In this document: positions 1 to 64,000 of the stretch, in pieces | How positions within the stretch are numbered: position 1 is the stretch's first letter | How the letters are laid out: each line of letters opens with the position of its first letter | Origin: Steroidobacteraceae bacterium | GTDB lineage: Bacteria > Pseudomonadota > Gammaproteobacteria > Steroidobacterales > Steroidobacteraceae | NCBI GenBank assembly: GCA_036498345.1 | Contig: DASYFQ010000018.1 | Location: forward strand, 29,842-93,841 | Direction: 5' to 3' | DNA: 64,000 nucleotides | The notes under the pieces: model-generated | Told to the model about the DNA's origin: nothing | The model's input: only the letters and a program-made list of their open reading frames with translations | Databases searched by the model: none | Made by a program: the position numbers and the translations under genes

Positions 1-2
1 GT

Positions 3-224
3 TTTCGCGTCGGCGGAACTACCCGTGAGGTGGTAGCCGGAAAGGCCTGGGTGTTCGACGATACCATCGAGCATGAAGCTTGGAACGGGTCAGATATGCC
101 TCGCGCCATACTGATTTTCGATATCTGGAATCCATTCTTGAGCGAGGCCGAGCGGGATATGGTGCGCGCGGCCACCGAGGTAGTCGGCTCTTACTACCAT
201 CTCCCGGCGGAAGGGTTCACGTGA
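3..224 (+). CDS. Asp/Asn beta-hydroxylase (LpxO-like 2-OG oxygenase) family protein, C-terminal fragment; 5' end outside window
   Basis: ORF is open to the window start. The stretch KAWVFDDTIEHEAWNGSDMPRAILIFDIWNPFLSEAE matches the conserved C-terminal cupin core of Asp/Asn beta-hydroxylases. Confidence 0.6.
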   Translation, partial: FRVGGTTREVVAGKAWVFDDTIEHEAWNGSDMPRAILIFDIWNPFLSEAERDMVRAATEVVGSYYHLPAEGFT

Positions 225-769
225 ACCGGCAGAGTCCGGGGCGACGCGCCGCGTTGGCCGGCGCAATTCTGGGTGCGTGCGCCGTCGGCGCGGCCGCCGG
301 CAATGATTCCGCTGCCACCCTGGAGAACGCGCTCGCACATTGCGCCATGATCGCGGCCGGTGAGGCGCGCCTCGCCTGCTACGACGCACTCGTCAACAGC
401 CGCACGCGGAGCGTTTCCCCTTCATCGCCGGCCGCCGCTTCATCGCCGGCCGCCTCAGCCCCGCCAGCAGCGCCGCAGGCCTCACCGCCTCCGACGAAAG
501 AAGACTTCGGATTGAGTCCGGTCCAAAAGCAAAAAACTCATCCGCTTCAGAAACAAATCGAGTCGATCAAGGCGTCGGTCGCCGGATTAGGAACCTCCTC
601 GATCGGCCGCATGCTGCTGATACTCGATAGCGGACAGTCGTGGGAACTCGACAGCGCAGATCCGGTACTGGCGGTGGGCGACGCCATTACGATCCAACGC
701 GGCGCTTTGGGCTCGTTTCTTCTGACGACGCCGTCGGGGCGCACCCATCACGTTCGCCGCATCCACTGA
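221..769 (+). CDS. hypothetical secreted protein (Ala/Pro/Ser-rich linker)
   Basis: Lies in the frame of ORF 80..769. A GTG at 221 overlaps the upstream stop (GTGA). Has a signal-like AALAGAILGACAVGAAA, a PAAASSPAASAPPAAPQASPPP linker and a C-terminal domain of about 90 aa. No family recognised. Confidence 0.5.
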   Translation: MNRQSPGRRAALAGAILGACAVGAAAGNDSAATLENALAHCAMIAAGEARLACYDALVNSRTRSVSPSSPAAASSPAASAPPAAPQASPPPTKEDFGLSPVQKQKTHPLQKQIESIKASVAGLGTSSIGRMLLILDSGQSWELDSADPVLAVGDAITIQRGALGSFLLTTPSGRTHHVRRIH

Positions 770-882
770 TTGACGCGATGGGGGCGTTGACGCAGATGGC
801 GCCTGCGCGCCCTGCCGGAGCGCCACAAAAGAACGGCGGGCCGAGCCCGCCGTTCAGAATCACCGGAATGCGTGAATGGTGC

Positions 883-3800
883 TTAGAACTGCACCGTCGC
901 GTGCACGTACAGGTACCGTCCCAATACATCATACGTCTGCGCGAAGGTGTTGCCGTTGCAGGGGCCGGCAGCGCAGTTCCCTGATAAAACGGTCGGAGGG
1001 TCCTTGTCTAGCACATTGTTGGCTCCGAGGCGAATAGTGACATTCTTCGCTGCGGCAATCGCCGCCGACATATCGATGTAGCTGTAGTTCGATATGCTGT
1101 TGAACCCGGGGTAATTGGCACCGGGGTAGTAAAGATCAGGGCTTCCGTTACTCACGTCAACCTTGGTGGCCCCGAAGTAGCGCCAGCGCAGGTTGAAGTC
1201 GAGCCCCGACCACGGCGTTGCCCAATCCGCCGAGAACACATGGCGCCACTTCGGCAGCGGATTGCCGCAGGTCGAGCCCCACAAACCGGCGCAGTTGTAT
1301 GAAGGTGCTCCCGGTATCGGCGTTATGACGTTGTCGATTACATACGACCCTTCCAAGTTGAAGGCCAACTTACCCAGGCCATTCATATCCATGACGTAGT
1401 GAGTCTTGAGATCGACATCCCGCGTTGATATGACACCGACGTTCGCCGACGGCGTGCTCACAAAACCGCTCGAACTCAACCACAGCGAGCCGCTGGCGGA
1501 ACGATGAATCAGGCTGCAGGCCGCCGTAGCGTTGGTCAGCGCGCAGTCCGAAATGATCGCCGTGGCGGTACCCGTGGTACTTATGATGGCGTTGGTGATC
1601 TTAATGTCGTAGTAGTCAATCGATGCTGAGAAACCCCGGAGAAACGTCGGCTGGAACACGAAACCGAACGAAGTCGTATCGGCCTTTTCCGGCGTGAGAT
1701 TGGGATTGCCTCCCGACTGCGTGTTGATCTGAAACGACGAATTGACGGCCAGAGTCCCATACTGCGCCGGATTGAGGCCGGTTCTCGCGCACTCCGCCTG
1801 AGTGAGCGTCGGCGCCTTGCCCCAGCAAGGATCGAGCGTCCCGCCCGGGCCCACCGTTTGGACGGTGTACAACTCGCTGATATTGGGCACACGTACCGCG
1901 CGGTTGAAGCCGCCACGAAAGCGGATGTCGCTGACCGGCGCCCACTCGAGGCCCAGCTTGAACGTGTTGGTCTTGAACCCGAGATTGTAGCTCGAGTATC
2001 GATAGCCGCCTTCAAACGCCAATTGATCGGCTCCCGGGAGACCGTCCATGATCGGCAAGTTGAATTCCGTGAATACTTCCGCGGCATGAACTTGGCCCGA
2101 AATCGGCAGTACCGGTCCGGCCCCGCCTGAGGCTAGGCCCTGCTGGGTTGCATAATCCGGGTTGGTTGACGACGTATCTTCGCGCCACTCGGCACCCACG
2201 TTGAGCTGCATGCCGCTCTTGGCGGTCGGGAGCTGAAGGCCGTACTTTCCAAGATCGCCACTCACATCGGCATGGGCGACATATTCCGAGACGGTCCCTG
2301 TGCCACCGTTGGGAATGTTCAAGTAATTGAGCGCCGCTTGGGTTACGCCGCCAGGCACCCAAACGTTCCAGGGCACGCAAGCGGGATCAGTTTTATTGAT
2401 GACGGACACGCACGTCGGTTGGCCGTTGGGACCCGTCACGACGTCGAGCGCCTTCTGCATGGACGCGGTGGAAAAATAGTTCAGATTGTTGAAGATGGTC
2501 GTCACGTTGCTGTACTGAGCGGACGCATCGTATTTCCATGCCTCCGCGAAGTCGCCCTTGACGCCTAAGACGGTGCGGTAGGACTCGTTCGTGAACAACT
2601 CTTGGCGGCCGCCTCCCTCGACATTGCGTCGCAGGAGGTAGGCTACCTTAACCGAGTTGGCGCCAAAGGCCCCCGCCTGCGCAGCGATGTTCGCCGGGGA
2701 GCAAATCACGCTGAGTTCCTGCGCCGTCAACAGCGGGTTGCCGGGCAATCCGACTCCTGACGGTCCACAGTTGATGGTCGGGTTAGCCGTTCCGAAATCA
2801 CCGCCCGGCGCAAGCTGCGCCGTGGAGTTGTTTTTCATGAACATGAGTTCGGAGTACACCGTGGCGTGCTCGTTCACTTCGTAGTTCAGGAATGTGCCGG
2901 CAGTCCAACGCTCGTTCGGTCGCGTGTAGTAGTTGAGCGCACCGTAGTTGTAGACGTCACTCGGAGCGACCGCCCTGAACTGGCCGCTCTTCGGGTCGAC
3001 CGTGTTGTAAAACAGCTGCTGGGTGTAATCGGCGTTATAACCGTAAAAGGTGCCCCCGGCGTCGGTGTGGGAACCGCCGCAACTCACCTTGGTGTTCGTG
3101 GGGGACGTAATTTTACCGCCCATCGTGCACGCGCTGTAGTCGAAGGGCCTCTGCAGGACCGCCGCCTGGTTCGTGTAGGTCAAGTATCCCGTGGCGTTGC
3201 CCTTGCCGTCCGCGAAATTCGAACCGAGAAGAACCGCCAGGTCCTTGTTGAAGCCGCTGTCCACGCTGCCCATCAGCGGTCCGTCTCCGGCCGCGTTCAC
3301 GACCCCCGCAGCGAAGCCGTTGTGGTTACTGTGTTGGTACATGCCATAGTTGGCATCGATCTTCACGCCTTCAAAATGCGTGTTCAGGATGAAGTTGACC
3401 ACACCCGAGACCGCGTCCGCGCCGTAAGTGGCAGAGGCGCCTCCGGTCAGCACTTCGACTTTCTCGATGAGCTGCGCCGGAACCTGGTTGATATCCGAGG
3501 CATTGAGTCCCGTGGTACCGCCAGGCCCCAAGCGCCGGCCGTTGACCAGCACCAAGGTGCGTTGCGCACCCAGATCGTGCAAGTCGACCGTCGCCGTGCC
3601 GTCGGCGCCGTTCGACAAGTTGGCACCCTGGCCGGCAAACACTTGCGGAAGATTGTTGAGGATATCTTCGACGCGCGTTAAGCCCGTCGATTGAATATCG
3701 GTTGCGGTTACGGTCGTGACCGGGCTGATCGACACCAGATTGGTCGACTTGATGCGCGACCCGGTGACTACTACTTCTTCCAAACCCGTCGACGGCACTT

Positions 3801-3912
3801 CATTGGACGCGGTTTGCGCGGTCTGCGCTTGCGACAGCGGGATGGACGCGGACGCCGCCGCGAGCGCTAGCGCAGCACGGACTGCTAGCCGCAATTTAAC
3901 GTTGTTCCCCAT
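883..3912 (-). CDS. TonB-dependent receptor
   Basis: 1009 aa with a signal peptide, plug region EEVVVTGSRIK...TTVTATDIQSTGLTRVEDILN, a long barrel and the C-terminal aromatic terminus YVHATVQF. Confidence 0.9.
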   Translation of the reverse strand: MGNNVKLRLAVRAALALAAASASIPLSQAQTAQTASNEVPSTGLEEVVVTGSRIKSTNLVSISPVTTVTATDIQSTGLTRVEDILNNLPQVFAGQGANLSNGADGTATVDLHDLGAQRTLVLVNGRRLGPGGTTGLNASDINQVPAQLIEKVEVLTGGASATYGADAVSGVVNFILNTHFEGVKIDANYGMYQHSNHNGFAAGVVNAAGDGPLMGSVDSGFNKDLAVLLGSNFADGKGNATGYLTYTNQAAVLQRPFDYSACTMGGKITSPTNTKVSCGGSHTDAGGTFYGYNADYTQQLFYNTVDPKSGQFRAVAPSDVYNYGALNYYTRPNERWTAGTFLNYEVNEHATVYSELMFMKNNSTAQLAPGGDFGTANPTINCGPSGVGLPGNPLLTAQELSVICSPANIAAQAGAFGANSVKVAYLLRRNVEGGGRQELFTNESYRTVLGVKGDFAEAWKYDASAQYSNVTTIFNNLNYFSTASMQKALDVVTGPNGQPTCVSVINKTDPACVPWNVWVPGGVTQAALNYLNIPNGGTGTVSEYVAHADVSGDLGKYGLQLPTAKSGMQLNVGAEWREDTSSTNPDYATQQGLASGGAGPVLPISGQVHAAEVFTEFNLPIMDGLPGADQLAFEGGYRYSSYNLGFKTNTFKLGLEWAPVSDIRFRGGFNRAVRVPNISELYTVQTVGPGGTLDPCWGKAPTLTQAECARTGLNPAQYGTLAVNSSFQINTQSGGNPNLTPEKADTTSFGFVFQPTFLRGFSASIDYYDIKITNAIISTTGTATAIISDCALTNATAACSLIHRSASGSLWLSSSGFVSTPSANVGVISTRDVDLKTHYVMDMNGLGKLAFNLEGSYVIDNVITPIPGAPSYNCAGLWGSTCGNPLPKWRHVFSADWATPWSGLDFNLRWRYFGATKVDVSNGSPDLYYPGANYPGFNSISNYSYIDMSAAIAAAKNVTIRLGANNVLDKDPPTVLSGNCAAGPCNGNTFAQTYDVLGRYLYVHATVQF

Positions 3913-4388
3913 TTGTTGCTCCCTAACGATGAAACGGTGAGTTCAGTAAAGCCGGCTGAATCGCCCGATATTCAGAACTTTTTCGATGACGTCCAGTCGG
4001 AGATATGTTGCGATTACACCATGCAAAGTGGGTGTTGCCAAGGCGCCTCAACATCTAAAACTAGGCAGCCGTACCAAAATGTGCTCATTCCGACCAAAAA
4101 AGCGCCCGCGGACGGGCACGCGCGAACGGGCACGATTGGCCTAGTGCCGCCTCGCCTCTCCCAGCTGCCTGAAGCAAGTTAACGATATCAGGGAATTCTC
4201 TAGTCAAATCGTGAGGGTTCGGCAATGCCGTCCAACACGCGCGTCTCACGCGTCACGGGCCTTCGGGTGCTGTTCCGATGTTCCGCGAAGCGACGTTCGC
4301 CAGATGGAGGCCCGGAGCCGATCATTCAAAAAAGCCGCAATTTGTGAAAGCGCCCCTTGTTGTGTTTTAACAACAGGCAATTGGCTCC

Positions 4389-5894
4389 CTACCGAGCGGG
4401 TGACGGGTGGTAAAGATAGTCGCGCAAAGCGCTCACCTGCCGTTCATAGTGCCGGCTTCGTCCGGACGAGCGTCGATACAGGGGTTCCCGGACCTGCCAG
4501 ACACTGGCCGTCTTGATCGCGCGCCCAGCCTGCGGCACCGACAGACAACGCTCATCCCAGTCGAGCCCTAAAAACGCCAGCAATTGCTCCATTGCGGGCT
4601 TGGGTTCCTTGACCAAGGCATCGTAGTTCACGTCCAGAATATCCGCGCCAAAGAGCATCTTCCAATGAGCCATTAGACGCCGGTACATGAGGTAGTAATG
4701 CCCGATATCCATCAGATCGAGCGCGTAGCTCATGCCCTGATCCAGATGCAGAAAATAAATGGACAGACAGTTGTCGAGCGGGTCCCGGGTCGGGTGGACG
4801 ATCTTCGCATCCGGAAACAGCAACTTTATCAGCCCTATATAGAGGAAATTGTCGGGACGCTTGTCGGTTACCCATCCCGCCTCCGGGAAGAGGTCGTGCA
4901 GGGTGCCGAGATATTCTGCTGCGAGCGCCTGCAGACGTGGCGGGGACATCGATGCGATCGACTCGGGAAAAGGCGCGAGAGTGGTTTGCACGGTCCGCGG
5001 CAGGAAATCGAGTTCACCGCCCGCCATCACCAGCGGATGACCCGCGATGAGTTGCTCGACCAGGGTTGAACCGGAGCGAAACATCCCGCAGACGAATATC
5101 GGGCGGGGCGGCGCGGGTTGCGGCAAGATTGCGAGGGGTCGCTCAGCGATCGGCGCGGCAGGAAAAGCGGCGGTCAATCGTTCGATGAATCGCTCCTCGA
5201 GCGCAAGGTCGTAGTCGCGAAAGGCAGGTCCGGCACTCTCACGGCTATGGCGATTTGCCGCCCGGTAGGCCTCGAACGCCGCGTCATAGGCTTCACAGCC
5301 GTCGAGTGCTCGACCGAGTGCGAATCCGAGGCTCGCGCGGTCCGCGGTGCTAGTGCCTGGCTTCGTGAGTACCGCTCGCAGCCGCCCGATCATGGGATCA
5401 TCGAGAGTCGAGAACGTCTTCAGCCCCGCGTAGCGGGCGAGGACCTGCGGATCCTCGGGAGCGAGCGCCAGCAGCCGTTCATACACGGCCGCCGCAAGAT
5501 CCCGACGGCCAAGATCCTCATGGAGATTCGCCAGATTGACGAGCGCCGGAAGGTATACAGGGTTCAGTGCGAGGGCTTTCTCGAGTTCACGCTCCGCCGC
5601 ACCGTACTGGCGCAGGCAGTCACTGTAGATGACCCCGCGATTGAGATGCACCTCTTCAGGCTGCGGGACGCCCCGCTCGAGCGCCTCCTCGTAGGAGGCA
5701 AGCGCCGCGGCAAACTCTCCCGTTTGGCGCTGAAGCCTGGCGAGGTTGTACCAGCAATTGACCAACCCGGGCCAGTTGGCCAGCAGGCGTTCGTAGGCTG
5801 CAATGGCCTCGGGAATCTGCCCCTGATGCTCGAGCCGCTCTGCTTCGCTCAGCATCGCTTCGCAAGTCCCCATCAAATTCATGGCGATCCACAT
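4389..5894 (-). CDS. TPR-repeat sulfotransferase family protein
   Basis: N-terminal TPR repeats (AIAAYERLLANWPG, ALASYEEALERG). C-terminal sulfotransferase fold with the PAPS-binding loop FVCGMFRSGSTLVEQL. Confidence 0.8.
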   Translation of the reverse strand: MWIAMNLMGTCEAMLSEAERLEHQGQIPEAIAAYERLLANWPGLVNCWYNLARLQRQTGEFAAALASYEEALERGVPQPEEVHLNRGVIYSDCLRQYGAAERELEKALALNPVYLPALVNLANLHEDLGRRDLAAAVYERLLALAPEDPQVLARYAGLKTFSTLDDPMIGRLRAVLTKPGTSTADRASLGFALGRALDGCEAYDAAFEAYRAANRHSRESAGPAFRDYDLALEERFIERLTAAFPAAPIAERPLAILPQPAPPRPIFVCGMFRSGSTLVEQLIAGHPLVMAGGELDFLPRTVQTTLAPFPESIASMSPPRLQALAAEYLGTLHDLFPEAGWVTDKRPDNFLYIGLIKLLFPDAKIVHPTRDPLDNCLSIYFLHLDQGMSYALDLMDIGHYYLMYRRLMAHWKMLFGADILDVNYDALVKEPKPAMEQLLAFLGLDWDERCLSVPQAGRAIKTASVWQVREPLYRRSSGRSRHYERQVSALRDYLYHPSPAR

Positions 5895-5924
5895 CCCCGG
5901 AAAAAACGCGTTACTGGCACCTGT

Positions 5925-8252
5925 TCAGCATACTTCTGATCGACCAACGCCATTGTCAAGTTCCTTCAGCCTCAGCAGCGGGCCAATGAAAGGCTCGTAG
6001 TTGCGCCAGCGTTCAACGGACGATTTGTCGATGATTTGCCGCACCTGCCACCGACTTCGAGTGACGACGGCACGATTTGTCTGGTTGAATCCAATGCAAC
6101 GGCTATCCCACGGTAGGCCGACGAATTCCACCATTTTGCGGCTCCATGCTTCTTGGTTGGCAACCAGCCCTTCATAAGGCACTTCCATCATCGCGTGCTT
6201 GGGCAGCAATGAGTTCCAGTGCTTCATGAGCCGCAAGTATTCGTTGTAGTAGTGGGCCAGGTCCTCGAAATCGTTGGCATAGGAATGAGCCAAGTCAAAA
6301 TTTTGGAAGTAGGCAGATAGGCAGGTATCGATCGGGTTGCGCCGCATGTGGATGATACGGGCGTTCGGCAACGCCGCGTGAATCAGACCCAAAAAGAGAA
6401 AATTGGCAGGCATCTTGTCGACCACGCGCACCGCTCCAGGCGACAAATCTTCCAGTTGCCGCAGATAATCCAAGCCAAGCCTGCCTATCAAGCGTTCTCG
6501 GGACCCGACGTCGAGCGTCGAGGATTCATAGTTCGCCGATGCCTGGCTCCAAAACGCCAGTTCGCCGGCGCCGAATACCGCGGGATGCGAGGCAAGAATC
6601 TGCTCCGCGAGCGAAGTGCCGGAGCGCGGCATCCCGACAATGAATACCGGACGCGCCGAGGCGGTCGCGGCGCCCCGTGCCTGGCTCATCCATTGGCGGT
6701 CATAGTGTTGAACCGTGAGACTCACCGCCTGCGCCAGATGCCGCCTGTCGTGTTTCGCGGTGCACAGCTTCGTCAGCTCATTCGCGCGCCGGTAATTCGC
6801 GAATGCCTGCGCGTAATCGTGCACGTCATCGAAATATTTTCCGATTGCATATCGCAGATGAACTTCTTGTCGCGGCGGCAGACGCTGGCTCGCAATTCGC
6901 TGGGCTTCGGTCAACCAGGCCGAGTCGTTCGCTGTCATTTTGCGTAAGCCGGCGATGCCCGCCCAAGCTTCCGCCGAATCCGGTTCAATCGCGATGGCAC
7001 GCTTGAACAGCTCTTCCGCTTCTGCAAACTGTCCCTTATCCGCCTGCAATTCCGCCAGGAGCACGATCGCCGCGGGCAAGTCCGGAGCAATTTCACGCGC
7101 GTTTCGGCAACTTGCCTCGGCTTCCACCATGCGGTTTTGCAGCCGTAGAACGACCCCGAGATTGCTGTGGGCCTCGGCGTAATCCGGATTGACCGCCAAT
7201 GCTTGCCGAAAACAGGCCTCCGCGTCGCCGATCCTTCCTAGATCTCGTAATGCACCTCCCAAATTGCAGTGCGCCACCGCGAAATGGGGCTCGATCTCGA
7301 GCACCCGGCGGTAGCTGGCCGTCGCGGCATCGTACTGCCCAAGGTCTCGCAACGCATTGCCGAAATTAATGCCTGCGGCGGCGAAGTCGGGCTGAATCTC
7401 GAGCGCTCGTCGATGGCTTGCGACAGCGTCATCGAACTGTCCGAGGCCTCGCAACGCGTTGCCCAAGTTGGTGTGAGCAGCGGCGAAATCGGGCTTGATC
7501 TCGAGCGCTCGTCGAAGGTGCGCCACCGCCTCGTGCGGCCGCCCGAGTTGAAGTAACACATTGCCGAGGTTGCTATGCGTCTCGGCAACATCGGGCGCGA
7601 TCTCGAGGGCCTTGCGGAAGCTCGCCGTGGCGGCATCCGGCTGTCCGAGGTCGTTCAACGCACTACCTAGGTTGCCGTGCGCGTCCGCGAGATCGGGATC
7701 AATCTCGAGCGCCCGGCGGTAGTTCACCACCGCGGCATCGAGTTGTCCGCGACTCCCTACCACGCCCCCCAATGCGACGTGCGCAATGGCGAAATCAGGC
7801 CTGATGCTGAGCGCCCGTCGATAGCAGCCCTCCGCATCCTCAAGGCGTCCCGCAACTCGCATCGCATTGCCCAAGTTAAAGTGAGACTCAGCGTCGTCCG
7901 GCAACAGCGTCGCAGTCTTTTCAAGGGCGTGCAGAGCCTCTTTGCCTTGCATCCCAAGGGAGACGCCTAAAAACTTCCAGACAATCCCCGAATTCGGATG
8001 TTGGACCAAGAGTTCGCGCGCCCTTCGTTCAACTTCGTGATACCGCTGGGCGCGCATGTCGGTCACGAGCTGGCTCACGTCAGCCTGCGCCGGTATCGTC
8101 GACCGGCCGGGTATGGTTCGCGAGTTCGGGCCGGCGTTTTTGGCCTCGGAACGCGTATCAGGCGCTTCCGATCGAATATGCCCACAGCATTTCTTGAATT
8201 TTCTCCCGCTACCGCAAGGGCATGAATCGTTTCTTCCCGTTTTCAAATTCAC
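5925..8252 (-). CDS. SEC-C motif / TPR-repeat / sulfotransferase fusion protein
   Basis: N-terminal SecA-type zinc motif CPCGSGRKFKKCCG, about 11 consecutive 34-aa TPRs, and a C-terminal sulfotransferase with PAPS loop FIVGMPRSGTSLAEQIL. Ends 30 nt upstream of the next sulfotransferase gene. Confidence 0.8.
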   Translation of the reverse strand: MNLKTGRNDSCPCGSGRKFKKCCGHIRSEAPDTRSEAKNAGPNSRTIPGRSTIPAQADVSQLVTDMRAQRYHEVERRARELLVQHPNSGIVWKFLGVSLGMQGKEALHALEKTATLLPDDAESHFNLGNAMRVAGRLEDAEGCYRRALSIRPDFAIAHVALGGVVGSRGQLDAAVVNYRRALEIDPDLADAHGNLGSALNDLGQPDAATASFRKALEIAPDVAETHSNLGNVLLQLGRPHEAVAHLRRALEIKPDFAAAHTNLGNALRGLGQFDDAVASHRRALEIQPDFAAAGINFGNALRDLGQYDAATASYRRVLEIEPHFAVAHCNLGGALRDLGRIGDAEACFRQALAVNPDYAEAHSNLGVVLRLQNRMVEAEASCRNAREIAPDLPAAIVLLAELQADKGQFAEAEELFKRAIAIEPDSAEAWAGIAGLRKMTANDSAWLTEAQRIASQRLPPRQEVHLRYAIGKYFDDVHDYAQAFANYRRANELTKLCTAKHDRRHLAQAVSLTVQHYDRQWMSQARGAATASARPVFIVGMPRSGTSLAEQILASHPAVFGAGELAFWSQASANYESSTLDVGSRERLIGRLGLDYLRQLEDLSPGAVRVVDKMPANFLFLGLIHAALPNARIIHMRRNPIDTCLSAYFQNFDLAHSYANDFEDLAHYYNEYLRLMKHWNSLLPKHAMMEVPYEGLVANQEAWSRKMVEFVGLPWDSRCIGFNQTNRAVVTRSRWQVRQIIDKSSVERWRNYEPFIGPLLRLKELDNGVGRSEVC

Positions 8253-8591
8253 ATCCTCGATTGTTTACAGTCGATGCGGTCCGGATCGAAGATACTGATA
8301 CGTCGCGGCGATAGCGAGATCAAAGCCGACGGCAGTGAACGGAGGGATCTGGAGGGGCCGACAGTGCGCGATACAACACTAATATGATCAATGGGTTATC
8401 TAATTTTAAGCCGACTCCGCCGGGCGAAAATCACCCCGCGTTGAGCGCTCCGCGCGCGGCGTAAACGCTCGTTTGGAACCTGCACGCGTTTCTGGAGGAG
8501 GATCGGCGCCAATCAACGAAACAACGCTTGACCGGCGCGCAATCCTATTCATGAGGGATGGTTCGGATAAGCTGCGGGTTTGGATGCCAAT

Positions 8592-8981
8592 ATGGACAAA
8601 AACATGAAAAATCAGTCATTTGCGCAGCGGTTTGGCTACGCGGTCGGCGGGCTTCGCACGGCGTTTCGGACCGAAGCGAGTTTTCGCACCCAACTGCTGC
8701 TGGCCGTCGTGGCGGCCGTGACGCTGGCCTGGGTGCGTCCGCCCTGGGTGTGGGTCGCGCTGTGCATCGTCTCGGCGGCGGCCGTGCTAGCGGCGGAGCT
8801 CGTGAACACCTCCCTCGAACACCTGGCGGATCGGCTGCACCCCGAGCAGCACCCGACCATCCGGGCGGCCAAGGACTGCGCCGCCGCCGCCGTCCTGCTG
8901 GCTTCCATTGCCGCCGTGATCATCGGCGTCCTGGCCTTGGCCGTCGGCCTCCATCTGTTGAATCCTCCAACCATCGAATAA
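8592..8981 (+). CDS. dgkA: diacylglycerol kinase
   Basis: Small 3-TM protein. FAQRFGYAVGGLRTAFRTEASFRTQL and ELVNTSLEHLADRLHPE resemble prokaryotic DgkA. Start is ambiguous (TTG 8580, ATG 8592 or ATG 8604). Confidence 0.75.
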   Translation: MDKNMKNQSFAQRFGYAVGGLRTAFRTEASFRTQLLLAVVAAVTLAWVRPPWVWVALCIVSAAAVLAAELVNTSLEHLADRLHPEQHPTIRAAKDCAAAAVLLASIAAVIIGVLALAVGLHLLNPPTIE

Positions 8982-9082
8982 GACATAAGCTCATATAATT
9001 GAGTAATAATCTCCCCGTTGGCCGGGTCTTTGTAGGGGAGCAGCAATATCGCTGCGTTCAATAACAAATTGAGGAATCAATC

Positions 9083-9349
9083 ATGCAGATCAATAAATTG
9101 TCGAACGCGGCGATGGCTGCTGCCGCCGCGATGTTGTTCACGTCCGGACTGGCGAGCGTGTCGGTGGCGGCAGATGCCTCCACCGCAAAGGTCCACTGTA
9201 CGGGCGTGAATTCCTGTAAGGGTACGTCCGAATGCAAGTCGGCGAAGAATAGCTGCAAGGGCATGAACAGCTGCAAGGGCATGGGCTGGGTATCGCTGTC
9301 GAAGGCCGATTGCGAAGCCGCCAAATCCAAGGCCAAGGCCGACAAGTAA
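9083..9349 (+). CDS. Cys-rich secreted RiPP precursor, bufferin (BufA)-like
   Basis: 88 aa. GAGGA Shine-Dalgarno about 8 nt upstream. Sec-type leader ending SVSVAA. Core has 6 Cys, including three NSCKG repeats. Sits directly upstream of the DUF692 and DUF2063 genes. Confidence 0.75.
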   Translation: MQINKLSNAAMAAAAAMLFTSGLASVSVAADASTAKVHCTGVNSCKGTSECKSAKNSCKGMNSCKGMGWVSLSKADCEAAKSKAKADK

Positions 9350-9366
9350 GCCGTATCGGGCTCAAC

Positions 9367-9404
9367 GATCGGGGTCGGGCGCGGCCTAGCGCCCAATCCC
9401 GATC
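9367..9404 (+). terminator. intercistronic stem-loop between precursor and modification genes (possible attenuator or partial terminator)
   Basis: Arms GATCGGGGTCGGGCGC and GCGCCCAATCCCGATC pair at 14 of 16 positions around a 6-nt loop (GGCCTA). No U-tract follows. Confidence 0.5.
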
Positions 9405-9439
9405 TCCGTGGCCCGATCTTCGCGCCCGAGCGCCCATAC

Positions 9440-10264
9440 ATGCAACTGGCCGGTTTCGGTCTCGGTCTGCGAACCCCGCACTACGAGGCCGTGCTCAACG
9501 AGCCTCACGCCATTGATTGGCTCGAAGTCATAACCGAAAACTATCTGGTGCCCGGCGGCAAGCCGCTTCACTACTTGGAGCGGATACGCGAGCGCTTCCC
9601 GCTGGTCATGCATGGCGTATCGCTGTCAATCGGCAGCACCGATCCCCTCGACGTCGACTACCTGGCCCAAGTTCGGGCGCTGGCGGCGCGCATCGAACCG
9701 CATTGGATATCCGATCATCTCTGTTGGACCGGTGTCGACGGAAGCAACCTGCACGATCTCCTGCCGCTTCCCTATACCGAAGAAGCACTGGCCTCGGTGG
9801 TCGCGCGGGTCGGTCAAGTCCAAGACGCGCTTGGGAGGCGGATCTTGCTGGAAAACGTGTCCAGCTATCTCGCCTTCCACGAATCCGACATGAGCGAATG
9901 GGAATTCTTGCGCGAGGTGGCGCAGCGCGCGGACTGCGACATTTTGCTCGACATCAATAACATCTACGTGAGCAGCGTCAATCACGGCTTCGATGCATCG
10001 ACCTACCTCGAGGCAATGCCCAAAGACCGGGTTCGTCAATTCCATCTCGCCGGCCACAGTGATCTCGGCGGCCATCTCATCGACACTCACGACCATCCGA
10101 TCGTCGAACCGGTCTGGAATCTCTACCGCGCAGCCGTCGCGCAATTCGGTGCGGTGCCGACCATGATCGAGCGCGACGACAACATTCCGGCGTTGGGCGA
10201 ACTGGTGGCGGAGCTGCAAACGGCCCGCGACCTCAGCCGTAGTTGCGCTCAGCGGGCGGCGTGA
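9440..10264 (+). CDS. DUF692 / MbnB-type multinuclear non-heme iron oxidase (MNIO), BufB-like
   Basis: [11 protein letters not shown]...[12 protein letters not shown]-terminus, plus TIM-barrel ligand-type motifs MHG, SDH, LENV, DINN, HLAGH, DTHDH and ERDD. Confidence 0.85.
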
Positions 10265-11073
10265 TGCCGCGGCAGCCTGATGCGACGGCAAGTCCCACGG
10301 CGCGGCTGCGCCAATTACAGCGGGATCTGCAAAGCCATTTGCTGGGCGAACCCAGCTCGATTGCCGCTGCCGTCGTGGATACGCCGCCCCTGCCTGCCTC
10401 TGCCCGATTGGCCATTTATCGCAATGCCTATCGAGTCAGATTGATCGAGGCGCTCGACGATACCTACCCCATTCTGCATGCCTTGCTCGGCGACGAGGTC
10501 TTCGTCGCGCTGGGCGAGGAATTCGTGGCCGCCCACCCTTCCGTGCATCGCTCGATTCGGTGGTACGGAGGCGAGCTCGCGGAATTCTTGGGACAGTGCC
10601 CACCCTATGCCGAGCAGCCTATTCTGGCGGAAGTCGCATTGTTCGAATGGACACTGGCGGAGGTCTTCGACGCAGCGGACGCCGAACCCAAGTTGCGCGC
10701 GGCACTCTCCGCCGTCGACGCGTCGGTATGGGGTGAGCTGCAATTCGAGTTCCACCCATCGTTGCGGCGTCTGCATCTTCACTGGAACACCACCGCCGTC
10801 TGGCAGGCGATGAGCCATGGTGCGACGCCGCCCGACCCGGTGTGCGCCGAGCATCCCGTGCCCTGGCTCCTATGGCGGCAAAATCTGCAGAATTACTTTC
10901 GCTCCATGACGGCTGATGAGGCGGCGGCGCTCGAAACGGCGCTGCGCGGCGGCAATTTCGGCGAGATCTGCGAGTCGCTCGCCGACTGGCTGCCCGGCGG
11001 AGAGATCCCGCTGCGCGCCGCGAGCTTGCTCGGCACTTGGGCGGACAGCGGGATCATCGTCGGCCTCAACTGA
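10264..11073 (+). CDS. DUF2063 domain protein (MNIO partner, BufC-like)
   Basis: LQRDLQSHLLG...AIYRNAYRVRLIEALDDTYP is typical of DUF2063. The ATG at 10264 overlaps the DUF692 stop (TGATG). The ORF track start at 10243 is an alternative. Confidence 0.8.
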   Translation: MPRQPDATASPTARLRQLQRDLQSHLLGEPSSIAAAVVDTPPLPASARLAIYRNAYRVRLIEALDDTYPILHALLGDEVFVALGEEFVAAHPSVHRSIRWYGGELAEFLGQCPPYAEQPILAEVALFEWTLAEVFDAADAEPKLRAALSAVDASVWGELQFEFHPSLRRLHLHWNTTAVWQAMSHGATPPDPVCAEHPVPWLLWRQNLQNYFRSMTADEAAALETALRGGNFGEICESLADWLPGGEIPLRAASLLGTWADSGIIVGLN

Positions 11074-11143
11074 ACGCCGGACGCGGCCCAAGAATAACGA
11101 CCCCCGAAGCGTTGTTCGACCTTCATTGTCGAGAGAACCAATA

Positions 11144-11857
11144 ATGGCAAATCACAGCGTTGAAAATACCCCGCAGCGGTACGCACGAATAGGCGGCTTG
11201 CTATACCTGGCAATCATCATTCTCGGCGCTTTTGCTGAAGGATTTGTCGCCGACAAACTCGTCGTGCCGGGTGACGCTGCGACGACGGCGCACAACATTT
11301 TGGCCTCACCGGAGTTGTGGCGCTTCAGCGTCGCCGGCGACTTGATCGTCGCGTTATGTGCCGTGCCATTGATGTGGATTGAGTATCTGTTGCTCAGACC
11401 AGTCAACAAGCACCTGGTTCTGCTTGCCGTGTTATTCAATCTGGTGTCCCTTGCTGTTGAAGCGATGAGCAAGTTGTTTCTTATCGTAGTGATGCCTATA
11501 TTGGGGAACGCCGATTACCTAAGAGCATTTGAACCCCAGCAGCTACAGATTCTCGCGAACCTGGCTCTCAAATCACATGACATTGCCTTCAATATTGCCC
11601 TGATATTTTTTGGCTTCACCTGTCTGGTGAATGGTTACCTGATCTTTAGATCGGGCTATTTTCCGAAGCTTATCGGTATATTGATGCAGCTTGCCGGCCT
11701 GAGTTACCTGACGGCCTGTTTTTCGGCGCTTTTTGCCCCTGCATTCGCCGGTCTGATAATTCCTGCCGTTCTGATTCTGCCGTTGATTGGAGAGTCGTCA
11801 TTTTGCCTGTGGCTTCTCGTGAAGGGAGTGAATATCGCGAAGTGGAATGCATCTTGA
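11144..11857 (+). CDS. DUF4386-like polytopic membrane protein
   Basis: The N-terminus QRYARIGGLLYLAIIILGAFAEGFV...AATTAHNILASPELWR resembles DUF4386. Several TM segments. GC is visibly lower than in the flanks. Confidence 0.65.
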   Translation: MANHSVENTPQRYARIGGLLYLAIIILGAFAEGFVADKLVVPGDAATTAHNILASPELWRFSVAGDLIVALCAVPLMWIEYLLLRPVNKHLVLLAVLFNLVSLAVEAMSKLFLIVVMPILGNADYLRAFEPQQLQILANLALKSHDIAFNIALIFFGFTCLVNGYLIFRSGYFPKLIGILMQLAGLSYLTACFSALFAPAFAGLIIPAVLILPLIGESSFCLWLLVKGVNIAKWNAS

Positions 11858-11859
11858 TA

Positions 11860-12420
11860 TTACCCATCGTTGCCGCGCTCACGGAGCGCCGTGATCGCTC
11901 GCGCGGCGTCCATCAAATTGGGTGCGATGATATCCGGCTGGGCCCGCACGGCCGTTGACGAGTCGGGGGCGATCAATATCGTAGTCGCTCCCGCGCGGCG
12001 GCCGAACTCTATGTCCGATTCCTTGTCCCCGATCATGATGGCCGACGCGGGATCAAAGCCTAAATCGGAAGCCGCCCGCAAGAGCAAACCAAGCTGCGGT
12101 TTTCGACAGGCGCAGCCGTCATCCGGCGCGTGCGGGCAATAATAAATGCCCTCGAGTCTGGCCCCTATCTCTTCCATCATGACATTCAAGCGCGTATTCA
12201 TTGCCTCGACCCGTTCGGTGGTAAAGAAGCCTCTCCCCACGCCGGACTGATTGGTAATGACGACCAGGCGGTAACCGCGGGAGTACAGCCATTTCATGCC
12301 TTCCGCTGCTCCGGGCTCGAATTCCAGGCCGGCCGGGTCGCTCAGGTATCCGCGGTCGATCACCAGGGTGCCGTCGCGATCCAGGATCACGACCTTGTCC
12401 GCTGCATTCCCGCCGCTCAC
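11860..12420 (-). CDS. gmhB: D-glycero-beta-D-manno-heptose 1,7-bisphosphate 7-phosphatase
   Basis: HAD motif VILDRDGTL, VVITNQSGVGRG, and the Zn-loop YYCPHAPDDGCACRKPQ. Overlaps the hldE stop by 4 nt. Confidence 0.85.
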   Translation of the reverse strand: MSGGNAADKVVILDRDGTLVIDRGYLSDPAGLEFEPGAAEGMKWLYSRGYRLVVITNQSGVGRGFFTTERVEAMNTRLNVMMEEIGARLEGIYYCPHAPDDGCACRKPQLGLLLRAASDLGFDPASAIMIGDKESDIEFGRRAGATTILIAPDSSTAVRAQPDIIAPNLMDAARAITALRERGNDG

Positions 12421-13889
12421 GAGCCGGATGACCCGGTGACGCGCGTGACGGTATCGGTCGTGCTATGACCGGCCAGGAGATCCGCGAGCAGCACCCTGCC
12501 GCCGCGCCGGATGACGAAGTCAGCACCGACGACCTGGTCCAGCGTGTAATCCGCGCCTTTGACCAAGACGTCCGGCGCCAGCGCTTCGATGAGATCGATC
12601 GGCGTGTCTTCGGCAAAGATCACCACGGCGTCGACGGATTTTACCGCCGAGAGCACGGTCGCACGCGCCACCTCCGCTTGTATCGGGCGGTTCGGACCTT
12701 TCAAGCGCCGAATCGACGAATCGGCGTTGAGCCCCACGATCAGGCGATCCGCGCTGTGGCGGGCCTGCTCGAGCAGCGATATGTGCCCTGGATGCAGCAA
12801 ATCGAAACAGCCGTTCGCGAACGCAATCTTGAGGCCCTGTTCGCGCCAGCTGCGGGCCAATTGCAGGACGGTGTCCAATGCGAAGATTTTTTGCGGATCC
12901 GTACTTCCGTCGAACGGCCTCTGCACTGCGATCATTTCTCCCGCGGTGACGGTCGCGGTACCCCGCTTTCCCACGACGATGCCGGCGGCAATATTCGCCA
13001 GCGCCGCGGCGTCTACCACGTCAGCTCCCGCCGCAAGACCGAGCGATATCACGGCGACCACGGTGTCGCCCGCCCCCGATACGTCGAAGACCTGCCGCTT
13101 CGCGGTGCGCAGATGCACGGCGCTGCCGCCCGCTCGAACGATGGACATACCGTCCTTGCCGCGCGTGACCACCATGGCGTCACAGATCTCTTGTTCCAAG
13201 ATCCGATGCGCCCCATTGACCACCTGTTCGTCGGCAAGGCACTCCTGCCCGCAGGCCTGCCGCAATTCCAGCTGATTCGGAGTCAGCACGGTTGCGCCCC
13301 GATATCTCGCGAAGTTCTTCGATTTTGGATCGACGATGACGATCTTGCCGGCGCGCCGAGCGATATCGATCGCGGCGCGGGCGACTGGATCCGAAAGAAC
13401 TCCCTTCGCGTAGTCGGACAGCACGACCACTCCCGCACCGGCCAGCGCCGCCGAGTATTCATCGAGCAATCGCTCCGCGATGTGAGCCGGAAGCGGATCT
13501 CGACTTTCCCGGTCCGCGCGCATCACTTGCTGTCCGTCCGCCACGTAGCGGGTCTTGACGGTGGTGGGACGCGATGGATCCACGATCAAGCGCGCATCGA
13601 TCGTCACCGAGGAGGCCAGTTGAACGCGCAAGTCTGCCGCCCACGCGTCATCGCCGACTATGCCGAGCAGTATCGCACGGGCGCCCAGGGCCGCGATGTT
13701 GCGCGCGACATTCGCCGCGCCGCCCGGCATGTCCAGAAACCGTTCTACGTTGACCACCGGAATCGGCGCCTCCGGCGAGATCCGTTCCACCGAGCCATAG
13801 ATGAATCGATCGAGCATGACGTCGCCCAGCACCAGCACGCGTGCCGCGGGGAATCCGCTCAACAGCCGGATCAGCGCCTCGGATTTCAT
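12417..13889 (-). CDS. hldE: bifunctional heptose 7-phosphate kinase / heptose 1-phosphate adenylyltransferase
   Basis: N-terminal pfkB-type kinase and C-terminal cytidylyltransferase (FANGCFDLLHPGHISLL). Start set at the ATG at 13889 (MKSEALIRLL), giving a 4-nt overlap with the gmhA stop. Confidence 0.9.
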   Translation of the reverse strand: MKSEALIRLLSGFPAARVLVLGDVMLDRFIYGSVERISPEAPIPVVNVERFLDMPGGAANVARNIAALGARAILLGIVGDDAWAADLRVQLASSVTIDARLIVDPSRPTTVKTRYVADGQQVMRADRESRDPLPAHIAERLLDEYSAALAGAGVVVLSDYAKGVLSDPVARAAIDIARRAGKIVIVDPKSKNFARYRGATVLTPNQLELRQACGQECLADEQVVNGAHRILEQEICDAMVVTRGKDGMSIVRAGGSAVHLRTAKRQVFDVSGAGDTVVAVISLGLAAGADVVDAAALANIAAGIVVGKRGTATVTAGEMIAVQRPFDGSTDPQKIFALDTVLQLARSWREQGLKIAFANGCFDLLHPGHISLLEQARHSADRLIVGLNADSSIRRLKGPNRPIQAEVARATVLSAVKSVDAVVIFAEDTPIDLIEALAPDVLVKGADYTLDQVVGADFVIRRGGRVLLADLLAGHSTTDTVTRVTGSSGS

Positions 13890-14509
13890 GGGCCGGCCGC
13901 TACCAGACCGAGGCGCTGTTCCAACGCCTTGCACAACATGTGGCCGATCAGGCCGTGGAGTTCCTGGATTCTCGCCGTCACAGTCGACGGTACGACGATC
14001 ACGGCATCGCAGGCGCTGCGCATTTTGCCGCCGGTACCGCCGGTGAGACCCACGGTCTTCAGGCCCATCGCTCTCGCCCGATCAAGGCCCCTGAGCACGT
14101 TCGCGCTGTTGCCCGACGTCGATATCGCCACGGCCGCATCTCCCTTGCGGCCCAAGGCTTCGATCTGGCGCTCAAACAAAGCATCGAAGCCCATGTCGTT
14201 GCCGCAGGCCGTCAGCGTCGACGTGTCGGTCGTCAGCGCGATGGCTGAGATCGCCGCACGATCGGCCTGGTAGCGGACGATCAGCTCCGCCGCGATGTGC
14301 TGCGCATCGGCCGCACTGCCGCCGTTTCCAAACAGCAATAACTTACCGCCGCTGCGCACGGCGCGGTCCAGAATGTCGAGCGCCTCGACGAATGGCCGGG
14401 CGAGCATGAGAGCAGTCGCCTCGAACACCCTGCGATGCTCATTCAGTTCTTGTTGCAGCAGGGCTTCCGCCGGCGGGAGCAATGCGCTTTGACTATCGTT
14501 TATTGACAT
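13886..14509 (-). CDS. gmhA: phosphoheptose isomerase (SIS domain)
   Basis: LLLFGNGGSAADAQHIAAEL plus AISTSGNSANV SIS motifs. Lies in the heptose operon. Confidence 0.85.
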   Translation of the reverse strand: MSINDSQSALLPPAEALLQQELNEHRRVFEATALMLARPFVEALDILDRAVRSGGKLLLFGNGGSAADAQHIAAELIVRYQADRAAISAIALTTDTSTLTACGNDMGFDALFERQIEALGRKGDAAVAISTSGNSANVLRGLDRARAMGLKTVGLTGGTGGKMRSACDAVIVVPSTVTARIQELHGLIGHMLCKALEQRLGLVAAGP

Positions 14510-14530
14510 AGGGTCATTGTACGCAGCGGC

Positions 14531-15514
14531 TCAATGATACGGATCGTCTGCAGCGAGATAGTTCCGGACGTACGTCGATATGCCCTCCTCGAGAGAGGTA
14601 AACGGCCGGCCGTAGCCGGCTGATCGCAGCCGGTCCATTCGCGCTTCCGTGAAGTACTGGTACTTCCCGCGCAAGTTTTCCGGCATGTCGACGAACTCGA
14701 TTCTCCGCGGCTGCCCCGCCGCATCGAACAGAGCGTGCGCAAGATCCAGCCAGGTACGCGCCTTACCCGTACCCAAGTTGAACAGACCGGATATTTGCCG
14801 ATGCTCCACGAGCCAAAGAATGACGTCGACACAATCCTGCACGTAGACGAAGTCGCGCAATTGTCCGCCATCCGCATAATCAGGTCGATAGCTTCGGTAG
14901 AGGCCCAGCGGGCGAGCGGCCCGGATCAGCGAGTAGTTCTTGGCGATCACGCTCTGCATGTGGCCCTTGTGATACTCATTCGGCCCATAGACATTGAAGA
15001 ATTTCAGTCCGGCCCATTGCGGCGGCAACGCCTGCTCCTGCTCGGCCAGACGGGCGATGCGCCGATCGACGACATGTTTGCTCCATCCATAGGCATTGAG
15101 CGGGCGCAGCAGCGCGAGCGCGTCGCAGCTGAACGCATCGTCGAATCCGCGGGCGCCGTCGCCGTAGGTAGCCGCCGAGGAGGCGTAAATGAAGCGGGTT
15201 TTCGTTTCGGTGCACCATTCAAGCAACCTCAACGTCGTACGCACGTTATTGAGGGTGATCCGGTCGACATCGGTCTCGGTGGTCGAGCTGATTGCACCCA
15301 TATGGATCACCGCTTCGACTTTGGTCTGATTGCCGCGCAGCCAGTCCGGCAAATCTTCGGGGGAGACGATATCGGCTATCTCGTGTTTCGCCAAATTGCG
15401 CCATCGTTCATCGCTGCGCAACCAATCGCAGACGACCACGTCCTGGCGGCGAGCGGCCAGCGCGGCGACGACATTCGAGCCGATGAAGCCGGCGCCGCCC
15501 GTTACGAGGTACAT
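14531..15514 (-). CDS. hldD: ADP-glyceromanno-heptose 6-epimerase
   Basis: MYLVTGGAGFIGSNVV Rossmann start. The 49-aa N-terminal extension in the ORF track has no family counterpart. Confidence 0.85.
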   Translation of the reverse strand: MYLVTGGAGFIGSNVVAALAARRQDVVVCDWLRSDERWRNLAKHEIADIVSPEDLPDWLRGNQTKVEAVIHMGAISSTTETDVDRITLNNVRTTLRLLEWCTETKTRFIYASSAATYGDGARGFDDAFSCDALALLRPLNAYGWSKHVVDRRIARLAEQEQALPPQWAGLKFFNVYGPNEYHKGHMQSVIAKNYSLIRAARPLGLYRSYRPDYADGGQLRDFVYVQDCVDVILWLVEHRQISGLFNLGTGKARTWLDLAHALFDAAGQPRRIEFVDMPENLRGKYQYFTEARMDRLRSAGYGRPFTSLEEGISTYVRNYLAADDPYH

Positions 15515-15738
15515 TTGTGTCGCCGCCGTAGGGTCGAACGCAGGCACTCCATCCGCGCGGCGCGTATCTCGATCAACCTCTTCACCGGGGTAGTCATGGC
15601 GAAGGACATGATACGTGTTCCCCGGCCGGACGAAAACGCGGTGAACGGCGGCTCGAACCAATTATCGATTCGAACCGCCGTTCGCCCAGCCCTGAGGATC
15701 GCCGCAGGCGTCGGCCAGGCGGCCACAGGTGCAACTTG

Positions 15739-17505
15739 CTACAGGAGCGCGCCCTGCTCGCCCATCATTTGCTTGCGCAGCAACGGAATCGGCGGACCTC
15801 CAAAGGACAAGAACTGGTCATGGAAGTCATGCCACAGCGCTTGTTCATCCGCGGGTGCCGCCGCGGAGGCCGCGCCAGAGTGCTTGGCGGTCCAGTCGGT
15901 CCGCAGTTTCCGAATCATGAGTTTGCCCAGCGTGTAATTCAGATACGCCGGATCATAGGTGCCTCGCGCAGCTTGCTGGCGCGCGTTGCCTGGATCTTGG
16001 AATGCCTGCTCCCGGAACATCTTGTCGGACTGCGCCACGGTCATACCGCGAGTGTGCAATCCGATGGACGACAAGAAGCGGACGTCGCGCAACAAGGCGT
16101 CGGTGATTTGACCGATGTGCTTCTCGGGGTCGCCCTTCCCCAAGCCTTTCTCGTACATCATTTCCTCGCAGTAGTGGGCCCACCCTTCCGCGAACCCATA
16201 TCCCACCCACAAGGCTTCGAGCTTCGTGGGATTGGCGTTCGAATGCAGGAACTGCAAGAAATGTCCGGGCCATACCTCATGCACTGACGTGAACAGCAGC
16301 GTCGCCTCGCTCGGGATATAGGCCTCTTGTTCGGCCTTGCTCCACTTCGGGTCCGGCGGCGCAATGTTATAAACGGACGCGACTCCGTGATCGTAGGGCC
16401 CGGGCACCAGGATGAACGCGGCATTGGAGCGGTTGTAGATCGGCGCCTCCGCGACCTTGGCTTCCTCGGCGCTCGGTATGGAGACCACATTGTTCTTCAC
16501 GATGAAGTCCTTGAGCATCGCCAACTGGGCGCGGGCGGCCTCGACCGCCCCGTCTTTGGGCTTATGCGCCGACACCTTCGCAACACATTGCGCCAGGGTC
16601 GCCTTCGGTGCATAGGTCTCGCACTCGGTCTTGAGCGCCGCCGTATTGCGGTCGAGATCGGCGCGGCCGGCCGCCTCGAGCTGATCGATCGGGACATCCA
16701 CTCGTTCGGTTTGCGAAATCATCTGCGCGTACAGGTCCGGACCCAGAGCAAACTTTTCGTTCGCCTGTTTGCGATCCTCTTCGAATGTCCTCTTGAGGGC
16801 ATCCATCGCCTGCGCCGCCGCGGTGTCAGCCTCAGTGAGCTGCTTTTGCAGCTCGGGATCGTTCACCGATTCGAAGGTGGGAGCCACCTTTTTCGAATAA
16901 AAATCAGCCAAGCCGCCAAACTGCGCGATGCCCAATTCCACATAGGTCTTGGGCAAGGGCGATTGAAGGTTGGCTTTGATGTCGTTGGCCATCTTGGGAA
17001 TGCCGCGCGCGTACTTGATGTACGCCTTCATGCGCGCCTCGAGCGGCGCGTAGTCGCGGTTCAAGTACATGTCGGGATCCAGTCTGCCCATATACCAAGC
17101 CGGGTTGCTGAATGGGAACTTGGCCTTCTCCATCCAGAACAATTCGCCATCGACGACGGCCAGCAGATATTCGCGGTCGAAGCGCTCCCGCGGTTGCAAG
17201 GTTTTCGGATCGACCGCCGCGATTTGATCGCGCTGATCATGCAGGCGGGCGATCTCACGCCTGATTCCGTGATTGCTCAAGTCAGGCAGCTGGCCGTCGA
17301 ATTCGTGGCGGCCGGATTGTGCGGCGAAGAAGGGCCGAGCGGCGAAATAACTCTGGATGAAGCCCGCCGTGAGCTTATCCCACGCCTGACTGGCCGGGGA
17401 TGGACCCTTGGCTCCTCCGGACGCCGGCGGTGACTGATTGCATGCTGTCAGACCGAGAAACAGAACTCCCGACAATGCCGCTCCAACCTTCAGCGACTTC
17501 CACAT
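15739..17505 (-). CDS. DUF885 family lipoprotein
   Basis: Signal peptide with lipobox LGLTAC. The FTSVHEVWPGHFLQ motif and overall character are typical of DUF885. Confidence 0.75.
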   Translation of the reverse strand: MWKSLKVGAALSGVLFLGLTACNQSPPASGGAKGPSPASQAWDKLTAGFIQSYFAARPFFAAQSGRHEFDGQLPDLSNHGIRREIARLHDQRDQIAAVDPKTLQPRERFDREYLLAVVDGELFWMEKAKFPFSNPAWYMGRLDPDMYLNRDYAPLEARMKAYIKYARGIPKMANDIKANLQSPLPKTYVELGIAQFGGLADFYSKKVAPTFESVNDPELQKQLTEADTAAAQAMDALKRTFEEDRKQANEKFALGPDLYAQMISQTERVDVPIDQLEAAGRADLDRNTAALKTECETYAPKATLAQCVAKVSAHKPKDGAVEAARAQLAMLKDFIVKNNVVSIPSAEEAKVAEAPIYNRSNAAFILVPGPYDHGVASVYNIAPPDPKWSKAEQEAYIPSEATLLFTSVHEVWPGHFLQFLHSNANPTKLEALWVGYGFAEGWAHYCEEMMYEKGLGKGDPEKHIGQITDALLRDVRFLSSIGLHTRGMTVAQSDKMFREQAFQDPGNARQQAARGTYDPAYLNYTLGKLMIRKLRTDWTAKHSGAASAAAPADEQALWHDFHDQFLSFGGPPIPLLRKQMMGEQGALL

Positions 17506-17792
17506 AATAGCTCCCCCCTTTATAAGTATTAAGACTCGATACGCAAACCTCGACTCGCGGTTCTAGAACGAATAGGCGCCGCCGCGTTCCGGCGCACGCT
17601 GATGGGCGGCGCGCGCGCGAATACGGCGGCGAAAGACGGTCAATCGGGGACAGCTGGCATCCAGGCCCGCGGGCGAAGCTGCGGCTTCCAGGGGAAAACT
17701 CATTGCACATCCGCCGCGGTGAACTCCGTACCGGCGATGCGCTGCGCGGCGGCGCTGACAGGCACCCGCTGCGACCATGAATCATTGAGGCG

Positions 17793-17852
17793 GTGCACGG
17801 TGATCATGCGTATTGCGCACTGATCATTGCTGTTGCACGGTGATCATTGCCG
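17793..17852 (+). promoter_or_regulatory. three phased 20-bp direct repeats, each containing TGATCAT (GATC), upstream of fbp
   Basis: TGATCAT occurs at 17801, 17821 and 17841, exactly 20 bp apart. Repeat units are GTGCACGGTGATCATGCGTA, TTGCGCACTGATCATTGCTG and TTGCACGGTGATCATTGCCG. Confidence 0.45.
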
Positions 17853-17928
17853 CATTGTATGGCATTCTTCGACCATGAACAGCGCAGGAGAACCCTTAAA
17901 CAAACCCGCTCACGATGACTTACGCATC

Positions 17929-18900
17929 ATGACGCTCCAAGCGCATATTCTCGAACAACACGTCGACCAGCCTCAGGCCGGCGGGACTTTTTCCTGGATC
18001 CTGTCCGCGCTGTCGATCTCTGCGAAGATCATCGCGGACAAGGTGCGCCGCGCGCGGCTGGAAAATGTCCTCGGCAGCATCGGCACCGAGAATGTTCAGG
18101 GCGAAGTCCAGCAAAAGCTCGACGTGATCGCCAACGAAGTATTGCTGCGCTGTTTGGGCGGCCGGGAGGGCGTGGCCATCGTCGCGTCGGAGGAAAACGA
18201 AGAGCCGATGATCCTGCGGGAAGACAACCAGGGCATCCCGCGGTATTGCGTGCTGTTCGATCCTCTCGACGGCTCCTCGAATCTCGATGTCTGCGGGGGT
18301 GTGGGCACGATTTTCAGCATCCTGTCGCACGACAACCGCGCGCAGCACGCCGCGGACTCGCTGCTGCAAGTGGGCGCGCGGCAAATCGCGGCCGGCTATG
18401 TTCTCTACGGCTCATCCACGGTGTTCGTGCTGACCATCGGCAAGGGTGTGGACCTGTTCGTGCTCGATCCAAGCGTCGGGGCTTTCATGCGGGTCGAACG
18501 AAATCTGCGAATCCCCTCGGGGAACAGGACCTACTCGGTCAACGAAGGCAACCGCAGGACATTCCCCGAAGGTTACCGGCGCTACCTTGATTGGGCGCAG
18601 AGCAGCGGCTACTCGAGCCGTTATGCGGGCGCCATGGTCGCCGACGTACACCGCATTTTGCTCAAGGGTGGCGTGTTTTTATACCCGCCGACCACCAAAT
18701 CACCGGAAGGCAAGCTGCGCCTGATGTACGAAGCCAATCCCATGGCCATGATCGTCGAACAGGCCGGCGGCAAGGCCGCCGCCGGCATCGGGCAGCGGAT
18801 CATGGACATCCAACCGACCGCGATTCATCAGCGCACGCCCGTGATATTGGGAGCGGCGGATCAGGTGGATGCGGTGCTCACGCACCTCGCGAGCAGCTGA
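17929..18900 (+). CDS. fbp: fructose-1,6-bisphosphatase class 1
   Basis: TENVQGEVQQKLDVIANE, FDPLDGSSNLDV and other class-1 FBPase motifs. Start chosen at MTLQAHILEQ because it matches the usual Fbp N-terminus. ATG 17875 is an alternative. Confidence 0.9.
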   Translation: MTLQAHILEQHVDQPQAGGTFSWILSALSISAKIIADKVRRARLENVLGSIGTENVQGEVQQKLDVIANEVLLRCLGGREGVAIVASEENEEPMILREDNQGIPRYCVLFDPLDGSSNLDVCGGVGTIFSILSHDNRAQHAADSLLQVGARQIAAGYVLYGSSTVFVLTIGKGVDLFVLDPSVGAFMRVERNLRIPSGNRTYSVNEGNRRTFPEGYRRYLDWAQSSGYSSRYAGAMVADVHRILLKGGVFLYPPTTKSPEGKLRLMYEANPMAMIVEQAGGKAAAGIGQRIMDIQPTAIHQRTPVILGAADQVDAVLTHLASS

Positions 18901-19575
18901 TCAACCATTCTCGCCGGGCGGAAACCACTCGGCCTTGGCCGCGCGAAATTCCGGCAGCGCCTCGCAGCGCTCGGCAATCGCCGCGAGCCCGGGATACGCA
19001 ACCGCCGCGCGATTGATCGCCAGCGCGTCGACCGCGAACGTATACGCGCAGGTCGCGGTGATATCTGCCTGGGTGATGCGATTGCCGATCAGCCATTCGC
19101 CGGCGCGGGCCTGAGACAAACGATTGAGCTCGGCGAGCGCCGCGTGCATTTGGGTGTGGCAACGTTCCATCCACGGCCGGTAGCGCTTCTCCGGAGGCCG
19201 AAACACCGTTTCATAGACCTGTGTTACGCCCTTCTCCGCCGCACCCGTCGCAACCGCCAAGACCCGCAGCGCCTCGCGCCGCTCCTTGCCCGAACGCGGC
19301 AGGAGCGCGCGCTCCGGACCCGCGTACTCATCCAGCAGGTCCAAAATCGCCGCGGATTCGATCAGCGTCTCGCCGTCGGGCTGCACCAAAATCGGAACCC
19401 GGCCGAGGGGGTTGAATTGCCGGATCAACTCGAAGTCCTTGCCGACGGACCAATTACGGTGCTCGAACGCTATTCCGAGCAGATTCATGCTCACGGCGAC
19501 GCGACGCACGAAGGGTGAGTCAAACATACCAATGAGAATCAAGCGACGATGCCTCCGAAGAAATTTAGTGGCCAC
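18901..19575 (-). CDS. glutathione S-transferase
   Basis: Thioredoxin-like N-terminal domain LILIGMFDSPFVRRVAVSMNLLGIAFEH followed by a helical C-terminal domain. Converges on fbp with no spacer. Confidence 0.8.
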   Translation of the reverse strand: MATKFLRRHRRLILIGMFDSPFVRRVAVSMNLLGIAFEHRNWSVGKDFELIRQFNPLGRVPILVQPDGETLIESAAILDLLDEYAGPERALLPRSGKERREALRVLAVATGAAEKGVTQVYETVFRPPEKRYRPWMERCHTQMHAALAELNRLSQARAGEWLIGNRITQADITATCAYTFAVDALAINRAAVAYPGLAAIAERCEALPEFRAAKAEWFPPGENG

Positions 19576-20137
19576 CCCTGACCAACAACCCCGCCGATGC
19601 GAGAGCCAGCGCCAGTTCCTCCTCGATACGAGAAGCCTCCGAGCGCTTGATATATTGCAAATGCAGCGTCGGCCCGGTCAGCACTTCGATGCCTCGTTTC
19701 AGTACGCTGCCCGCCGCGCGGACACCTGCTTTGTGCTGATCGAAGCGCTGCGCCGGACTGTACTTGCTCATTCCCACATACACGCCGTATGCCCCGTCCC
19801 GGTCCTGATAGTCGAGAAGCACCAAGTAGATATTCGATCGTCCCTTCGCGGAAGAACGAAACTCGAGCGCGATCTCATACACGATGGGCAGCCACTCGAT
19901 GTAGCGCATCGGCAGCCATTCCGGGACCGACGCCGCGGCTCGGGCCCACAATCTCTCCAGCGCGCGCTCAATGTTAATGGACATTTCGCCGCGCATCCAG
20001 AGTTCGTGTACGCAGTGTGCGCCCACGACGCCATCCGATTGCGCTAATGCGCGCTCAAAGCGGTTGGCAATATCGGTGTGAGTCAGCCCTTGAAGCGGGC
20101 GACGAGCCGGTGCTGCCTTGGCGTCGATGATTTGCAA
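19565..20137 (-). CDS. hypothetical protein with GIY-YIG-like C-terminal region
   Basis: C-terminal NIYLVLL-(11)-YGVYVGMS-(6)-RFDQH...EEELA spacing resembles a GIY-YIG nuclease core. Its stop overlaps the GST start by 11 nt. Confidence 0.4.
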   Translation of the reverse strand: MQIIDAKAAPARRPLQGLTHTDIANRFERALAQSDGVVGAHCVHELWMRGEMSINIERALERLWARAAASVPEWLPMRYIEWLPIVYEIALEFRSSAKGRSNIYLVLLDYQDRDGAYGVYVGMSKYSPAQRFDQHKAGVRAAGSVLKRGIEVLTGPTLHLQYIKRSEASRIEEELALALASAGLLVRGGH

Positions 20138-20211
20138 CTAGAGAAATGGTAGCACCGTCAGCGCTCGCGAACAGGCGGACTGAGGACGCCGGCTTGGTCG
20201 TCCGAACCGCT

Positions 20212-20409
20212 TTAGGCGGCGACTTGCTCGTAAGAGAAGTAGGGCGCACCAGCCCGCTGCGACGCGTGCTCAACCGTGATCGAACAAATGTTGCCCTGAG
20301 CATCGACGTCGAGAACGGTGTTCTCGTCCAGATCGCGGGATTCCGCGACTACAGCATCCCGAAACTCAATGAACAAAGTGTCCGTGTCGGCAAAGTAGCG
20401 TACTTTCAT
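20212..20409 (-). CDS. DUF2283 domain protein (putative antitoxin-like partner)
   Basis: MKVRYFADTDTLFIEFRD...DVDAQGNICSITVEHA is the characteristic DUF2283 pattern. Overlaps the upstream DUF4258 gene by 4 nt. Confidence 0.7.
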   Translation of the reverse strand: MKVRYFADTDTLFIEFRDAVVAESRDLDENTVLDVDAQGNICSITVEHASQRAGAPYFSYEQVAA

Positions 20410-20642
20410 GGAACAAACCTGCGGTCAAAGAAGGCGTTGTGGACAGTCTCTGCGTCCGCCAACAGGATAACCCGAAGATACCGTTTTTCCATCTCCGGTA
20501 TCTGAACCCAACGCCGAATTCGGCCATCCGCCTGGAGAATTTCGCGTAGAGGCGCCTGAATAGCACGTTCGATCCATGCTTCCTGAATGATGATTCGATC
20601 AGGGCGCCGGCGAACGGCGTCAAAATATGCAGTCGTTTTCAC
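20406..20642 (-). CDS. DUF4258 domain protein (putative toxin-like partner)
   Basis: 78 aa. IIIQEAWIERAI...YLRVILLADAETVHNAFFDR resembles DUF4258. Paired with the DUF2283 gene. Confidence 0.6.
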   Translation of the reverse strand: MKTTAYFDAVRRRPDRIIIQEAWIERAIQAPLREILQADGRIRRWVQIPEMEKRYLRVILLADAETVHNAFFDRRFVP

Positions 20643-20694
20643 AGATGCGAGCTACGGGCCGAGCGGGCGCTGCGACGCGCGTCCGGCCTGCGCG

Positions 20695-21324
20695 CTAGGG
20701 GCTGCGGTGCGCATCACCGGACCTCCATCGAATTTCGCCCTTGCACGGATCCAACAGGTGCGGGATGCCAGAGACCAAACCCATGGTTCGAACCAGCGCG
20801 AACGCGCGTATTTGCGCCCGGGGAAATGCTTCGTGTACGCGGCTCGCCGCGGCGAGAAGCGTCCTTCCCTTGGTAACTACATCATCGATGAGTATGATTC
20901 TTTCGGGCAGTATCATCGGCCGCTCGATCAAGAAGGACTCGTAGTGCAGATACACGGTTGGCCGTTCCCCGGGCGCGGCCGTGGCCGACTTGCGCACTGG
21001 GCGGACTCGGCGCAAACCCGGCCACGCGGTGCCTCCCAGACCTTCATTTACCAGTGCAGCCGCCAGATGATTGGCTGCCCACACGCCTCCAGTTAGGAAC
21101 GGCGCGCATCCCGGCACCGGGACCAAGACGTCGGACAGGCCGAAGAATCCGGCCAGCAGCGGTGAGTCGGTGACTTGCTGGCGAACGCGCAAGGCATACT
21201 TGAGCATGAAACTCTCGTTTCCCGCCTTCAGCAACGCTCGCAGGAGGCGGGATCGCTCGCACACCGCTCCCGTTCCGGTGGGCGAATACACGTAACAAGA
21301 GGCGTACTCGATCGCGCGGATCAC
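20695..21324 (-). CDS. phosphoribosyltransferase (ComF-like) family protein
   Basis: PRPP-binding loop IILIDDVVTKGRTLLAAA near the C-terminus. Begins 27 nt downstream of the relaxase stop. Confidence 0.7.
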   Translation of the reverse strand: MIRAIEYASCYVYSPTGTGAVCERSRLLRALLKAGNESFMLKYALRVRQQVTDSPLLAGFFGLSDVLVPVPGCAPFLTGGVWAANHLAAALVNEGLGGTAWPGLRRVRPVRKSATAAPGERPTVYLHYESFLIERPMILPERIILIDDVVTKGRTLLAAASRVHEAFPRAQIRAFALVRTMGLVSGIPHLLDPCKGEIRWRSGDAHRSP

Positions 21325-21351
21325 ACGTCGTCCTCGAGACGCAAAGAGAGA

Positions 21352-22338
21352 TCAGCGTACGAGGTCGTCATTTTGATCGCGACCATTCGAGACCGAGGGA
21401 GTCGAATCGGCTCGATCCTGGTTTTGGCTCTGCCGTAAGCGCAACCAGTTCTCCCTTGCTTCCCGCCGGATGTCCTCGAGACTTTGCGGTTTGGCGGCTG
21501 CCTTGGCGGTCGCTTGCGCCACGGCCGGCTCTGCGGGAATGCGCGCTTCTCGGCTCGCTGATCTCTCCAGCCGCGCCTGCACCCGCGCTTGATGTTCTTC
21601 GCGCATCCGATCGGCGACTACACTCCGATATCCATGCCTCTCCATTTCGAATGCTGCCCGCGGGATCTGCGGCCGCGGTTCCCGGTCGATTCCCTGCGTT
21701 TCCAGGCTTCGGTGATCGACGCGGGACGCGATGTGGGCCTCTTGCAGGGCCTCGTTGGTGATGGCCGCCCAACGTTCCCGCACATGCAACAGTTCATTGA
21801 TCGCGGGCGGGAGGCCGAGTTCGCGGCGCCTGCGGTCGCTCATGTCGAGCGTCGTCTTGGCGCCCAGTCCCTCCACCGTCACTTCGCGGGTCGTCGCCAG
21901 CAGGTGTGCGTGAAAATTGCGGGGGTCGCTGCCGGGAAAATCACGCGGCGCGTGGATGGCGAAATCCACCGCAAAACCGTACCGGTTGGAAAGCTCCTGC
22001 GAAAATCCTCTTACCAGCCCGACCCGCTGCGGCGGCGAGAGCTCGACCGGCAGAGCGACGAGATATTCGCGGGCGACGCGAGCATTCTTGCGCGTCTCGG
22101 CGCTTTCCGCCGCGTTCCAGAGACCGGCTCGATCTCGAGCCCACGCCATTTCTTCACCGGCGAAGCGGCTCGGGAGCACGATTTCCTTGTGCATGACGTC
22201 TTGGCGTTCGGAATGATCATAGGTCCTGCCGGTGCGCTCATCGCGGATGCGTTCTCCGGCACGGTATGCAACGGCGCTCGCGGCGCTGCTGCCGCCGGCG
22301 CGGCCGAAGGTCTTCATGTTGAGAAAATAGACGGCCAT
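21352..22338 (-). CDS. MobA/MobL (MOBQ-type) relaxase, short form
   Basis: MAVYFLNMKTFGRAGGSSAASAVAYRAGERIRDERTGRTYDH plus the histidine motif NFHAHLLATTRE. Start set at the ATG at 22338. Confidence 0.8.
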   Translation of the reverse strand: MAVYFLNMKTFGRAGGSSAASAVAYRAGERIRDERTGRTYDHSERQDVMHKEIVLPSRFAGEEMAWARDRAGLWNAAESAETRKNARVAREYLVALPVELSPPQRVGLVRGFSQELSNRYGFAVDFAIHAPRDFPGSDPRNFHAHLLATTREVTVEGLGAKTTLDMSDRRRRELGLPPAINELLHVRERWAAITNEALQEAHIASRVDHRSLETQGIDREPRPQIPRAAFEMERHGYRSVVADRMREEHQARVQARLERSASREARIPAEPAVAQATAKAAAKPQSLEDIRREARENWLRLRQSQNQDRADSTPSVSNGRDQNDDLVR

Positions 22339-22342
22339 GCGA

Positions 22343-22858
22343 TCAGCTCCTGCGCATGCTGCCGAAGAACTCGGGCTCGACTGCGTAGCCGGCCGCCACC
22401 GCCTGGAATGGCTCATGAATGCGCAGAAGCTGGATGTCCGCTGCCGCGGCTTCGCTCGAAGGCATGAACGCGCCGCCCGGCTCGCAGTGCAATTCGTGAT
22501 CGCCGAGTAGTGCGCCGCAGTGCTCGCAGTGATTCGCCCAGTAAGAACTCAACGTGGCGGCGCTGTGCGCCAAATGGAAGGACTGCGATAGTTGGTTCAA
22601 TCGGCTCCGAACGGCTTCGGGCAGGCACTCCAGGTAGAAAAGGATTGCATTGGCATTTGCGGACTGCCACGCATCGAACGCTGTTTCGTCGGCGTTGGCG
22701 GTCTGTGCATCCTCATCCAAAGTTTCGTGGCCGCCGGGAACCGCGAGCGCCAGCAGGCGGGTCGACGAGCCGCAGTGCCAACAGCGCACATTCGTGCGGG
22801 CTACATAGTAGGTTTGCGATCGGACATTCGCATCGGCGAGAGTTGGGATGTCTGACAT
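22343..22858 (-). CDS. hypothetical protein with two CxxC zinc-ribbon-like motifs
   Basis: Contains CWHCG and CEHCG...HC motifs. Ends 4 nt before the relaxase start. No family recognised. Confidence 0.45.
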   Translation of the reverse strand: MSDIPTLADANVRSQTYYVARTNVRCWHCGSSTRLLALAVPGGHETLDEDAQTANADETAFDAWQSANANAILFYLECLPEAVRSRLNQLSQSFHLAHSAATLSSYWANHCEHCGALLGDHELHCEPGGAFMPSSEAAAADIQLLRIHEPFQAVAAGYAVEPEFFGSMRRS

Positions 22859-22892
22859 GACGGCCTCCGTGGCGACTCAAGGGAAGGAGCAA

Positions 22893-23486
22893 TCAACAAG
22901 GGCGGCGGCGTTCCGGGCCGAGGCGATCTCCAAACGCGACTTTCAGCCAAGGGCCACTGGAAGCCGTCTTGAGGTAACCGCAGAGATCCGGCAACTGCTC
23001 GAGTTCCGAGGGCATGACGGCCGTTTCCGTCGCGTGTTGCTCGGTGAAGCTGCGCGACCGGCGCGCGCCGCGCGCGGAAAATGGGCTTTCGCGGTCGCTG
23101 CCGCGGGAGACTTGGCGTCTGAGGATCTCTCGATCGCCGATCAGCCGGGAGGCGAATTGAGAAGTACCGCCATTCTCGCTGCCCGAGCAGCGCAAAATGA
23201 GGGTGTTCGCGCAATTCTCGACGAGCGTCTGGGCTGCGCTCTGGCCATACGTCGAAGACACCTGCGCAATGCGGTTCGCCATGGCCATTCCGCCGAGCAC
23301 CATCACCAGAATGATGGCGACCGGCGTCAACCACGCGAGCAGGTTGGTCTGTAGCGAGGTCGCTCCCGTCATGAAGGGTGAGGCTTGAGCCATCGCCAAG
23401 TCGGGCGTGCCCATTGCAAGGGCGACCAGCAATAGCGGCAGCAGGATTTTCTGCGGGAGAAAGCGATGCGGACGAGAGTGATGCAC
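22893..23486 (-). pseudogene. in-frame fusion remnant: VirB2/TrbC pilin N-terminus joined to the C-terminal end of a type IV coupling protein
   Basis: The N-terminal part has a signal peptide and a pilin-like helix (QASPFMTGATSLQTNLLAWLTPVAIILVMVLGGMAMANRI). It is followed directly by a T4CP-like tail (YGQSAAQTLVENCANTLILRCS...AVMPSELEQLPDLCGYLK). Confidence 0.55.
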
Positions 23487-23549
23487 GGCGAAATTCCTTT
23501 TCCACTGGATGTAGGCGCGTCAGCCGGCCAATGCGCGAGCCGGCCTCCT

Positions 23550-23945
23550 TCAGATTTCGGTTTCGAGCGCTCCTTCCCGCTCATCGCGCCGCGCCGCCAG
23601 CTCCTCGCGCTTGATTTTGCCCGGCGCGCCGAAGCGAAACGTTTGAATGACGTATGAATAGTCGTACTGCTTTTCGCCTTCTCTATCCGTCCAATTGTTG
23701 GAACGGATCTGCGCCTGAAGAATGAGCTGGTCGCCCTTGCGCGCGTTCTTTGCAATCGCCTCCCCGAGACTTTCGAACGCCACAAACCAAAGACTGGTAA
23801 CCGCCTCGCGCGTATTACCCTGTTCATCCTTGCCCGCGTAGTCGTTGCCTACGAGGCAAATTCGCGTGTACGTCGTATCCCCTTTGACGGCCAGCTCGGG
23901 ATCTTTCGCGAGGTTGCCGACGGCGGTTACTGTGAAGCTATTCAT
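23550..23945 (-). CDS. ssb: single-stranded DNA-binding protein (mobile-element type)
   Basis: OB-fold pattern MNSFTVTAVGNLAKDPEL...SLWFVAFESLGEAIAKNARKGDQLILQAQIRSNNW with an acidic C-terminal tail. Confidence 0.7.
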   Translation of the reverse strand: MNSFTVTAVGNLAKDPELAVKGDTTYTRICLVGNDYAGKDEQGNTREAVTSLWFVAFESLGEAIAKNARKGDQLILQAQIRSNNWTDREGEKQYDYSYVIQTFRFGAPGKIKREELAARRDEREGALETEI

Positions 23946-24232
23946 GACTACTCCTTGACTGTTGTGTTGCGCGACTCGAGATGATTCATCCGTCGCGTGG
24001 CAGGCAGTCTGAGAGCAGCACCGGGTAATTTGAATTCAACTAAGTGACGAATTTGCAGAGATAATGAGCATCGCACTTTCAGAGCGACGATCTCCGGAAC
24101 GCATTCGTCCAGAAATTCACGGTGCGCGATTTTTTGCGCTGCACTGCTGGGATCGCCGGTAGCGGCGCTCGAATTATTGCCGCCGCGTATTTTTGCGGGA
24201 CGAATGTACCGGCACGACGTGTCCGCCCATGA

Positions 24233-24286
24233 AAGCTGCGTAGCTGACTAACGGCTCAGAAGCTGCGTAGCTGGCTATCGGCTCAG
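24233..24286 (+). repeat. tandem 27-nt direct repeat x2 at the right edge of the element, overlapping the TetR stop codon
   Basis: AAGCTGCGTAGCTGACTAACGGCTCAG followed by AAGCTGCGTAGCTGGCTATCGGCTCAG, identical at 25 of 27 positions. Confidence 0.7.
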
Positions 24287-24903
24287 CTTTGCTTGACCTT
24301 GCTTCGCGCACGTGCCTTTTTCGCCGGCCGAGCGAGGGTCAAGACCCGCTTGCGCACAGTACGCAGCACTTCGCTCGACAAAGGCGAGGCGCCCACCGCG
24401 CGAGCCATGATCAGCGCGCCATAGAGCGTGCTCAGCAGCAAAATCGCCGCTGCGCGCGAATCGACGATCGATCCTTCCTGCCGCAGCGCCACGCTCAAGG
24501 TCTCGAGGTTGCGCTCGATCTGCCGGCGGAACTGTGCTTGCACATCTGCGCTCTTGCGCGGCGCGTCTCCCGCCAGCGCCGCCACCACGCATCCGACGGC
24601 CCGCCCGTCGCGATGAGCTTCATCGAGATAGACATCGACGAACGCTGCGACATCCGGCTTGTCGCCGCGGAACAAGTGCTCACGCAATTCCTGGCCGCTC
24701 TGCGCGAGCGCCAACTCGAGCGCCTCGCTCACCAACTCGTCGCGAGAATCGAAGTGCCTATAAAAGCCGCCGTGCGTGAGTTTCAGGTCCTTCATCAGGT
24801 CCGACAGGCTGATGCCGTCGACACCGCGCTCTTTGAAGCGAGCCGCAGCGGCCTCCACCAGTCGTGCGTGCGTATTTGCCTTGCTGGCTTTCGAGTGACC
24901 CAT
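24283..24903 (-). CDS. TetR family transcriptional regulator
   Basis: HTH region THARLVEAAAARFKERGVDGISLSDLMKDLKLTHGGFYRHFDSRDELV. Start at the ATG at 24903 is preferred over 24960. Confidence 0.8.
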   Translation of the reverse strand: MGHSKASKANTHARLVEAAAARFKERGVDGISLSDLMKDLKLTHGGFYRHFDSRDELVSEALELALAQSGQELREHLFRGDKPDVAAFVDVYLDEAHRDGRAVGCVVAALAGDAPRKSADVQAQFRRQIERNLETLSVALRQEGSIVDSRAAAILLLSTLYGALIMARAVGASPLSSEVLRTVRKRVLTLARPAKKARARSKVKQS

Positions 24904-24942
24904 GGCATTCCGTATAGCACGCCACGAAAGCCCAGTCAGTAT

Positions 24943-24964
24943 CTGGATGTTATTTGACATCCAG
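24943..24964. promoter_or_regulatory. perfect 8-bp inverted repeat (candidate TetR operator)
   Basis: CTGGATGT-TATTTG-ACATCCAG, in the divergent TetR/SDR intergenic region. Confidence 0.35.
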
Positions 24965-24983
24965 CCGGAGGAGGACTAGGCTG

Positions 24984-25011
24984 ATTGTGGATTACGAGCA
25001 TCATCCACAAT
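24984..25011. promoter_or_regulatory. perfect 9-bp inverted repeat (candidate operator)
   Basis: ATTGTGGAT-(10 nt)-ATCCACAAT, 22 nt upstream of the SDR start. Confidence 0.35.
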
Positions 25012-25032
25012 TTCTACTGAGCCGAGGTTCAT

Positions 25033-25848
25033 ATGAGCACTGCAAACAAAATGGGTACGGCACTGATCACGGGCGCATCGACCGGAATCGGCGCCGCTTA
25101 CGCCGGTCGCCTGGCGCGCCGCGGCTACGACTTGATCCTGGTCGCCCGCAACAAGGCGAATCTGGACAAACTTGCACAAAACTTGGGCGCGGAGACCGGC
25201 GTACGCATCCAGGTGCTGCCGGCGGATCTCACCGTCGAAGCCGATCTGAAGCGCGTTGAGCGGGTGCTGCACGACGACCCGAGCATCGGTCTGCTCGTCA
25301 ACAATGCGGGCGCCGCCACGCTTCAGCCTTTCGCGAGCGCCGACATCGGACGGCTCGACCGCGAGATTCAGCTGAATATCGTGGCACCGACACGGCTGAC
25401 GCACGCAGCGCTGCCCGGCCTCCTGGCGCGCAACCGCGGCGGTATCATCAATATTGCCTCGGTGATGTCGCAGATGGTGCAGCCTGGGAATTCGGTGTAC
25501 GGAGGGACGAAGGCATACCTGCTGCATTTCAGTGAGGTGTTGGCGCTCGAAGTCGCCGCCTCCGCAGTGCGCGTGCAGGCAGTGCTCCCGGGCGCGACGC
25601 GCACGGCCCTATGGGATGGGTCGGGCGTCGAATTGAGCGACCTGCCGCCCGAGATCGTGATGGAGGTCGACGAAATGGTGGATGCCGCGCTGGCGGGCTT
25701 CGATCAGGGCGAGCGCATCACTGTGCCCTCGCTGCCGGATGCCGGCGATTGGCAGCGCCTGATCAAGGCTCGCGAGGACCTGCGGCCGAATCTGTCGCGC
25801 AAGCATTCGGCGCCTCGGTATAAAATCTCACTGGCCCCGGCGGTTTGA
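25033..25848 (+). CDS. SDR family oxidoreductase
   Basis: TALITGASTGIGAAYA cofactor motif, NNAG, and a Y-x3-K (YGGTKAY) catalytic motif. Confidence 0.85.
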   Translation: MSTANKMGTALITGASTGIGAAYAGRLARRGYDLILVARNKANLDKLAQNLGAETGVRIQVLPADLTVEADLKRVERVLHDDPSIGLLVNNAGAATLQPFASADIGRLDREIQLNIVAPTRLTHAALPGLLARNRGGIINIASVMSQMVQPGNSVYGGTKAYLLHFSEVLALEVAASAVRVQAVLPGATRTALWDGSGVELSDLPPEIVMEVDEMVDAALAGFDQGERITVPSLPDAGDWQRLIKAREDLRPNLSRKHSAPRYKISLAPAV

Positions 25849-25932
25849 GCAACCGTCGGTCGAGATCACGGCAATGAGGGCTCGGCGATCAATCACATTT
25901 GGCCAGCAGATTGTTCGGCACTCGACAACCCG

Positions 25933-26595
25933 ATGTGGTCCGCGCTCAGCGGGCCGCACCGGAACCTCGCCGGGCAGCTGGACGACTTGATGTGGTATCC
26001 GCCGTCGATCGCACCGTTTGCGGCGATTCCAACGGCGGACGTCGTACCGGATCTAGAATCCGCTTATCGTCAAGGCCTCGCTGACCCGGCGTATTTTGTA
26101 GGGGCGTGTCCGGCTTCCCTGCCCGACGGATGGCGGTTCGTGTCATGCTCGTACATCCTGCAGATGTTCCCCACTGCGGACATCCCCCAGGTCGGCGAAG
26201 ACGCGGGCATCGTGCTCGGCGAGACCGACAGGATCGCCATGCGCGAATTGATGCAAATTGCGTTTCCGGATTTCTTCCGCGCGCGTACTGCCGAATTGGG
26301 CCTGTACTTGGGTATCTACGAGGGCGCCAGACTGATCGCGATGGCCGGCGAGCGGCTGGCTCTCGCCGGGCTGCAGGAGATCAGCGGGGTGTGCACTCAC
26401 CCGGATTTCGCAGGACGAGGTCATGCTCGCCGGCTCACGCGGGCGCTCTTGAGCCGGCACCGCCGGCGTGGCGTCCGCTCGTTTTTACACGTAAGCGAAG
26501 GCAACGCGGGCGCGCGCCGGCTTTACGAGTCCATGGGATTCGTGGTGCGCGCCAGTTTGCTGATGTGCAAGGTCGAGCGCATCACGGCGTCGTAG
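25933..26595 (+). CDS. GNAT family N-acetyltransferase
   Basis: The C-terminal half (ISGVCTHPDFAGRGHARRLTRALL...ARRLYESMGF) has the acetyl-CoA-binding pattern of GNAT proteins. Confidence 0.7.
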   Translation: MWSALSGPHRNLAGQLDDLMWYPPSIAPFAAIPTADVVPDLESAYRQGLADPAYFVGACPASLPDGWRFVSCSYILQMFPTADIPQVGEDAGIVLGETDRIAMRELMQIAFPDFFRARTAELGLYLGIYEGARLIAMAGERLALAGLQEISGVCTHPDFAGRGHARRLTRALLSRHRRRGVRSFLHVSEGNAGARRLYESMGFVVRASLLMCKVERITAS

Positions 26596-26748
26596 CCTTC
26601 TCGCCGGGATACCCTGAATACGTCAAACACGGAGCGGCTCGTTTCCCGCCCATCCTCGGATCGTTGTCCCGGCGCGACAAAAGCTGCAAATCGCCGGTAA
26701 TTCTGTTAGCGTTCTTGGTCACCATCCGGCCCCCCATCGTCGAGCTGA

Positions 26749-27063
26749 ATGAGAAACGTGTTCAAGGCACTCGGTCTGTTGCTGCTGCTGCTGACGGCGC
26801 AGCAGGGTGCTGTGGATCACGAACTGAGGCATGCATGCTCAGCCCATCAAGCGGAACTGGGAATCGACTCGGGCGTCGCGGCGGATGCCACGTGCGCGCT
26901 CTGCGCTGCTTTTGCGCAGGCCGGCAGCCCGACTTTCAGTCATGCGTTCAAAATCCCTTCTTTGGTCCGCACCACATCGCAGCTCACTCCTGAGCCGCGA
27001 TTCGTAGCCCTAAGCGCCGCGGTTCCCCGACCGCGCAGCCGTGGCCCTCCCTCCCTGGGATAA
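26749..27063 (+). CDS. small exported CxxC protein, DUF2946-like (tentative)
   Basis: Signal or anchor segment, His-rich DHELRHACSAH, TCALCAAFAQAGSP, and a C-terminal RSRGPP tail. Lies directly upstream of a TonB-dependent receptor. Paralogue at 33182. Confidence 0.5.
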   Translation: MRNVFKALGLLLLLLTAQQGAVDHELRHACSAHQAELGIDSGVAADATCALCAAFAQAGSPTFSHAFKIPSLVRTTSQLTPEPRFVALSAAVPRPRSRGPPSLG

Positions 27064-27140
27064 ATCACCTTCTTGAGCCCCAGACCGCCCGAGCAATCGG
27101 CTGCGGTGCGCTTCTTTCAAGCTTTTTGCGGAGACCTTTG

Positions 27141-29315
27141 ATGTCCAGTATTCCTACCCTGGCTGCAGCGTCCGGCGTTACGGCAGCCCTCGCATTATTC
27201 ATGACCAGTACCACAGCGGTGGCTGACGCAACCGCCACTGCCGGCAGCATGCCGGAGATCGTGGTGACGTCCCAGCACCTGGACGAAAGCCGTTCCCATA
27301 TTCAGACCCAGACCGGCGCATCGACCTATACCATCGACTCCGCAGCTATCGCGGCGACTCCCGGCGGCGACAACACGCTGCTCAATCAGGTCATCATGCA
27401 GGCCCCCGATGTGGCACAAGATTCCTTCGGTCAATTCCACGTCCGCGGCGAGCACAACGGTCTGCAATATCGATTGAACGGCATCATTCTGCCGGAAGGC
27501 ATCAGCGTCTTCGGCCAATCCTTGGACCCTCGCCTCATTTCCTCGATGAGCGTGGTCACCGGCGCATTGCCGGCGGAGTACGGACTGCGCACGGCCGGCA
27601 TCATCGACATCACGACGAAGAACGGGCTTCAGGCTCCGGGCGGCGCGGTGTCACTGTATGGCGGCAGCCACGGTACCGTCGAACCGAGCTTCAACTACGC
27701 CGGCGGCGCGGGGCAATTCAGTTACCTGGTCACGGGAAGCTTCTTGCGCAATGATCTCGGCATCGAATCGCCGGACGGCAGTTCGAACCCGATTCACGAC
27801 CACACCACGCAATACCACGGCTTCGGCTACTTCGAGGACATCCTGGATGACGGGAACCGAGTGGCGCTCATGCTCGGCAGTTCGGTGGGCAAATTCCAGA
27901 TTCCGAATCAAAGTGGCCTGCAACCGTCACTCGGGTTGACCGTCAACGGCGTATCCGCCTATCCCAGTGAGGCTCTCAACGAAAATCAGCGCGAAGTGAC
28001 GCAGTTCGCCGCCGTGAGCTGGCAACATTCCGCCGGTGCACTCGATGTTCAGAGTTCGTTCATGGCCCGATATTCGAGCCTGACCTTCAAGCCGGACCCC
28101 TTGGGCGATCTGCTCTACACCGGCGTCGCGCAAGACGCCTACAAGCAGAACATGGCCTACGCTCTGCAAAGCGATGCGGCGTATCGGCTCGATGACAGTC
28201 ACACGGTCCGCGCCGGCGTTTTCGTCCAGTCGGATCATTCGATCAGCGATACCACGTCCCAAGTCCTGCTGACGGACGCCACTGGCGCACCCATCGGCGA
28301 TGTGCCCACGGCCATCGTCGACAATAACGCCAAGACCGAATGGATCGAGAGCCTCTATTTGCAGGACGAGTGGAAGCTCATACCCACGTTCACGATCAAT
28401 TACGGCCTGCGATTCGACCATTTCAACGCCTACACGAGCGCCCACCAGGTGAGCCCGCGAGTCAACATGGTGTGGCAGGCGCTTCCCGATACCACGGTGC
28501 ATGGCGGCTATTCGCGCTACATGTCGCCGCCGCCTTTCGAGCTGGTGGGGGGCAAGGACATCGGCTTGTTCCAGAACACCACCTCCCCGCCGAACTCACC
28601 GGTGGCGGATTCACCGTCGGCGGAAAAGGCGAACTACTACGACCTGGGTGTCCAGCAAAAAGTACTCGGCGCGCTGACCCTGGGGGTCGATACTTATTAT
28701 AAGCAATCGGTCAACCTGATCGACGAGGGCCAGTTCGGGGCGCCCATCATCCTGACACCCTTCAACTACCGCTACGGCAAGCAGTACGGCGCTGAATTCA
28801 CGGCGAACTACACGGTGGAGCACTTCAGCGCGTATTTGAACTTCTCCGCGCAAAGTGCGAAAGGCAAGGATTTCACCTCGGCGCAGTTCAATTTCGCGCC
28901 GACGGAGCTCGCCTACGTTGCCGCCAACTACATCCATTTGGACCATGAGCAGCAGCGGACCGGTTCCGGCGGCGTGTCATACCTGTGGCGCGACACACGA
29001 TTCAGCGCGGACTTCCTCGTCGGCTCGGGGTTGCGCGCGAGCCTTCCGCTGCCTCCCGGTGTAACCACTCCCTACGGCGGCACCAGCATACCGAACGGCG
29101 ATCATCTGGCCTCCTACGTGCAGGCCAATACGGGCATCTCGCACCTGTTTACCATCCCGGGCGCAGGCACTCTGACCGCACGCTTCGATGTCATCAACCT
29201 CTTCAACAAGGAATACCAGATCCGCAACGGCACCGGCGTCGGCGTCGGCGCGCCGCAGTTCGGCCCGCGCCGCGGCTTCTTCTTCGGCCTGTCGAAATCA
29301 CTTCCTCCTATCTAG
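27141..29315 (+). CDS. TonB-dependent receptor
   Basis: Signal peptide, plug region EIVVTSQHLDESRSHIQTQTGASTYTI...FHVRGEHNGLQYRLNGIILPEG, and a beta-barrel. Confidence 0.9.
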   Translation: MSSIPTLAAASGVTAALALFMTSTTAVADATATAGSMPEIVVTSQHLDESRSHIQTQTGASTYTIDSAAIAATPGGDNTLLNQVIMQAPDVAQDSFGQFHVRGEHNGLQYRLNGIILPEGISVFGQSLDPRLISSMSVVTGALPAEYGLRTAGIIDITTKNGLQAPGGAVSLYGGSHGTVEPSFNYAGGAGQFSYLVTGSFLRNDLGIESPDGSSNPIHDHTTQYHGFGYFEDILDDGNRVALMLGSSVGKFQIPNQSGLQPSLGLTVNGVSAYPSEALNENQREVTQFAAVSWQHSAGALDVQSSFMARYSSLTFKPDPLGDLLYTGVAQDAYKQNMAYALQSDAAYRLDDSHTVRAGVFVQSDHSISDTTSQVLLTDATGAPIGDVPTAIVDNNAKTEWIESLYLQDEWKLIPTFTINYGLRFDHFNAYTSAHQVSPRVNMVWQALPDTTVHGGYSRYMSPPPFELVGGKDIGLFQNTTSPPNSPVADSPSAEKANYYDLGVQQKVLGALTLGVDTYYKQSVNLIDEGQFGAPIILTPFNYRYGKQYGAEFTANYTVEHFSAYLNFSAQSAKGKDFTSAQFNFAPTELAYVAANYIHLDHEQQRTGSGGVSYLWRDTRFSADFLVGSGLRASLPLPPGVTTPYGGTSIPNGDHLASYVQANTGISHLFTIPGAGTLTARFDVINLFNKEYQIRNGTGVGVGAPQFGPRRGFFFGLSKSLPPI

Positions 29316-29339
29316 CTGAGCGCGGGTAAAATCCCCGAG

Positions 29340-29373
29340 CCGAGAGACCGACCTTGACGGGTTGGTCTCTCGG
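29340..29373 (+). terminator. stem-loop downstream of the TonB receptor gene
   Basis: CCGAGAGACCGACC-TTGACG-GGTTGGTCTCTCGG forms a 14-bp stem with one G-U pair. The U-tract is weak (TCTT). Confidence 0.5.
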
Positions 29374-29417
29374 TCTTGGCACAATCAACGACCGCATTCC
29401 GCGGAGGGATAGTCTGA

Positions 29418-31694
29418 ATGAACCGCATATTCGCAATGGTGGGCGCCGGTCTGGTTTCTGCGGGCGCCGTTTTGGTGCTGGCATCGGGTACGACGATATC
29501 GGCACCGGTATCGACGCCGGCCGCACAAGCGCAGCTCGAGCGCAATTTCGATGCGGCCATCACGGCCGATGAAATGCGCGGCTGGCTGCAGCGGATGTCG
29601 GCCGAACCCAATCATGTCGGCTCGCCGCACGACAAAGCGAATGCGGAATGGGAGCTGGGTCAATTCAAGAAATTCGGCTGGGACGCGCATATCGAGACCT
29701 TCGAGGTGCTGTATCCCACACCCATCAGCGAAACCGTCGAACTCCTCGGCGCCCAGCCCTACAAGGTCACGCTCCAGGAGCGGCCGATCCCCGGTGATTC
29801 GAGCGCGTCCGCCAAGGACCCTGCGCTGCCCGCCTACCTCGCCTATCAGGGCGATGGCGATGTCACGGCCCCGCTGGTGTACGTCAACTACGGCATGCAA
29901 GAGGACTATAAAACGCTCCAGCGAATGGGCATCAGCGTCGAGGGGAAAATCGTCGTCGCACGCTACGGCGCCGGCTGGCGCGGCCTCAAGCCCAAGCTCG
30001 CGCAGGAACACGGCGCGATCGGTTGCCTGATTTATTCCGATCCCGCCGATGACGGTTATGCCGTCGAAGCAAGCTATCCTGACGGGCCGGCGCGTCCCTC
30101 GCAGGGCATTCAGCGCGGCTCCGTGATCGACATGACGCTGTTCGGCGGCGATCCTCTGACGCCGGACGTGGGCGCAACGGCCAATGCCAAGCGTCTGAAG
30201 ATCGCAGAATCCCCGGTCATTCTCAAAATTCCAGCGCTGCCGATCTCCTATGCGGATGCGCAGGTGCTGCTCAAGACCCTGAGCGGGCCGGTCGTGCCGA
30301 AGGAATGGCGCGGCGCATTGCCGATCACCTATCGGGTCGGTCCCGGCACGGCGCGGGTTCATCTCGCGGTGAAATCCGATTGGAGCCTCAAGACCATCTA
30401 TGACGTCGTTGCCGTGATGAAGGGCTCGACGTGGCCCGATCAGTGGGTGATGCGCGGCAATCATCACGACGGCTGGGTGTTCGGCGCGGCCGATCCGCTG
30501 TCGGGTCAGGTGTCCTTGCTCGAAGAGGCCAAGGCCATCGGACAGCTGGTGAAGCAGGGTTGGAAGCCGAAGCGAACCATCGTTTATCTCAGCTGGGACG
30601 CCGAGGAGCCCGGGCTGCTCGGATCCACCGAATGGGTGGAAACCCATGCCGCCGAACTCAAACAAAAAGGCGTTCTCTACGTCAATTCTGACACCAACGG
30701 CCGCGGCTTCCTGTTTGCGGGAGGCAATCACGATCTCGAACATTTCGTGAACCTCGTCGCCGACGATGTCACCGATCCGGAGACCACGGTATCCATCGGC
30801 AAGCGTTTGCGCGCAAAGATGGAAGTGGACGGCACCAAGAAGGGCGCCACCGAGGAGGCCAAGGCGGATGCGAAAGCCGCGATCGATCCCAGCAAGGATT
30901 TTCCCCTCCAGGCACTCGGCTCCGGTTCGGATTATTCGGCCTTTCTCGAGCACCTGGGGCTGCCGACCTTGGATATCGGTTTCGAGGAGGAAGGCAGCAG
31001 CGGCGGGGTGTATCACTCGCGCTACGATACCTTCGAGCATTTCGAGCGCTTCGGTGACCCGGGCCTGGTCTACACCGCGCTGCTGGCCAAGACCGTCGGC
31101 CGCCTGGTGCTGCGCGCCGCCGACGCGGATTTGCCGGTGCAACAGGCCGGCGACTTCGCCGACACTGTTTCCGGCTACCTGGAGCAGGTGAAAAAGCTCG
31201 AAACCGACAAGCGCAACGCGGCGCTCGTGCAATCGAAGATGCTGGCTGGCAATGCCTTCCGGCTGGCGGCCGATCCGACGAAGACGAGCGCCGCGCCGAC
31301 GGCGCTGCTGCCGGTACCGCCGATCGATCTGAAACCGATGGATCTGGCCGTGACGCGGCTGTCCGCGAGCGCGAAAGCCTACGACGCGGCATGCGCGCAG
31401 AACGGCGCGCGCCTGGCGCCGGCGGCGCGCATGCGCGTCGCGAGCTTGATGCAGACGATCGATCAGACGCTGGCGCCGGCGGTGGGTTTGCCCGAGCGCA
31501 CCTGGTTCAAGAATCTCATCTATGCCCCCGGCCGCTACACCGGCTATGGGGCCAAGACGCTTCCCGGCCTGACCGAGGCCATCGAAGAGGAACGCTGGGC
31601 CGATGCAAACGCCTATGCGCGTTTCACCGCGGATGCCTTGAATGCGTATAGCGCGCGGCTCGATCAGGCGACCGCCGTTCTCAACGGTCCTTAG
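29418..31694 (+). CDS. secreted M28 family peptidase with PA and transferrin-receptor-like dimerisation domains (GCPII-like)
   Basis: Signal peptide, GNHHDGWVFGAADPLSG, and SWDAEEPGLLGSTEWVE Zn-ligand motifs. The long C-terminal helical domain is as in glutamate carboxypeptidase II homologues. Confidence 0.85.
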   Translation: MNRIFAMVGAGLVSAGAVLVLASGTTISAPVSTPAAQAQLERNFDAAITADEMRGWLQRMSAEPNHVGSPHDKANAEWELGQFKKFGWDAHIETFEVLYPTPISETVELLGAQPYKVTLQERPIPGDSSASAKDPALPAYLAYQGDGDVTAPLVYVNYGMQEDYKTLQRMGISVEGKIVVARYGAGWRGLKPKLAQEHGAIGCLIYSDPADDGYAVEASYPDGPARPSQGIQRGSVIDMTLFGGDPLTPDVGATANAKRLKIAESPVILKIPALPISYADAQVLLKTLSGPVVPKEWRGALPITYRVGPGTARVHLAVKSDWSLKTIYDVVAVMKGSTWPDQWVMRGNHHDGWVFGAADPLSGQVSLLEEAKAIGQLVKQGWKPKRTIVYLSWDAEEPGLLGSTEWVETHAAELKQKGVLYVNSDTNGRGFLFAGGNHDLEHFVNLVADDVTDPETTVSIGKRLRAKMEVDGTKKGATEEAKADAKAAIDPSKDFPLQALGSGSDYSAFLEHLGLPTLDIGFEEEGSSGGVYHSRYDTFEHFERFGDPGLVYTALLAKTVGRLVLRAADADLPVQQAGDFADTVSGYLEQVKKLETDKRNAALVQSKMLAGNAFRLAADPTKTSAAPTALLPVPPIDLKPMDLAVTRLSASAKAYDAACAQNGARLAPAARMRVASLMQTIDQTLAPAVGLPERTWFKNLIYAPGRYTGYGAKTLPGLTEAIEEERWADANAYARFTADALNAYSARLDQATAVLNGP

Positions 31695-31785
31695 GAGCGG
31701 GCGGCCGGGGAGTTCATCGTACCCTCCCCGGCCGCTGCAATCCCTGGCGGGGGCGGCTCCAATTGAGCAGCATTGCAAGCGTCAA

Positions 31786-31797
31786 ACGTTATAACGT
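31786..31797 (+). promoter_or_regulatory. perfect 12-bp palindrome ACGTTATAACGT (possible short Zur-box variant)
   Basis: Ends 75 nt upstream of the ZIP start. The ZIP gene is followed 33 nt later by zur. Contains the GTTATAAC core shared with Zur boxes. Confidence 0.3.
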
Positions 31798-31872
31798 ACC
31801 ATTGCCGGCGTTGGATCGAGTTTCGAGCGCCGAATTACCCGAATAGCCGCGTGCCTGTCACGTTGGACGAGC

Positions 31873-32574
31873 GTGCAATATCTTCAGTTCATCATCGTGG
31901 CGGGCGCCGCATTTCTGGCTAACGTCGCCGGCGGTGTATTTGCCCGGCGCGTCGCCGACCGAACGCATCTCGCCCCGGGCTTCAGCGCGGGTACGGTCAT
32001 TGCGGTCGCTTTTTTCATTTTTCTGCCCCAAGCCGTTTTGATCAGCCCCGCGGCACGCGGCGCCGGCGAATTGCTGCCTCTGGTGGGCCTCGGATTCGTG
32101 ATGGCCCTGCTGCTGGATCGATTCGGAACTGTCTGGATGGACGGCAGTGAAGCTCATCTCACGGCGCGCAAACACTACGGTCATGCCGTCCTGAACGGAG
32201 CGGCGATCGGGCTGGCGTACCACGTATCCCCGGCGTTGAGCGCTGTCGTCACGGCGGCGTTGCTGGCCCATGAATTCTCGGACAGCGCCGCTGCCGCGAG
32301 ACAGGCATCGCGCGAGCCCTACGAGAGGCGGGCGCTGCGCGACAGTGTCATCAGTTCGCTGTGCGTGGCGGCCGGCCTTGCCGCAACCTGCATTCACGGC
32401 ATGCCGGCGGGAACGGTCAGTGTCGGGTTGGCGCTGTTCGGCGGATATTTCATTTACTTGAGCGCGAGCGATCTCATCCCCGAAAGCCATCATCTGCATC
32501 CGCAGCTGTTGACCGTCGTGCTGACGTTCGGCGGAGCGGCAGCGATGTACCTCGCGAGCGTGATCGTCAAATGA
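31873..32574 (+). CDS. ZIP family metal transporter
   Basis: Polytopic membrane protein with LLAHEFSDS and ASDLIPESHH motifs typical of ZIP/ZupT. GTG start. Confidence 0.75.
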   Translation: MQYLQFIIVAGAAFLANVAGGVFARRVADRTHLAPGFSAGTVIAVAFFIFLPQAVLISPAARGAGELLPLVGLGFVMALLLDRFGTVWMDGSEAHLTARKHYGHAVLNGAAIGLAYHVSPALSAVVTAALLAHEFSDSAAAARQASREPYERRALRDSVISSLCVAAGLAATCIHGMPAGTVSVGLALFGGYFIYLSASDLIPESHHLHPQLLTVVLTFGGAAAMYLASVIVK

Positions 32575-32607
32575 GCCGCATGGTGGTTCGCTAAAGGCTC
32601 GTATAGC

Positions 32608-33123
32608 ATGTCAGTCATGAAATCAGCTGCAAGCCGCTTTGCGGACTCGCGCGGCAAGCACGATCACCAGCGCTGTGTATCCAAAGCGCTGCGCGTGGCC
32701 GATGAGGTGTGCACCGAGCGCGGCCTGAGATTGACCCCCACGCGCAAGCGCGTGCTGGAACTCATCTGGACGCGCCATGCGCCCATCGGCGCCTACGACA
32801 TCTTGGGTCAGTTGAGCAAGGAGGGCCGTCAAGACGCCCCGCCGACGGTGTACCGCGCGTTGAGCTTTCTGATGGGCGCGGGATTGATCCACCGTATCGA
32901 CACCCTGAACGCCTACTTGGGTTGCGAGACTCCGAAGCAACTGCACGCCGCGCAATTTCTCGTCTGCCGCTCCTGCCGCGCAGTGACGGAACTCGGTGAT
33001 CCGGCCATCGCCCGATTGCTGGCCCAACGGGTCAAAGCTGCGGGCTTTACCGCCGATGCACACGACTTGGAGATCAAGGGATTGTGCGACTCTTGCCGCG
33101 GCCGTACCGGGGCGGCCAGCTAG
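32608..33123 (+). CDS. zur: Fur family zinc uptake regulator
   Basis: Winged-helix LTPTRKRVLELIW...GAYDIL...VYRALSFLMGAGLIHRI plus CxxC pairs VCRSCRAV and GLCDSCRG. Sits in a zinc-uptake context. Confidence 0.8.
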   Translation: MSVMKSAASRFADSRGKHDHQRCVSKALRVADEVCTERGLRLTPTRKRVLELIWTRHAPIGAYDILGQLSKEGRQDAPPTVYRALSFLMGAGLIHRIDTLNAYLGCETPKQLHAAQFLVCRSCRAVTELGDPAIARLLAQRVKAAGFTADAHDLEIKGLCDSCRGRTGAAS

Positions 33124-33181
33124 CTCCGCTAAGGAGCCTCCCCGCTCGAATATTCAAATTGGGGCGTGCTAGTATCGGCCC

Positions 33182-33535
33182 ATGAGGCTGCAATGGTCAT
33201 CAGTCACTCGATATCGCCGGTCTTTCGTGGCTCGCATAGCCGTTGTGATGGTCGCGGCGCTGATGCTGGCGCAATGGGGCGCACTCGCCCACGCCTATTC
33301 CCACGACCAGAACGGCCAGTCTCAAGCTGAGCGGCAGTCTCACGTCAAATCATGTCCGGAATGCCCGAGCTTTGCACCCGTCCTCGCGGTCGCGGGCAGC
33401 CCGGCGCTCTTCTCAGCCATCCTGTCGACGCCGATCCATCTCAGCGATTCCAGCCTGCCCGTCGCGTTGCACGATGTTCCCATCGCGCTCGCCTTTCGCT
33501 CCCGCGCTCCGCCCCGCAGCGAACTAATCCTCTAA
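33182..33535 (+). CDS. small exported CxxC protein, DUF2946-like (tentative)
   Basis: TM anchor, His-rich HAYSHDQNGQSQAERQSH, SCPECPSFAPVLAVAGSP, and an RSRAPP tail. First gene of the ZrgA-like string. Confidence 0.5.
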   Translation: MRLQWSSVTRYRRSFVARIAVVMVAALMLAQWGALAHAYSHDQNGQSQAERQSHVKSCPECPSFAPVLAVAGSPALFSAILSTPIHLSDSSLPVALHDVPIALAFRSRAPPRSELIL

Positions 33536-33606
33536 CTAATTCCTCTCATCGAGGGATGCCAGCGTTTAGACGGTGCCGTGGGTAGCTGATTATTCGGGGT
33601 TTTTCC

Positions 33607-34161
33607 ATGTTCGGATCAAGAGGTGCAGCCGTGCCGCTGGCACTCGGGCTCATTTGCGCCGCGGGTTCACAATCGGTTGCCGATGAGTTTCGATCGCGCG
33701 GTGTCCATGAACATGGTTCGGCGACGGTCGACATTGCGGTTCAGGACGCCATTCTGGATATTGCGCTGCATTCGCCCGCGATCAACGTCATCGGGTTCGA
33801 ACACGCCCCGCGCAGCGCGGAGGAAAGGGCAGCGCTCGCCCAGGCGAATCGGGTGTTTGCCTCGCCGCAAGGGTTGTTCGTGATTCCGCCGCGAGCGGCA
33901 TGTACATCCACGAGCGTCACGCTCATCCCCATCACCTATGAGCACGACGGCGACGACGACAAGCCCAACGCGCCGCATGCCGACTACGACGTTAGCTATC
34001 GATTTCGCTGCGCGCATGCCGATCAGCTGGGTTGGATCGACGTCAGGCTGTTCGACCAGATGAAGGGCATGCGCAAGATCGTCGCCAATGTCGTCACGCC
34101 GGCGCTGCAAGCCCAGTCCTTGCTGTCGCCCGACAACACCCGCGTGCACCTGCGGCCTTGA
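33607..34161 (+). CDS. DUF2796 periplasmic metal-binding protein (ZrgA-like)
   Basis: Signal peptide, then HEHGSATVDIAVQDAILDIALHSPAINVIGFEHAPRSAEE and the acidic/His stretch YEHDGDDDKPNAPHADYD. Confidence 0.8.
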   Translation: MFGSRGAAVPLALGLICAAGSQSVADEFRSRGVHEHGSATVDIAVQDAILDIALHSPAINVIGFEHAPRSAEERAALAQANRVFASPQGLFVIPPRAACTSTSVTLIPITYEHDGDDDKPNAPHADYDVSYRFRCAHADQLGWIDVRLFDQMKGMRKIVANVVTPALQAQSLLSPDNTRVHLRP

Positions 34162-34165
34162 GCAC

Positions 34166-34870
34166 ATGACCTCCCAGGCGATCGAACTCAACGAGGTACA
34201 TTTTGCATGGCCGCGCGGCGCGACCGTGTTGGCGATCCCCCGATTCGCCGTCGCCCGGGGTGAAAGTGTGTTCCTCAAAGGCGCGAGCGGCAGCGGCAAG
34301 AGCACTCTGTTGGGCCTCATCGGCGGGGTTCTGCAGCAAGCACGCGGGTCGATCCTGATTCTCGGCACCTCGATGCGTGACCTGCGCGGTTCCCGCAAGG
34401 ATGCGTTTCGCGCAGCGCATATCGGATTCATTTTTCAGATGTTCAACCTGCTGCCCTTTCTGTCGGTTCTCGACAATGTCACGCTGCCCGCGCGGTTTTC
34501 TCGGGCGCGCGCGGCGCGTGCCGGCGATGATCTCGGCGGTGAAGCCAGGCGGCTGTTGGCGGACTTGGGCTTGAGCGATCCGCAATTGCTGGCGCGTCCG
34601 GTAACGGAGCTGAGCATCGGGCAGCAGCAGCGGGTCGCCGCGGCCCGAGCCTTGCTGGGGCGCCCGGACCTTTTGATCGCGGACGAACCCACCTCAGCCC
34701 TGGATGCCGACACGCGCCTCGCGTTTATCGACATGCTCAAGCGCGAATGCGCCAGCGCCGGCACCACGCTCTTGTTCGTCAGTCACGACACCGCGCTCGC
34801 CCGCTCATTCGACCGCACGGTCAGCATGAGCGAAATCAACCGGGCCGAGAGCCATCACCCATGGCCCTGA
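34166..34870 (+). CDS. ABC transporter ATP-binding protein (ZrgB/MacB-LolD type)
   Basis: Walker A GASGSGKST, signature LSIGQQQRVAAARA, and Walker B LLIADEPTSALD. Confidence 0.9.
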   Translation: MTSQAIELNEVHFAWPRGATVLAIPRFAVARGESVFLKGASGSGKSTLLGLIGGVLQQARGSILILGTSMRDLRGSRKDAFRAAHIGFIFQMFNLLPFLSVLDNVTLPARFSRARAARAGDDLGGEARRLLADLGLSDPQLLARPVTELSIGQQQRVAAARALLGRPDLLIADEPTSALDADTRLAFIDMLKRECASAGTTLLFVSHDTALARSFDRTVSMSEINRAESHHPWP

Positions 34871-36123
34871 TCGTGCTCGCGCTGCGCAGCCTGTGGAACC
34901 GGCGCACCACCGCGGCGTTGACCATCAGCGCCATAGCCATCAGCGTCACGCTGCTGCTCAGCGTCGAGAATCTGCGCGCCGCCGCGCGCGACGGGTTCGC
35001 CAACACGCTCTCCGGCGCCGACCTGATCGTCGGAGCGCGCAGCGGGCCCATCAATCTGTTGCTGTATTCCGTGTTTCGCATCGGCGATGCCACCGCGAAT
35101 GTCACGTGGGAGTCCTATCAGAAGATTGCCAAACATCCCGATGTCGATTGGAGCATTCCGATTTCGCTCGGCGACTCGCATCGGGGCTTTCGCGTCATGG
35201 GAACCAGCCTCGACTATTTTGCCCACTACCGCTTCGCGGGCGATCAAACGCTGAAATTCGCGCAAGGGCGTGCCTGGTCCGATCTGTACGACGCCGTCCT
35301 GGGAGCCGATGTGGCGGCCCAGCTGCACTACCGGCTGGGAGATCCCATCGTGCTGGCTCACGGCATCGGCAGCGTGAGCTTCGCGCAGCACCGGGACAAG
35401 CCGTTTCGGGTGGCGGGTATTTTACGGCGCACCGGCACTCCGGTGGATCGGACCGTCCACGTCAGTCTGCAGGCCATCACCGCCATTCACCTGGACTGGC
35501 AGAGCGGCATGCAGGCGCCTCCCGGAGCGCGCGTCTCCGCGGAGGACGCGAGGCATCGGAATCTGACCCCGGATAGCGTCACCGCATTCATTCTGGGGAT
35601 GAAATCCAAAGTCATGGTCTTCGTCATGCAGCGTGCCATCAACGAGTATCGCGAAGAGCCGTTGCTCGCGATCATTCCGGGCGTCGCGCTTCAGCAGTTG
35701 TGGAGTCTGCTGGGGGTCGCCGATCAGGCGTTGATGCTCATCGCGGCCTTTGTCGTCCTCGCCGGCTTGCTCGGCATGCTCACCTCGATCTTGACCAGCT
35801 TGAACGAGCGGCGGCGCGAGATGGCGATTCTGCGCTCGGTGGGCGCGCCGCCGCGGGACATTTTTCTGTTGCTCATCCTCGAGGCGGGCGTGCTCGCGCT
35901 GCTCGGCGTATTATTCGGCACAGCACTGGCGTATTTGCTGCTCGCGATCGCACAGCCCGTACTGATCAACCGCTTTGGTATTTTTGTGCGCGTCAGCATG
36001 CTGCGTGGTAATGACGTGGTCATCCTCGCGGCCATCGTCATCGCGGCACTCGGCATCGGAGCGATTCCGGCCTGGCGGGCATATCGGCATTCCCTCGCCG
36101 ATGGCCTGACCGTCCGGGTCTAG
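34861..36123 (+). CDS. ABC transporter permease, FtsX-like (ZrgC type)
   Basis: MALIVLALRSLWNRRTTAALTISAIAISV start, a large periplasmic loop, and C-terminal FtsX TM helices. Overlaps the ATPase gene by 10 nt. Confidence 0.85.
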   Translation: MALIVLALRSLWNRRTTAALTISAIAISVTLLLSVENLRAAARDGFANTLSGADLIVGARSGPINLLLYSVFRIGDATANVTWESYQKIAKHPDVDWSIPISLGDSHRGFRVMGTSLDYFAHYRFAGDQTLKFAQGRAWSDLYDAVLGADVAAQLHYRLGDPIVLAHGIGSVSFAQHRDKPFRVAGILRRTGTPVDRTVHVSLQAITAIHLDWQSGMQAPPGARVSAEDARHRNLTPDSVTAFILGMKSKVMVFVMQRAINEYREEPLLAIIPGVALQQLWSLLGVADQALMLIAAFVVLAGLLGMLTSILTSLNERRREMAILRSVGAPPRDIFLLLILEAGVLALLGVLFGTALAYLLLAIAQPVLINRFGIFVRVSMLRGNDVVILAAIVIAALGIGAIPAWRAYRHSLADGLTVRV

Positions 36124-36159
36124 GGAGACAACATCAAAGTAAGTTCACTCGCCGTTCCG

Positions 36160-36693
36160 TTGGCCGCCGTGTTGGGACTGTCGCTGCTGGCAGGCAGCGC
36201 CGGCGCCTCCCCGCCCCGTGCCGGCGCGCCCGCGCCCAAGGGTTTCATGTTGCCGAACAACGTGTTGCAGGTCGATTGGGATGAACTCCTGCCGCCGGGC
36301 ACAGCGGATCATGCCGACACGTCGGCGCCGCCCCCGCAGCACGATTACTTGGGCGAATCCGCTCCGGCCGCGAAACAGACTGGCTCGTCTGCGGTCAATC
36401 CGGACCTGCACGGCCTGATGTTGCGCATCCCCGGATTCATCGTTCCGCTCGACCTCGATACCGCGGGCAGAGTGCTGGAATTTTTCCTGGTGCCTTATTA
36501 CGGCGCCTGCATTCATGTACCGCCGCCGCCGCCGAATCAAATCGTCTATGTGCGGGCGTCCAAACCCTTCCTCGTCAAAGACGGCACCGACGCCTACTGG
36601 ATTACCGGACAAATGCGCATCGAGCGCAAGCACACCGACCTGGCATCCGCCTCCTACTCCCTGGCCGCGAGTAAAATTGAACCATACCCATGA
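36160..36693 (+). CDS. DUF3299 domain protein (ZrgD-like), copy 1
   Basis: RIPGFIVPLDLD...EFFLVPYYGACIHVPPPPPNQIVYV signature. The only candidate start in the open frame is TTG at 36160, so the start is uncertain. Confidence 0.75.
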   Translation: MAAVLGLSLLAGSAGASPPRAGAPAPKGFMLPNNVLQVDWDELLPPGTADHADTSAPPPQHDYLGESAPAAKQTGSSAVNPDLHGLMLRIPGFIVPLDLDTAGRVLEFFLVPYYGACIHVPPPPPNQIVYVRASKPFLVKDGTDAYWITGQMRIERKHTDLASASYSLAASKIEPYP

Positions 36694-36730
36694 ATAATCC
36701 ACATCTCCCGAGATCCGAGTCAGGTCCGTC

Positions 36731-37486
36731 ATGCTGCTCCTAGCGCTGGCAGGCGCGGCGTTTTGCACCACCTGGACCGGCGGCTTGCTGGCGCTGCGCC
36801 TTGCCGCACGGATGCAATGGGTGCTCGGCTTCAGCGCCGGCGCCGTCGTCGCCGTGGCGTTCTTCGATCTCTTGCCCGAAGCGGTGGAGCTGGGGGCGCC
36901 TTCCTTTGGCGTAGCCAAGGTGTTCTCATGCGCCGCCGCGGGATTTCTCATCTATCTCTTGTTCGATCGCGTGCTTCTCTTCCAGGGCCAGCGCTATCGG
37001 GATGAGCTCGCCGCCCACCTCCCCGGCGCGCATGAGGGGGCGAACACCCGGCACCGCGCCACCTTGTTCGCGAGCAGCCTGTCGCTGCACAGCTTTCTCG
37101 ACGGCATCGCCATCGGCTTGGCATTCCAAGCATCGGCCGCCGTGGGCGCGGTGGTCGCGATCGCCGTGCTGACCCATGATTTCTCCGACGGCGTCAATAC
37201 CATGAACGTGGTGCTGCGAAACGACAATAATCGCCGCCGGGCGCTCCAGTGGCTGCTGGCCGATGCGGTGGCGCCGGGCCTGGGGATTTTCTCGACGCTG
37301 TTCTTTCGCATCCAGCCTGATGTCTTGGGAATAATTCTCGCGCTTTTTTCGGGTTTCTTTCTCTACATCGGCGCCAGCGATCTGATTCCCGAGAGTCACC
37401 GCGCCTTCCCGAAAGCGCTGACGACGTTCATGACCTTGCTCGGCATCGCCGTGTTGTATGTGGCCGTGACGCTCGCGCAAATATAG
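36731..37486 (+). CDS. ZIP family metal transporter, second copy
   Basis: VLTHDFSDGVNT and GASDLIPESH motifs. Polytopic. Confidence 0.8.
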   Translation: MLLLALAGAAFCTTWTGGLLALRLAARMQWVLGFSAGAVVAVAFFDLLPEAVELGAPSFGVAKVFSCAAAGFLIYLLFDRVLLFQGQRYRDELAAHLPGAHEGANTRHRATLFASSLSLHSFLDGIAIGLAFQASAAVGAVVAIAVLTHDFSDGVNTMNVVLRNDNNRRRALQWLLADAVAPGLGIFSTLFFRIQPDVLGIILALFSGFFLYIGASDLIPESHRAFPKALTTFMTLLGIAVLYVAVTLAQI

Positions 37487-37495
37487 ACGCAGGGG

Positions 37496-37861
37496 GTGTC
37501 GATGCAAATCGAGTTAAACCGCGAAGATCCGAGCCAGCAAGCGACTCTCGCGACGCTGCCGCGCTTCAATGCTGCCGAAATCAATCGGCGGCGCTTGCTG
37601 GCGCTGATGCTGGCGTCAGGTGCCCTGGCAGCCGCCTTGCTTGCAGCGGCCGCCGCGTCGAATTCCGCCATTGCGCGTTCGCTGCTCAGCTTCAATGGCG
37701 CCGCCCTGCTGCTGCTGTGCGCAGGCTTGCAGTCGGCTTATGGACTCCTCGGCGCCGAAGGCGCGCTGATCGCCGCGCTGCTGCACAATCTGAGCACCCT
37801 GCTCGTGCTCGGCAACGCAGGGCGGCTGCTGCGATTTCAGGAATTGCTGCCGCGGCTGTGA
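37496..37861 (+). CDS. small membrane protein resembling the last two TM helices of a P1B-type ATPase
   Basis: 121 aa with two hydrophobic segments. The C-terminus ALLHNLSTLLVLGNAGRLLRF resembles the terminal helix and NALRLLR tail of heavy-metal P-type ATPases. Confidence 0.4.
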   Translation: MSMQIELNREDPSQQATLATLPRFNAAEINRRRLLALMLASGALAAALLAAAAASNSAIARSLLSFNGAALLLLCAGLQSAYGLLGAEGALIAALLHNLSTLLVLGNAGRLLRFQELLPRL

Positions 37862-37866
37862 TACAC

Positions 37867-38397
37867 GTGCACATCAGCTGGATCGTTGCCTTGTCCCTCT
37901 GGACCGGCGTCGCGGGCGCATCGTCGATGCCCGGCGACAAACCGCAGGAGAGCGCGAAGCCGCCCAACGTTCTGCAGGTTGATTGGGAAAAGCTCCTGCC
38001 GCCCCACGCAGCCAAGCCGATCAACGAACCGCCGGCGCCGGTGCATGGCTATCTGGGTGAATCGGGGCCTGCCGCGAAACAGAGCGGCTCGTCAGCGGTC
38101 AATGCGGAACTCGAGGGCCTCACCTTGCGCATACCCGGGTTCATCGTTCCGCTCGACGTGGATGCGGCGGGGCAAGTCGTGGAATTCCTGCTCGTGCCTT
38201 ATTACGGCGCCTGCATCCACGTACCGCCGCCGCCGCCCAATCAGATCATCTACGTCAAACCGGCGAAGCCGATCCCGGTCAAGGACTTGTTCAATGCGTA
38301 CTGGGTGACCGGACGCATGCACGTCGAGATCCGCAATACGCAGATGGCATCCGCGTCCTACACGATGAATGCCAGCAACGTAGAGGACTACCAATGA
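37867..38397 (+). CDS. DUF3299 domain protein (ZrgD-like), copy 2
   Basis: GTG start at 37867 (MHISWIVALSLWTGVAGA signal). RIPGFIVPLDVD...EFLLVPYYGACIHVPPPPPNQIIYV. About two-thirds identical to copy 1 by eye. Confidence 0.75.
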   Translation: MHISWIVALSLWTGVAGASSMPGDKPQESAKPPNVLQVDWEKLLPPHAAKPINEPPAPVHGYLGESGPAAKQSGSSAVNAELEGLTLRIPGFIVPLDVDAAGQVVEFLLVPYYGACIHVPPPPPNQIIYVKPAKPIPVKDLFNAYWVTGRMHVEIRNTQMASASYTMNASNVEDYQ

Positions 38398-38406
38398 GGC
38401 GCCGCG

Positions 38407-39834
38407 TCACGGCCCGGCAAGCACCTTCATCAGGCGATAACTGAATTCGAGCGACTCATAGAAGGCACTCACACCGACACGCTCGTCTTTGCCATGAGCG
38501 CGCAGATCCGACACATCGACAAATGTGCCGCTGACACCGAATGAAGGAAGTCCGGCGCCGCGCCAATACACATTGTCGGAGGCGCCCGCCGACATCACCG
38601 GTACGACTTTGACACCCCGCCACATCTCATTGGTGACCTTCTCGACTTTGGCGACGACGGACTTGTCGAGAACGGCGGGCGCCGAGTCGACCGGAGCCCA
38701 GATGACGCCGATTTCGATGGTCGGATCGTCGATGACGCGCTTCAGCGTCGCAATCACCTCGTCCGGGTTGCTACCCGGCAGCAGGCGGCACTGAATGGTC
38801 GCCTTCGCCCGAATGGGCAAGGCGCTTTCGCTTTGCCCCCCCTGCACGACCGTGGCGGGACAGGTGCTGCGCAACTGCGCATTGATCACAGGCACGTCGC
38901 GCAGCGAATCCGCCGCGGCGGAGTCAGTCGGGTCCTTGAGCACCGCGCGGATTTGCGCGGCACGATCACCGCCGACGCGGTTCGCCACCGCCTCCAGATA
39001 AATGCGAGTGGTCTCGCTGATCTGTACCGGGAATTGGTAATCGCCGAGGCGCGCCAGCGCATGGGAAAGCCGGGCAATGGCATTGTCGCGCGGCGGCAGC
39101 GAGCTGTGGCCGCCGGTGCCGTAGGCGGCCAGTGAGTAGGTCGCATACACCTTTTCGGCCGTCTGAAGGGTATTCCACAGCCTCTCGCCATTGAGCATTT
39201 CACCGTTGCCCGCGTCGAGGTTGATCACCAGGCCGGCGTCAACCGAGGCACGTTGATTCTTCAGCAGCCAATCGACGCCATTGGCATCGCCGCCGGCTTC
39301 CTCGTCGGTGTTGAACACGAGAATGATGTCGCGACTGGGTTTGAATCCCTCCTGCTTCAGCCGGATCAGATCGGCAGCCAGGATGGCAACCTCGTTCTTG
39401 ATGTCGATGGTGCCTCGGCCGTAAAAAAAGCCGTCCTTCTCGGTCAGTTCGAACGGTTCGACGCTCCAGGTCTCGCGAATGGCTTCGACCACATCGAGAT
39501 GCGCGTTGAAGAGCACGGGCTTCCCTTTGCCACGCCCGTGCAGCCGCACCACGATGTTCATCTTGTCGGGGCGCGGACCGCCCACGTACACGTCGCCGTC
39601 CGGAAATCCGGCCGCCTTGAATCGCGCCGCGAGCGCCTCGGCCGCCTCCGCCGAGCCCTTGGCATGAGTCGTATTCATGCCGACGAGCTGCGCGAAGACG
39701 GCGCGCGCCAATTGATCGTATTGCGCGGGCGAGCGGGGTGTTGCGGCGAGATCGGCGGCGGGCGCGGCTGCCGCAACGGTGCAGAATGCGGCGATCGCCA
39801 AGGTCAGATGATGCATAGCTCGAGTCAAGCTCAT
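38407..39834 (-). CDS. secreted M20 family metallopeptidase
   Basis: Start at MSLTRAMHHLTLAIAAFCTVAAAAPA (signal peptide). FNAHLDVV and FNTDEEAGG metal-ligand motifs. Confidence 0.8.
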   Translation of the reverse strand: MSLTRAMHHLTLAIAAFCTVAAAAPAADLAATPRSPAQYDQLARAVFAQLVGMNTTHAKGSAEAAEALAARFKAAGFPDGDVYVGGPRPDKMNIVVRLHGRGKGKPVLFNAHLDVVEAIRETWSVEPFELTEKDGFFYGRGTIDIKNEVAILAADLIRLKQEGFKPSRDIILVFNTDEEAGGDANGVDWLLKNQRASVDAGLVINLDAGNGEMLNGERLWNTLQTAEKVYATYSLAAYGTGGHSSLPPRDNAIARLSHALARLGDYQFPVQISETTRIYLEAVANRVGGDRAAQIRAVLKDPTDSAAADSLRDVPVINAQLRSTCPATVVQGGQSESALPIRAKATIQCRLLPGSNPDEVIATLKRVIDDPTIEIGVIWAPVDSAPAVLDKSVVAKVEKVTNEMWRGVKVVPVMSAGASDNVYWRGAGLPSFGVSGTFVDVSDLRAHGKDERVGVSAFYESLEFSYRLMKVLAGP

Positions 39835-40033
39835 TGTCGGCTCCGAAGGTTGAGGTATCGCGGTCGCACGGGCTGGCGGTCTTCTTGTTATTGTCGTGAC
39901 CGATCCCCGTGACAGATTGCCGAAATATACAGCACCGCAGGCGGCGCGGCTATTTGAGGTGAATGCCCCAATTGTCGATCCACGATCTTCCGCGGGGAAT
40001 CGGCCGTCATGGTTCCGTCGTGAACGGCGGGGC

Positions 40034-40234
40034 CTATCTGAGTTTTTGCAGCTCGCTGACCGAAACGAAAATCGCGCTTTCCAATCCCGTCTCTGTCGAG
40101 CCGGGCAGCGCGATCTCCAGGACCCAGCCATGCTCGTCGTCGTCGACGATGCTGCCCTCGAGGGTGACCGGCGCTCCCAGGTATCTGCCGTCGAGGCGGT
40201 AGTGCACCAGCTTGGCGTAGATGGTTTGACTCAT
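40034..40234 (-). CDS. hypothetical 66-aa acidic protein
   Basis: ATG at 40234 (MSQTIYAKLVHYRLDG...), 68 nt downstream of a Zur-box-like palindrome. No family recognised. Coding status uncertain. Confidence 0.35.
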   Translation of the reverse strand: MSQTIYAKLVHYRLDGRYLGAPVTLEGSIVDDDEHGWVLEIALPGSTETGLESAIFVSVSELQKLR

Positions 40235-40301
40235 GGCACTCTCACGCGATCGATGGCCGGCGCGCGGCGCCGAAATCGGGCGGCCGTTGGCGCGCAGTGG
40301 T

Positions 40302-40319
40302 GTTACATTATAACATAAC
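40302..40319 (-). promoter_or_regulatory. Zur-box-like palindrome containing a TATAAT hexamer
   Basis: The coding-strand sequence is GTTATGTTATAATGTAAC, which is 14/18 self-complementary. It matches about 15 of 19 positions of the gamma-proteobacterial Zur consensus AATGTTATAnTATAACATT. Confidence 0.5.
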
Positions 40320-40413
40320 TGTGCGAGCAACGGGGAGACACGCGGGCGCGACGGCTATCCTGCCTTTGCCGCGCCCGAGCAGCCCCAACGGCATTCATCC
40401 GGCCGGGCATCCC

Positions 40414-42198
40414 TCAGGGTTCATGCCCATACACCATTTTGCCGCCGAATATCGTGAAGACCACGGCCGCGCTCTTGAGCTCCTCGGCGGGGATCGTGAG
40501 AACGTCGCGATCGATCAAGGTCAGATCGGCCCGCTTTCCGGGCACGAGCGATCCGATCTCGCCCAGTTGGTCCAACGCCTCCGCGGAGTTGCGCGTGTAG
40601 GCGTAGAGCATGGCGGCGCGCGGCATGCGCTGTGCGGCATCCAGCACGCCTTGCGGTCCCGAGCGCGTCTCCGCCTGGAAAATCGCGTCAAATGGGTTCG
40701 CCGTGCTGACCGGCCAATCACTGGCCCCGGCGATCTCGCCGCCCGTATCGAGGATGGATCGTGCGGGATACATCCAGCGATAGATCTCGGGAGCTATGAA
40801 CGGCTTGACTTGCTCGTTGGTGCTTGGATCGGCAACGGCCCAGAGAAGTTGCAGCGCTGCGATCACGTGCAGCTTGGCAAATCTCGGGATGTCCTCGGGA
40901 TCGACGAACTGCGCGTGCGTCAACACGAAGGGCAAGGTGCTCGAAGGATTTGCATTGCGGGCGGCCTCGAAGGCATCGAGGGAATCCTTTACCGCCAGGT
41001 CTCCGATCGCGTGGATATGGACGGTCAGCCCGCGCCGGTAGGCTTCACTCACCAGCGCGTTCATCTTGGCGGGCGTGAACAACGGTGTCACGGAGCGGCC
41101 GTTATTGACATAGGGCCGGGTGAGCGCGGCCGTTTGCGACGGAATCTCCACGACGCCGTCCGCGAAGACCTTGAGGCCCGGGATGGTCAAGTTTGGAACG
41201 TGCTTGAACTTCGCGCGCAAGGCCTCGACCACGTCGATCTGTTGATTGCCGAGGTCCGGTTGAACCACCGGGTACGCGACCACGTGGGCACTCAATTCTC
41301 CGCGTTGCGCCAACGCCTCGTACACCGGCAGATATCCGGGATCGTTGACGCTCGCCGGAATGGCGCCCCCGACCACGCCGCTCACCGCCGCGTCGAGCCA
41401 TCCGGTGATGCCCAGCGCGTTCATGTAATGGACGGCGGCCCGGCCGGCTTCGAGCATCGATTGCTCCGACGGGAGAGGCAGACTCTTGTCGAGCTTGCTC
41501 TTGCCGGCATCGACCGCGAAGCCGTTGGGATTGAATGCGGCATCGAAGCCAAAGTAGCGCTGCTCGCCGGGCTTCAGGCTTCGGATGTATTGCGCCGTGA
41601 TTCCCGCGCGGCCGCGCGCCGGCCGGTTGGCCCAGGCCGTGTGTCCGTCCGAGCCGTAAAGGACGATCGGCTGCTGCGCAAATGCGCCTCCGCTCAACGC
41701 GGCATCGATCTCGGCGGCATGCGACCAATACCCAATATCGATACCGTTGATGACCAGCACGTCGCCTAGCCGGCTGCCCTTCTTGCCCATCTGCTGCGCA
41801 ACGAATTGAGTGAGTGCCGGCACCGAATCGCCGGTGTCCGGAAAATTCGCCTGGATCAGGGTGACGCCGCCCGCGATCGGGTGCGCATGTGCGTCGATCA
41901 TGCCGGGCATCAGAAATTTGCCCTTTAGGTCGACTTTCCGCGCGGACGGCCCGGCGGTCTGCTGAACGGAAGCAAGGGTGCCGACGGCAATGATGCGATC
42001 GCCGCGGATCGCCACCGCCTCGGCGTACGGATGAGCGTGCTCCGCCGTAAAGACGTGCGCATTGAAAAAGACGGTCGGCGCGGTCGTTTCGTCGGTTCCC
42101 GCAGATGCCGCGGCCGCGAGCGAACCTGCGCAAATGAGAGCCGGCCAGGCGCGCGAAATCCATCGTTGCCGCACAACGAGTCTAGTCATGTCGAACAT
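40414..42198 (-). CDS. secreted amidohydrolase family (Amidohydro_3-like) metal-dependent hydrolase
   Basis: Signal peptide, PGMIDAHAHP metal-binding motif, HIHAIGD, and a C-terminal DLTLIDRD pattern. Confidence 0.85.
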   Translation of the reverse strand: MFDMTRLVVRQRWISRAWPALICAGSLAAAASAGTDETTAPTVFFNAHVFTAEHAHPYAEAVAIRGDRIIAVGTLASVQQTAGPSARKVDLKGKFLMPGMIDAHAHPIAGGVTLIQANFPDTGDSVPALTQFVAQQMGKKGSRLGDVLVINGIDIGYWSHAAEIDAALSGGAFAQQPIVLYGSDGHTAWANRPARGRAGITAQYIRSLKPGEQRYFGFDAAFNPNGFAVDAGKSKLDKSLPLPSEQSMLEAGRAAVHYMNALGITGWLDAAVSGVVGGAIPASVNDPGYLPVYEALAQRGELSAHVVAYPVVQPDLGNQQIDVVEALRAKFKHVPNLTIPGLKVFADGVVEIPSQTAALTRPYVNNGRSVTPLFTPAKMNALVSEAYRRGLTVHIHAIGDLAVKDSLDAFEAARNANPSSTLPFVLTHAQFVDPEDIPRFAKLHVIAALQLLWAVADPSTNEQVKPFIAPEIYRWMYPARSILDTGGEIAGASDWPVSTANPFDAIFQAETRSGPQGVLDAAQRMPRAAMLYAYTRNSAEALDQLGEIGSLVPGKRADLTLIDRDVLTIPAEELKSAAVVFTIFGGKMVYGHEP

Positions 42199-42375
42199 TG
42201 CTTCCCCACGGGTTGGTTATTGATCTCCCCCAATGAGCCAATTCTCACACATGTCGACGACCGCTGCGCCCAAAATGCAATGGGCGCCGCAGGATCTATT
42301 CAGGCAATAACGGCGGTACGCTATTCGCCGGCACCACGGGTCCGGCTGCGTTCCCGAATACCGCAGGCGGCCGGG

Positions 42376-42822
42376 CTATTCCAGGCAAACGACCAGCTTG
42401 GCGGAGTGGGTGCGCCAATTGATGGGAATCACGTAGGAGCGGTTATGCGGCGCCGTGACCTTATCCACTTCGTGCGCGATGACCACCGGCACGGATATGA
42501 CGAAATTCTTGCCGAAGTCGCGGCGCGCATTGCCGGAAATCGTGTTCGCCACTTCGCCGACGAGATCCTTGATGTTTTCGTCGCTGGTGTCGGTTTCCTG
42601 CATGCGCATCAGCAGCACGGTGAGCATGCCGCGCGGAGCGGTGAAATAGACGATGCCCTTGCGTGCGCCGGAAATGCCGATGACGCCCGTATATTCATAG
42701 GCGCCGGGGTTTCCGTCCGTCACGAGATAGGGCGACCCGACCGTCGCCGACTGCTGCGCCGAAATCTCGAAATAGTTCGTCGCGCCTTCGATGAATGTGC
42801 GTATCTCGGCTTCCTTGATCAT
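42376..42822 (-). CDS. CheX-like CheY-P phosphatase
   Basis: 148 aa. GVIGISGARKGIVYFTAP and VGEVANTISGNARRDFG resemble CheX/CheC-family proteins. Overlaps the CheY-like gene by 4 nt. Confidence 0.65.
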   Translation of the reverse strand: MIKEAEIRTFIEGATNYFEISAQQSATVGSPYLVTDGNPGAYEYTGVIGISGARKGIVYFTAPRGMLTVLLMRMQETDTSDENIKDLVGEVANTISGNARRDFGKNFVISVPVVIAHEVDKVTAPHNRSYVIPINWRTHSAKLVVCLE

Positions 42823-43217
42823 CCTGCCTCCGACAGCAGCTCTTCGAGCGCGTCATTGAGCTGACGATCCGTGAACGGCTTGCATAGAAAGCCGTTCGCT
42901 CCTTTTTCGATGGCATCCACCGCGGTGGCCTTGTCCGCGAGAGCGGAGACGACCAGGATCAGCACCTTGGAATTGATCGCCACCAATTTCTGCACGCATT
43001 CGACGCCGTCCATCTCGGGCATGGTCAGATCCATGGTCACGACGTCCGGTTGCGTGCGGCGGAACAGTTCCACTGCCTCGCGGCCGTTGCTCGCGGCGCC
43101 CACCACTTCCAATCGGGCGATCTGCTGGGAGCGCTCGATGCGCCGGCGAATGATGTTGGAATCATCGACGATCATGAGCCTCAACGAAGGCTTTGCCTCG
43201 GCATTCATATTCGTCAC
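42819..43217 (-). CDS. single-domain response regulator (CheY-like)
   Basis: MIVDDS acidic pocket, acceptor Asp in VVTMDLTMPEMDG, LVVSA, and FLCKPF. Confidence 0.85.
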   Translation of the reverse strand: MTNMNAEAKPSLRLMIVDDSNIIRRRIERSQQIARLEVVGAASNGREAVELFRRTQPDVVTMDLTMPEMDGVECVQKLVAINSKVLILVVSALADKATAVDAIEKGANGFLCKPFTDRQLNDALEELLSEAG

Positions 43218-45421
43218 GCCGCCTCGGTGTCATCCGCGCGCTTGACGGCGGCGCGCGGCAGCGTCATGGTCAGCCGCGTAAACTTTCCCGAACTCGTCGC
43301 AACCGAAACCCGCCCCCCCGCCTGATTGGTCAGGTCGGCGATCACGTTCATGCCGACGCCCCGTCCCGCATCTTTGGTCGCGGTCTCCATGGTGGAGAAG
43401 CCGGGCTGGAACAACAGCGAGAAGATCTGCTTGGTATCCAAGGTCTGCGCCTTTTCGGGAGTGATGAAGCCTTTTTTGAGCGCGGCTTCCTTGATGCGCT
43501 CGGTCGACAGGCCTTGGCCATCGTCTTCGACGATGAGCTTGTAGCCCGAGTCGCCCGTAGTCTGGAAGGTCAGGCGCACCGAGCCTTGCCGGGCCTTCCC
43601 GGCGGTCTCGCGGCCGTCGGGCGGCTCTATGCCGTGCACGATGGCGTTGCGCACCGCCTGAATGCCGATGTCCTTGACGGTGCGCCGATACTCGTCGGGC
43701 ACGGCGTCGAACCCGATGCACTGCACAGTGGCTTCCTTGTTGTTTTCGCGGGCGACGCGCGCGGCGAGCTGTTGCAGCGTCGCCTCGACGCCGGCATCGC
43801 CCTTGGCGCCCGACAGCTTCTGCTTCTCCTCTTGCAGCACCGCGGTAATGGTGTGGACGACGTCGTGCTGCCCGACGTGCAGGCGCGACAGGCGCGAAAC
43901 CAAGTCGCTGACGGATTGCAGGTGCGTGAGCAGATCATCGAGCTTGATGACCAGCGGCAGGAAGTCGTTCCCCGACAGGCTTGGCTTCTCCCGCAGCGAC
44001 TTCAAGTCATCTTCGAAGGCATGCGCGCGGGTCTCGATGGAGGACAAGCCCAACGCGGCGGCTTCCCCCTTGACCGAGTGCACTTGCCGGAACAGGGTAT
44101 CGAGCTTCTTGCGGAACACGCCCTCTTCGCGAGTCGGCTCGCGCAGCACCGCGTTGATCATCTTCATGGCGGCATTCGAGTCGTTCAAGAACGACGAGAG
44201 CTGCGCAGGATCGATGTGCAGAATACCCAGTAAGGTGTCCACTTGGCCCTGCGCTTGGTTCTGCGAGGCTTGCAGCTCATGCGCGAGATCCACCCGGGCG
44301 GTCACGTCCGACACGGACACCAACACCTGGGTCATCTCGCCGTCGACCCGCACTCGGTGAAAGTCGAACTGCAGGTAGCGCGTGTCGAACTTGCCGTTGC
44401 CGCTGTCCAGGTGGACTTCCACCTCGCCCAGGGGATTGATCGTTTTGACCAGCTTCTCGTTGGTGCGCTCGGACCAGAGGATTTTGACGAATTTGGTCGC
44501 GGTCGCGAGCGTCCGCTCCGATACGATGTTCTTGAGCAGGTTCTCGAAAGGAAGACCGGCGAAGTCCTTGCGCTGGAACAGCGTCTCCAACGCGCCTGAA
44601 TAGGCCGCGCCGATCACCAGGTTCTGGTCGAGCAGGAACAATCCGTCTTTGACCGTGCGCAGGATGTCCGTGGTCTGCTGCCGCGCTTGACGCAGGCTGC
44701 TTTCCTGCCGCTGCCGGGCGCTGAGCAATACGGTCACCAGCGTCACCAGGGCGAGGGCGATCACGAGACCCGACAGCATCACCAGCCGCAACTCGGTCGC
44801 AGAGCGCAAATTGGTCGCCTGCAAGTCTGCCGCAATCGCCGAGAATTCGTTGTCGAGCGCCGGCAAGGCATGCCGGCTGGTGCGCAGCGCCGCGTTGACG
44901 TCGAGTTCCAAGCGGCGTCCGCTGTCGTTCAAATTGGTGCCGGTGGATTCGTTGTCCTGGTAGGGAACGCCGTGGTAATCGAGCAGCGGTTTCAACACCA
45001 CCAGCTCCCTGGCCCAGCTATCGAGCAGCGAGGCGGCGTGCTTGCCGGCAATCGGCGCGCCGGTTGCGCCGGTGTCGGCCGTGAGTGCGAACCAGCTCAC
45101 GGGGCGCGGCACCGTCATCTGATGCAACGCCGCGTCGAGTTTGGCGCTCGACGCACGCAAATCGTCCAGAGATTCTTGCACATAGCCGTGGGCGCCCAAG
45201 CGGTCATGCACGGCTTCGAGCGACGCGCGAATGAGGGTTGGATGACGCTGTTGCTCACCCAGCAACTTGAGCGCCGTCGAACTGTCCGCGACTTCGCCGG
45301 CAAGTTCGAGCCCCGGTATGAGCACGATGGCGAGAAAGGCGAATCCCAGCATGACGACCAGCACGAGCAGGCCGCCCGGCGACAGGAGCGGACTCAAGAT
45401 CTTACTTAACCGAGACTTCAT
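43214..45421 (-). CDS. membrane-anchored CheA-type histidine kinase (2 TM sensor, Hpt, catalytic domain; no CheW-like domain)
   Basis: Two TM segments flank a periplasmic region of about 200 aa. Hpt motif FRQVHSVKGEAAALG. CheA-type ATPase boxes RNAIVHGIE, DDGQGL, GFST and GRGVGMNV. The protein ends right after the kinase domain. Confidence 0.8.
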   Translation of the reverse strand: MKSRLSKILSPLLSPGGLLVLVVMLGFAFLAIVLIPGLELAGEVADSSTALKLLGEQQRHPTLIRASLEAVHDRLGAHGYVQESLDDLRASSAKLDAALHQMTVPRPVSWFALTADTGATGAPIAGKHAASLLDSWARELVVLKPLLDYHGVPYQDNESTGTNLNDSGRRLELDVNAALRTSRHALPALDNEFSAIAADLQATNLRSATELRLVMLSGLVIALALVTLVTVLLSARQRQESSLRQARQQTTDILRTVKDGLFLLDQNLVIGAAYSGALETLFQRKDFAGLPFENLLKNIVSERTLATATKFVKILWSERTNEKLVKTINPLGEVEVHLDSGNGKFDTRYLQFDFHRVRVDGEMTQVLVSVSDVTARVDLAHELQASQNQAQGQVDTLLGILHIDPAQLSSFLNDSNAAMKMINAVLREPTREEGVFRKKLDTLFRQVHSVKGEAAALGLSSIETRAHAFEDDLKSLREKPSLSGNDFLPLVIKLDDLLTHLQSVSDLVSRLSRLHVGQHDVVHTITAVLQEEKQKLSGAKGDAGVEATLQQLAARVARENNKEATVQCIGFDAVPDEYRRTVKDIGIQAVRNAIVHGIEPPDGRETAGKARQGSVRLTFQTTGDSGYKLIVEDDGQGLSTERIKEAALKKGFITPEKAQTLDTKQIFSLLFQPGFSTMETATKDAGRGVGMNVIADLTNQAGGRVSVATSSGKFTRLTMTLPRAAVKRADDTEAA

Positions 45422-46757
45422 GAATTATCACTCCCGTATGACTGGCTCCACTGACGGACGTTCGAATAGGCGCACTGACCGCGCTCAAATCCTCGAGAAA
45501 CGAAGCGGCCGAGGCGTAACGATCGGCGGGGTCTTTAGCCAATAAACGATCGATGATCGGCTGGTAGCGCAGGACGCGCTGGGGCAACCGCGGCACCGGC
45601 GCCGCACGATGACCGGTGAAGATCTCGACCAGATTATTGCCGACGTACGGCAAGGCGCCCACCAGCATTTCGTAGAGCACGATGCCGAGACTGTAGAGAT
45701 CGCCTCGCGCATCCGGATCGCGGTTGTCGATCTGCTCCGGGCACACGTAGTAAGGGGTTCCCGTGCACAGGTCGGATCTCGATAGATCGCTCGCCGCTAG
45801 GCGCACGGATGCCGACCCGAAATCGATCAAGATCAGGCGGTTGTCGTCGGTCAACATCAAATTCGACGGCTTCAAGTCGCGGTGCACGACGTGCGCAGCA
45901 TGCAGCACCTGGAGCGCCTCGCCGATTTGGCGCGCGTAATTCACCGCATCGGCCTCGCTCACCGGATTCTTCAGACGATCGCGCAGACTCCCGCAGGGGA
46001 AATATTCCAGCGCGAGATACAGATAGTCATCGGTGATGCCATAGTCGAGCACGTCGGCAATCGAGCGATGATTCAGCGCCGACAGAATTTGGCATTCGCG
46101 CACGAACCGCTGCCGATCGGCCTCGGACACTTCGCGGCCTTTGAGCGCATGAACCTTGAGCGCGACGGGCTGTGCCAAATCGTCGTTGCGCGCCAGATAG
46201 ACGGACGCCGCAGCCGATTCCGCAATGGTCTTCACCAGACGGTATCCGGCGATCTGCGGCTGGCGCCGGGGATCGGCTGGCGCGCCGGCCGGGGAGCCGG
46301 AACTGCGCGCCGGCTCCACGAGCGGCTGCAAGACCTCGCCCAATTCGCCGATTTTCACCGAGTGAATCGGCCAATAGTCGTTGGCTCCCAGTTTGATGGT
46401 GCGCGCGGCGTTGCGTTCGTCGCCGCCGCGCGCAAATACGAATATGGGCAAGCGCGGCGCTTGGCCGCGCGTACGCGCGAGCCGCACCAGCGGGTCAACC
46501 GCGTTGTCGCGCGGGCCGAACTCGACGATGAGAAACAAGGCCACGTAGCCGGCGACGCGATCCGGGGTGAGCGCATCGAAGCTTGCGCTGCTGATGCAAT
46601 CTGCGTCGAGAGTCGCAACCGCCCGGCGCACCAGCGACGCGAGCCGCAGGCGGAGCTCGAGGTCATCGTGCACGACCAGGCAGCGACCGGCCGAACGTTT
46701 GGCTCCGGCAATGCTCGACTCGCGTCGATCGGTGCTTACGGAGGGTTTGCTGCTCAT
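45402..46757 (-). CDS. receiver-domain / Hanks-type Ser/Thr protein kinase fusion
   Basis: N-terminal REC-like region (LVVHDD..., KLGANDYWP). The kinase domain has VALKV, HRDLKPSNLML, DFG and YVCPEQ. Confidence 0.85.
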   Translation of the reverse strand: MSSKPSVSTDRRESSIAGAKRSAGRCLVVHDDLELRLRLASLVRRAVATLDADCISSASFDALTPDRVAGYVALFLIVEFGPRDNAVDPLVRLARTRGQAPRLPIFVFARGGDERNAARTIKLGANDYWPIHSVKIGELGEVLQPLVEPARSSGSPAGAPADPRRQPQIAGYRLVKTIAESAAASVYLARNDDLAQPVALKVHALKGREVSEADRQRFVRECQILSALNHRSIADVLDYGITDDYLYLALEYFPCGSLRDRLKNPVSEADAVNYARQIGEALQVLHAAHVVHRDLKPSNLMLTDDNRLILIDFGSASVRLAASDLSRSDLCTGTPYYVCPEQIDNRDPDARGDLYSLGIVLYEMLVGALPYVGNNLVEIFTGHRAAPVPRLPQRVLRYQPIIDRLLAKDPADRYASAASFLEDLSAVSAPIRTSVSGASHTGVIIHEVSVK

Positions 46758-46770
46758 GAGGCGTCAGTTG

Positions 46771-48843
46771 CTATTTCGACAGGCGAAAGGCGATGCGCAA
46801 TTTCGTGCTGACCGCGATGGCTTTTCCACCCTGCGTCATCGGCTGGTAGCGCATGCGCGTGAGCGCCTTGGTCGCGGCCGCGTCGAACATACCCGGCGGG
46901 CTCGAACCCAGCACCTTGACCGTAGCGACCTTGCCTTCCGCCGTGACCATGTAGGAAACGTCGACCCAACCCTCGATGCTCCGGCGCAGCGCCTCGCTCG
47001 GGTAGTCGAGTTCAATCCCTTTGACCCGGGTCAATGAGGCTTCCAGGACTTGCGGCGGCCCGGCGCTGGCCAGTTTCAACTGCGCCAGGCGCTGGTTGAG
47101 CGCAGCCAAATCGGCCGAGGCGCCCAAGCCCGCAGCCATCTGCAACAGCGCTTCGGCTCTGGCGGGTTGTGTGGTATCGAGCGCAGCACGGGCTTGATCG
47201 AGGATTTGCCCCTGAACGGCGCCGGATATTCGTGCCAGGCCGCTATTCTTGGGATCCGTGGCACGCAGCTGATTGACATAAAACAGCGCACTGTCGTTGT
47301 CGGGCTCGGTGAGTTTTCCTTGGGCGAGCCGGGATTGCGCCAGATCGAGGTATTGCGGCTGTTCGGGTGCGGCCGCGGCTTGCTGCGCGCGCGCCGTATT
47401 GAGTTCGTGTTGCAGGTTCGCGACGGTTGCGGCCGGAGCGCCGTAGGTGTGCAGGTCCGCGAGCAACCGATCCGCGTCGGTGAAACGCCGCTGCTCGACG
47501 GCGGTGCGCTCGGACTGTGCCAGCCGTTTGTATATTTCCTGGGACTGCGACTGCAGCGCGGCGATGCTTGCACCGGCAGCCCTGGCCTGCGCGAGGTAGT
47601 AGGCGGCGCTGTCGTTGCGCGGTTCCACCACTTTGTCCTGCTGCAAGCGCGTGTCGATCAGCTTCGCAAAATTCGCGATGTCGGATTCTTGGTGCCGCCG
47701 CCGCAGTTCGTCGCGCAACTGCGTGAGTTTCGCATTGCTGAGAGATTTGGTGCGGGCCGCCTCGTCGATCAGTTGCGTCGCGCGATCGAAATTCTGTGCG
47801 TTGATAGTCGCCAGAATCTGCGCCGGGCCGAACTCGGCCCGCAAGCTGGCGATGCGCTCATCGAGCGTGGACAAGCGACCATCGGCGGGATTGATGCTGC
47901 GTGCGGTTTCGAGCGCCTGCAACGCAACGTCGAACTTGCGTTCGTCCAACGCGGACTGCGCCCGCGTGAACAGAATTTCGGCGAGGCGCTGCAAACCCTG
48001 GCGCGCTTCGCCGTTGTTGGGATCGATAAGAAGCGCATTTCTATAGAGCGTCAGCGCGCTGCCGTCGGCCGGATCGATGAAGTGCCGATCGAGCATCGCC
48101 TTCCCGGCTTTCTCGATCAGCAGATCGATCTTTTCGTCGGCTGCCGCCGGTGCTTTGCCGGGCGGTTGCGCGGCGTGCTCCGAGTTCGCCGCGGGCTCGG
48201 GTTTGACCGGCGCATCGTGCCGGAGGACGACGAACACCCCGGCGGCGGCGGCGAGCACGCCCGCAATGATGGATACGGGGATCCATGGAATTCTTCGTTG
48301 ACCGGATGGTGCGGCGGGCGACCCCGCGCCGGCCGATTCCGTGGCGGGTGATCCCGCGCCCGGGGCCGCGGTGCTGCCGTCGCCGAGCAGCGCCACTCGC
48401 GCGTTGACCTCCTCGTGGGCGCTATCGAGGGCGGCCGTCAAATTTGCGGCCGCTATCGGCAGCGCCACATGAGCTACGACCTGGCGCAGGGCGATGGGGT
48501 TCGCCCACGTATGAGCCCCGCTCGCCTCGTCCAGCGCAATCACTGCAAAACGAGGGGAATGCAGCTGCAGGCGGGACAGTGCGCCGGCGGTCTCGGTTTG
48601 ATTTCGCGCATCCCACAAGACGATGGCCGGTTGGCCCGAGGTCGTCGCCGTGAGCAACTCATCGATGGAGTCCACCTGCTTGAGGATGAGGTCGCTCCCC
48701 ACATGCGGCCCGATCTGCGGCCACAGCATGTCGTCGCCTGTGATGAGGAGCACCGAGAGCTTGGCTTTTTTCGCCGCGGGTCCGGGCGTACGCCGAGCGA
48801 GTTCCGACGCGGCGGATTCACTTTTTCTTGTTGCGCTTTGCAC
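46771..48843 (-). CDS. receiver-like / TM / helical-repeat / TonB C-terminal domain protein
   Basis: Domain order: cytoplasmic REC-like region (VLLITGDD, IVLWDARN, AVIALDE), a low-complexity linker, one TM (IPVSIIAGVLAAAAGVFVVL), about 380 aa of TPR-like repeats, then a TonB-C domain (LDYPSEALRRSIEGWVDVSYMVTAEGKV...RYQP). Confidence 0.75.
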   Translation of the reverse strand: MQSATRKSESAASELARRTPGPAAKKAKLSVLLITGDDMLWPQIGPHVGSDLILKQVDSIDELLTATTSGQPAIVLWDARNQTETAGALSRLQLHSPRFAVIALDEASGAHTWANPIALRQVVAHVALPIAAANLTAALDSAHEEVNARVALLGDGSTAAPGAGSPATESAGAGSPAAPSGQRRIPWIPVSIIAGVLAAAAGVFVVLRHDAPVKPEPAANSEHAAQPPGKAPAAADEKIDLLIEKAGKAMLDRHFIDPADGSALTLYRNALLIDPNNGEARQGLQRLAEILFTRAQSALDERKFDVALQALETARSINPADGRLSTLDERIASLRAEFGPAQILATINAQNFDRATQLIDEAARTKSLSNAKLTQLRDELRRRHQESDIANFAKLIDTRLQQDKVVEPRNDSAAYYLAQARAAGASIAALQSQSQEIYKRLAQSERTAVEQRRFTDADRLLADLHTYGAPAATVANLQHELNTARAQQAAAAPEQPQYLDLAQSRLAQGKLTEPDNDSALFYVNQLRATDPKNSGLARISGAVQGQILDQARAALDTTQPARAEALLQMAAGLGASADLAALNQRLAQLKLASAGPPQVLEASLTRVKGIELDYPSEALRRSIEGWVDVSYMVTAEGKVATVKVLGSSPPGMFDAAATKALTRMRYQPMTQGGKAIAVSTKLRIAFRLSK

Positions 48844-49150
48844 CGATGCCCTCCTTGTTCCTCATCCAGTCAGTTTTGCTGCACTGCGATTACGCAGCGC
48901 TCGCGATGCCGGCCGATTGTGTCGCCGCTTGCAAGATCCTCATGGAAATGAAGAATTCACGGGATGGCTTGGATCACATTTTGGATGTAGTCCAGACCCC
49001 ATCCCCGGCCGGTCCCCGCGGCGATTTAGTCAAGGTGAGAACCACTTCGCAGATGCGGCCGGTTTCGCGTCCGGCCCGGCGCCTATATGATCGACCCCAG
49101 AGCCCGCGTACCCCCGTAAGGCCTGTCTCGCTCTGGGTTAAAAAGTCTGG

Positions 49151-50317
49151 ATGAGCAATCAAGTAATCGTGATCGGCGGCGGTGTCATGGGCTCGGCGCT
49201 CGCCTACTGGCTGACGCGGCTCGATGCATCCGTCGGCGTAACGGTCATCGAGCGCGACCCCTCGTACGCGCAAGCGTCATCCGCCCTCTCGGCCGCGTCC
49301 ATCCGTCAGCAATTTTCGACCCCCGTAAACATCCGCATCTCGCAAGCCAGCGTCGCCTTTCTGCGCAATGCCGCGGTCGAACTCGGCATCGACGATGAGA
49401 GGCCCGATGTCATGCTGCGCGAGGCCGGTTATCTTTATCTCGCGGGAGCCGCCGGCGCTGCGGAGCTGCGCCAGGCGCATGCCGTGCAAAAGGCCTGCGG
49501 CGCCGATATCGCGCTCATGGACCGCACCGATCTCGAGAGACGCTTCGGCTGGTTGAACACCTCCGATCTATCCTTGGGCTCGCTGGGCTTGAGCGGTGAA
49601 GGCTGGTTCGACGGCTATACCCTGCTGACGGCGTTCGCCCGCAAGGCTCGTCGACTGGGCGCGCGCTACGTGAACGCGGAAGTCAGCGGCTTCTCGGTGG
49701 AAGGTACCCGCGTCACCGATGTGATCACGGCAGGCGGTTCGCGGATGGCCTGCACCCACGTGGTCAATGCCGCGGGCCCGTGGGCGCGACACGTCGCCGC
49801 CATGGTGGGCGTGGCCTTGCCGGTGTTTGCACGGCGGCGCACGGTCTACGTGATCTCCTGCCCGACCCCCATGAGTCCTTTCCCGCTGGCGATCGATCCG
49901 ACGGGATTCTGGATTCGCCCCGAAGGCACGAAATTCATCGCCGGCTTTTCGCCGATCGACGATCCGGATGATCAGCCGCTGCAGCCGGACTACGACTCCT
50001 TCGAGAGCTATCTCTGGCCGGCGCTTGCCCATCGCATTCCGGCGTTCGAGGAAGCCAAGCTCGAGCGCGCCTGGTCCGGCTACTTCGAGATGAACACGTT
50101 TGACCACAATGCCATTCTGGGTCCGCATCCGTCATTGGAGAACTTCCTGTTCATGAACGGATTCTCGGGTCATGGCATGCAGCAGGCGCCGATCATCGGC
50201 CGTGCCATCGCCGAACTCATTCTGCTCGGCCGCTTCGAGACACTCGATTTATCGGATCTGCTGTTCACGCGAATCGCCGAGAACCGTCCGCTTCGCGAAG
50301 CGAACGTGATCGGATGA
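49151..50317 (+). CDS. FAD-dependent oxidoreductase (DAO family)
   Basis: VIVIGGGVMGSALAYWL dinucleotide-binding motif and a C-terminal GFSGHGMQQAP motif. Confidence 0.85.
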   Translation: MSNQVIVIGGGVMGSALAYWLTRLDASVGVTVIERDPSYAQASSALSAASIRQQFSTPVNIRISQASVAFLRNAAVELGIDDERPDVMLREAGYLYLAGAAGAAELRQAHAVQKACGADIALMDRTDLERRFGWLNTSDLSLGSLGLSGEGWFDGYTLLTAFARKARRLGARYVNAEVSGFSVEGTRVTDVITAGGSRMACTHVVNAAGPWARHVAAMVGVALPVFARRRTVYVISCPTPMSPFPLAIDPTGFWIRPEGTKFIAGFSPIDDPDDQPLQPDYDSFESYLWPALAHRIPAFEEAKLERAWSGYFEMNTFDHNAILGPHPSLENFLFMNGFSGHGMQQAPIIGRAIAELILLGRFETLDLSDLLFTRIAENRPLREANVIG

Positions 50318-51246
50318 AGTACATCGACTTCGATACCGTTCATCGCCTCGCCAGCGTAGGGAGTCTCGTGGAGCCGCTGCGTCGCGCCTTCGTGTCGCAA
50401 GCAGTCAGTCCGGAGCGGGCTCACTACGATCTCGATGCGACCGATCGGCCGCGTACCTTGCTGCTGATGCCGTCGTGGCAGCCGGACGGCGACATCGGCG
50501 TGAAGATTGCCACGGTATTCCCGGACAACGCCGATCGAGGATTGCCGTCCGTGAACGCCGCGTACTTGCTGCTCTCGGGACAAACAGGGCAGCCCCGAGC
50601 ATGGATTGACGGACGGGCGCTCACGCTGATTCGCACCGCCGCGGTGTCCGCCTTGGCGGCCGATCTGCTGGCGCCGGCGGCGCCAGACGTGCTCCTGATG
50701 GCAGGCACGGGAGCTCTGTCGCGATACTTCGTCGAAGGTCATCTGGCCGTGCGCCGGTACCGATCCGTCCTCATCTGGGGACGAGATCCGCACAAGGCAG
50801 CGGCCGTGGCCCGGGATCTCAGCGCTCGCGGATGGCCCGTCGAGATCGCGAGCGATTTGGAGACGGCCGCGCGCGCGGCGGACGTGATCAGCTGCGCGAC
50901 GCTGGCGCAGAAGCCCCTGATCGAGGGCCGCTGGCTCAAATCCGAATGTCACTTGGATTTGGTCGGAAGCTTCAGCCCCGATATGAGGGAAGCCGACGAT
51001 GATTGCATGCGCGGTGCTTGCATTGCCGTCGATACAGTCGCCGCGCTCACCCAAAGCGGCGACCTGATCGGGCCTCTGGCACGGGGTGTCGTTGCGAAAG
51101 CCGACATCTCCTTGCTCGGCGAATTGATTGCCGCAAAGCCGGCTGCATCGCGTGCGCGCAAGACAGTGTTCAAATCAGTGGGCGTGGCACTCGCGGATCT
51201 CGCCGTCGCCGAGCACCTGATCGGACGCAACCGGCCGGGCGTTTAG
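50314..51246 (+). CDS. ornithine cyclodeaminase / mu-crystallin family protein
   Basis: Characteristic LTLIRTAAVSALAA and MAGTGALS Rossmann motifs. Overlaps the upstream gene by 4 nt. Confidence 0.85.
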   Translation: MKYIDFDTVHRLASVGSLVEPLRRAFVSQAVSPERAHYDLDATDRPRTLLLMPSWQPDGDIGVKIATVFPDNADRGLPSVNAAYLLLSGQTGQPRAWIDGRALTLIRTAAVSALAADLLAPAAPDVLLMAGTGALSRYFVEGHLAVRRYRSVLIWGRDPHKAAAVARDLSARGWPVEIASDLETAARAADVISCATLAQKPLIEGRWLKSECHLDLVGSFSPDMREADDDCMRGACIAVDTVAALTQSGDLIGPLARGVVAKADISLLGELIAAKPAASRARKTVFKSVGVALADLAVAEHLIGRNRPGV

Positions 51247-51290
51247 TTCTCCGCCTCGTCCCTCGCCGGCTCGTCCAACTCACGCCCCGT

Positions 51291-52355
51291 TCAGCTCACC
51301 CGCGACCGGTATGGCTCACCCCGCTTCCCAGCCGATTCGTCTGTGCTCCCCGGGCGCGCAAACGACAGGCAAACGGTCCGCGAGCGCACCATGCCGCGCG
51401 CGGCGCTGCCTCGAAGGTGAGGAACGCGCCAGAAGATGCGGTTGTCGCGCCGCACGAGATGACCTCGGACATGATGCAGCCGCGGCGATAGGCGGCCGAC
51501 CGGTTCGAATCCGCCGGAATCTGCTTCCCGGACCGAGTCGAGCGAGGCGCGCACCTCGATGTGATCGAGCAGCGGTGCTCGGCCATGCGCCTGACGTTTG
51601 CGATTGATGGCGGCACGCGACACCGGAATCCGGCGGGTGGCGTCTTTGGCGCTGAGCAACAGCAGAAACGCGAGAACCAGCGGCGGATCGCGAGCGACCG
51701 CCGCCAACGACGAGCGCACTACATCGCGCTGCGCGCCGGGATCAGTTGCGGCGGCACGATAGTAGGCTGCCCAGGTTGCGTCGAAGCGAAACCGCACGTG
51801 GTCGAGCAAACAATCCATCGCAGCATCGTCTCGTTGGCCAATGCCGGCGAAGCCGCCCGACAGGATGGCCGCAACATCCGACGCGTCCGCGAACTCAGCG
51901 CGCAAATCGATGTGAGTTTCGAGCGGCGACAGAGTCACTTCCGAACATGCGTCGGCGGCGTCGGCCCAAAAAGTCCGGGTCACGGCGCCGTAGCCGTCCG
52001 GTGACCCCTCCAGCAGCACTCCGACTCGGCGGCCCGACGAGGCCGTGTCGTAGTCGGCGGCCGACCCGGTCTCGTAGATTACGCGCTTGTGCACTTCATC
52101 GTTCCACTCGATCCACATTTGCCGCGCCGGCACTCGCAGCAGATCCAGACATCCCACCAGGCGCGCGCCGTCCGCGAACGCGAGCTCCGCGCACGCCTGC
52201 GTTAGATCATCGGCAAGAACGAAGCGCAACGGACAGTCGGCGACGCGCGATGCGTAGCGGCCGGGACCGGTGACCTGGAACGCAACCTCCGGACGATGGT
52301 GGGGGGCCAACAGGAGTGGCGCGCGAGTGCTGGCAACTCGGTCGAGTAGTCGCAT
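51291..52355 (-). CDS. hypothetical protein
   Basis: Start moved to MRLLDRV (52355) because the longer ORF overlaps the upstream gene. Has a basic C-terminal stretch LHHVRGHLVRRDNRIFWRVPHLRG. No family recognised. Confidence 0.4.
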   Translation of the reverse strand: MRLLDRVASTRAPLLLAPHHRPEVAFQVTGPGRYASRVADCPLRFVLADDLTQACAELAFADGARLVGCLDLLRVPARQMWIEWNDEVHKRVIYETGSAADYDTASSGRRVGVLLEGSPDGYGAVTRTFWADAADACSEVTLSPLETHIDLRAEFADASDVAAILSGGFAGIGQRDDAAMDCLLDHVRFRFDATWAAYYRAAATDPGAQRDVVRSSLAAVARDPPLVLAFLLLLSAKDATRRIPVSRAAINRKRQAHGRAPLLDHIEVRASLDSVREADSGGFEPVGRLSPRLHHVRGHLVRRDNRIFWRVPHLRGSAARGMVRSRTVCLSFARPGSTDESAGKRGEPYRSRVS

Positions 52356-52474
52356 CGGGGGACAACCTCGTGGAACGCAGCTCTGCCGACGCGTCCATGA
52401 GACTCTGCGGGCACCATCTGCGTCTGCGGCTTCGCGTCGAATTCGTCCCCGCCAACAGCGGCTTCGTCCCCGGC

Positions 52475-53146
52475 TTAAGGCGGCGGGATCGGAAACGCCA
52501 GAACATTCTCCGTATAGGTTTCGACCACTTCGCTGAACGGCGTCCCATCGGGCAAGGTCAGCACCGCCCGATGCTCCAACAGTTTGGATGGCATGGGTTG
52601 ATCCGCAACCACGTTGCGCGCGCCCGCCGCATTCATTTCCCAGCCGGCGGGCAGCGGAAGCCATAGCAGCGTCGCCGACAGAGTGTGGCGTTGGAAGTGG
52701 AGCGCCCGCACGACCACACCGAAAGGAGTGTCGGTGGTGTCCAGCAGCTTGTTCATCTCGGGCGTCAAGCGGCCAGGCACATACCAATTGTCCGCCTCGG
52801 ACAGCACGAACGCGCCGCACATCAATTTCACCCGCCGGTAGCGGACGGGCTCTTCCGGTGTGACCCCCAGCTCCCGGCGCTGGTCGAGCGTCGGCTGCTT
52901 GTCGATATTCGGAATCCGCGACGCGACGATCTTCGGAGGCGACGCCAATTTGTGCACGTCGCACCAACGCTCGAGCGTCAAGGTCGCGCTGTCATGGCTC
53001 AGCAAATCGGCGTTCAATGTCTGCAGCACCGCGAGTGCCTCGACCCGTGCGACGAAGCTGCCCGTCCAGTTCGGCGTTTGCGCCGCCGGCGCCGCACCGC
53101 ATAGGAATGTGCCCACCATAAGAAACCCCGGCAGTGATGATCGCAT
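52475..53146 (-). CDS. hypothetical secreted protein
   Basis: Signal peptide MRSSLPGFLMVGTFLCGAAPAAQ. No confident family. Any resemblance to a UbiC/DUF98-type fold is only an impression. Confidence 0.45.
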   Translation of the reverse strand: MRSSLPGFLMVGTFLCGAAPAAQTPNWTGSFVARVEALAVLQTLNADLLSHDSATLTLERWCDVHKLASPPKIVASRIPNIDKQPTLDQRRELGVTPEEPVRYRRVKLMCGAFVLSEADNWYVPGRLTPEMNKLLDTTDTPFGVVVRALHFQRHTLSATLLWLPLPAGWEMNAAGARNVVADQPMPSKLLEHRAVLTLPDGTPFSEVVETYTENVLAFPIPPP

Positions 53147-53355
53147 GTGTCCTCCAAGGGTGCCGCTATGGAGGCGACCGCCTCACCGAGAAAAAATTAC
53201 AAAGCTTTTTTTGAAGGCGGCACGCCCGTGCGGGCCTGTTCGTGTGTCAGGCCACGTCCGAGCGGGCTCTCCCCTTGGAGCCGGGGAACCGGCCGTCCGC
53301 CATCCTGCGGTATGTCGCGCGCGACGAACGCGCGGCTAATTGGGACCGCTTGAGC

Positions 53356-53637
53356 TCACGCCGCTTGCGTCGGCTGGAGTCGCCTGTCCACGGCCGCCTC
53401 GGCCGCGACCCAATCTTCGAGCTCGTTGCCCGCCGCAAATCCGCGCCGCTCAGCACGGAAATAAGCCTCCGCCGCCACCAATTGGCGTCGAACGTCAGGG
53501 TCAACACTTGTGGAGGCCGTCATCGTGGTCGATTCGAGGACCACCATCGCCGCATTGTCTGACAGCTCCGCCGGCGCCGCGGCCGCCTTTCGCCTCGTCG
53601 TCTTCTTCACAGGAGATTCGCGTTTCGTAACCATCAC
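53356..53637 (-). CDS. DUF2934 domain protein
   Basis: The C-terminal QLVAAEAYFRAERRGFAAGNELEDWVAAEA matches the DUF2934 signature. Confidence 0.6.
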   Translation of the reverse strand: MMVTKRESPVKKTTRRKAAAAPAELSDNAAMVVLESTTMTASTSVDPDVRRQLVAAEAYFRAERRGFAAGNELEDWVAAEAAVDRRLQPTQAA

Positions 53638-53791
53638 TCCGCCTTCGTGTGTGTGTACTGTGGATGCCGGGTGGCATGCTTAGGCACACCCGGGGCCCTT
53701 TGACTATATAACGGTCTCCCGCACATTCTGCAATCGAATTTGCAAGCCCAGCGGCGGCATCGCGCTTGCCATGCGCTCGCGCGCGTTCTAT

Positions 53792-54052
53792 TTATTGTGT
53801 CAGCGGATGCCCCTTGGGCAACTGATGCGCATACCAGGTCGCGAGCCGATGCCGGATCGTCTTCTCGCTGACCTGGTCTTCCGGCATCGGCGCGATGATC
53901 TTGTCGTGAACGAGCAGTCTATAGACGTACAAGGCCTTGTCGCTCGCCGAGTCGGTTGCTTCGAATTCAACCGCACCGCGGCCTTCCGCGTACTGAACCC
54001 CGGCGAGCAACGCAGCCTTGAACAACTCCGCTTCGTGCTTCAGCTTCTTCAT
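53792..54052 (-). CDS. hypothetical protein
   Basis: 86-aa ORF with an ATG start. No family recognised. Confidence 0.35.
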   Translation of the reverse strand: MKKLKHEAELFKAALLAGVQYAEGRGAVEFEATDSASDKALYVYRLLVHDKIIAPMPEDQVSEKTIRHRLATWYAHQLPKGHPLTQ

Positions 54053-54104
54053 AGGCGACCACTATAGACGACCGCTCAGCGTTGCACGTACTGCGAAGCC
54101 CCTT

Positions 54105-55169
54105 TCAGCGCTTGGACACCACCAGAACGGTAAAGGTATCGGGCACCGGCGTCGGCCGCGGATGAGGGGCAGCGGCCGTGGCGGGCGGCGGCGGACCGAA
54201 TTCGGCCGATACCAGGTAAACTTTTCCATGAGTCGGGTCCAGCGCCATGGTCCGCGCGCCCTTCTGTGTCTCGACCGCCTTGAGCACGGTGTAGTGATCC
54301 GGGGAATCTTGCTTTATCACGGACAGCGTACCATCGGTGTTCGAACTGAACACCATCCCGCGCTGGGTGTCATAGGCCGCGGCATCCGGCCCGTCACCAA
54401 TCTTGAGCTTGGCAACCTGCTTGCCCGTAGCCGAATCCGTGACCGCCATTACCTTATCATCGCAGACCGAAAACAAGCGATGGTGAGCCCGATCGAGCGC
54501 CAGCCCGCTGGGGGCTGCGCACCCCGGCAGCGTCCATGTGGCCGTGACGGTCAGGCTGTGACTGTCGATCACGGCGATTTGACCGGGTTCGCTCTCGATG
54601 TTGACGAAAATATGACCCGCACCGTCATCTGCGGCGAACTCCGGCTTATCGGGAACCGGCACCGTGGCGACGACGGCAAGGGTCGCCGCATCGAGGACGG
54701 TCACGTCCTTGCTCTTGCCATTGAAGGTGAACACATGTTTGCCGGTGGGCTCGTACAGGATGGCGTCGGGATTATGGCCCGATACGGGCGCTTCCTTGAT
54801 GACCTTGAGGGTGGCAAGATCGAATACCGTGACCGAGTCGGCCTTGCCATTGCTGGTATAGCCGCGGTTCAAGTCCTCGGCGAGCGCGATTCCGTGCACG
54901 CCCTGGGTGTTCGCAATCGTTCCGACGATCTTTCCCGAGTCGGTATTCACCACGTCGACATGATCCGCGCGGCTCAGGAAAAGCCGCTGGCCCGCCGCAT
55001 CGAGTGTCAGATAGTCCCAACCGCCGACGCCGCCCAGCTTCCAGTGCTGCTGCACGGCCAGGTCTTGAGCGGCCGGCGTCGCGGCAACCACCGCATCACC
55101 GCAGCCCAGTCCCAGTAACACGCCCTGTCCGATCAACCCGATGATTCCCACTGCGCGCGAGTACCGCAT
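54105..55169 (-). CDS. YncE-like beta-propeller repeat protein (secreted)
   Basis: Signal peptide, then repeated units of about 40 aa of the type GxxPxGIALD...LFV/YVxN, as in YVTN/YncE propellers. Confidence 0.7.
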   Translation of the reverse strand: MRYSRAVGIIGLIGQGVLLGLGCGDAVVAATPAAQDLAVQQHWKLGGVGGWDYLTLDAAGQRLFLSRADHVDVVNTDSGKIVGTIANTQGVHGIALAEDLNRGYTSNGKADSVTVFDLATLKVIKEAPVSGHNPDAILYEPTGKHVFTFNGKSKDVTVLDAATLAVVATVPVPDKPEFAADDGAGHIFVNIESEPGQIAVIDSHSLTVTATWTLPGCAAPSGLALDRAHHRLFSVCDDKVMAVTDSATGKQVAKLKIGDGPDAAAYDTQRGMVFSSNTDGTLSVIKQDSPDHYTVLKAVETQKGARTMALDPTHGKVYLVSAEFGPPPPATAAAPHPRPTPVPDTFTVLVVSKR

Positions 55170-55474
55170 GAAAACTCCTAGTCGTTGCGTTAAGCGAAAC
55201 GGACCGAATGCATCGATCCGTCATATCAGAGCAATCCGAATCGAGGCCAACCGCCGACGGTTGGTTGGATGCCGGCCGATTGTACGTGGGTCGGGTAATG
55301 AGCAACATTGTAGATTAGCAAGAAAGCGCATCACCGCGTTGGCTCGGGGAGCCGCGCGAAGCTCCCTGCTTCCCGCCTGGCAACGAAGGCACGAACCCAG
55401 CGCGCCGAATATAATAAGACGTTGATTCATTGGGGCGGGTCAGCTCCATGCCATGAGTTACGTACAATCGCTGC

Positions 55475-57022
55475 ATGACCCTGCTCGCGAACCTCGTAGG
55501 CACATCGCAGCGCGTCGGCGCGGCGTCGGCTCGCCGCACCAAGGTACGAGAACTCGCCTCCTTCCTCGAGGCGCTGCCGCCCGATGAGATCGACATCGCC
55601 GTCAGCTATCTTTCCGGGGAAACGATGCAGGGACGAATCGGCATCGCCTACAAGGCGCTGCAGGCAGCCGCAGCGATCGAGGCAGCCAACGAGACCCAGC
55701 TCTCGATCGCGGAGGTAGATCGGTCTCTCGCCGACATCGCCGGCATTCGCGGGACCGGCTCCGCAGCCCGGCGAGCGCAGGCGCTGCGCGCGTTGTTTTC
55801 GCGGGCGACACCCGCCGAACGGGAATTCCTGCTGCGCCTCGTGGTCGGCGAGCTCCGCCAGGGCGCTCTCGCCGGCGTGATGCTCGAGGCGATCGCCGCG
55901 GCGGCCGATGTGCCGGTGCCAGACGTGCGCCGAGCGGCGATGTATTCGAAGAACCTGGGAGCCGTGGCGCGAATCGCGTTGCTGGAAGGTACGCAAGCTC
56001 TGGCCAGATTCCAGCTCGAGCTGTTCGTGCCGGCTGCACCCATGCTCGCTCAGACGGCCGCCGATGTGGGCGAGGCCTTGAGAGCGCTGGGCGGCGAGGC
56101 GGCGTTCGAGTGGAAGATGGACGGCGCGCGCATCCAGGTGCACAAGGTAGCCGACGACGTGCGAGTCTATACCCGCTCGTTGAACGACATTACCGATGCC
56201 GTGCCGGAAATCGTCGAGGTGGTGCGCACGTTCCGCGCACACACACTGGTGCTCGATGGCGAAGCGATCGCCTTCGATGCGTCCGAGCGGCCGCATCCCT
56301 TTCAGATCACCATGCGCCGCTTCGGCCGCAAGCTGAATGTCGAGACGTCGCGCACCGAATTGCCCATCAGGGCTTTTTTCTTCGACTGCCTGCACTTCGA
56401 GGGTCACAGTATCGCGGGCCGCCCCACGCGCGAACGCGTCCAAGCGCTCGCCGAGGCGGTCCCGGTGCCGCTGCGCGTTCCGAGGCTGGTCACGTCTGCC
56501 GAACCCGAGGCCGCCGCCTTCTACGACGCCGCGATCAAGGCCGGACACGAAGGTCTCATGGCAAAGTCCCTGGACGCGCCCTATGAAGCCGGCAATCGAG
56601 GTGCGAGCTGGTTCAAGATCAAGCGTGCGCATACCCTCGATCTCATCGTGCTGGCCGCCGAGTGGGGGCACGGCCGGCGTACCGGCAAGCTTTCCAATCT
56701 GCATCTGGGCGCGCTGGACCCCGCCACGGCCGAATACGTCATGCTCGGCAAGACCTTCAAAGGCCTCACGGATGCGATGCTCGAGTGGCAGACCAAGGCA
56801 TTGTTGGCCCTGGAAACTCGCCGCGATCAATGGACGGTGTTCGTCCGGCCGGAGCTCGTCGTGGAGATCGCCTTCAGCGACCTGCAGGCGAGCGTCCGTT
56901 ATCCGGGTGGCTTGGCGCTGAGGCTCGCGCGAGTGAAACGCTATCGGGATGACAAACGGGCCGAGGATGCCGACACCATGGAATCGGTGCGCAAGATTTA
57001 CACCGCGCAGGCCGGCGGCTGA
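55475..57022 (+). CDS. ATP-dependent DNA ligase (ligase I-like, three-domain)
   Basis: Adenylation motif I FEWKMDGARIQVH, and later motifs LVLDGEAIAF, EGLMAKSLDAPYEAGNRGASWFKIK and LDLIVLAAEWGHGRR. Confidence 0.9.
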   Translation: MTLLANLVGTSQRVGAASARRTKVRELASFLEALPPDEIDIAVSYLSGETMQGRIGIAYKALQAAAAIEAANETQLSIAEVDRSLADIAGIRGTGSAARRAQALRALFSRATPAEREFLLRLVVGELRQGALAGVMLEAIAAAADVPVPDVRRAAMYSKNLGAVARIALLEGTQALARFQLELFVPAAPMLAQTAADVGEALRALGGEAAFEWKMDGARIQVHKVADDVRVYTRSLNDITDAVPEIVEVVRTFRAHTLVLDGEAIAFDASERPHPFQITMRRFGRKLNVETSRTELPIRAFFFDCLHFEGHSIAGRPTRERVQALAEAVPVPLRVPRLVTSAEPEAAAFYDAAIKAGHEGLMAKSLDAPYEAGNRGASWFKIKRAHTLDLIVLAAEWGHGRRTGKLSNLHLGALDPATAEYVMLGKTFKGLTDAMLEWQTKALLALETRRDQWTVFVRPELVVEIAFSDLQASVRYPGGLALRLARVKRYRDDKRAEDADTMESVRKIYTAQAGG

Positions 57023-57023
57023 T

Positions 57024-58037
57024 TCAGGCTGGCTCTTGCTGAGTAATGCAGTGAACTCCTCCGCCGCCTCGAAACAAGTCGCTGAGTGCGACCGGGACGA
57101 CTCGTCGATCAGGATAGGCGCGCTTGACCATGTCGACCGCCGAAGCATCCTCGGCAATCCCGTACGCGGGGACGATGACCGCGCCATTGGCGAGATAGAA
57201 ATTCACGTAGGAGCGGCAGTAGCCCTCTTGCCCGCGCGGCACCGCCGAGCGAGGCGCTTCGACAATCGGGAGTAGATCGAAGCGGCGGCCGCGCGCGTCG
57301 GTCTCGGTTTCCAGGACTCGCCGATTCTCCGCCATGATGGCGTACCTCGGATCCTCGGGATCGGCCACCCCCTCGCAAAGCAGAGTAGCGGGCTTGACGT
57401 AGGCGATGAATCCGTCGACATGCCCGTCCGTTTCCGTGTCCGTGACGTCGCCGGGTAACCAGATGACCTTCTTGACGCCGAGCATGGCGCGCAATTCGGC
57501 CGCGGCCTCCGCCTTGGTCCAACCGGGATTGCGGTTGGGATTGAGAACGCAGGTCTCGGCAGTAATCAGTGTTCCTTCACCGTCCGACAGAAACCCTCCG
57601 CCCTCGACGACGAGCTCCGACCGGTACGCGGGAATCCCCGCAAGAGCGGCGAGGCGCTCGCCGAGAGTCGCATCCTGATCATGGGGTTGATACTTGCCGC
57701 CCCATGCGTTGAATGTGAAGACGGCGGCCGCGCGCCGGCCCGCAGAATCCCTGACGACCGTGGGACCTGAGTCGCGCAGCCACGAGTCGTCGATCGGCAT
57801 CGGCACGACGTTGACCGAAGGACCGCATCTCATGCGTGCATCGGTGACGTCCCCGGGATCGGCCAACAGCGTGACAGGTTCACATCCCGCGATTGCCTGC
57901 GCCACGCGCACGGTGTCCTCGCGCGCCGCATCGAGATATTCCCGCCAGAGTTCGACCCGCTTCGGCCACGCCATCCAGCAGCCGGCGTGCGTAGCCCACT
58001 CGGCGGGCATCGAATATCCAAGATCGACTGGCCGCAT
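57024..58037 (-). CDS. aguA: agmatine deiminase
   Basis: YSMPAEWATHAGCWMAWP N-terminus and the C-terminal catalytic Cys motif GGGGVHCITQQEP. Confidence 0.85.
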   Translation of the reverse strand: MRPVDLGYSMPAEWATHAGCWMAWPKRVELWREYLDAAREDTVRVAQAIAGCEPVTLLADPGDVTDARMRCGPSVNVVPMPIDDSWLRDSGPTVVRDSAGRRAAAVFTFNAWGGKYQPHDQDATLGERLAALAGIPAYRSELVVEGGGFLSDGEGTLITAETCVLNPNRNPGWTKAEAAAELRAMLGVKKVIWLPGDVTDTETDGHVDGFIAYVKPATLLCEGVADPEDPRYAIMAENRRVLETETDARGRRFDLLPIVEAPRSAVPRGQEGYCRSYVNFYLANGAVIVPAYGIAEDASAVDMVKRAYPDRRVVPVALSDLFRGGGGVHCITQQEPA

Positions 58038-58185
58038 CGATATTCCTCGTTGACTTGGCGTCCGGGCGTTGACTTGGTGTCCGGACGGAGTCCCCACGGT
58101 AACCTAGGAATGAAGGTGTCACCGGGGCTTGGCGTGGGCCACTCGCCTAATATCGTACAATGCCTGTGCACATGAGGCGCGAAAT

Positions 58186-58536
58186 TCAGTCGTGAACATC
58201 CGGCCGGCGCGGCAGCATCACGGGGTCGCGCAACAGCACGATCTGCCACGCATTTTGGTTATCCAGGATGCCGAGACTTTGAACGCCGCCGAGTCCGAAA
58301 TCGAGATACATCTCTCTCGGCTGAGACACGAAATGATCTACGCCGTCCAACATGATTTTCAGCTCGTCATTTACAGGGTCGAAGGCGATTCCGATCATTG
58401 GCAGCGACTGCGCCCCGATCAATATTCCGTCGGCGTGCGAAATAACTTCGATCTCGGCGCGTTTACCCAGCATCCCCGTCGAGACGGCTGCGCACACATC
58501 GGTCCAGGTCGATTTGTCGAACTTTTGGATTCCCAT
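58186..58536 (-). CDS. DUF5335-like small protein
   Basis: Start at MGIQKFDKSTW, because the longer ORF overlaps the Crp gene. GIAFDPVNDELKIMLDGVDHFVSQPREMY resembles DUF5335. Confidence 0.5.
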   Translation of the reverse strand: MGIQKFDKSTWTDVCAAVSTGMLGKRAEIEVISHADGILIGAQSLPMIGIAFDPVNDELKIMLDGVDHFVSQPREMYLDFGLGGVQSLGILDNQNAWQIVLLRDPVMLPRRPDVHD

Positions 58537-58574
58537 GAATGCTCCCGCTTGCTTTGATAGGTTGGTGAGCGGCG

Positions 58575-59249
58575 TCAGCGGCAGCAACGGGCTTCCAGGG
58601 CCTTGCGATTGACGATGCGGAAATGCCGAGTGCCGAAGAAGGTGATCACTTGCCCGGACCGCAGCGTCGTCAAGGAGCGGCTCACGGTTTCCACTGCAAT
58701 CGCGAGGTAGTCCGCGATGTCGTAGCGGGACATCGGCAACGCGACCATTCCCTCCGTCTTGGTTTGGCGCCGGTCGGCCATCTCCAGCAGGAATCCGCAT
58801 ACTCGCTCTAGTGCTCGGCTACAGCCCAACAGGATCGTTCTCGACTGCATTCGATCCATCGAGTCGAACGCGATTTCGCGCACGCGGCGCGCGAGTTGCG
58901 GATCCGACTCCAGGAGTGATTCCATCCGCGGACGCTGATAACGCACGACCATGGTGTTTGGCACCACACACTCGACGGAGCAGTCGTGCCCGGCGCCTGC
59001 GTGGAATCCGAAAAAGTCTCCGGGAAGCAAGAAATCCACGATCTGACGCCGGCCGTCCGACATTTGGGTGCATTGTCGAGCGGCTCCGGCGACCAGCTCG
59101 TACCAATAATCGGCCGCTTCTTCTCGGCAATAAACATTCTCGTCGGCGCTATACCTCCGCAAGGTACCGAGCGATTCCATCGCATTCGGCGGGCGGCTGT
59201 TCGCCGGGGTTTCCGGCATGCCGTTAGCGCCTACGATCGCAAGTTGCAT
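58575..59249 (-). CDS. Crp/Fnr family transcriptional regulator
   Basis: cNMP-binding-type beta-roll (RRQIVDFLLPGDFFGF) and C-terminal HTH MSRYDIADYLAIAVETVSRSLTTL. Start is uncertain (59249 or 59288). Confidence 0.8.
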   Translation of the reverse strand: MQLAIVGANGMPETPANSRPPNAMESLGTLRRYSADENVYCREEAADYWYELVAGAARQCTQMSDGRRQIVDFLLPGDFFGFHAGAGHDCSVECVVPNTMVVRYQRPRMESLLESDPQLARRVREIAFDSMDRMQSRTILLGCSRALERVCGFLLEMADRRQTKTEGMVALPMSRYDIADYLAIAVETVSRSLTTLRSGQVITFFGTRHFRIVNRKALEARCCR

Positions 59250-59367
59250 GCCATTTCTCTCCGTGGTCCGTCGTTTACCCGGACGCACGAACTTAGAGGG
59301 ATCCGCGCCTGCTGAACACCCTACTTTGGTTTAGTATTGGTGCGGAGAACATGCACCAAGGTATAGA

Positions 59368-59979
59368 TCAGGCGAGCTTCTCTATCATCCGCACGAGTTC
59401 CGCAAGCGAAGACGCTTGCATTTTCTCCATGATGTGCCGGCGGTGCAGCTTGACAGTGATCTCGGTGACGCCGAGGTTTGCCGCAACTTGCTTATTGAGC
59501 AATCCCTGCACGACTCCGGACGCCACCGCACTTTCCCGCGGCGTCAGGCTGGCGTAGCGTGCGCGCACCGCGGCGAGATCGGCGCGTTGCCGGCGCGCGG
59601 CGCGATCTTTGTCGATAGCCTGAGTGACGGCATCCAATAGATCCTGTTCGCGAAGCGGCTTTATGAGAAACTCGACGGCGCCGGCTTTCATGGCGCTCAC
59701 GGTCATGGGGATGTCGGCGTGCCCGCTGATGAAAATAATGGGGATATACACGCCGGCGCGGCCGAGTTCGCGCTGTAAATCCAGGCCGCTCTGCCCCGGA
59801 AGGCGGACGTCCAGCACCAAACACGTCGGTACATCCGGAAGCGCGGCATTGAGGAATTCAGCCGCGGATGTAAACGGCCGTGCCTCCAAGCCGACGGAGC
59901 GAATCAACGTGCACAGTGAGTCTCGGATCGACATGTCATCGTCCACGATGAACACGACGCTTCTCGCCTCGTGCATCAC
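59368..59979 (-). CDS. FixJ/LuxR-type response regulator
   Basis: REC domain ([29 protein letters not shown]) plus LuxR HTH (LTPRESAV...[19 protein letters not shown]). Confidence 0.9.
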
Positions 59980-61799
59980 GGCAATGGGCCGTGGGAGGGC
60001 AGCGAGAAAGTCATCGTCAAACCGTGGAGCTCGTTCCGAGCGGCACTGAGTTCCCCGCCATGTGCCCGGATGATGGTGCGGCTGATCGACAGCCCCAGCC
60101 CCATGCCGTCCGGCTTTGTCGAGAAGAACGCATCGAACATCCGATCCATATCATGGTCGCCCGAACCGACGCCCTCGTCCTCGACACACACTCTCACGAG
60201 ATTCTCGCCATCCCGGCTCGAACCGATCCGCAAGCGGCGCGGCCTGTCCGTCAGGGGACGCAATGCCTCGATGGCATTGAGCACCAAATTGACCAGCACT
60301 TGCTGCAGCTGTATCCGGTCCGCCGATGCAAGCATCGCGGTATCGGAAAATGCCAGCGTGGTCTCGACGCTGCTGCTGCGCAGCTGCTCGTCCAGCATCG
60401 ACATCACGTCGCAGATGATCGCGTTGACGTCGAGTACGCGTTTGTGTATCAGCGCTTTCTTGGTGAATGTCCGCATGCTTCGAATCACGTCGTTCGCCCG
60501 GTTCGCGTCGCGAATGATGTGCTCGACCGCATCGCGCGCTTCGCGCACATCCGGCGCTTCGCGATTCAGCCAGCGAATGCAAGCGTTGCTGTTGGAGATG
60601 ACGCCCCCCAGCGGCTGATTGATCTCGTGGGCAATCCACGCCGTCAACTCACCCATGGCCATCAGCCGGCTCGCATGCGTGAGCCGATCGATGTGCGCGG
60701 CCAGCTTGGCGCGTTCGTCGTCGGCTCGTTTGCGCTCTATCATCTCAGCAGCCTGCCGTGCATACAGATCGGTCAAGCGCAGCTCCCGCTCCGAAGGGCG
60801 GTGGGGGTGCTTGAAGTGAGTCGAAATCATGCCGATAATCTCGCCCCCGCGGTTGAACAGCGGCGTCGACTGGACCGCGCGAAATCCCGCCGCGAGAGCG
60901 ATGTGCCTGTGCGGCGCAAACTGCGCGTCGCACTCGACGTCCTCGATGACCATGCGCGATCGCGACTGCATCGCACGCCCGCCGACGGTACTCGACGGGT
61001 CCGCGGCGGCAAAATATTCGAAGAACTTCGCGTTGAATCCGCGCTGCGACACGATCTCCAGTTCGTGCGATTCCGGATTGCAGAGCTGTATGTTGCCGAA
61101 GTCCGCCTGCTGGATATCCATCGTCGCCGCCAACGCCTGGTCGAGAAGCGCCGGGAGTTCGGTGATCTCCCAGGAGCGGGTGCTGAATTCGTGCAGCCGG
61201 TTCATAGCCAGGAGTTCTGTCGCAAGTTCGTTCTTCAGCAGGATCAATTGCCGGTTGACGTCCAGGAGTTCCGCGGTCCGCGATGCGACGCGCCGCTCCA
61301 GTTCAATGGCAAGATTTTCTTGCTCGAGCGCGCGATGCGCCTCATGCAAAGCCATTGCGGCTTGATTGACGGCTATGCGCAACACCAGCATCTCGAATTC
61401 CGTCGGAAAGTCGCTGCGCGACGACGCGACGACCAACGAGCCGATGCGGCGCCGGTGGTCGAAACGGAACGGAACGACGGAAATCTGCCCGTGGCCCAAC
61501 GGATTCGGAGCCTTGAAAAACATCCGCGGGGCGGCTGCATCGAGCCACGTGCTGATTTGAGGCGGAAGCGTCCCCTGTCTGCGATTCTCTGACGATGCGG
61601 TGCGAAGCACCTCAGCCAACGGCATCGCTGAGTTGCCGGCCAAGCGGGCCGCGGCAAATTCCAGGGGCAGCCGCTCGATCAACACCTTGAGCAGCGTGTC
61701 GACGATCTGCTCCGGTTCATGGCTTGCCCATACGGCAGACAAAGCCACCACGCCGATCAAGTCATTGATACATCCTTGCAAACGCTTGATGTCGAGCAT
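59976..61799 (-). CDS. GAF-domain sensor histidine kinase
   Basis: Two GAF-like regions, H-box [17 protein letters not shown]-box [12 protein letters not shown], and G-boxes DEGVGS and [13 protein letters not shown]. Overlaps the regulator gene by 4 nt. Confidence 0.85.
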
Positions 61800-62094
61800 T
61801 GCGAGTCACCCGATGGGCAATCAGCCGGCATCTGCCGGGTGAACGCGATCAATGAGATAAAGCGCACCCTCCTCAAGGCATCCTTGCTTTCCTACCGACG
61901 AATCATGCACTGATTATTGTTAAATTCATACATCGAATCCCATGCCGATCTCCGCTTCTCCCGCCGCCGATGTCGCGGCGCGTCATGACGATTGGTTGGG
62001 CCAAGGCGGTGCTTCGCACCCGCCGTATGCTCGCGCCGCACGCAGCTTGCGGATAACCTCCGTGGATCTGGACGCAACGGCTTTATCCTGGAAT

Positions 62095-63609
62095 ATGACC
62101 GTCACATTCTCTTCCATTGCGGCGACGGCGACCGACCCGCTTTTTCTGGCGGGCATCGTGATCGTCGCCGGCTTCTTCGGCGCGCGCTACTGGGAGGGCC
62201 GCAGTTCCCTCGCACATTTCCTCATCCAGCTTCTGATATTTGCCATTCTCACCGGCCTGCTGCTGGCGGGCGGCGTCGTTCCGTATCGGCCCGGTGTGGC
62301 GCCCGGATCGGAGCTCCGGCGTTTCTTTGTAGTTACTCTCGAAGTCATCTGGTGGTTGGGCGCGGCGTGGCTCACCGTGGGTTTCTTGCGTGCGTTCGTC
62401 GTGTTCGGCCGGCAGCCGCGCGAATCGAAACTGGTGCAGGACCTTCTGGCCGCTCTCGTCTATATCACGGCAACTTTTGCGATCGTCGCCGATGTTTTCG
62501 ATCTACCGGTGAAGGGCCTGCTGGCGACCTCCGGCGCTTTAGCCATCATTATCGGCCTGGCGCTGCAAAGCTCGCTCGGAGACGTCTTCTCCGGCATCGT
62601 TCTGAACATCGAGCGTCCGTACCGCGTCGGCGATTGGATCATTCTGGACGACACCCTTCAGGGTAAGGTCATCGAGACCAATTGGCGCGCGACGCACATC
62701 CTCACGGGTAACCAGGATGTGGCGATCATCCCCAACAGCGTCATTGCGAAATCCAAACTGGTCAATTGCAGCACGCCGACCAAGATCCACGGCGCCAGCA
62801 TCCGCATCAAATTGGAGCCCTCGCTGACGCCGGCCGCGGGCTGCAATTTATTGAAGGAAGTGCTCCTCGGAAGCACGCACATCCTGCGTACACCCGAACC
62901 GAACGTCACCATCAAGGACATGAGCGCAGAGATGATCGATTTCGAGCTGTCCTACACAGTGACGGACGTAGGCGCGGTCGATGCAGCGCAAAATGAGCTT
63001 TTCGACCGGGTCTATCGTGCGGTGGCTGCCGCGGGAGCCAAGTTTGCCCCACGTCTCGCCGGCTTGGCGAAAAAAGCCGCGCCGGACGAAGAAAAAGGGG
63101 AGTCCGGAATTCCCGAGCGTCTGCTGGCAGGCATCTCGCTCTTCTCGACCTTGACGGCGGATGAAAAGGCCGCGCTCGCGGCGCAGATGCAGCGCAAGGA
63201 TTACAAGCCAGGAGAAGTGATCGCGCGGAAAGGTACGATCTTACAAGCCTTATGTATCGTGAGTTACGGCGTTTTCGTGGGATCAGAGGAGGAAGACGGC
63301 CGCAAGATCGAAGTCACTCGATTGGCCCCGGGGGATTATTTCGGCGAGGTCGGCCTGCTCACCGGCAAACCGCTGAATGGCGAACTCACCGCGCTTACCC
63401 GGGCCGTGATTTACGAAATTTCCAAGGATGCACTGCTCCCGCTCCTCAAAGCCCGCCCCAACATGGCCGAGGAGCTGAGCGAAAGCCTGGCGAGCCGGCA
63501 GCTCGCGCGCCGCACGGTGCTCGACTACCAAGGCCACAAGGAGCAGCACGAGGACGGACTGGCGGACAGGGTCGCGGCCAATATCCGGCGCCTGTTCTCG
63601 TTGCATTGA
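62095..63609 (+). CDS. MscS-family mechanosensitive channel with C-terminal cyclic-nucleotide-binding domain
   Basis: MscS core LATSGALAIIIGLALQSSLGDVFSGIVLNIERPYRVGDWI, followed by the cNMP motif GDYFGEVGLLTG. Start chosen at MTVTFSS. Confidence 0.85.
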   Translation: MTVTFSSIAATATDPLFLAGIVIVAGFFGARYWEGRSSLAHFLIQLLIFAILTGLLLAGGVVPYRPGVAPGSELRRFFVVTLEVIWWLGAAWLTVGFLRAFVVFGRQPRESKLVQDLLAALVYITATFAIVADVFDLPVKGLLATSGALAIIIGLALQSSLGDVFSGIVLNIERPYRVGDWIILDDTLQGKVIETNWRATHILTGNQDVAIIPNSVIAKSKLVNCSTPTKIHGASIRIKLEPSLTPAAGCNLLKEVLLGSTHILRTPEPNVTIKDMSAEMIDFELSYTVTDVGAVDAAQNELFDRVYRAVAAAGAKFAPRLAGLAKKAAPDEEKGESGIPERLLAGISLFSTLTADEKAALAAQMQRKDYKPGEVIARKGTILQALCIVSYGVFVGSEEEDGRKIEVTRLAPGDYFGEVGLLTGKPLNGELTALTRAVIYEISKDALLPLLKARPNMAEELSESLASRQLARRTVLDYQGHKEQHEDGLADRVAANIRRLFSLH

Positions 63610-63879
63610 GGGGGAAACATCCCTTTTGATCCATGGAGGGCTCGCATGGCGCGAGCATGATCTCCCGCGCAGTGGGTTATATCCTACGCAGGTTTCGGAA
63701 GCCTCCGGCTGCCGTCAAGCCCATCTTCGGTGATCCTATGCACCATCAAGGGTACTAGCTCGGCTTGGTCCACTCATCGCTACAGCTTTCCTGCGGCTCG
63801 ACCGGTGGCTCTCGATATCGCGCTAGTGGCGCAACACAGATGCGTCTTCCGGCCACGCGAAGCCAAAGGTAGGACATTT

Positions 63880-64000
63880 ATGAATACGGTAACTACGAAC
63901 ACCATCATTTTAGCGGTTGTTCTGATCGTGATCGCCGTTGCGGCCGTCGGCTGGGCATTCACGCAAAGGCAAAGGCGATCGCAACGGCTCCAACGGCGAT
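63880..64000 (+). CDS. small membrane protein, N-terminal fragment (3' end outside window)
   Basis: AAGGTAGGA Shine-Dalgarno 6-7 nt before the ATG. MNTVTTNTIILAVVLIVIAVAAVGWAF TM helix followed by a basic stretch QRQRRSQRLQRR. The frame stays open to the window end. Confidence 0.3.
   Translation, partial: MNTVTTNTIILAVVLIVIAVAAVGWAFTQRQRRSQRLQRR

Follow-up and report, generated by a model that had tools for sequence, protein, structure and literature searches.

A probable three-gene Buf2-type bufferin operon with a separate DUF4386 neighbor in an uncultured Steroidobacteraceae bacterium

More than 24,000 MNIO-PME1 loci are known, and bufferins (captophorins) occur in about half of the Pseudomonadota reference genomes (PMC13097082). 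The founding buf2 operon of Caulobacter consists of bufA2, bufB2 and bufC2, contains no bufD/DoxX gene, is induced by copper and has a protective function (PMC11626156). In its product, Buf2, each of the four central cysteines is lighter by 4 Da, while Cys-I and Cys-VI are unmodified and are likely joined by a disulfide (PMC11626156). The 5-thiooxazole chemistry has been confirmed in related captophorins, and the MNIOs of the Cys-Lys class carry an Asp in place of the Phe that follows the catalytic Asp (PMC13097082). Selectivity for copper has been described for Buf1 (PMC11626156).

The stretch of DNA analyzed here, referred to as the window, comprises 64,000 nucleotides from an uncultured soil gammaproteobacterium of the Steroidobacteraceae lineage. 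We read its positions 8983-11073 as a canonical Buf2-type bufferin operon of three genes (bufA2-bufB-bufC), which belongs to the "Cys-Lys" group of captophorins, and the DUF4386 gene downstream as a separate neighbor; we assign this reading a probability of roughly 0.87. The original prediction had proposed a bufferin-type MNIO RiPP operon composed of a precursor, a DUF692 and a DUF2063 gene. This proposal is confirmed by the profile matches described below and can be narrowed to Buf2, with a BufA2 precursor of six cysteines. The four ORFs, the six cysteines, a hairpin, the TGATG overlap between two of the genes and a stretch of low GC content were all recovered where they had been placed, and profile assignment of the precursor and the three proteins encoded downstream gives BufA2, DUF692/BufB, DUF2063 and DUF4386, with matches far beyond chance. 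The locus is an ordinary further example of a known and very widespread family.

The first gene, bufA2 (9083-9349, forward strand), encodes the bufferin-2 precursor of 88 amino acids and is assigned on the basis of its profile match and its conservation. The precursor matches the bufferin model NCBIfam NF050166 (Cu_RiPP_BufA2) with 91.5 bits (cutoff 60), over profile positions 2-77 of 79, whereas no protein of the window matches the DUF2282 profile. By inspection, residues 1-30 appear to constitute a Sec-type signal peptide with a Lys-containing n-region, the hydrophobic core AAMAAAAAMLF, no lipobox Cys and a putative cleavage site, VAA|D, which is kept in homologues. The cysteines are located at residues 39, 45, 51, 58, 64 and 77, corresponding to positions 9, 15, 21, 28, 34 and 47 of the 58-residue core. 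A protein search with the precursor returned 909 homologues. In an alignment of 62 homologues, the six Cys columns are 100% invariant, the Lys after Cys is kept in 77-95% and the Gly in 98-100% at three of the sites. The consensus of these 62 sequences, C-x-G-V-N-x-C-K-G ... N-x-C-K-G-x-N-x-C-K-G-x-G, includes the very N-x-C-K-G element whose threefold occurrence had been regarded as a compact repeat variant, so that this feature is typical of the family. It had further been stated that the modified cysteines could not be predicted from the sequence; because the six Cys columns are invariant, homology to Caulobacter Buf2 does permit such a prediction.

The second gene, bufB (9440-10264, forward strand), encodes an MNIO (DUF692) bufferin maturase of 274 amino acids, which matches Pfam PF05114 (MbnB_TglH_ChrH/DUF692) with an E value of 1.5e-114 and the NCBIfam equivalog NF050167 (MNIO_BufB) with 396.6 bits (cutoff 310), as opposed to 72.8 bits against the MbnB model (cutoff 325). 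All of the motifs that had been listed for this protein, i.e., MHG, SDH, LENV, DINN, HLAGH, DTHDH and ERDD, were found. The iron ligands of the DUF692 family are present: H58, D92/H93, E138, D171, N174, H202, D215, H217 and E244 are aligned with identical residues in the MNIO 3BWW (E 2e-49) and in MbnB 7DZ9 (E 4e-14). BufB has ERDD (244-247) where 3BWW has ERDF, and by the published criterion (PMC13097082) the pair D246-D247 provides the catalytic Asp together with the residue that determines the Cys-Lys class.

The start codon of the third gene, bufC (10264-11073, forward strand), overlaps the stop codon of bufB in the sequence TGATG at 10262-10266. Its product, a DUF2063 partner of the PME1 type with 269 amino acids, matches Pfam PF09836 (DUF2063) with an E value of 1.1e-24, and 76 of 80 related loci likewise have a BufC homologue after BufB. 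The match to NCBIfam RiPP_RRE_HvfC is full-length but sub-threshold (residues 45-267, E 4.6e-10, well below the curated cutoff), and this single HvfC match is what suggests a C-terminal RRE part. Against PDB sequences, BufC gave no match at E <= 0.01, though 3DEE has been referred to in published work as the structure of a PME1 protein.

Two non-coding elements accompany these genes and are reported as side observations. The spacer between bufA2 and bufB holds a stable hairpin (9355-9417, forward strand; -49.4 kcal/mol, z = -3.99) with no U-tract after it, and only 1 of 200 shuffled sequences folds as well. Of 65 related loci, 51 have a stable hairpin in this spacer as well (z < -2; median -2.9). 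A scan for intrinsic terminators called none after bufA2, the hairpin included, nor after bufC or DUF4386. The conserved hairpin 3' of bufA2 probably sets a high ratio of precursor to enzyme expression. The second element comprises approximately 100 bp 5' of bufA2 (8983-9082, forward strand), which align across 15 buf2 loci of the Steroidobacteraceae lineage despite a differing upstream gene; in the window, the homology starts directly 3' of the dgkA stop codon. The region contains a TAAGCTyA palindrome, GTAATAAT-N14-GGGTCT, the inverted repeat GCAGC-N6-GCTGC and a GAGG ribosome-binding site, and its conservation suggests a putative promoter, operator or leader. A sigma-70 scan called no site upstream of bufA2, and a search of the whole window against Rfam at gathering thresholds gave no match, i.e., no riboswitch or known RNA near the operon.

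By homology with Caulobacter Buf2, a likely course of events can be outlined. BufB, a multi-iron oxidase, would act in the cytoplasm together with BufC, its partner of the DUF2063 family: the two would bind the 88-residue precursor and convert the cysteines at core positions 15, 21, 28 and 34, the central four, each of which lies in an x-C-K-G/S motif, to 5-thiooxazoles by oxidation. The peptide would then be exported by Sec and cut by signal peptidase after VAA(30), a disulfide would join core Cys9 and Cys47, and the resulting periplasmic peptide of ~58 residues would sequester copper. The chemistry, the copper binding and the regulation are thus all drawn from homologous systems. What the sequence comparisons themselves show are the family memberships, the conserved ligands, the synteny and the separate distribution and composition of DUF4386, whereas the extent of the transcription units and the role of the hairpin are deduced.

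One alternative accepts that a Buf2-like peptide is made and assigns it another metal or stress as its target, instead of copper. The original prediction had pointed out that no copper sensor or efflux gene is adjacent, and indeed no copper gene was seen among the large ORFs from position 80 to ~23.5 kb or in a partial sample to ~40 kb. The conserved upstream motifs furthermore do not seem to match the SigF promoter of Caulobacter. Fusions of MerC with bufferins and possible roles with other metals have also been described (PMC12452194). The missing copper neighbors nevertheless say little, because SigF, the factor that controls buf2 in Caulobacter, is itself encoded away from the operon, and sigma/anti-sigma genes have been reported in Buf1 but not in Buf2 clusters (PMC11626156, PMC12452194). 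Since, in addition, the precursor exceeds the threshold of the BufA2 equivalog model and copper selectivity has been shown for Buf1 (PMC11626156), we consider a target other than copper unlikely.

The fourth gene (11144-11857, forward strand) encodes a DUF4386 protein of 237 amino acids (PF14329, E 4e-51). Its AlphaFold model is all-helical (pLDDT 86.5, pTM 0.81), and a Foldseek search with this model found no match in the PDB below E 0.1. PADLOC returned nothing for the protein, and a comparison with PHROGs gave one weak partial match (E 0.0054) to a family of unknown function. Close homologues of the protein number roughly 3,700, but DUF4386 is mentioned neither in the literature searched nor in the supplements of two surveys of MNIOs. 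A sigma-70 site at 11116-11145 was considered as a promoter of the gene and rejected, as its -10 hexamer overlaps the start codon.

This gene had been proposed as a fourth member of the operon, in the position at which one would look for a DoxX-type protein. On that view the locus encodes a bufferin variant of four genes, with the DUF4386 membrane protein taking over the function of DoxX (BufD). Several points can be cited in its favor: DUF4386 lies on the same strand as bufC, 70 bp after it, with no terminator predicted in between, the neighborhood recurs in a second contig with a 93%-identical DUF4386, and DoxX is common over all MNIO-PME1 loci pooled (67.8%; PMC13097082, Table S1). However, DoxX is absent from Caulobacter buf2 and is dispensable even in buf1 (PMC11626156), so that the expectation itself does not hold for a Buf2 system. 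Among 80 species-representative loci related to the BufB of the window, which were used for the DoxX and DUF4386 counts, DoxX-like ORFs occur in 6-7, all upstream of bufA2 and none after bufC; the 15 closest relatives contain none. Nor did a tblastn search with three Pfam-confirmed DoxX proteins find anything in the 64-kb window, and hhalign assigned DUF4386 and DoxX a probability of 0.3%, i.e., homology between them is not detectable.

The distribution of DUF4386 argues in the same direction. The gene was found in 0 of the 80 related buf loci, and buf genes in 0 of 66 metagenome loci which hold close DUF4386 relatives. A convergent DUF885 gene comes immediately after bufC in 14 of the 15 closest relatives, with FBPase, GST and MobA behind it, an order that is kept in the window at 15739-22416, past an extra block. 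Together with the conserved stretch 5' of bufA2, this arrangement in the relatives supports the boundaries assigned to the operon. This lineage-specific block of 4.66 kb between bufC and the DUF885 gene (11074-15738; delimited by synteny with the 15 closest relatives) consists of DUF4386 on the forward strand and four LPS-heptose genes on the reverse strand, namely gmhB (11860-12420), hldE (12417-13934), gmhA (13886-14509) and hldD (14531-15661). No recurrent fourth gene was found after bufC in the related loci, where, besides the convergent DUF885 gene, a PALP+CBS enzyme (approximately 14 loci) and, in single cases, DsbB or a YHS-domain protein are located. We therefore judge the replacement of DoxX by DUF4386 to be very unlikely, and the gene is not supported as a fourth operon member.

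Instead, DUF4386 would be a horizontally circulating single gene that landed beside bufC in the lineage of the window only, at the edge of the 4.66-kb block. Homology between DUF4386 copies starts ~57 bp 5' of the ATG, so that the acquired segment (11087-11857, forward strand), delimited by homology between copies, distribution and composition, would comprise a conserved leader of its own and the gene. As had been noted, its GC content is low, with 0.465-0.49 over 11400-11800 as compared to 0.60-0.70 in the flanks, and the whole gene has a GC content of 0.507. The DNA of the gene is 84-87.5% identical to that of copies in unrelated contexts. At the nucleotide level it has no match among 72,556 plasmids, and at the protein level only matches of 30-42% identity to cyanobacterial and haloarchaeal plasmids were obtained. 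A scan of the window for tRNA and tmRNA genes returned none, and hence no obvious integration site. That the gene circulates among soil bacteria unrelated to one another, with copies ~85% identical in DNA, is a side observation in its own right.

A further alternative holds that the low GC content is a mere effect of hydrophobic composition and that the gene is long established and did not arrive horizontally. Leu, Ile and Phe are abundant in the protein, and the GC content of the gene is below that of its flanks in every host examined (41 of 41 loci), as a composition effect predicts; hydrophobic composition could account for a part of the difference. The GC3 value, however, is likewise reduced (0.60; neighboring genes, 0.72-0.81), the copies of 84-87.5% DNA identity are located in contigs labelled Steroidobacteraceae and Burkholderiaceae with unrelated flanks, DUF4386 is missing at the bufC site in 14 of the 15 closest buf2 relatives, and the copy in the window is truncated on the 3' side, at the junction, and lacks the last 7 codons of its relatives. 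Long-standing residence of the gene is therefore highly improbable.

The adjacency of DUF4386 and buf genes is limited to the population of the window itself (L012, L013) and one additional contig, from JGI 3300067032. Because this second, diverged contig shows the same order, with a 93%-identical DUF4386 directly after the DUF2063 gene, the adjacency is retained within a small clade and is not confined to one genome. Folds of the spacers between bufC and DUF4386 and between DUF4386 and gmhB are no better than those of shuffled sequences, and since no terminator is predicted across the 70-bp gap, co-transcription of DUF4386 by read-through from bufC is possible. In this clade of Steroidobacteraceae, the horizontally acquired DUF4386 might have been captured downstream of bufC, be co-transcribed by read-through and now assist the bufferin, e.g., in redox reactions or handling at the membrane. 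It would then be a newly recruited accessory of a Buf2 system, a reading that we regard as very improbable.

With the three-gene Buf2 reading, the locus adds one canonical example from an uncultured soil lineage and has little import beyond annotation. Its main use is a negative one: what appeared to be a new fourth gene is a lineage-specific insertion, which should not be propagated as a variant type of bufferin.

The closest described system is buf2 of Caulobacter vibrioides (bufA2-bufB2-bufC2, CCNA_02999-03001), which produces bufferin 2. Both operons consist of three genes, encoding a six-Cys precursor with C-K motifs and a Sec signal, the latter predicted by inspection in the present case, together with an MNIO and a protein of the DUF2063 family, and both lack DoxX and adjacent sigma/anti-sigma genes; the host is a gammaproteobacterium of the Steroidobacteraceae lineage in one case and an alphaproteobacterium in the other. 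Buf1 (bufA1B1C1D1) shares the MNIO and DUF2063 enzymology, and its product would have in common with the one predicted here, by homology, the conversion of Cys to 5-thiooxazole, the outer disulfide and the buffering of periplasmic copper. It differs in its four-Cys DUF2282 precursor, its DoxX protein (bufD) and the frequent presence of sigF/nrsF nearby, whereas the 64-kb window has neither a DUF2282 match nor DoxX. The "Lys-Cys" captophorins fontiphorin, oxazolin and gonophorin, with EGKCG repeats and gene clusters of the HvfABC type, are Cys-rich, Sec-exported peptides that depend on MNIO-PME1 and carry 5-thiooxazoles, as is predicted here; their motif, however, is K-C-G instead of C-K-G, and in their MNIO the catalytic Asp is followed by Phe (ERDF, as in 3BWW) where ERDD is found here (PMC13097082). 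More distantly, MbnBC of methanobactin biosynthesis has the MNIO fold and the iron ligands in common with BufB, and both enzymes would oxidize Cys toward a copper ligand, in the present case by homology. In MbnBC, however, the partner MbnC is not a DUF2063 protein, the leader peptide of the precursor has no Sec signal, and the oxazolone-thioamide product is secreted as a chalkophore.

The sequence description in the original prediction is accurate: the four ORFs, the six Cys residues, the TGATG overlap, the hairpin and the drop in GC were all found. The first ORF (9083-9349, +) encodes the 88-aa precursor with six Cys and matches the NCBIfam model Cu_RiPP_BufA2 with 91.5 bits (cutoff 60). The second (9440-10264, +) matches Pfam MbnB_TglH_ChrH/DUF692 (E 1.5e-114), and the oxidase it encodes reaches 396.6 bits on the NCBIfam equivalog MNIO_BufB (cutoff 310), with scores under each cutoff of the HvfB, ApyH, MbnB and ChrH models. 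The third (10264-11073, +; Pfam DUF2063, E 1.1e-24) has an ATG which overlaps the TGA of bufB as TGATG, and the fourth (11144-11857, +) matches Pfam DUF4386 (E 4e-51). The call of a bufferin operon was correct, and the BufA2 and BufB scores sharpen it to the Buf2 class. bufA2-bufB-bufC is an ordinary addition to a known, very widespread family, and its neighbour is unrelated and horizontally acquired. The features that had been considered unusual find no support, neither the NSCKG core and the expected DoxX partner nor DUF4386 as a fourth operon gene.

A genome scan with BufB as query yielded 80 loci, with the top matches (82-90% identity) in Steroidobacteraceae MAGs, a hint at the lineage of the window. 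A BufA2 homologue precedes BufB in 70 of these loci and a BufC homologue follows it in 76. In 14 of the 15 closest relatives, a convergent DUF885 gene abuts bufC and is followed by FBPase, GST and MobA/MobL genes. The window keeps this order (DUF885, 15739-17505, -; FBPase, 17827-18900; GST, 18901-19575, -; MobA/MobL, 21352-22416, -), with 4.66 kb (11074-15738) separating bufC from DUF885 and containing DUF4386 and gmhB-hldE-gmhA-hldD. The latter four genes, all on the minus strand, form a complete ADP-heptose pathway cluster and lie between bufC and DUF885 in this lineage only. Upstream, the 100 bp 5' of bufA2 (8983-9082) are kept in 15 close relatives despite differing genes beyond them, and homology begins directly after the dgkA stop codon. 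Given this upstream conservation and the synteny of the relatives, the conserved unit is 8983-11073, and 11074-15738 is a lineage-specific addition. Candidate regulatory sites in the 100 bp are a TAAGCTyA palindrome, GTAATAAT-N14-GGGTCT, a possible ECF-type promoter, and a GCAGC-N6-GCTGC inverted repeat, which shows a compensatory change in one locus (L028).

Several other genes accompany the operon here or in related loci. Several relatives share the synteny of the MobA/MobL relaxase gene with the buf2-DUF885 region, and in locus L014 (12171-14267) a TraG/T4SS coupling-protein gene comes next. This arrangement hints that part of an integrated mobilisable element survives a few kb away from the operon; the 64-kb window contains no tRNA gene. 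Two genes in tandem (4389-5894, -; 5925-8252, -), each combining TPR repeats with a sulfotransferase (Sulfotransfer_3) and the larger with an N-terminal SEC-C motif, adjoin a TonB-dependent receptor gene (883-3912, -), and a similar TPR-sulfotransferase gene occurs near buf2 in L019, L021, L026 and L045. Directly 3' of bufC, other lineages carry DsbB (L034, 6537-7028), a YHS-domain protein ORF overlapping the bufC stop (L053) or, in about 14 loci (L030-L048, L059, L076, L093), a 457-aa cystathionine beta-synthase-like PALP+CBS-domain enzyme, a hint of thiol- or metal-related neighbours.

The DUF4386 gene stands apart in composition, with GC of 0.465-0.49 over 11.4-11.8 kb vs 0.60-0.70 on both sides, and GC3 of 0.60 vs 0.72-0.81 in all neighbouring genes. 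Soil metagenomes hold thousands of close homologues, the best 120 being 81-100% identical. The contexts of the copies examined are mutually unrelated: adjoining queA/tgt on a Steroidobacteraceae contig, 3' of apbC in a MAG of the Burkholderiaceae, alongside nitrile hydratase and toxin-antitoxin genes, between an MscS channel gene and a GST gene, and after exbD. Other copies share 84-87.5% DNA identity with that of the window, on contigs labelled Steroidobacteraceae, Burkholderiaceae and others. The gene is lower in GC (mean 0.52) than its flanks (mean 0.61) in all 41 metagenome loci with enough flank, and bufA2, bufB and bufC occur in none of 66 metagenome DUF4386 loci. In an alignment of six copies, homology starts about 57 bp 5' of the ATG, and the copy in the window departs from the others seven codons short of the usual stop (WNAS* vs WKERISM..AI*); 2 bp separate its stop from that of the convergent gmhB. 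Since contexts, DNA identity, GC, the absence of buf genes and the alignment ends all agree, the data fit independent acquisition of the gene and loss of its 3' end in a rearrangement. DUF4386 behaves like a promiscuous single-gene traveller among unrelated chromosomal contexts, and its copies show no obvious transposase or repeat boundary (window 11087-11857; loci L001-L011 and L100-L165). Its AlphaFold model is confident (pLDDT 86.5) and matches no PDB fold; neither a defence-system match nor a literature mention was found. A 2465-bp contig of JGI sample 3300067032 carries a full-length, 93% identical DUF4386 some 160 bp 3' of a DUF2063 gene, with a further same-strand gene overlapping the DUF4386 stop codon. 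Therefore, the adjacency extends beyond one genome to a small clade and, as this copy is full length, is older than the 3' truncation in the window.

DoxX is found in 67.8% of all MNIO-PME1 loci (PMC13097082, Table S1), but this high overall frequency does not hold for the Buf2 class. Caulobacter buf2 has no DoxX, and Buf1 can do without it (PMC11626156). DoxX-like ORFs occur in 6-7 of the 80 related loci, three of them Pfam-confirmed and all upstream of bufA2, and in none of the 15 closest relatives; DoxX is absent from the whole 64-kb window. A DoxX-type partner is thus not to be expected at the DUF4386 position, and profile-profile comparison of the two families gave 0.3% probability, with both profiles shallow, which limits the power of the test.

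The bufA2-bufB spacer forms a long hairpin (9355-9417; -49.4 kcal/mol, z = -3.99) 3' of the precursor gene and without a U-tract, and a stable hairpin (z < -2) is present in 51 of 65 related Buf2 loci (median z = -2.9; spacers of L019-L098). In other RiPP operons, attenuator or stabiliser hairpins follow precursor genes. By analogy, the bufA2-bufB hairpin would work in the same manner, and it may set the precursor-to-enzyme stoichiometry; it is not discussed in the 2024 bufferin paper.

In PDB sequence alignments with 3BWW (2e-49), 8HCI and MbnB 7DZ9, the BufB residues H58, D92/H93, E138, D171, N174, H202, D215, H217 and E244 all fall on identical residues. In ERDD (244-247), the proposed catalytic Asp is followed by a second Asp, whereas 3BWW, a 'Lys-Cys' enzyme, has Phe at this position (ERDF). 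According to a 2026 study, the position after the proposed catalytic Asp is what determines the use of C-K substrates, BufB2 being an example (PMC13097082).

The six Cys are invariant in 62 aligned precursors from species-representative genomes, with the consensus C-x-G-V-N-x-C-K-G-x-S-x-C-K-x-A-x-N-x-C-K-G-x-N-x-C-K-G-x-G...C. Because this consensus holds the same motifs, the three literal NSCKG repeats are a family signature and not the compact variant originally proposed; the precursor of the window departs from the family solely by two extra residues inserted 3' of the codons for the predicted cleavage site. In Caulobacter, the bufA2B2C2 operon is induced by copper and protects against it, and its peptide shows a -18 Da shift, with -4 Da on each of the four central Cys, while Cys-I and Cys-VI carry no modification and probably pair in a disulfide (PMC11626156). 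In related products, 5-thiooxazoles have been confirmed (PMC13097082). The view that the modified Cys cannot be predicted was too pessimistic, since the Caulobacter Buf2 pattern transfers by homology onto the core peptide of the window. Numbered from the predicted cleavage after VAA (signal peptide, residues 1-30), core Cys15, 21, 28 and 34 would become thiooxazoles and Cys9 and Cys47 would form a disulfide, as in Caulobacter Buf2.

Follow-up and report, generated by a model that had tools for sequence, protein, structure and literature searches.

A Steroidobacteraceae operon as a probable lineage-specific extension of a kinase–CheY–CheX signalling module, with a TonB-like protein and a Ser/Thr kinase

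Layout of the operon

The stretch of DNA analysed here (64,000 nucleotides, referred to as the window) comes from the MAG of a soil bacterium of the Steroidobacteraceae. It carries five genes, A to E, in a row on the minus strand (Table 1), and all five ORFs were found where the first-pass annotation had placed them. The junctions are also as it described them: 13 nt separate A from B, B and C share 20 nt, and C and D overlap by GTGA and D and E by ATGA. Gene A starts with GTG and has AAGGAGG upstream of it; no sigma-70-type promoter or terminator stands out at the operon. Pfam and NCBIfam profile searches recovered the domains proposed for the five genes, except for the receiver-like N termini of A and B. 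The earlier observation that MCP, CheW, CheB and CheR genes are absent from the window holds for the 45 ORFs scanned with Pfam (about 15 ORFs, all <145 aa, lay outside the scan).

Table 1. Genes, domains and sites of the operon (positions in the window).
Feature	Position	Strand	Basis
Gene A, receiver-like domain + one TM segment + TPR-like solenoid + TonB C-terminal domain, 690 aa	46771..48843	-	ORF, Pfam, AF2
A, cytoplasmic degenerate receiver domain, aa 29-153	48385..48759	-	hhalign, AF2, Foldseek
A, single transmembrane segment, aa 185-209, IPWIPVSIIAGVLAAAAGVFVVLRH	48217..48291	-	hydropathy scan
A, periplasmic all-helical TPR-like region, aa 233-593	47065..48147	-	AF2, Foldseek, TPR_2
A, TonB C-terminal domain, aa 612-688	46780..47010	-	TonB_C E 3e-19 (Pfam), NCBIfam
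Gene B, aspartate-less receiver + Hanks-type Ser/Thr kinase, 451 aa	45402..46757	-	ORF; Pkinase E 5e-46
B, pseudo-receiver domain, aa 24-146	46320..46688	-	AF2, Foldseek, hhalign
B, Ser/Thr kinase domain, aa 173-415	45513..46241	-	Pkinase; motif check
Gene C, membrane sensor kinase, 735 aa	43214..45421	-	ORF; Pfam, NCBIfam, TM scan
C, periplasmic sensor domain, about aa 46-207	44801..45286	-	TM scan
C, cytoplasmic divergent PAS-like domain, aa 236-400	44222..44716	-	family alignment
C, Hpt/P1 domain, aa 409-502	43916..44197	-	Pfam Hpt
C, His448, phospho-acceptor (predicted)	codon 44078-44080	-	Hpt motif conservation
C, CheA-type ATP-binding domain P4, aa 550-724	43250..43774	-	1i58 match
Gene D, canonical single-domain CheY, 132 aa	42819..43217	-	Response_reg E 4e-27
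Gene E, CheX phosphatase (by sequence), 148 aa	42376..42822	-	Pfam CheX E 1e-19

Domains and catalytic residues

The membrane kinase C consists, in this order, of a first transmembrane segment, a periplasmic domain, a second transmembrane segment, a PAS-like domain, an Hpt domain (P1) and a CheA-type P4 domain. A hydropathy scan placed the two transmembrane segments of the proposed periplasmic sensor within aa 7-45 and aa 208-237, Pfam matched Hpt at aa 409-502 and HATPase_c at aa 588-724, and the kinase motifs that had been quoted are present (HSVKGE at aa 448-453, RNAIVHGIE and DDGQG). Across 22 diverse homologues, His448 and the N and G boxes do not vary, and Lys451 and Gly452 vary little or not at all. 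The P4 domain matches that of Thermotoga CheA (1i58) with an E-value of 1.2e-26, the Hpt domain gave weak matches to CheA P1 structures, and NCBIfam CheA_Halo covers only the P4 part. The PAS-like domain has no sequence match in the PDB and is kept throughout the alignment of the whole kinase family, of which 8 of 36 members match PAS_4 in this region (best E 2e-4). No match to H-kinase_dim (P3) or CheW (P5) was obtained within aa 400-735 even at E≤10, and P2 is missing as well; as the annotation had stated, P1 and P4 are of the CheA type and a CheW-like P5 is lacking.

Judged by its residues, gene D encodes the sole canonical receiver of the operon. Its catalytic residues are Asp18, Asp19, Asp63, Ser91 and Lys113, and these five positions are kept in 66/66 family members. 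Gene E contains the motif D-x3-E-x2-N, here DLVGEVAN, which is found in 76/77 family members, and scores 27.6 against the NCBIfam CheX_Thtogales equivalog (cut-off 280). It shares with CheX of spirochaetes and Thermotoga the Pfam CheX domain, this active-site motif and an adjoining cheY, but would serve a receptor-less pathway.

The domain order of A is visible in the AF2 model. The C-terminal domain superimposes on P. aeruginosa TonB in the FoxA complex (6i97_D) with a TM-score of 0.86, and the best eight Foldseek matches to TonB C-terminal domains range from 28 to 34% identity and from TM 0.61 to 0.86; Tyr614 and Pro615 of the YP motif are invariant. The TPR-like region has helices at pLDDT 70-86, matches to TPR superhelices in Foldseek, a weak Pfam match to TPR_2 (E 4e-5) and three copies of the motif L-x-E-P-x-x-D-S-A-x-x-Y. 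The transmembrane segment does not contain the SxxxH motif of TonB and the flanking-gene survey found no ExbBD genes neighbouring A; TonB-dependent uptake, which had been raised earlier, is therefore not the obvious output. Structure, sequence and the YP motif link the C-terminal domain to TonB and to P. aeruginosa TonB3, the TonB paralogue of PocAB-TonB3 that acts in cell organisation rather than uptake (PMC5285504). However, A lacks SxxxH, a proline-rich spacer and nearby ExbB/ExbD or Poc genes, and it has two additional parts, one cytoplasmic and receiver-like (about 125 aa), the other a TPR-like solenoid (about 360 aa).

The N-terminal domain of A aligns with the CheY profile (hhalign, P 6.7e-5), the phospho-Asp falling on Asp78. 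AF2 predicts a (beta-alpha)5-like fold with moderate confidence (pLDDT 57-75), Foldseek matches the receiver-like structure 3kcn (TM 0.59), and the sole Pfam match is to FleQ (E 0.047), the Response_reg threshold being unmet. Asp37/Asp38 and Asp78 are present, and Asp105 and Leu128 stand in for Thr and Lys. Asp37 and Asp78 are kept in 18/18 sequences though the rest of the domain is weakly conserved, and the deep-branching homologues L010 and L011 also retain Thr and Lys-Pro. The proposed receiver is thus borne out in fold and in its aspartates, and not in Thr and Lys.

The N-terminal domain of B, also below the Response_reg threshold, is predicted as a (beta-alpha)5 fold at pLDDT 70-85 and matches PhoP (2pkx_A, TM 0.66) and PmrA (7m0s_B, TM 0.67); against CheY (hhalign, P 3.2e-5) the phospho-Asp aligns with Glu79. 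The site comprises His30-Asp31-Asp32, Glu79, Ala109 for Thr and His132 for Lys. Glu79 is invariant in 34/34 close homologues, and an Asp at this position occurs only in L012, the most divergent one. Because Glu79 occupies the phospho-Asp position, the domain is classed as an aspartate-less receiver, which by these residues would be unable to take a phosphoryl group in the usual way. The kinase domain carries VALK, HRDLKPSN, DFG and CPE, and its Gly-rich loop is free of glycine (IAESAAASV), with AESAAA aligned opposite GGGGMS of S. aureus Stk1 (9ymt, E 1.5e-37). The catalytic set appears otherwise intact; the glycine-free loop leaves activity uncertain. Among aspartate-less receivers (ALR), fungal Rim15p likewise combines a receiver fold, its phospho-site occupied by Glu, with a Ser/Thr kinase in the same protein, and the deep-branching B homologue that keeps Asp mirrors the situation in fungi, where Ascomycota have Glu and other fungi true receivers (PMC12632262; PMC4395418). 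B differs in that it is bacterial, has its receiver at the N terminus and shares an operon with an Hpt-bearing kinase; it has also lost Thr and Lys and does not meet the PF00072 threshold.

These residues bear on the model of the first-pass annotation, in which one CheA-type donor serves three parallel receivers (CheY and the N-terminal domains of B and A) so that phosphorylation is the direct switch of both the Ser/Thr kinase and the TonB-like protein. The operon does combine a single Hpt donor with three receiver-fold domains, those of A and B being supported by profile-profile comparison and structure prediction, and the Asp of L012 B may be an ancestral working state. However, the three candidates are not equivalent: CheY is canonical, and the other two are degenerate and fall below the Pfam threshold, A without Thr and Lys and B with replacements of Asp, Thr and Lys that are invariant in 34 close homologues. 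We consider parallel transfer to all three improbable.

Distribution across genomes

The operon was compared with a sample of 78 loci carrying the family kinase. At least 70 of them have kinase, CheY and CheX side by side in a shared order, and the loci with this trio span at least seven phylum- or class-level groups, including Gamma- and Betaproteobacteria, Acidobacteriota, Bacteroidota, Verrucomicrobiota and spirochaetes; spirochaete loci have the order CheY-CheX-kinase. We found no paper characterising the trio, which is widespread and apparently unstudied. It also occurs in non-motile Psychrobacter, Moraxella, Neisseria and Kingella, and 16 Psychrobacter genomes are reported to have cheY and cheX and no other che or flagellar genes (PMC4754876).

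It could be argued that C, D and E are part of an ordinary chemotaxis or chemosensory pathway, with MCP, CheW, CheR and CheB encoded at another place in the genome. The JGI and NCBI pipelines annotate the kinase as 'chemotaxis sensor kinase CheA', both CheY and CheX belong to the chemotaxis family, and canonical CheA-CheW-MCP systems (classes F1-F17, ACF and Tfp) share with the operon the CheA-type P1 (H-S-V-K-G) and P4, a single-domain CheY acceptor and an auxiliary phosphatase of the CheC/CheX family. In contrast to these systems, C has no P2, no P3 and no P5, the domain that binds CheW and receptors, and no MCP or CheW is nearby; all surveyed CheAs have P1, P3, P4 and P5, and CheA has no sensor domain (PMC10782961), whereas C carries its own two-TM periplasmic sensor and PAS-like domain. 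The trio is moreover found in non-flagellated genera without other che genes. We regard this explanation as extremely improbable.

Gene A was seen next to the trio in 17 loci, all from Steroidobacteraceae-like genomes; in 15 of these it directly precedes the kinase and in the other 2 it follows CheX, and the adjacency persists down to a kinase identity of about 35%. Gene B accompanies the trio only in the closest subclade, in six loci plus one that is frameshifted (L001-L005, L012 and L077). The synteny of the five-gene set extends widely for the trio, and for the full set only to fairly close relatives (kinase identity ≥50%). The five genes are not one invention; a widespread trio was joined by A and then by B in one family, and the window operon is best described, on this comparison, as a lineage-specific extension of a three-gene signalling module with a TonB-like protein and a Ser/Thr kinase. 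In several other phyla, unrelated Ser/Thr kinases are also encoded at a distance of a few kb from the trio.

Genes A to E form one tight conserved block, as annotated, and the flanks vary from genome to genome: 132 Pfam families were found there, none in more than three loci, and in this survey neither a TonB-dependent receptor nor any other obvious partner in the outer membrane was conserved beside the block. The periplasmic domain type of C had phmmer matches only in L001-L016, L019, L062 and L077, that is, in loci that also have gene A, a co-occurrence confounded by phylogeny, since a single family contributes all of these loci. Together, adjacency in 17 loci, unrelated flanks, tight junctions and the tie to the periplasmic type of C suggest that A belongs with the system. 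If A, B or both were instead functionally unrelated neighbours, a TonB-family gene and a Hanks kinase of the usual kind beside a CheA-like/CheY/CheX cluster, this would fit the restriction of the full set to one subclade, the abundance of TonB-family and Ser/Thr kinase genes in these genomes and the unrelated kinases near the trio elsewhere. We judge it very improbable, as the adjacency persists while all other flanking genes change, the junctions range from a 20-nt overlap to a 13-nt gap, and both proteins have a receiver fold, a natural docking partner of Hpt. The genes also move yet stay with the block, in the orders B-A-C-D-E (L005) and C-D-E-A (L010 and L011).

Proposed pathway

We tentatively propose that the operon encodes a receptor-independent two-component pathway in which A partners C across the envelope, chiefly on the input side, and B is an added Ser/Thr-phosphorylation branch. 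This reading builds on the domain anatomy, catalytic residues and layered synteny that the analysis showed. Independence from MCP and CheW is supported by a C without P5 and by the presence of the trio in non-motile genera.

All phosphotransfer steps are ones that we infer, as are the direction of signalling through A and the substrates of B. C would sense through its own periplasmic domain, its PAS-like domain or both, and its P4 would phosphorylate His448 in the fused Hpt/P1. The phosphoryl group would pass from His448 to Asp63 of D, from which E would remove it, resetting the pathway; HisKA kinases have an intrinsic phosphatase activity that CheA-type kinases lack, which would explain the need for a CheX. 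P5 may be dispensable in C since the sensor is fused in cis, and P3 since the transmembrane and PAS part can hold the dimer. B may be recruited or controlled through its aspartate-less receiver (Glu79), no longer switchable by phosphotransfer, and would contribute a slower Ser/Thr-phosphorylation branch.

A may be a TonB paralogue recruited by the portable trio in Steroidobacteraceae, its ExbBD-coupling end swapped for a cytoplasmic degenerate receiver and its proline-rich rod for a TPR solenoid. The TonB C-terminal domain would read an outer-membrane partner, either a TonB-box-type strand or possibly peptidoglycan, and the TPR part would contact the periplasmic domain of C. The receiver-like domain, with Asp78 kept, could couple back to the Hpt of C by weak feedback phosphorylation or docking; inefficient phosphorylation may still occur in receivers that are partly degenerate but retain the Asp (PMC12632262).

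A could conversely be the output, a membrane-spanning response regulator whose Asp78 is phosphorylated by C directly or in competition with CheY. An inside-out change of the TPR/TonB-C part would then act on an outer-membrane protein or a contact with peptidoglycan by tethering, releasing or gating it, with CheY and CheX as a phosphate sink setting the timing. Such a role, which we regard as rather unlikely, agrees with the order of receiver, transmembrane segment and effector, which is standard response-regulator logic, with the invariance of Asp78 and Asp37 in an otherwise weakly conserved domain, with the L010 and L011 homologues, in which Asp, Thr and Lys-Pro are retained and the receiver seems functional, and with a bona fide TonB C-terminal domain bearing the YP motif, PocAB-TonB3 showing that a TonB paralogue can serve a purpose other than transport (PMC5285504). 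However, the trio works without A in most lineages, so that CheY is not merely a sink there; A of the window lineage lacks the Thr and Lys that normally bind the phosphoryl group (PMC12632262), and the other recurrent accessory genes encode input-type binding proteins.

A role for A as envelope-spanning partner on the input side of C is favoured in our analysis, because other lineages place periplasmic binding proteins beside the trio. An N-terminal receiver with the other domains as output is the classic response-regulator layout, and counts against the input reading. Sensor kinases with a periplasmic binding protein as co-sensor include LuxP-LuxQ and TorT-TorS. Similarly, an SBP_bac_3 or PBP_like_2 gene lies directly beside the trio in about 19 family loci (in Moraxellaceae, Kingella, Comamonadaceae and Bacteroidota), and in the window the largely periplasmic A takes the binding-protein position. 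A differs from these co-sensors in being membrane-anchored, with a cytoplasmic receiver-like domain and a TPR and TonB-C part in place of the Venus-flytrap fold. In the lineages with binding proteins, CheY alone must suffice as output.

A sensor-bearing CheA-type kinase with its own CheY and CheX

The five minus-strand ORFs, here called A to E, lie at exactly the coordinates at which the first-pass annotation had placed them (Table). Genes A and B are separated by a 13-nt gap, B and C overlap by 20 nt, and the C/D and D/E junctions are 4-nt overlaps (GTGA and ATGA, respectively). Searches with Pfam and NCBIfam HMMs bore out the proposed domains, namely TonB_C in A, Pkinase in B, Hpt and HATPase_c in C, Response_reg in D and CheX in E. 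A scan of promoters and terminators found no sigma-70-like promoter and terminator-like sites no commoner than in shuffled sequences, and is uninformative on operon structure; the five genes are presumably co-transcribed. No RNA feature was detected in the whole window with Rfam at gathering thresholds or with ARAGORN. A PLSDB megablast search with the operon gave no match, and the A to E block is therefore not a known mobile cassette. The window kinase C has the same sequence as HEY4442898.1, a protein encoded in a Steroidobacteraceae MAG.

Table. Coordinates of the operon genes and of members of two further gene groups in the window
Feature	Coordinates	Strand	Remarks
Gene A, 690 aa	46771-48843	-	ORF; GTG start with AAGGAGG ahead
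Gene B, 451 aa	45402-46757	-	ORF
Gene C, 735 aa	43214-45421	-	ORF
Gene D, 132 aa	42819-43217	-	ORF
Gene E, 148 aa	42376-42822	-	ORF
TonB-dependent receptor	27126-29315		zinc-uptake island candidate
ZIP-family transporters, two	31873-32574, 36731-37486		zinc-uptake island candidate
Fur-family regulator	32608-33123		zinc-uptake island candidate
MacB/FtsX-type permease	34747-36123		zinc-uptake island candidate
DUF3299 proteins, two	36160-36693, 37717-38397		zinc-uptake island candidate
LuxR-type response regulator	59368-59979		second signalling cluster
GAF-HisKA kinase	59976-61799		second signalling cluster
MscS-like channel with cNMP-binding domain	61942-63609		second signalling cluster

C carries a P1 (Hpt) domain with a phosphorylatable His (Pfam Hpt, E 5e-8, residues 409-502), and His448 of the HSVKGE motif is invariant, together with the N and G boxes, in 22 homologues of 29-71% identity. 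Its ATP-binding P4 domain is of the CheA type, matching the structure of the T. maritima CheA P4 domain (1i58, E 1.2e-26, residues 554-722). Only ~35-45 poorly conserved residues separate Hpt from P4, and the P3 dimerisation domain (H-kinase_dim) gave no match in residues 400-735 even at E<=10. C stops 11 residues past P4 and has no P5 (CheW-like) domain, as had been claimed, since its C-terminal half yields no CheW match at E<=10; no P5 extension beyond P4 occurs among the best 150 of 1,393 family cluster representatives. The kinase does have a sensor of its own, made up of two TM segments (hydropathy scan), a ~160-aa periplasmic domain and a PAS-like domain. The last of these, lying between TM2 and Hpt (residues 236-400), is kept family-wide and is matched by PAS_4 in 8 of 36 family members (best E 2e-4); it has no PDB sequence match and, judged by its sequence, appears to be a divergent PAS domain.

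Berry, Andrianova and Zhulin found P1, P3, P4 and P5 in every CheA that they surveyed, and stressed that CheA has no sensor domain (PMC10782961). C shares P1 and P4 with CheA but is devoid of P3 and P5 and carries its own sensor, whereas CheA takes its input through MCP and CheW. By these criteria C is CheA-like in its P1-P4 chemistry, yet it falls outside the CheA family as defined. Such a kinase family, sensor-fused, free of P3 and P5 and widespread, contradicts the textbook description of CheA as the only histidine kinase without its own sensor and as always in need of both domains (PMC10782961). The reported absence of MCP, CheW, CheB and CheR genes from the window held for the 45 ORFs scanned, with ~15 ORFs shorter than 145 aa outside the scan.

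D is a Response_reg protein (PF00072, E 4e-27) whose catalytic residues Asp18, Asp19, Asp63, Ser91 and Lys113 are all kept in 66 of 66 family members. E matches Pfam CheX (E 1e-19) and contains DLVGEVAN, which fits the CheX active-site motif D/S-x3-E-x2-N; the D-x3-E-x2-N form is present in 76 of the 77 family members. CheA-type kinases are not known to possess a phosphatase activity like that of HisKA kinases, which would be a simple reason for a dedicated CheX always travelling with the family kinase. Very probably, these three proteins form a core in which C would autophosphorylate on His448, the phosphoryl group would pass to Asp63 of D, and E would reset D. The parts all belong to known domain families, and the logic is that of two-component signalling.

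Distribution of the trio and layering of the gene set

An HMMER scan of 1.84 billion cluster representatives retrieved 1,393 clusters of the kinase at E<1e-30. Among the best 150 of these, full-length proteins are mostly ~650-870 aa long, the rest being short fragments, and in the full-length members the match begins either near query residue 200 or at the N-terminus and reaches the end of P4. The representative search also returned P0154, a 4858-aa protein in which the kinase was matched in 32 separate stretches, with a CheA-type P4 at the end; this is probably a giant multi-Hpt ChpA-like protein. Loci were then sampled by searching a single genome of each species for an N-box pattern specific to the family, RN[AS][VI][VA]HGIE, which matched at least 599 stretches in at least ~590 species genomes; the 80 loci among the matches listed were annotated by phmmer using the window domains.

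A family kinase (a C homologue) is present in 78 of these 80 loci. In at least 70 of these 78, genes for CheY and CheX are its direct neighbours, nearly always arranged as kinase-CheY-CheX; most of the remaining loci are truncated contigs or ORF-calling artefacts. Hosts of this trio include Steroidobacteraceae, Lysobacterales, Cellvibrio, Psychrobacter, Moraxella, Neisseria, Kingella, Cardiobacteriaceae, Comamonadaceae and Rhodocyclaceae, as well as Thermoanaerobaculia, Cyclobacteriaceae, Verrucomicrobiales, Treponema and Leptospiraceae. Since C has no receptor-coupling domain and the trio is present in non-flagellated genera, the trio is not a chemotaxis system, and to ordinary chemotaxis we give almost no credence. 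A Psychrobacter genome paper recorded cheY and cheX, without explaining them, in 16 strains that have no further che genes and no flagellar genes (PMC4754876); the trio would account for such puzzling orphan genes in non-motile bacteria, Psychrobacter, Moraxella and Kingella among them. Full-text searches turned up no study that characterises the trio or the five-gene operon, which is weak evidence because most subscription journals lie outside that coverage.

Among these loci, 17, all Steroidobacteraceae-like, are the only ones with gene A beside the trio; A precedes the kinase in 15 of them and follows CheX in the other two (L010 and L011). Gene B is limited to the nearest relatives (L001-L005, L012 and L077, the last of these frameshifted), whose kinase identities are at least 50%. 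The five-gene set is thus layered, not one invention. Its flanks vary: in L001, genes for a peptidase and a DHOR protein stand in the place of the oxidoreductase and amidohydrolase of the window, and around the block in the 17 loci 132 Pfam families were counted, each in at most three loci. That A and B stand beside the trio through chance adjacency we regard as very improbable. In soil metagenomes, A, B and C are each represented by at least 120 clusters at 90% identity; the host bacteria are abundant there, and the system would accordingly be ecologically common.

Outside the Steroidobacteraceae, other genes accompany the trio. In Psychrobacter (10 loci) and Moraxella, the kinase gene is preceded, at a distance of 13-83 nt, by a gene for an SBP_bac_3 lipoprotein; in Cyclobacteriaceae and three Kingella loci, SBP_bac_3 genes lie downstream of CheX. 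Imperialibacter, Caenimonas and Polaromonas have a PstS-like PBP_like_2 gene as the neighbour. The recurrent accessory of the trio is thus a periplasmic binding protein, that is, an input-side partner. In Steroidobacteraceae this position is taken by A, the bulk of which is periplasmic.

Genes of ~260-290 aa downstream of CheX in other taxa were considered as output effectors and ruled out: those of Psychrobacter code for ribosomal protein S2, those of Kingella and Cyclobacteriaceae for solute-binding proteins. Two tandem CheX genes follow the trio CheY in several Psychrobacter/Moraxella loci (L025, L028-L030, L036, L037, L039, L044, L061 and L079). Four Bacteroidota loci (L060, L065, L067 and L073; Cyclobacteriaceae and Ekhidna) encode a larger family kinase, of ~870 aa, with an additional CheY upstream of it. 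A few kb away, L060 and L065 also have a canonical-looking CheA with further receivers, so in these two loci the trio may form part of a larger chemosensory cluster. In Comamonadaceae (L049, L055 and L056), the gene directly upstream of the kinase encodes an ABC-transporter ATPase (E 5e-36 in L055), which suggests that the trio there has been appended to a transport operon.

Proteins A and B

The TonB_C domain of A (Pfam E 3e-19) has an invariant YP motif. The AF2 model of A (mean pLDDT 68) consists of a (beta-alpha)5-like N-domain (residues 31-153), a TM helix, a helical region and a C-terminal domain. In Foldseek comparisons, the N-domain matched the receiver-like structure 3kcn and the all-helical periplasmic region (~360 residues, pLDDT 70-86) matched TPR superhelices. 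The hits for the C-terminal domain were genuine TonB C-terminal domains, such as 6i97_D (TM 0.86, 32% identity). In E. coli TonB, an SxxxH motif in the TM segment couples to ExbB/ExbD. A shares the C-terminal domain and the YP motif with TonB energy transducers; however, its TM segment, IPWIPVSIIAGVLAAAAGVFVVL, contains no His and no SxxxH motif, a TPR-like solenoid takes the place of the proline-rich rod in the AF2 model, and no ExbB/ExbD family recurs near the 17 A-bearing loci. A is therefore no functional TonB of the usual kind. The idea that a gene for a dedicated outer-membrane receptor accompanies A to E was likewise rejected, there being no recurrent family, TBDT or ExbBD around the same loci.

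The N-termini of A and B gave weak results in sequence searches: neither matched Pfam Response_reg, that of A retrieving only FleQ (E 0.047) and no PDB sequence, and that of B only a weak CpxR match in the PDB. Both were then compared by profile-profile alignment and structure prediction. The A domain aligned with the CheY profile (P 6.7e-5) with Asp78 on the phospho-Asp. Asp78 and Asp37 are kept in 18 of 18 sequences, the conserved Thr and Lys being replaced by Asp105 and Leu128. Thr and Lys-Pro are kept only in the deep-branching homologues L010 and L011, for which Response_reg is the top, sub-threshold, Pfam match. Together with the two retained Asp residues, this points to descent from a true receiver that, in the window lineage, appears to be partly degenerate with its Asp kept. 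Partly degenerate, Asp-keeping receivers may still be phosphorylated, inefficiently (Bourret-lab review, PMC12632262).

B contains a Pkinase domain (Pfam E 5e-46), in which VALK201, Glu221 of alpha-C, HRDLKPSN292-299, DFG312-314 and CPE339-341 are present and kept in seven aligned homologues. Its counterpart of the Gly-rich loop (GxGxxG) reads IAESAAASV, with AESAAA opposite GGGGMS of Stk1, and is glycine-free in 7/7 homologues. In the AF2 model the kinase part falls below pLDDT 50 and only the N-domain was interpreted: residues 24-146 adopt a clean (beta-alpha)5 fold (pLDDT 70-85), which Foldseek related to the PhoP and PmrA receivers (TM ~0.66). Alignment with the CheY profile (P 3.2e-5 over 119 columns) places Glu79 on the phospho-Asp. 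Glu79 is invariant in 34 close homologues, the Thr and Lys positions being occupied by Ala109 and His132; at the Glu79 position an Asp occurs only in the most divergent homologue, L012. By its fold and Glu79, the N-domain of B belongs to the aspartate-less receivers, here joined to a kinase. Fungal Rim15p offers a likeness, carrying Glu in Ascomycota and true receivers in other fungi (PMC12632262): B, too, is a Glu-substituted receiver on a kinase with an Asp-bearing divergent homologue.

The first-pass annotation had proposed one CheA-type phosphodonor feeding three candidate receivers, namely D and the N-domains of A and B. The acceptor Asp is indeed kept in D (Asp63) and A (Asp78), but B has Glu79, and we judge the three-receiver relay decidedly unlikely. 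The Steroidobacteraceae form of the system offers two natural decay experiments on receivers, one an Asp-to-Glu change on a Ser/Thr kinase, the other an Asp-retaining, Lys-less domain on a TonB-like protein. It also hints at a possible direct link from a two-component phosphorelay to the outer membrane through a TonB-like envelope protein. B, a predicted Ser/Thr kinase, may be recruited through its unswitchable receiver to act on putative substrates.

For A, we tentatively favour the role of an envelope-spanning partner of C that acts mainly in signal input. In this reading the TonB C-terminal domain of A would sample a TonB-box-type strand presented by an outer-membrane protein (peptidoglycan being another possible target), the TPR part would touch the sensor domain of C, and the Asp-retaining receiver-like domain would couple to the Hpt of C by docking or by weak feedback phosphorylation. 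The window-type periplasmic domain of C is detectable only in loci that also carry A, a co-occurrence that is confounded by relatedness. The main alternative reverses the presumed direction of signalling, A being a membrane-spanning response regulator and the output of the system; we consider this alternative possible but somewhat unlikely.

A broader and rather improbable proposition is that the trio is a distinct, widespread 'sensor-fused CheA' signalling class that bypasses chemoreceptors, with a single-domain CheY steering non-flagellar envelope or surface behaviour, and with A of Steroidobacteraceae as a phosphorylation-controlled TonB-like transducer. If true, A would be a response regulator with a periplasmic effector contacting the outer membrane, an inside-out two-component output not described so far.

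Other features of the window

A 1009-aa TonB-dependent receptor (883-3912) adjoins two adjacent TPR and sulfotransferase proteins of 501 and 775 aa (4389-8252, minus strand), the larger of which has a SEC-C motif. At 9440-11073 (plus strand), a RiPP-modification enzyme of the MbnB/TglH/ChrH family (E 1e-114) has a DUF2063 protein immediately after it; clusters for peptide modification of the methanobactin-like or DUF692 type typically contain this pair. The long ORFs 12465-14273 (plus, 602 aa) and 51291-52967 (minus, 558 aa) had no Pfam match at E<=1e-5; the latter also has a third-position GC of 0.64, below that of its neighbours, and is possibly not a genuine gene.

A MobA/MobL relaxase (E 3e-55) at 21352-23486 (minus strand) adjoins a short ORF that carries fragments of a TrwB/TraG coupling protein and of TrbC, and the region looks like a chromosomal remnant of a conjugative or mobilisable element. 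The stretch 27126-38397 is a probable zinc-uptake island (Table). A second signalling cluster occupies 58575-63609 and includes, besides the genes in the Table, a Crp-family regulator.
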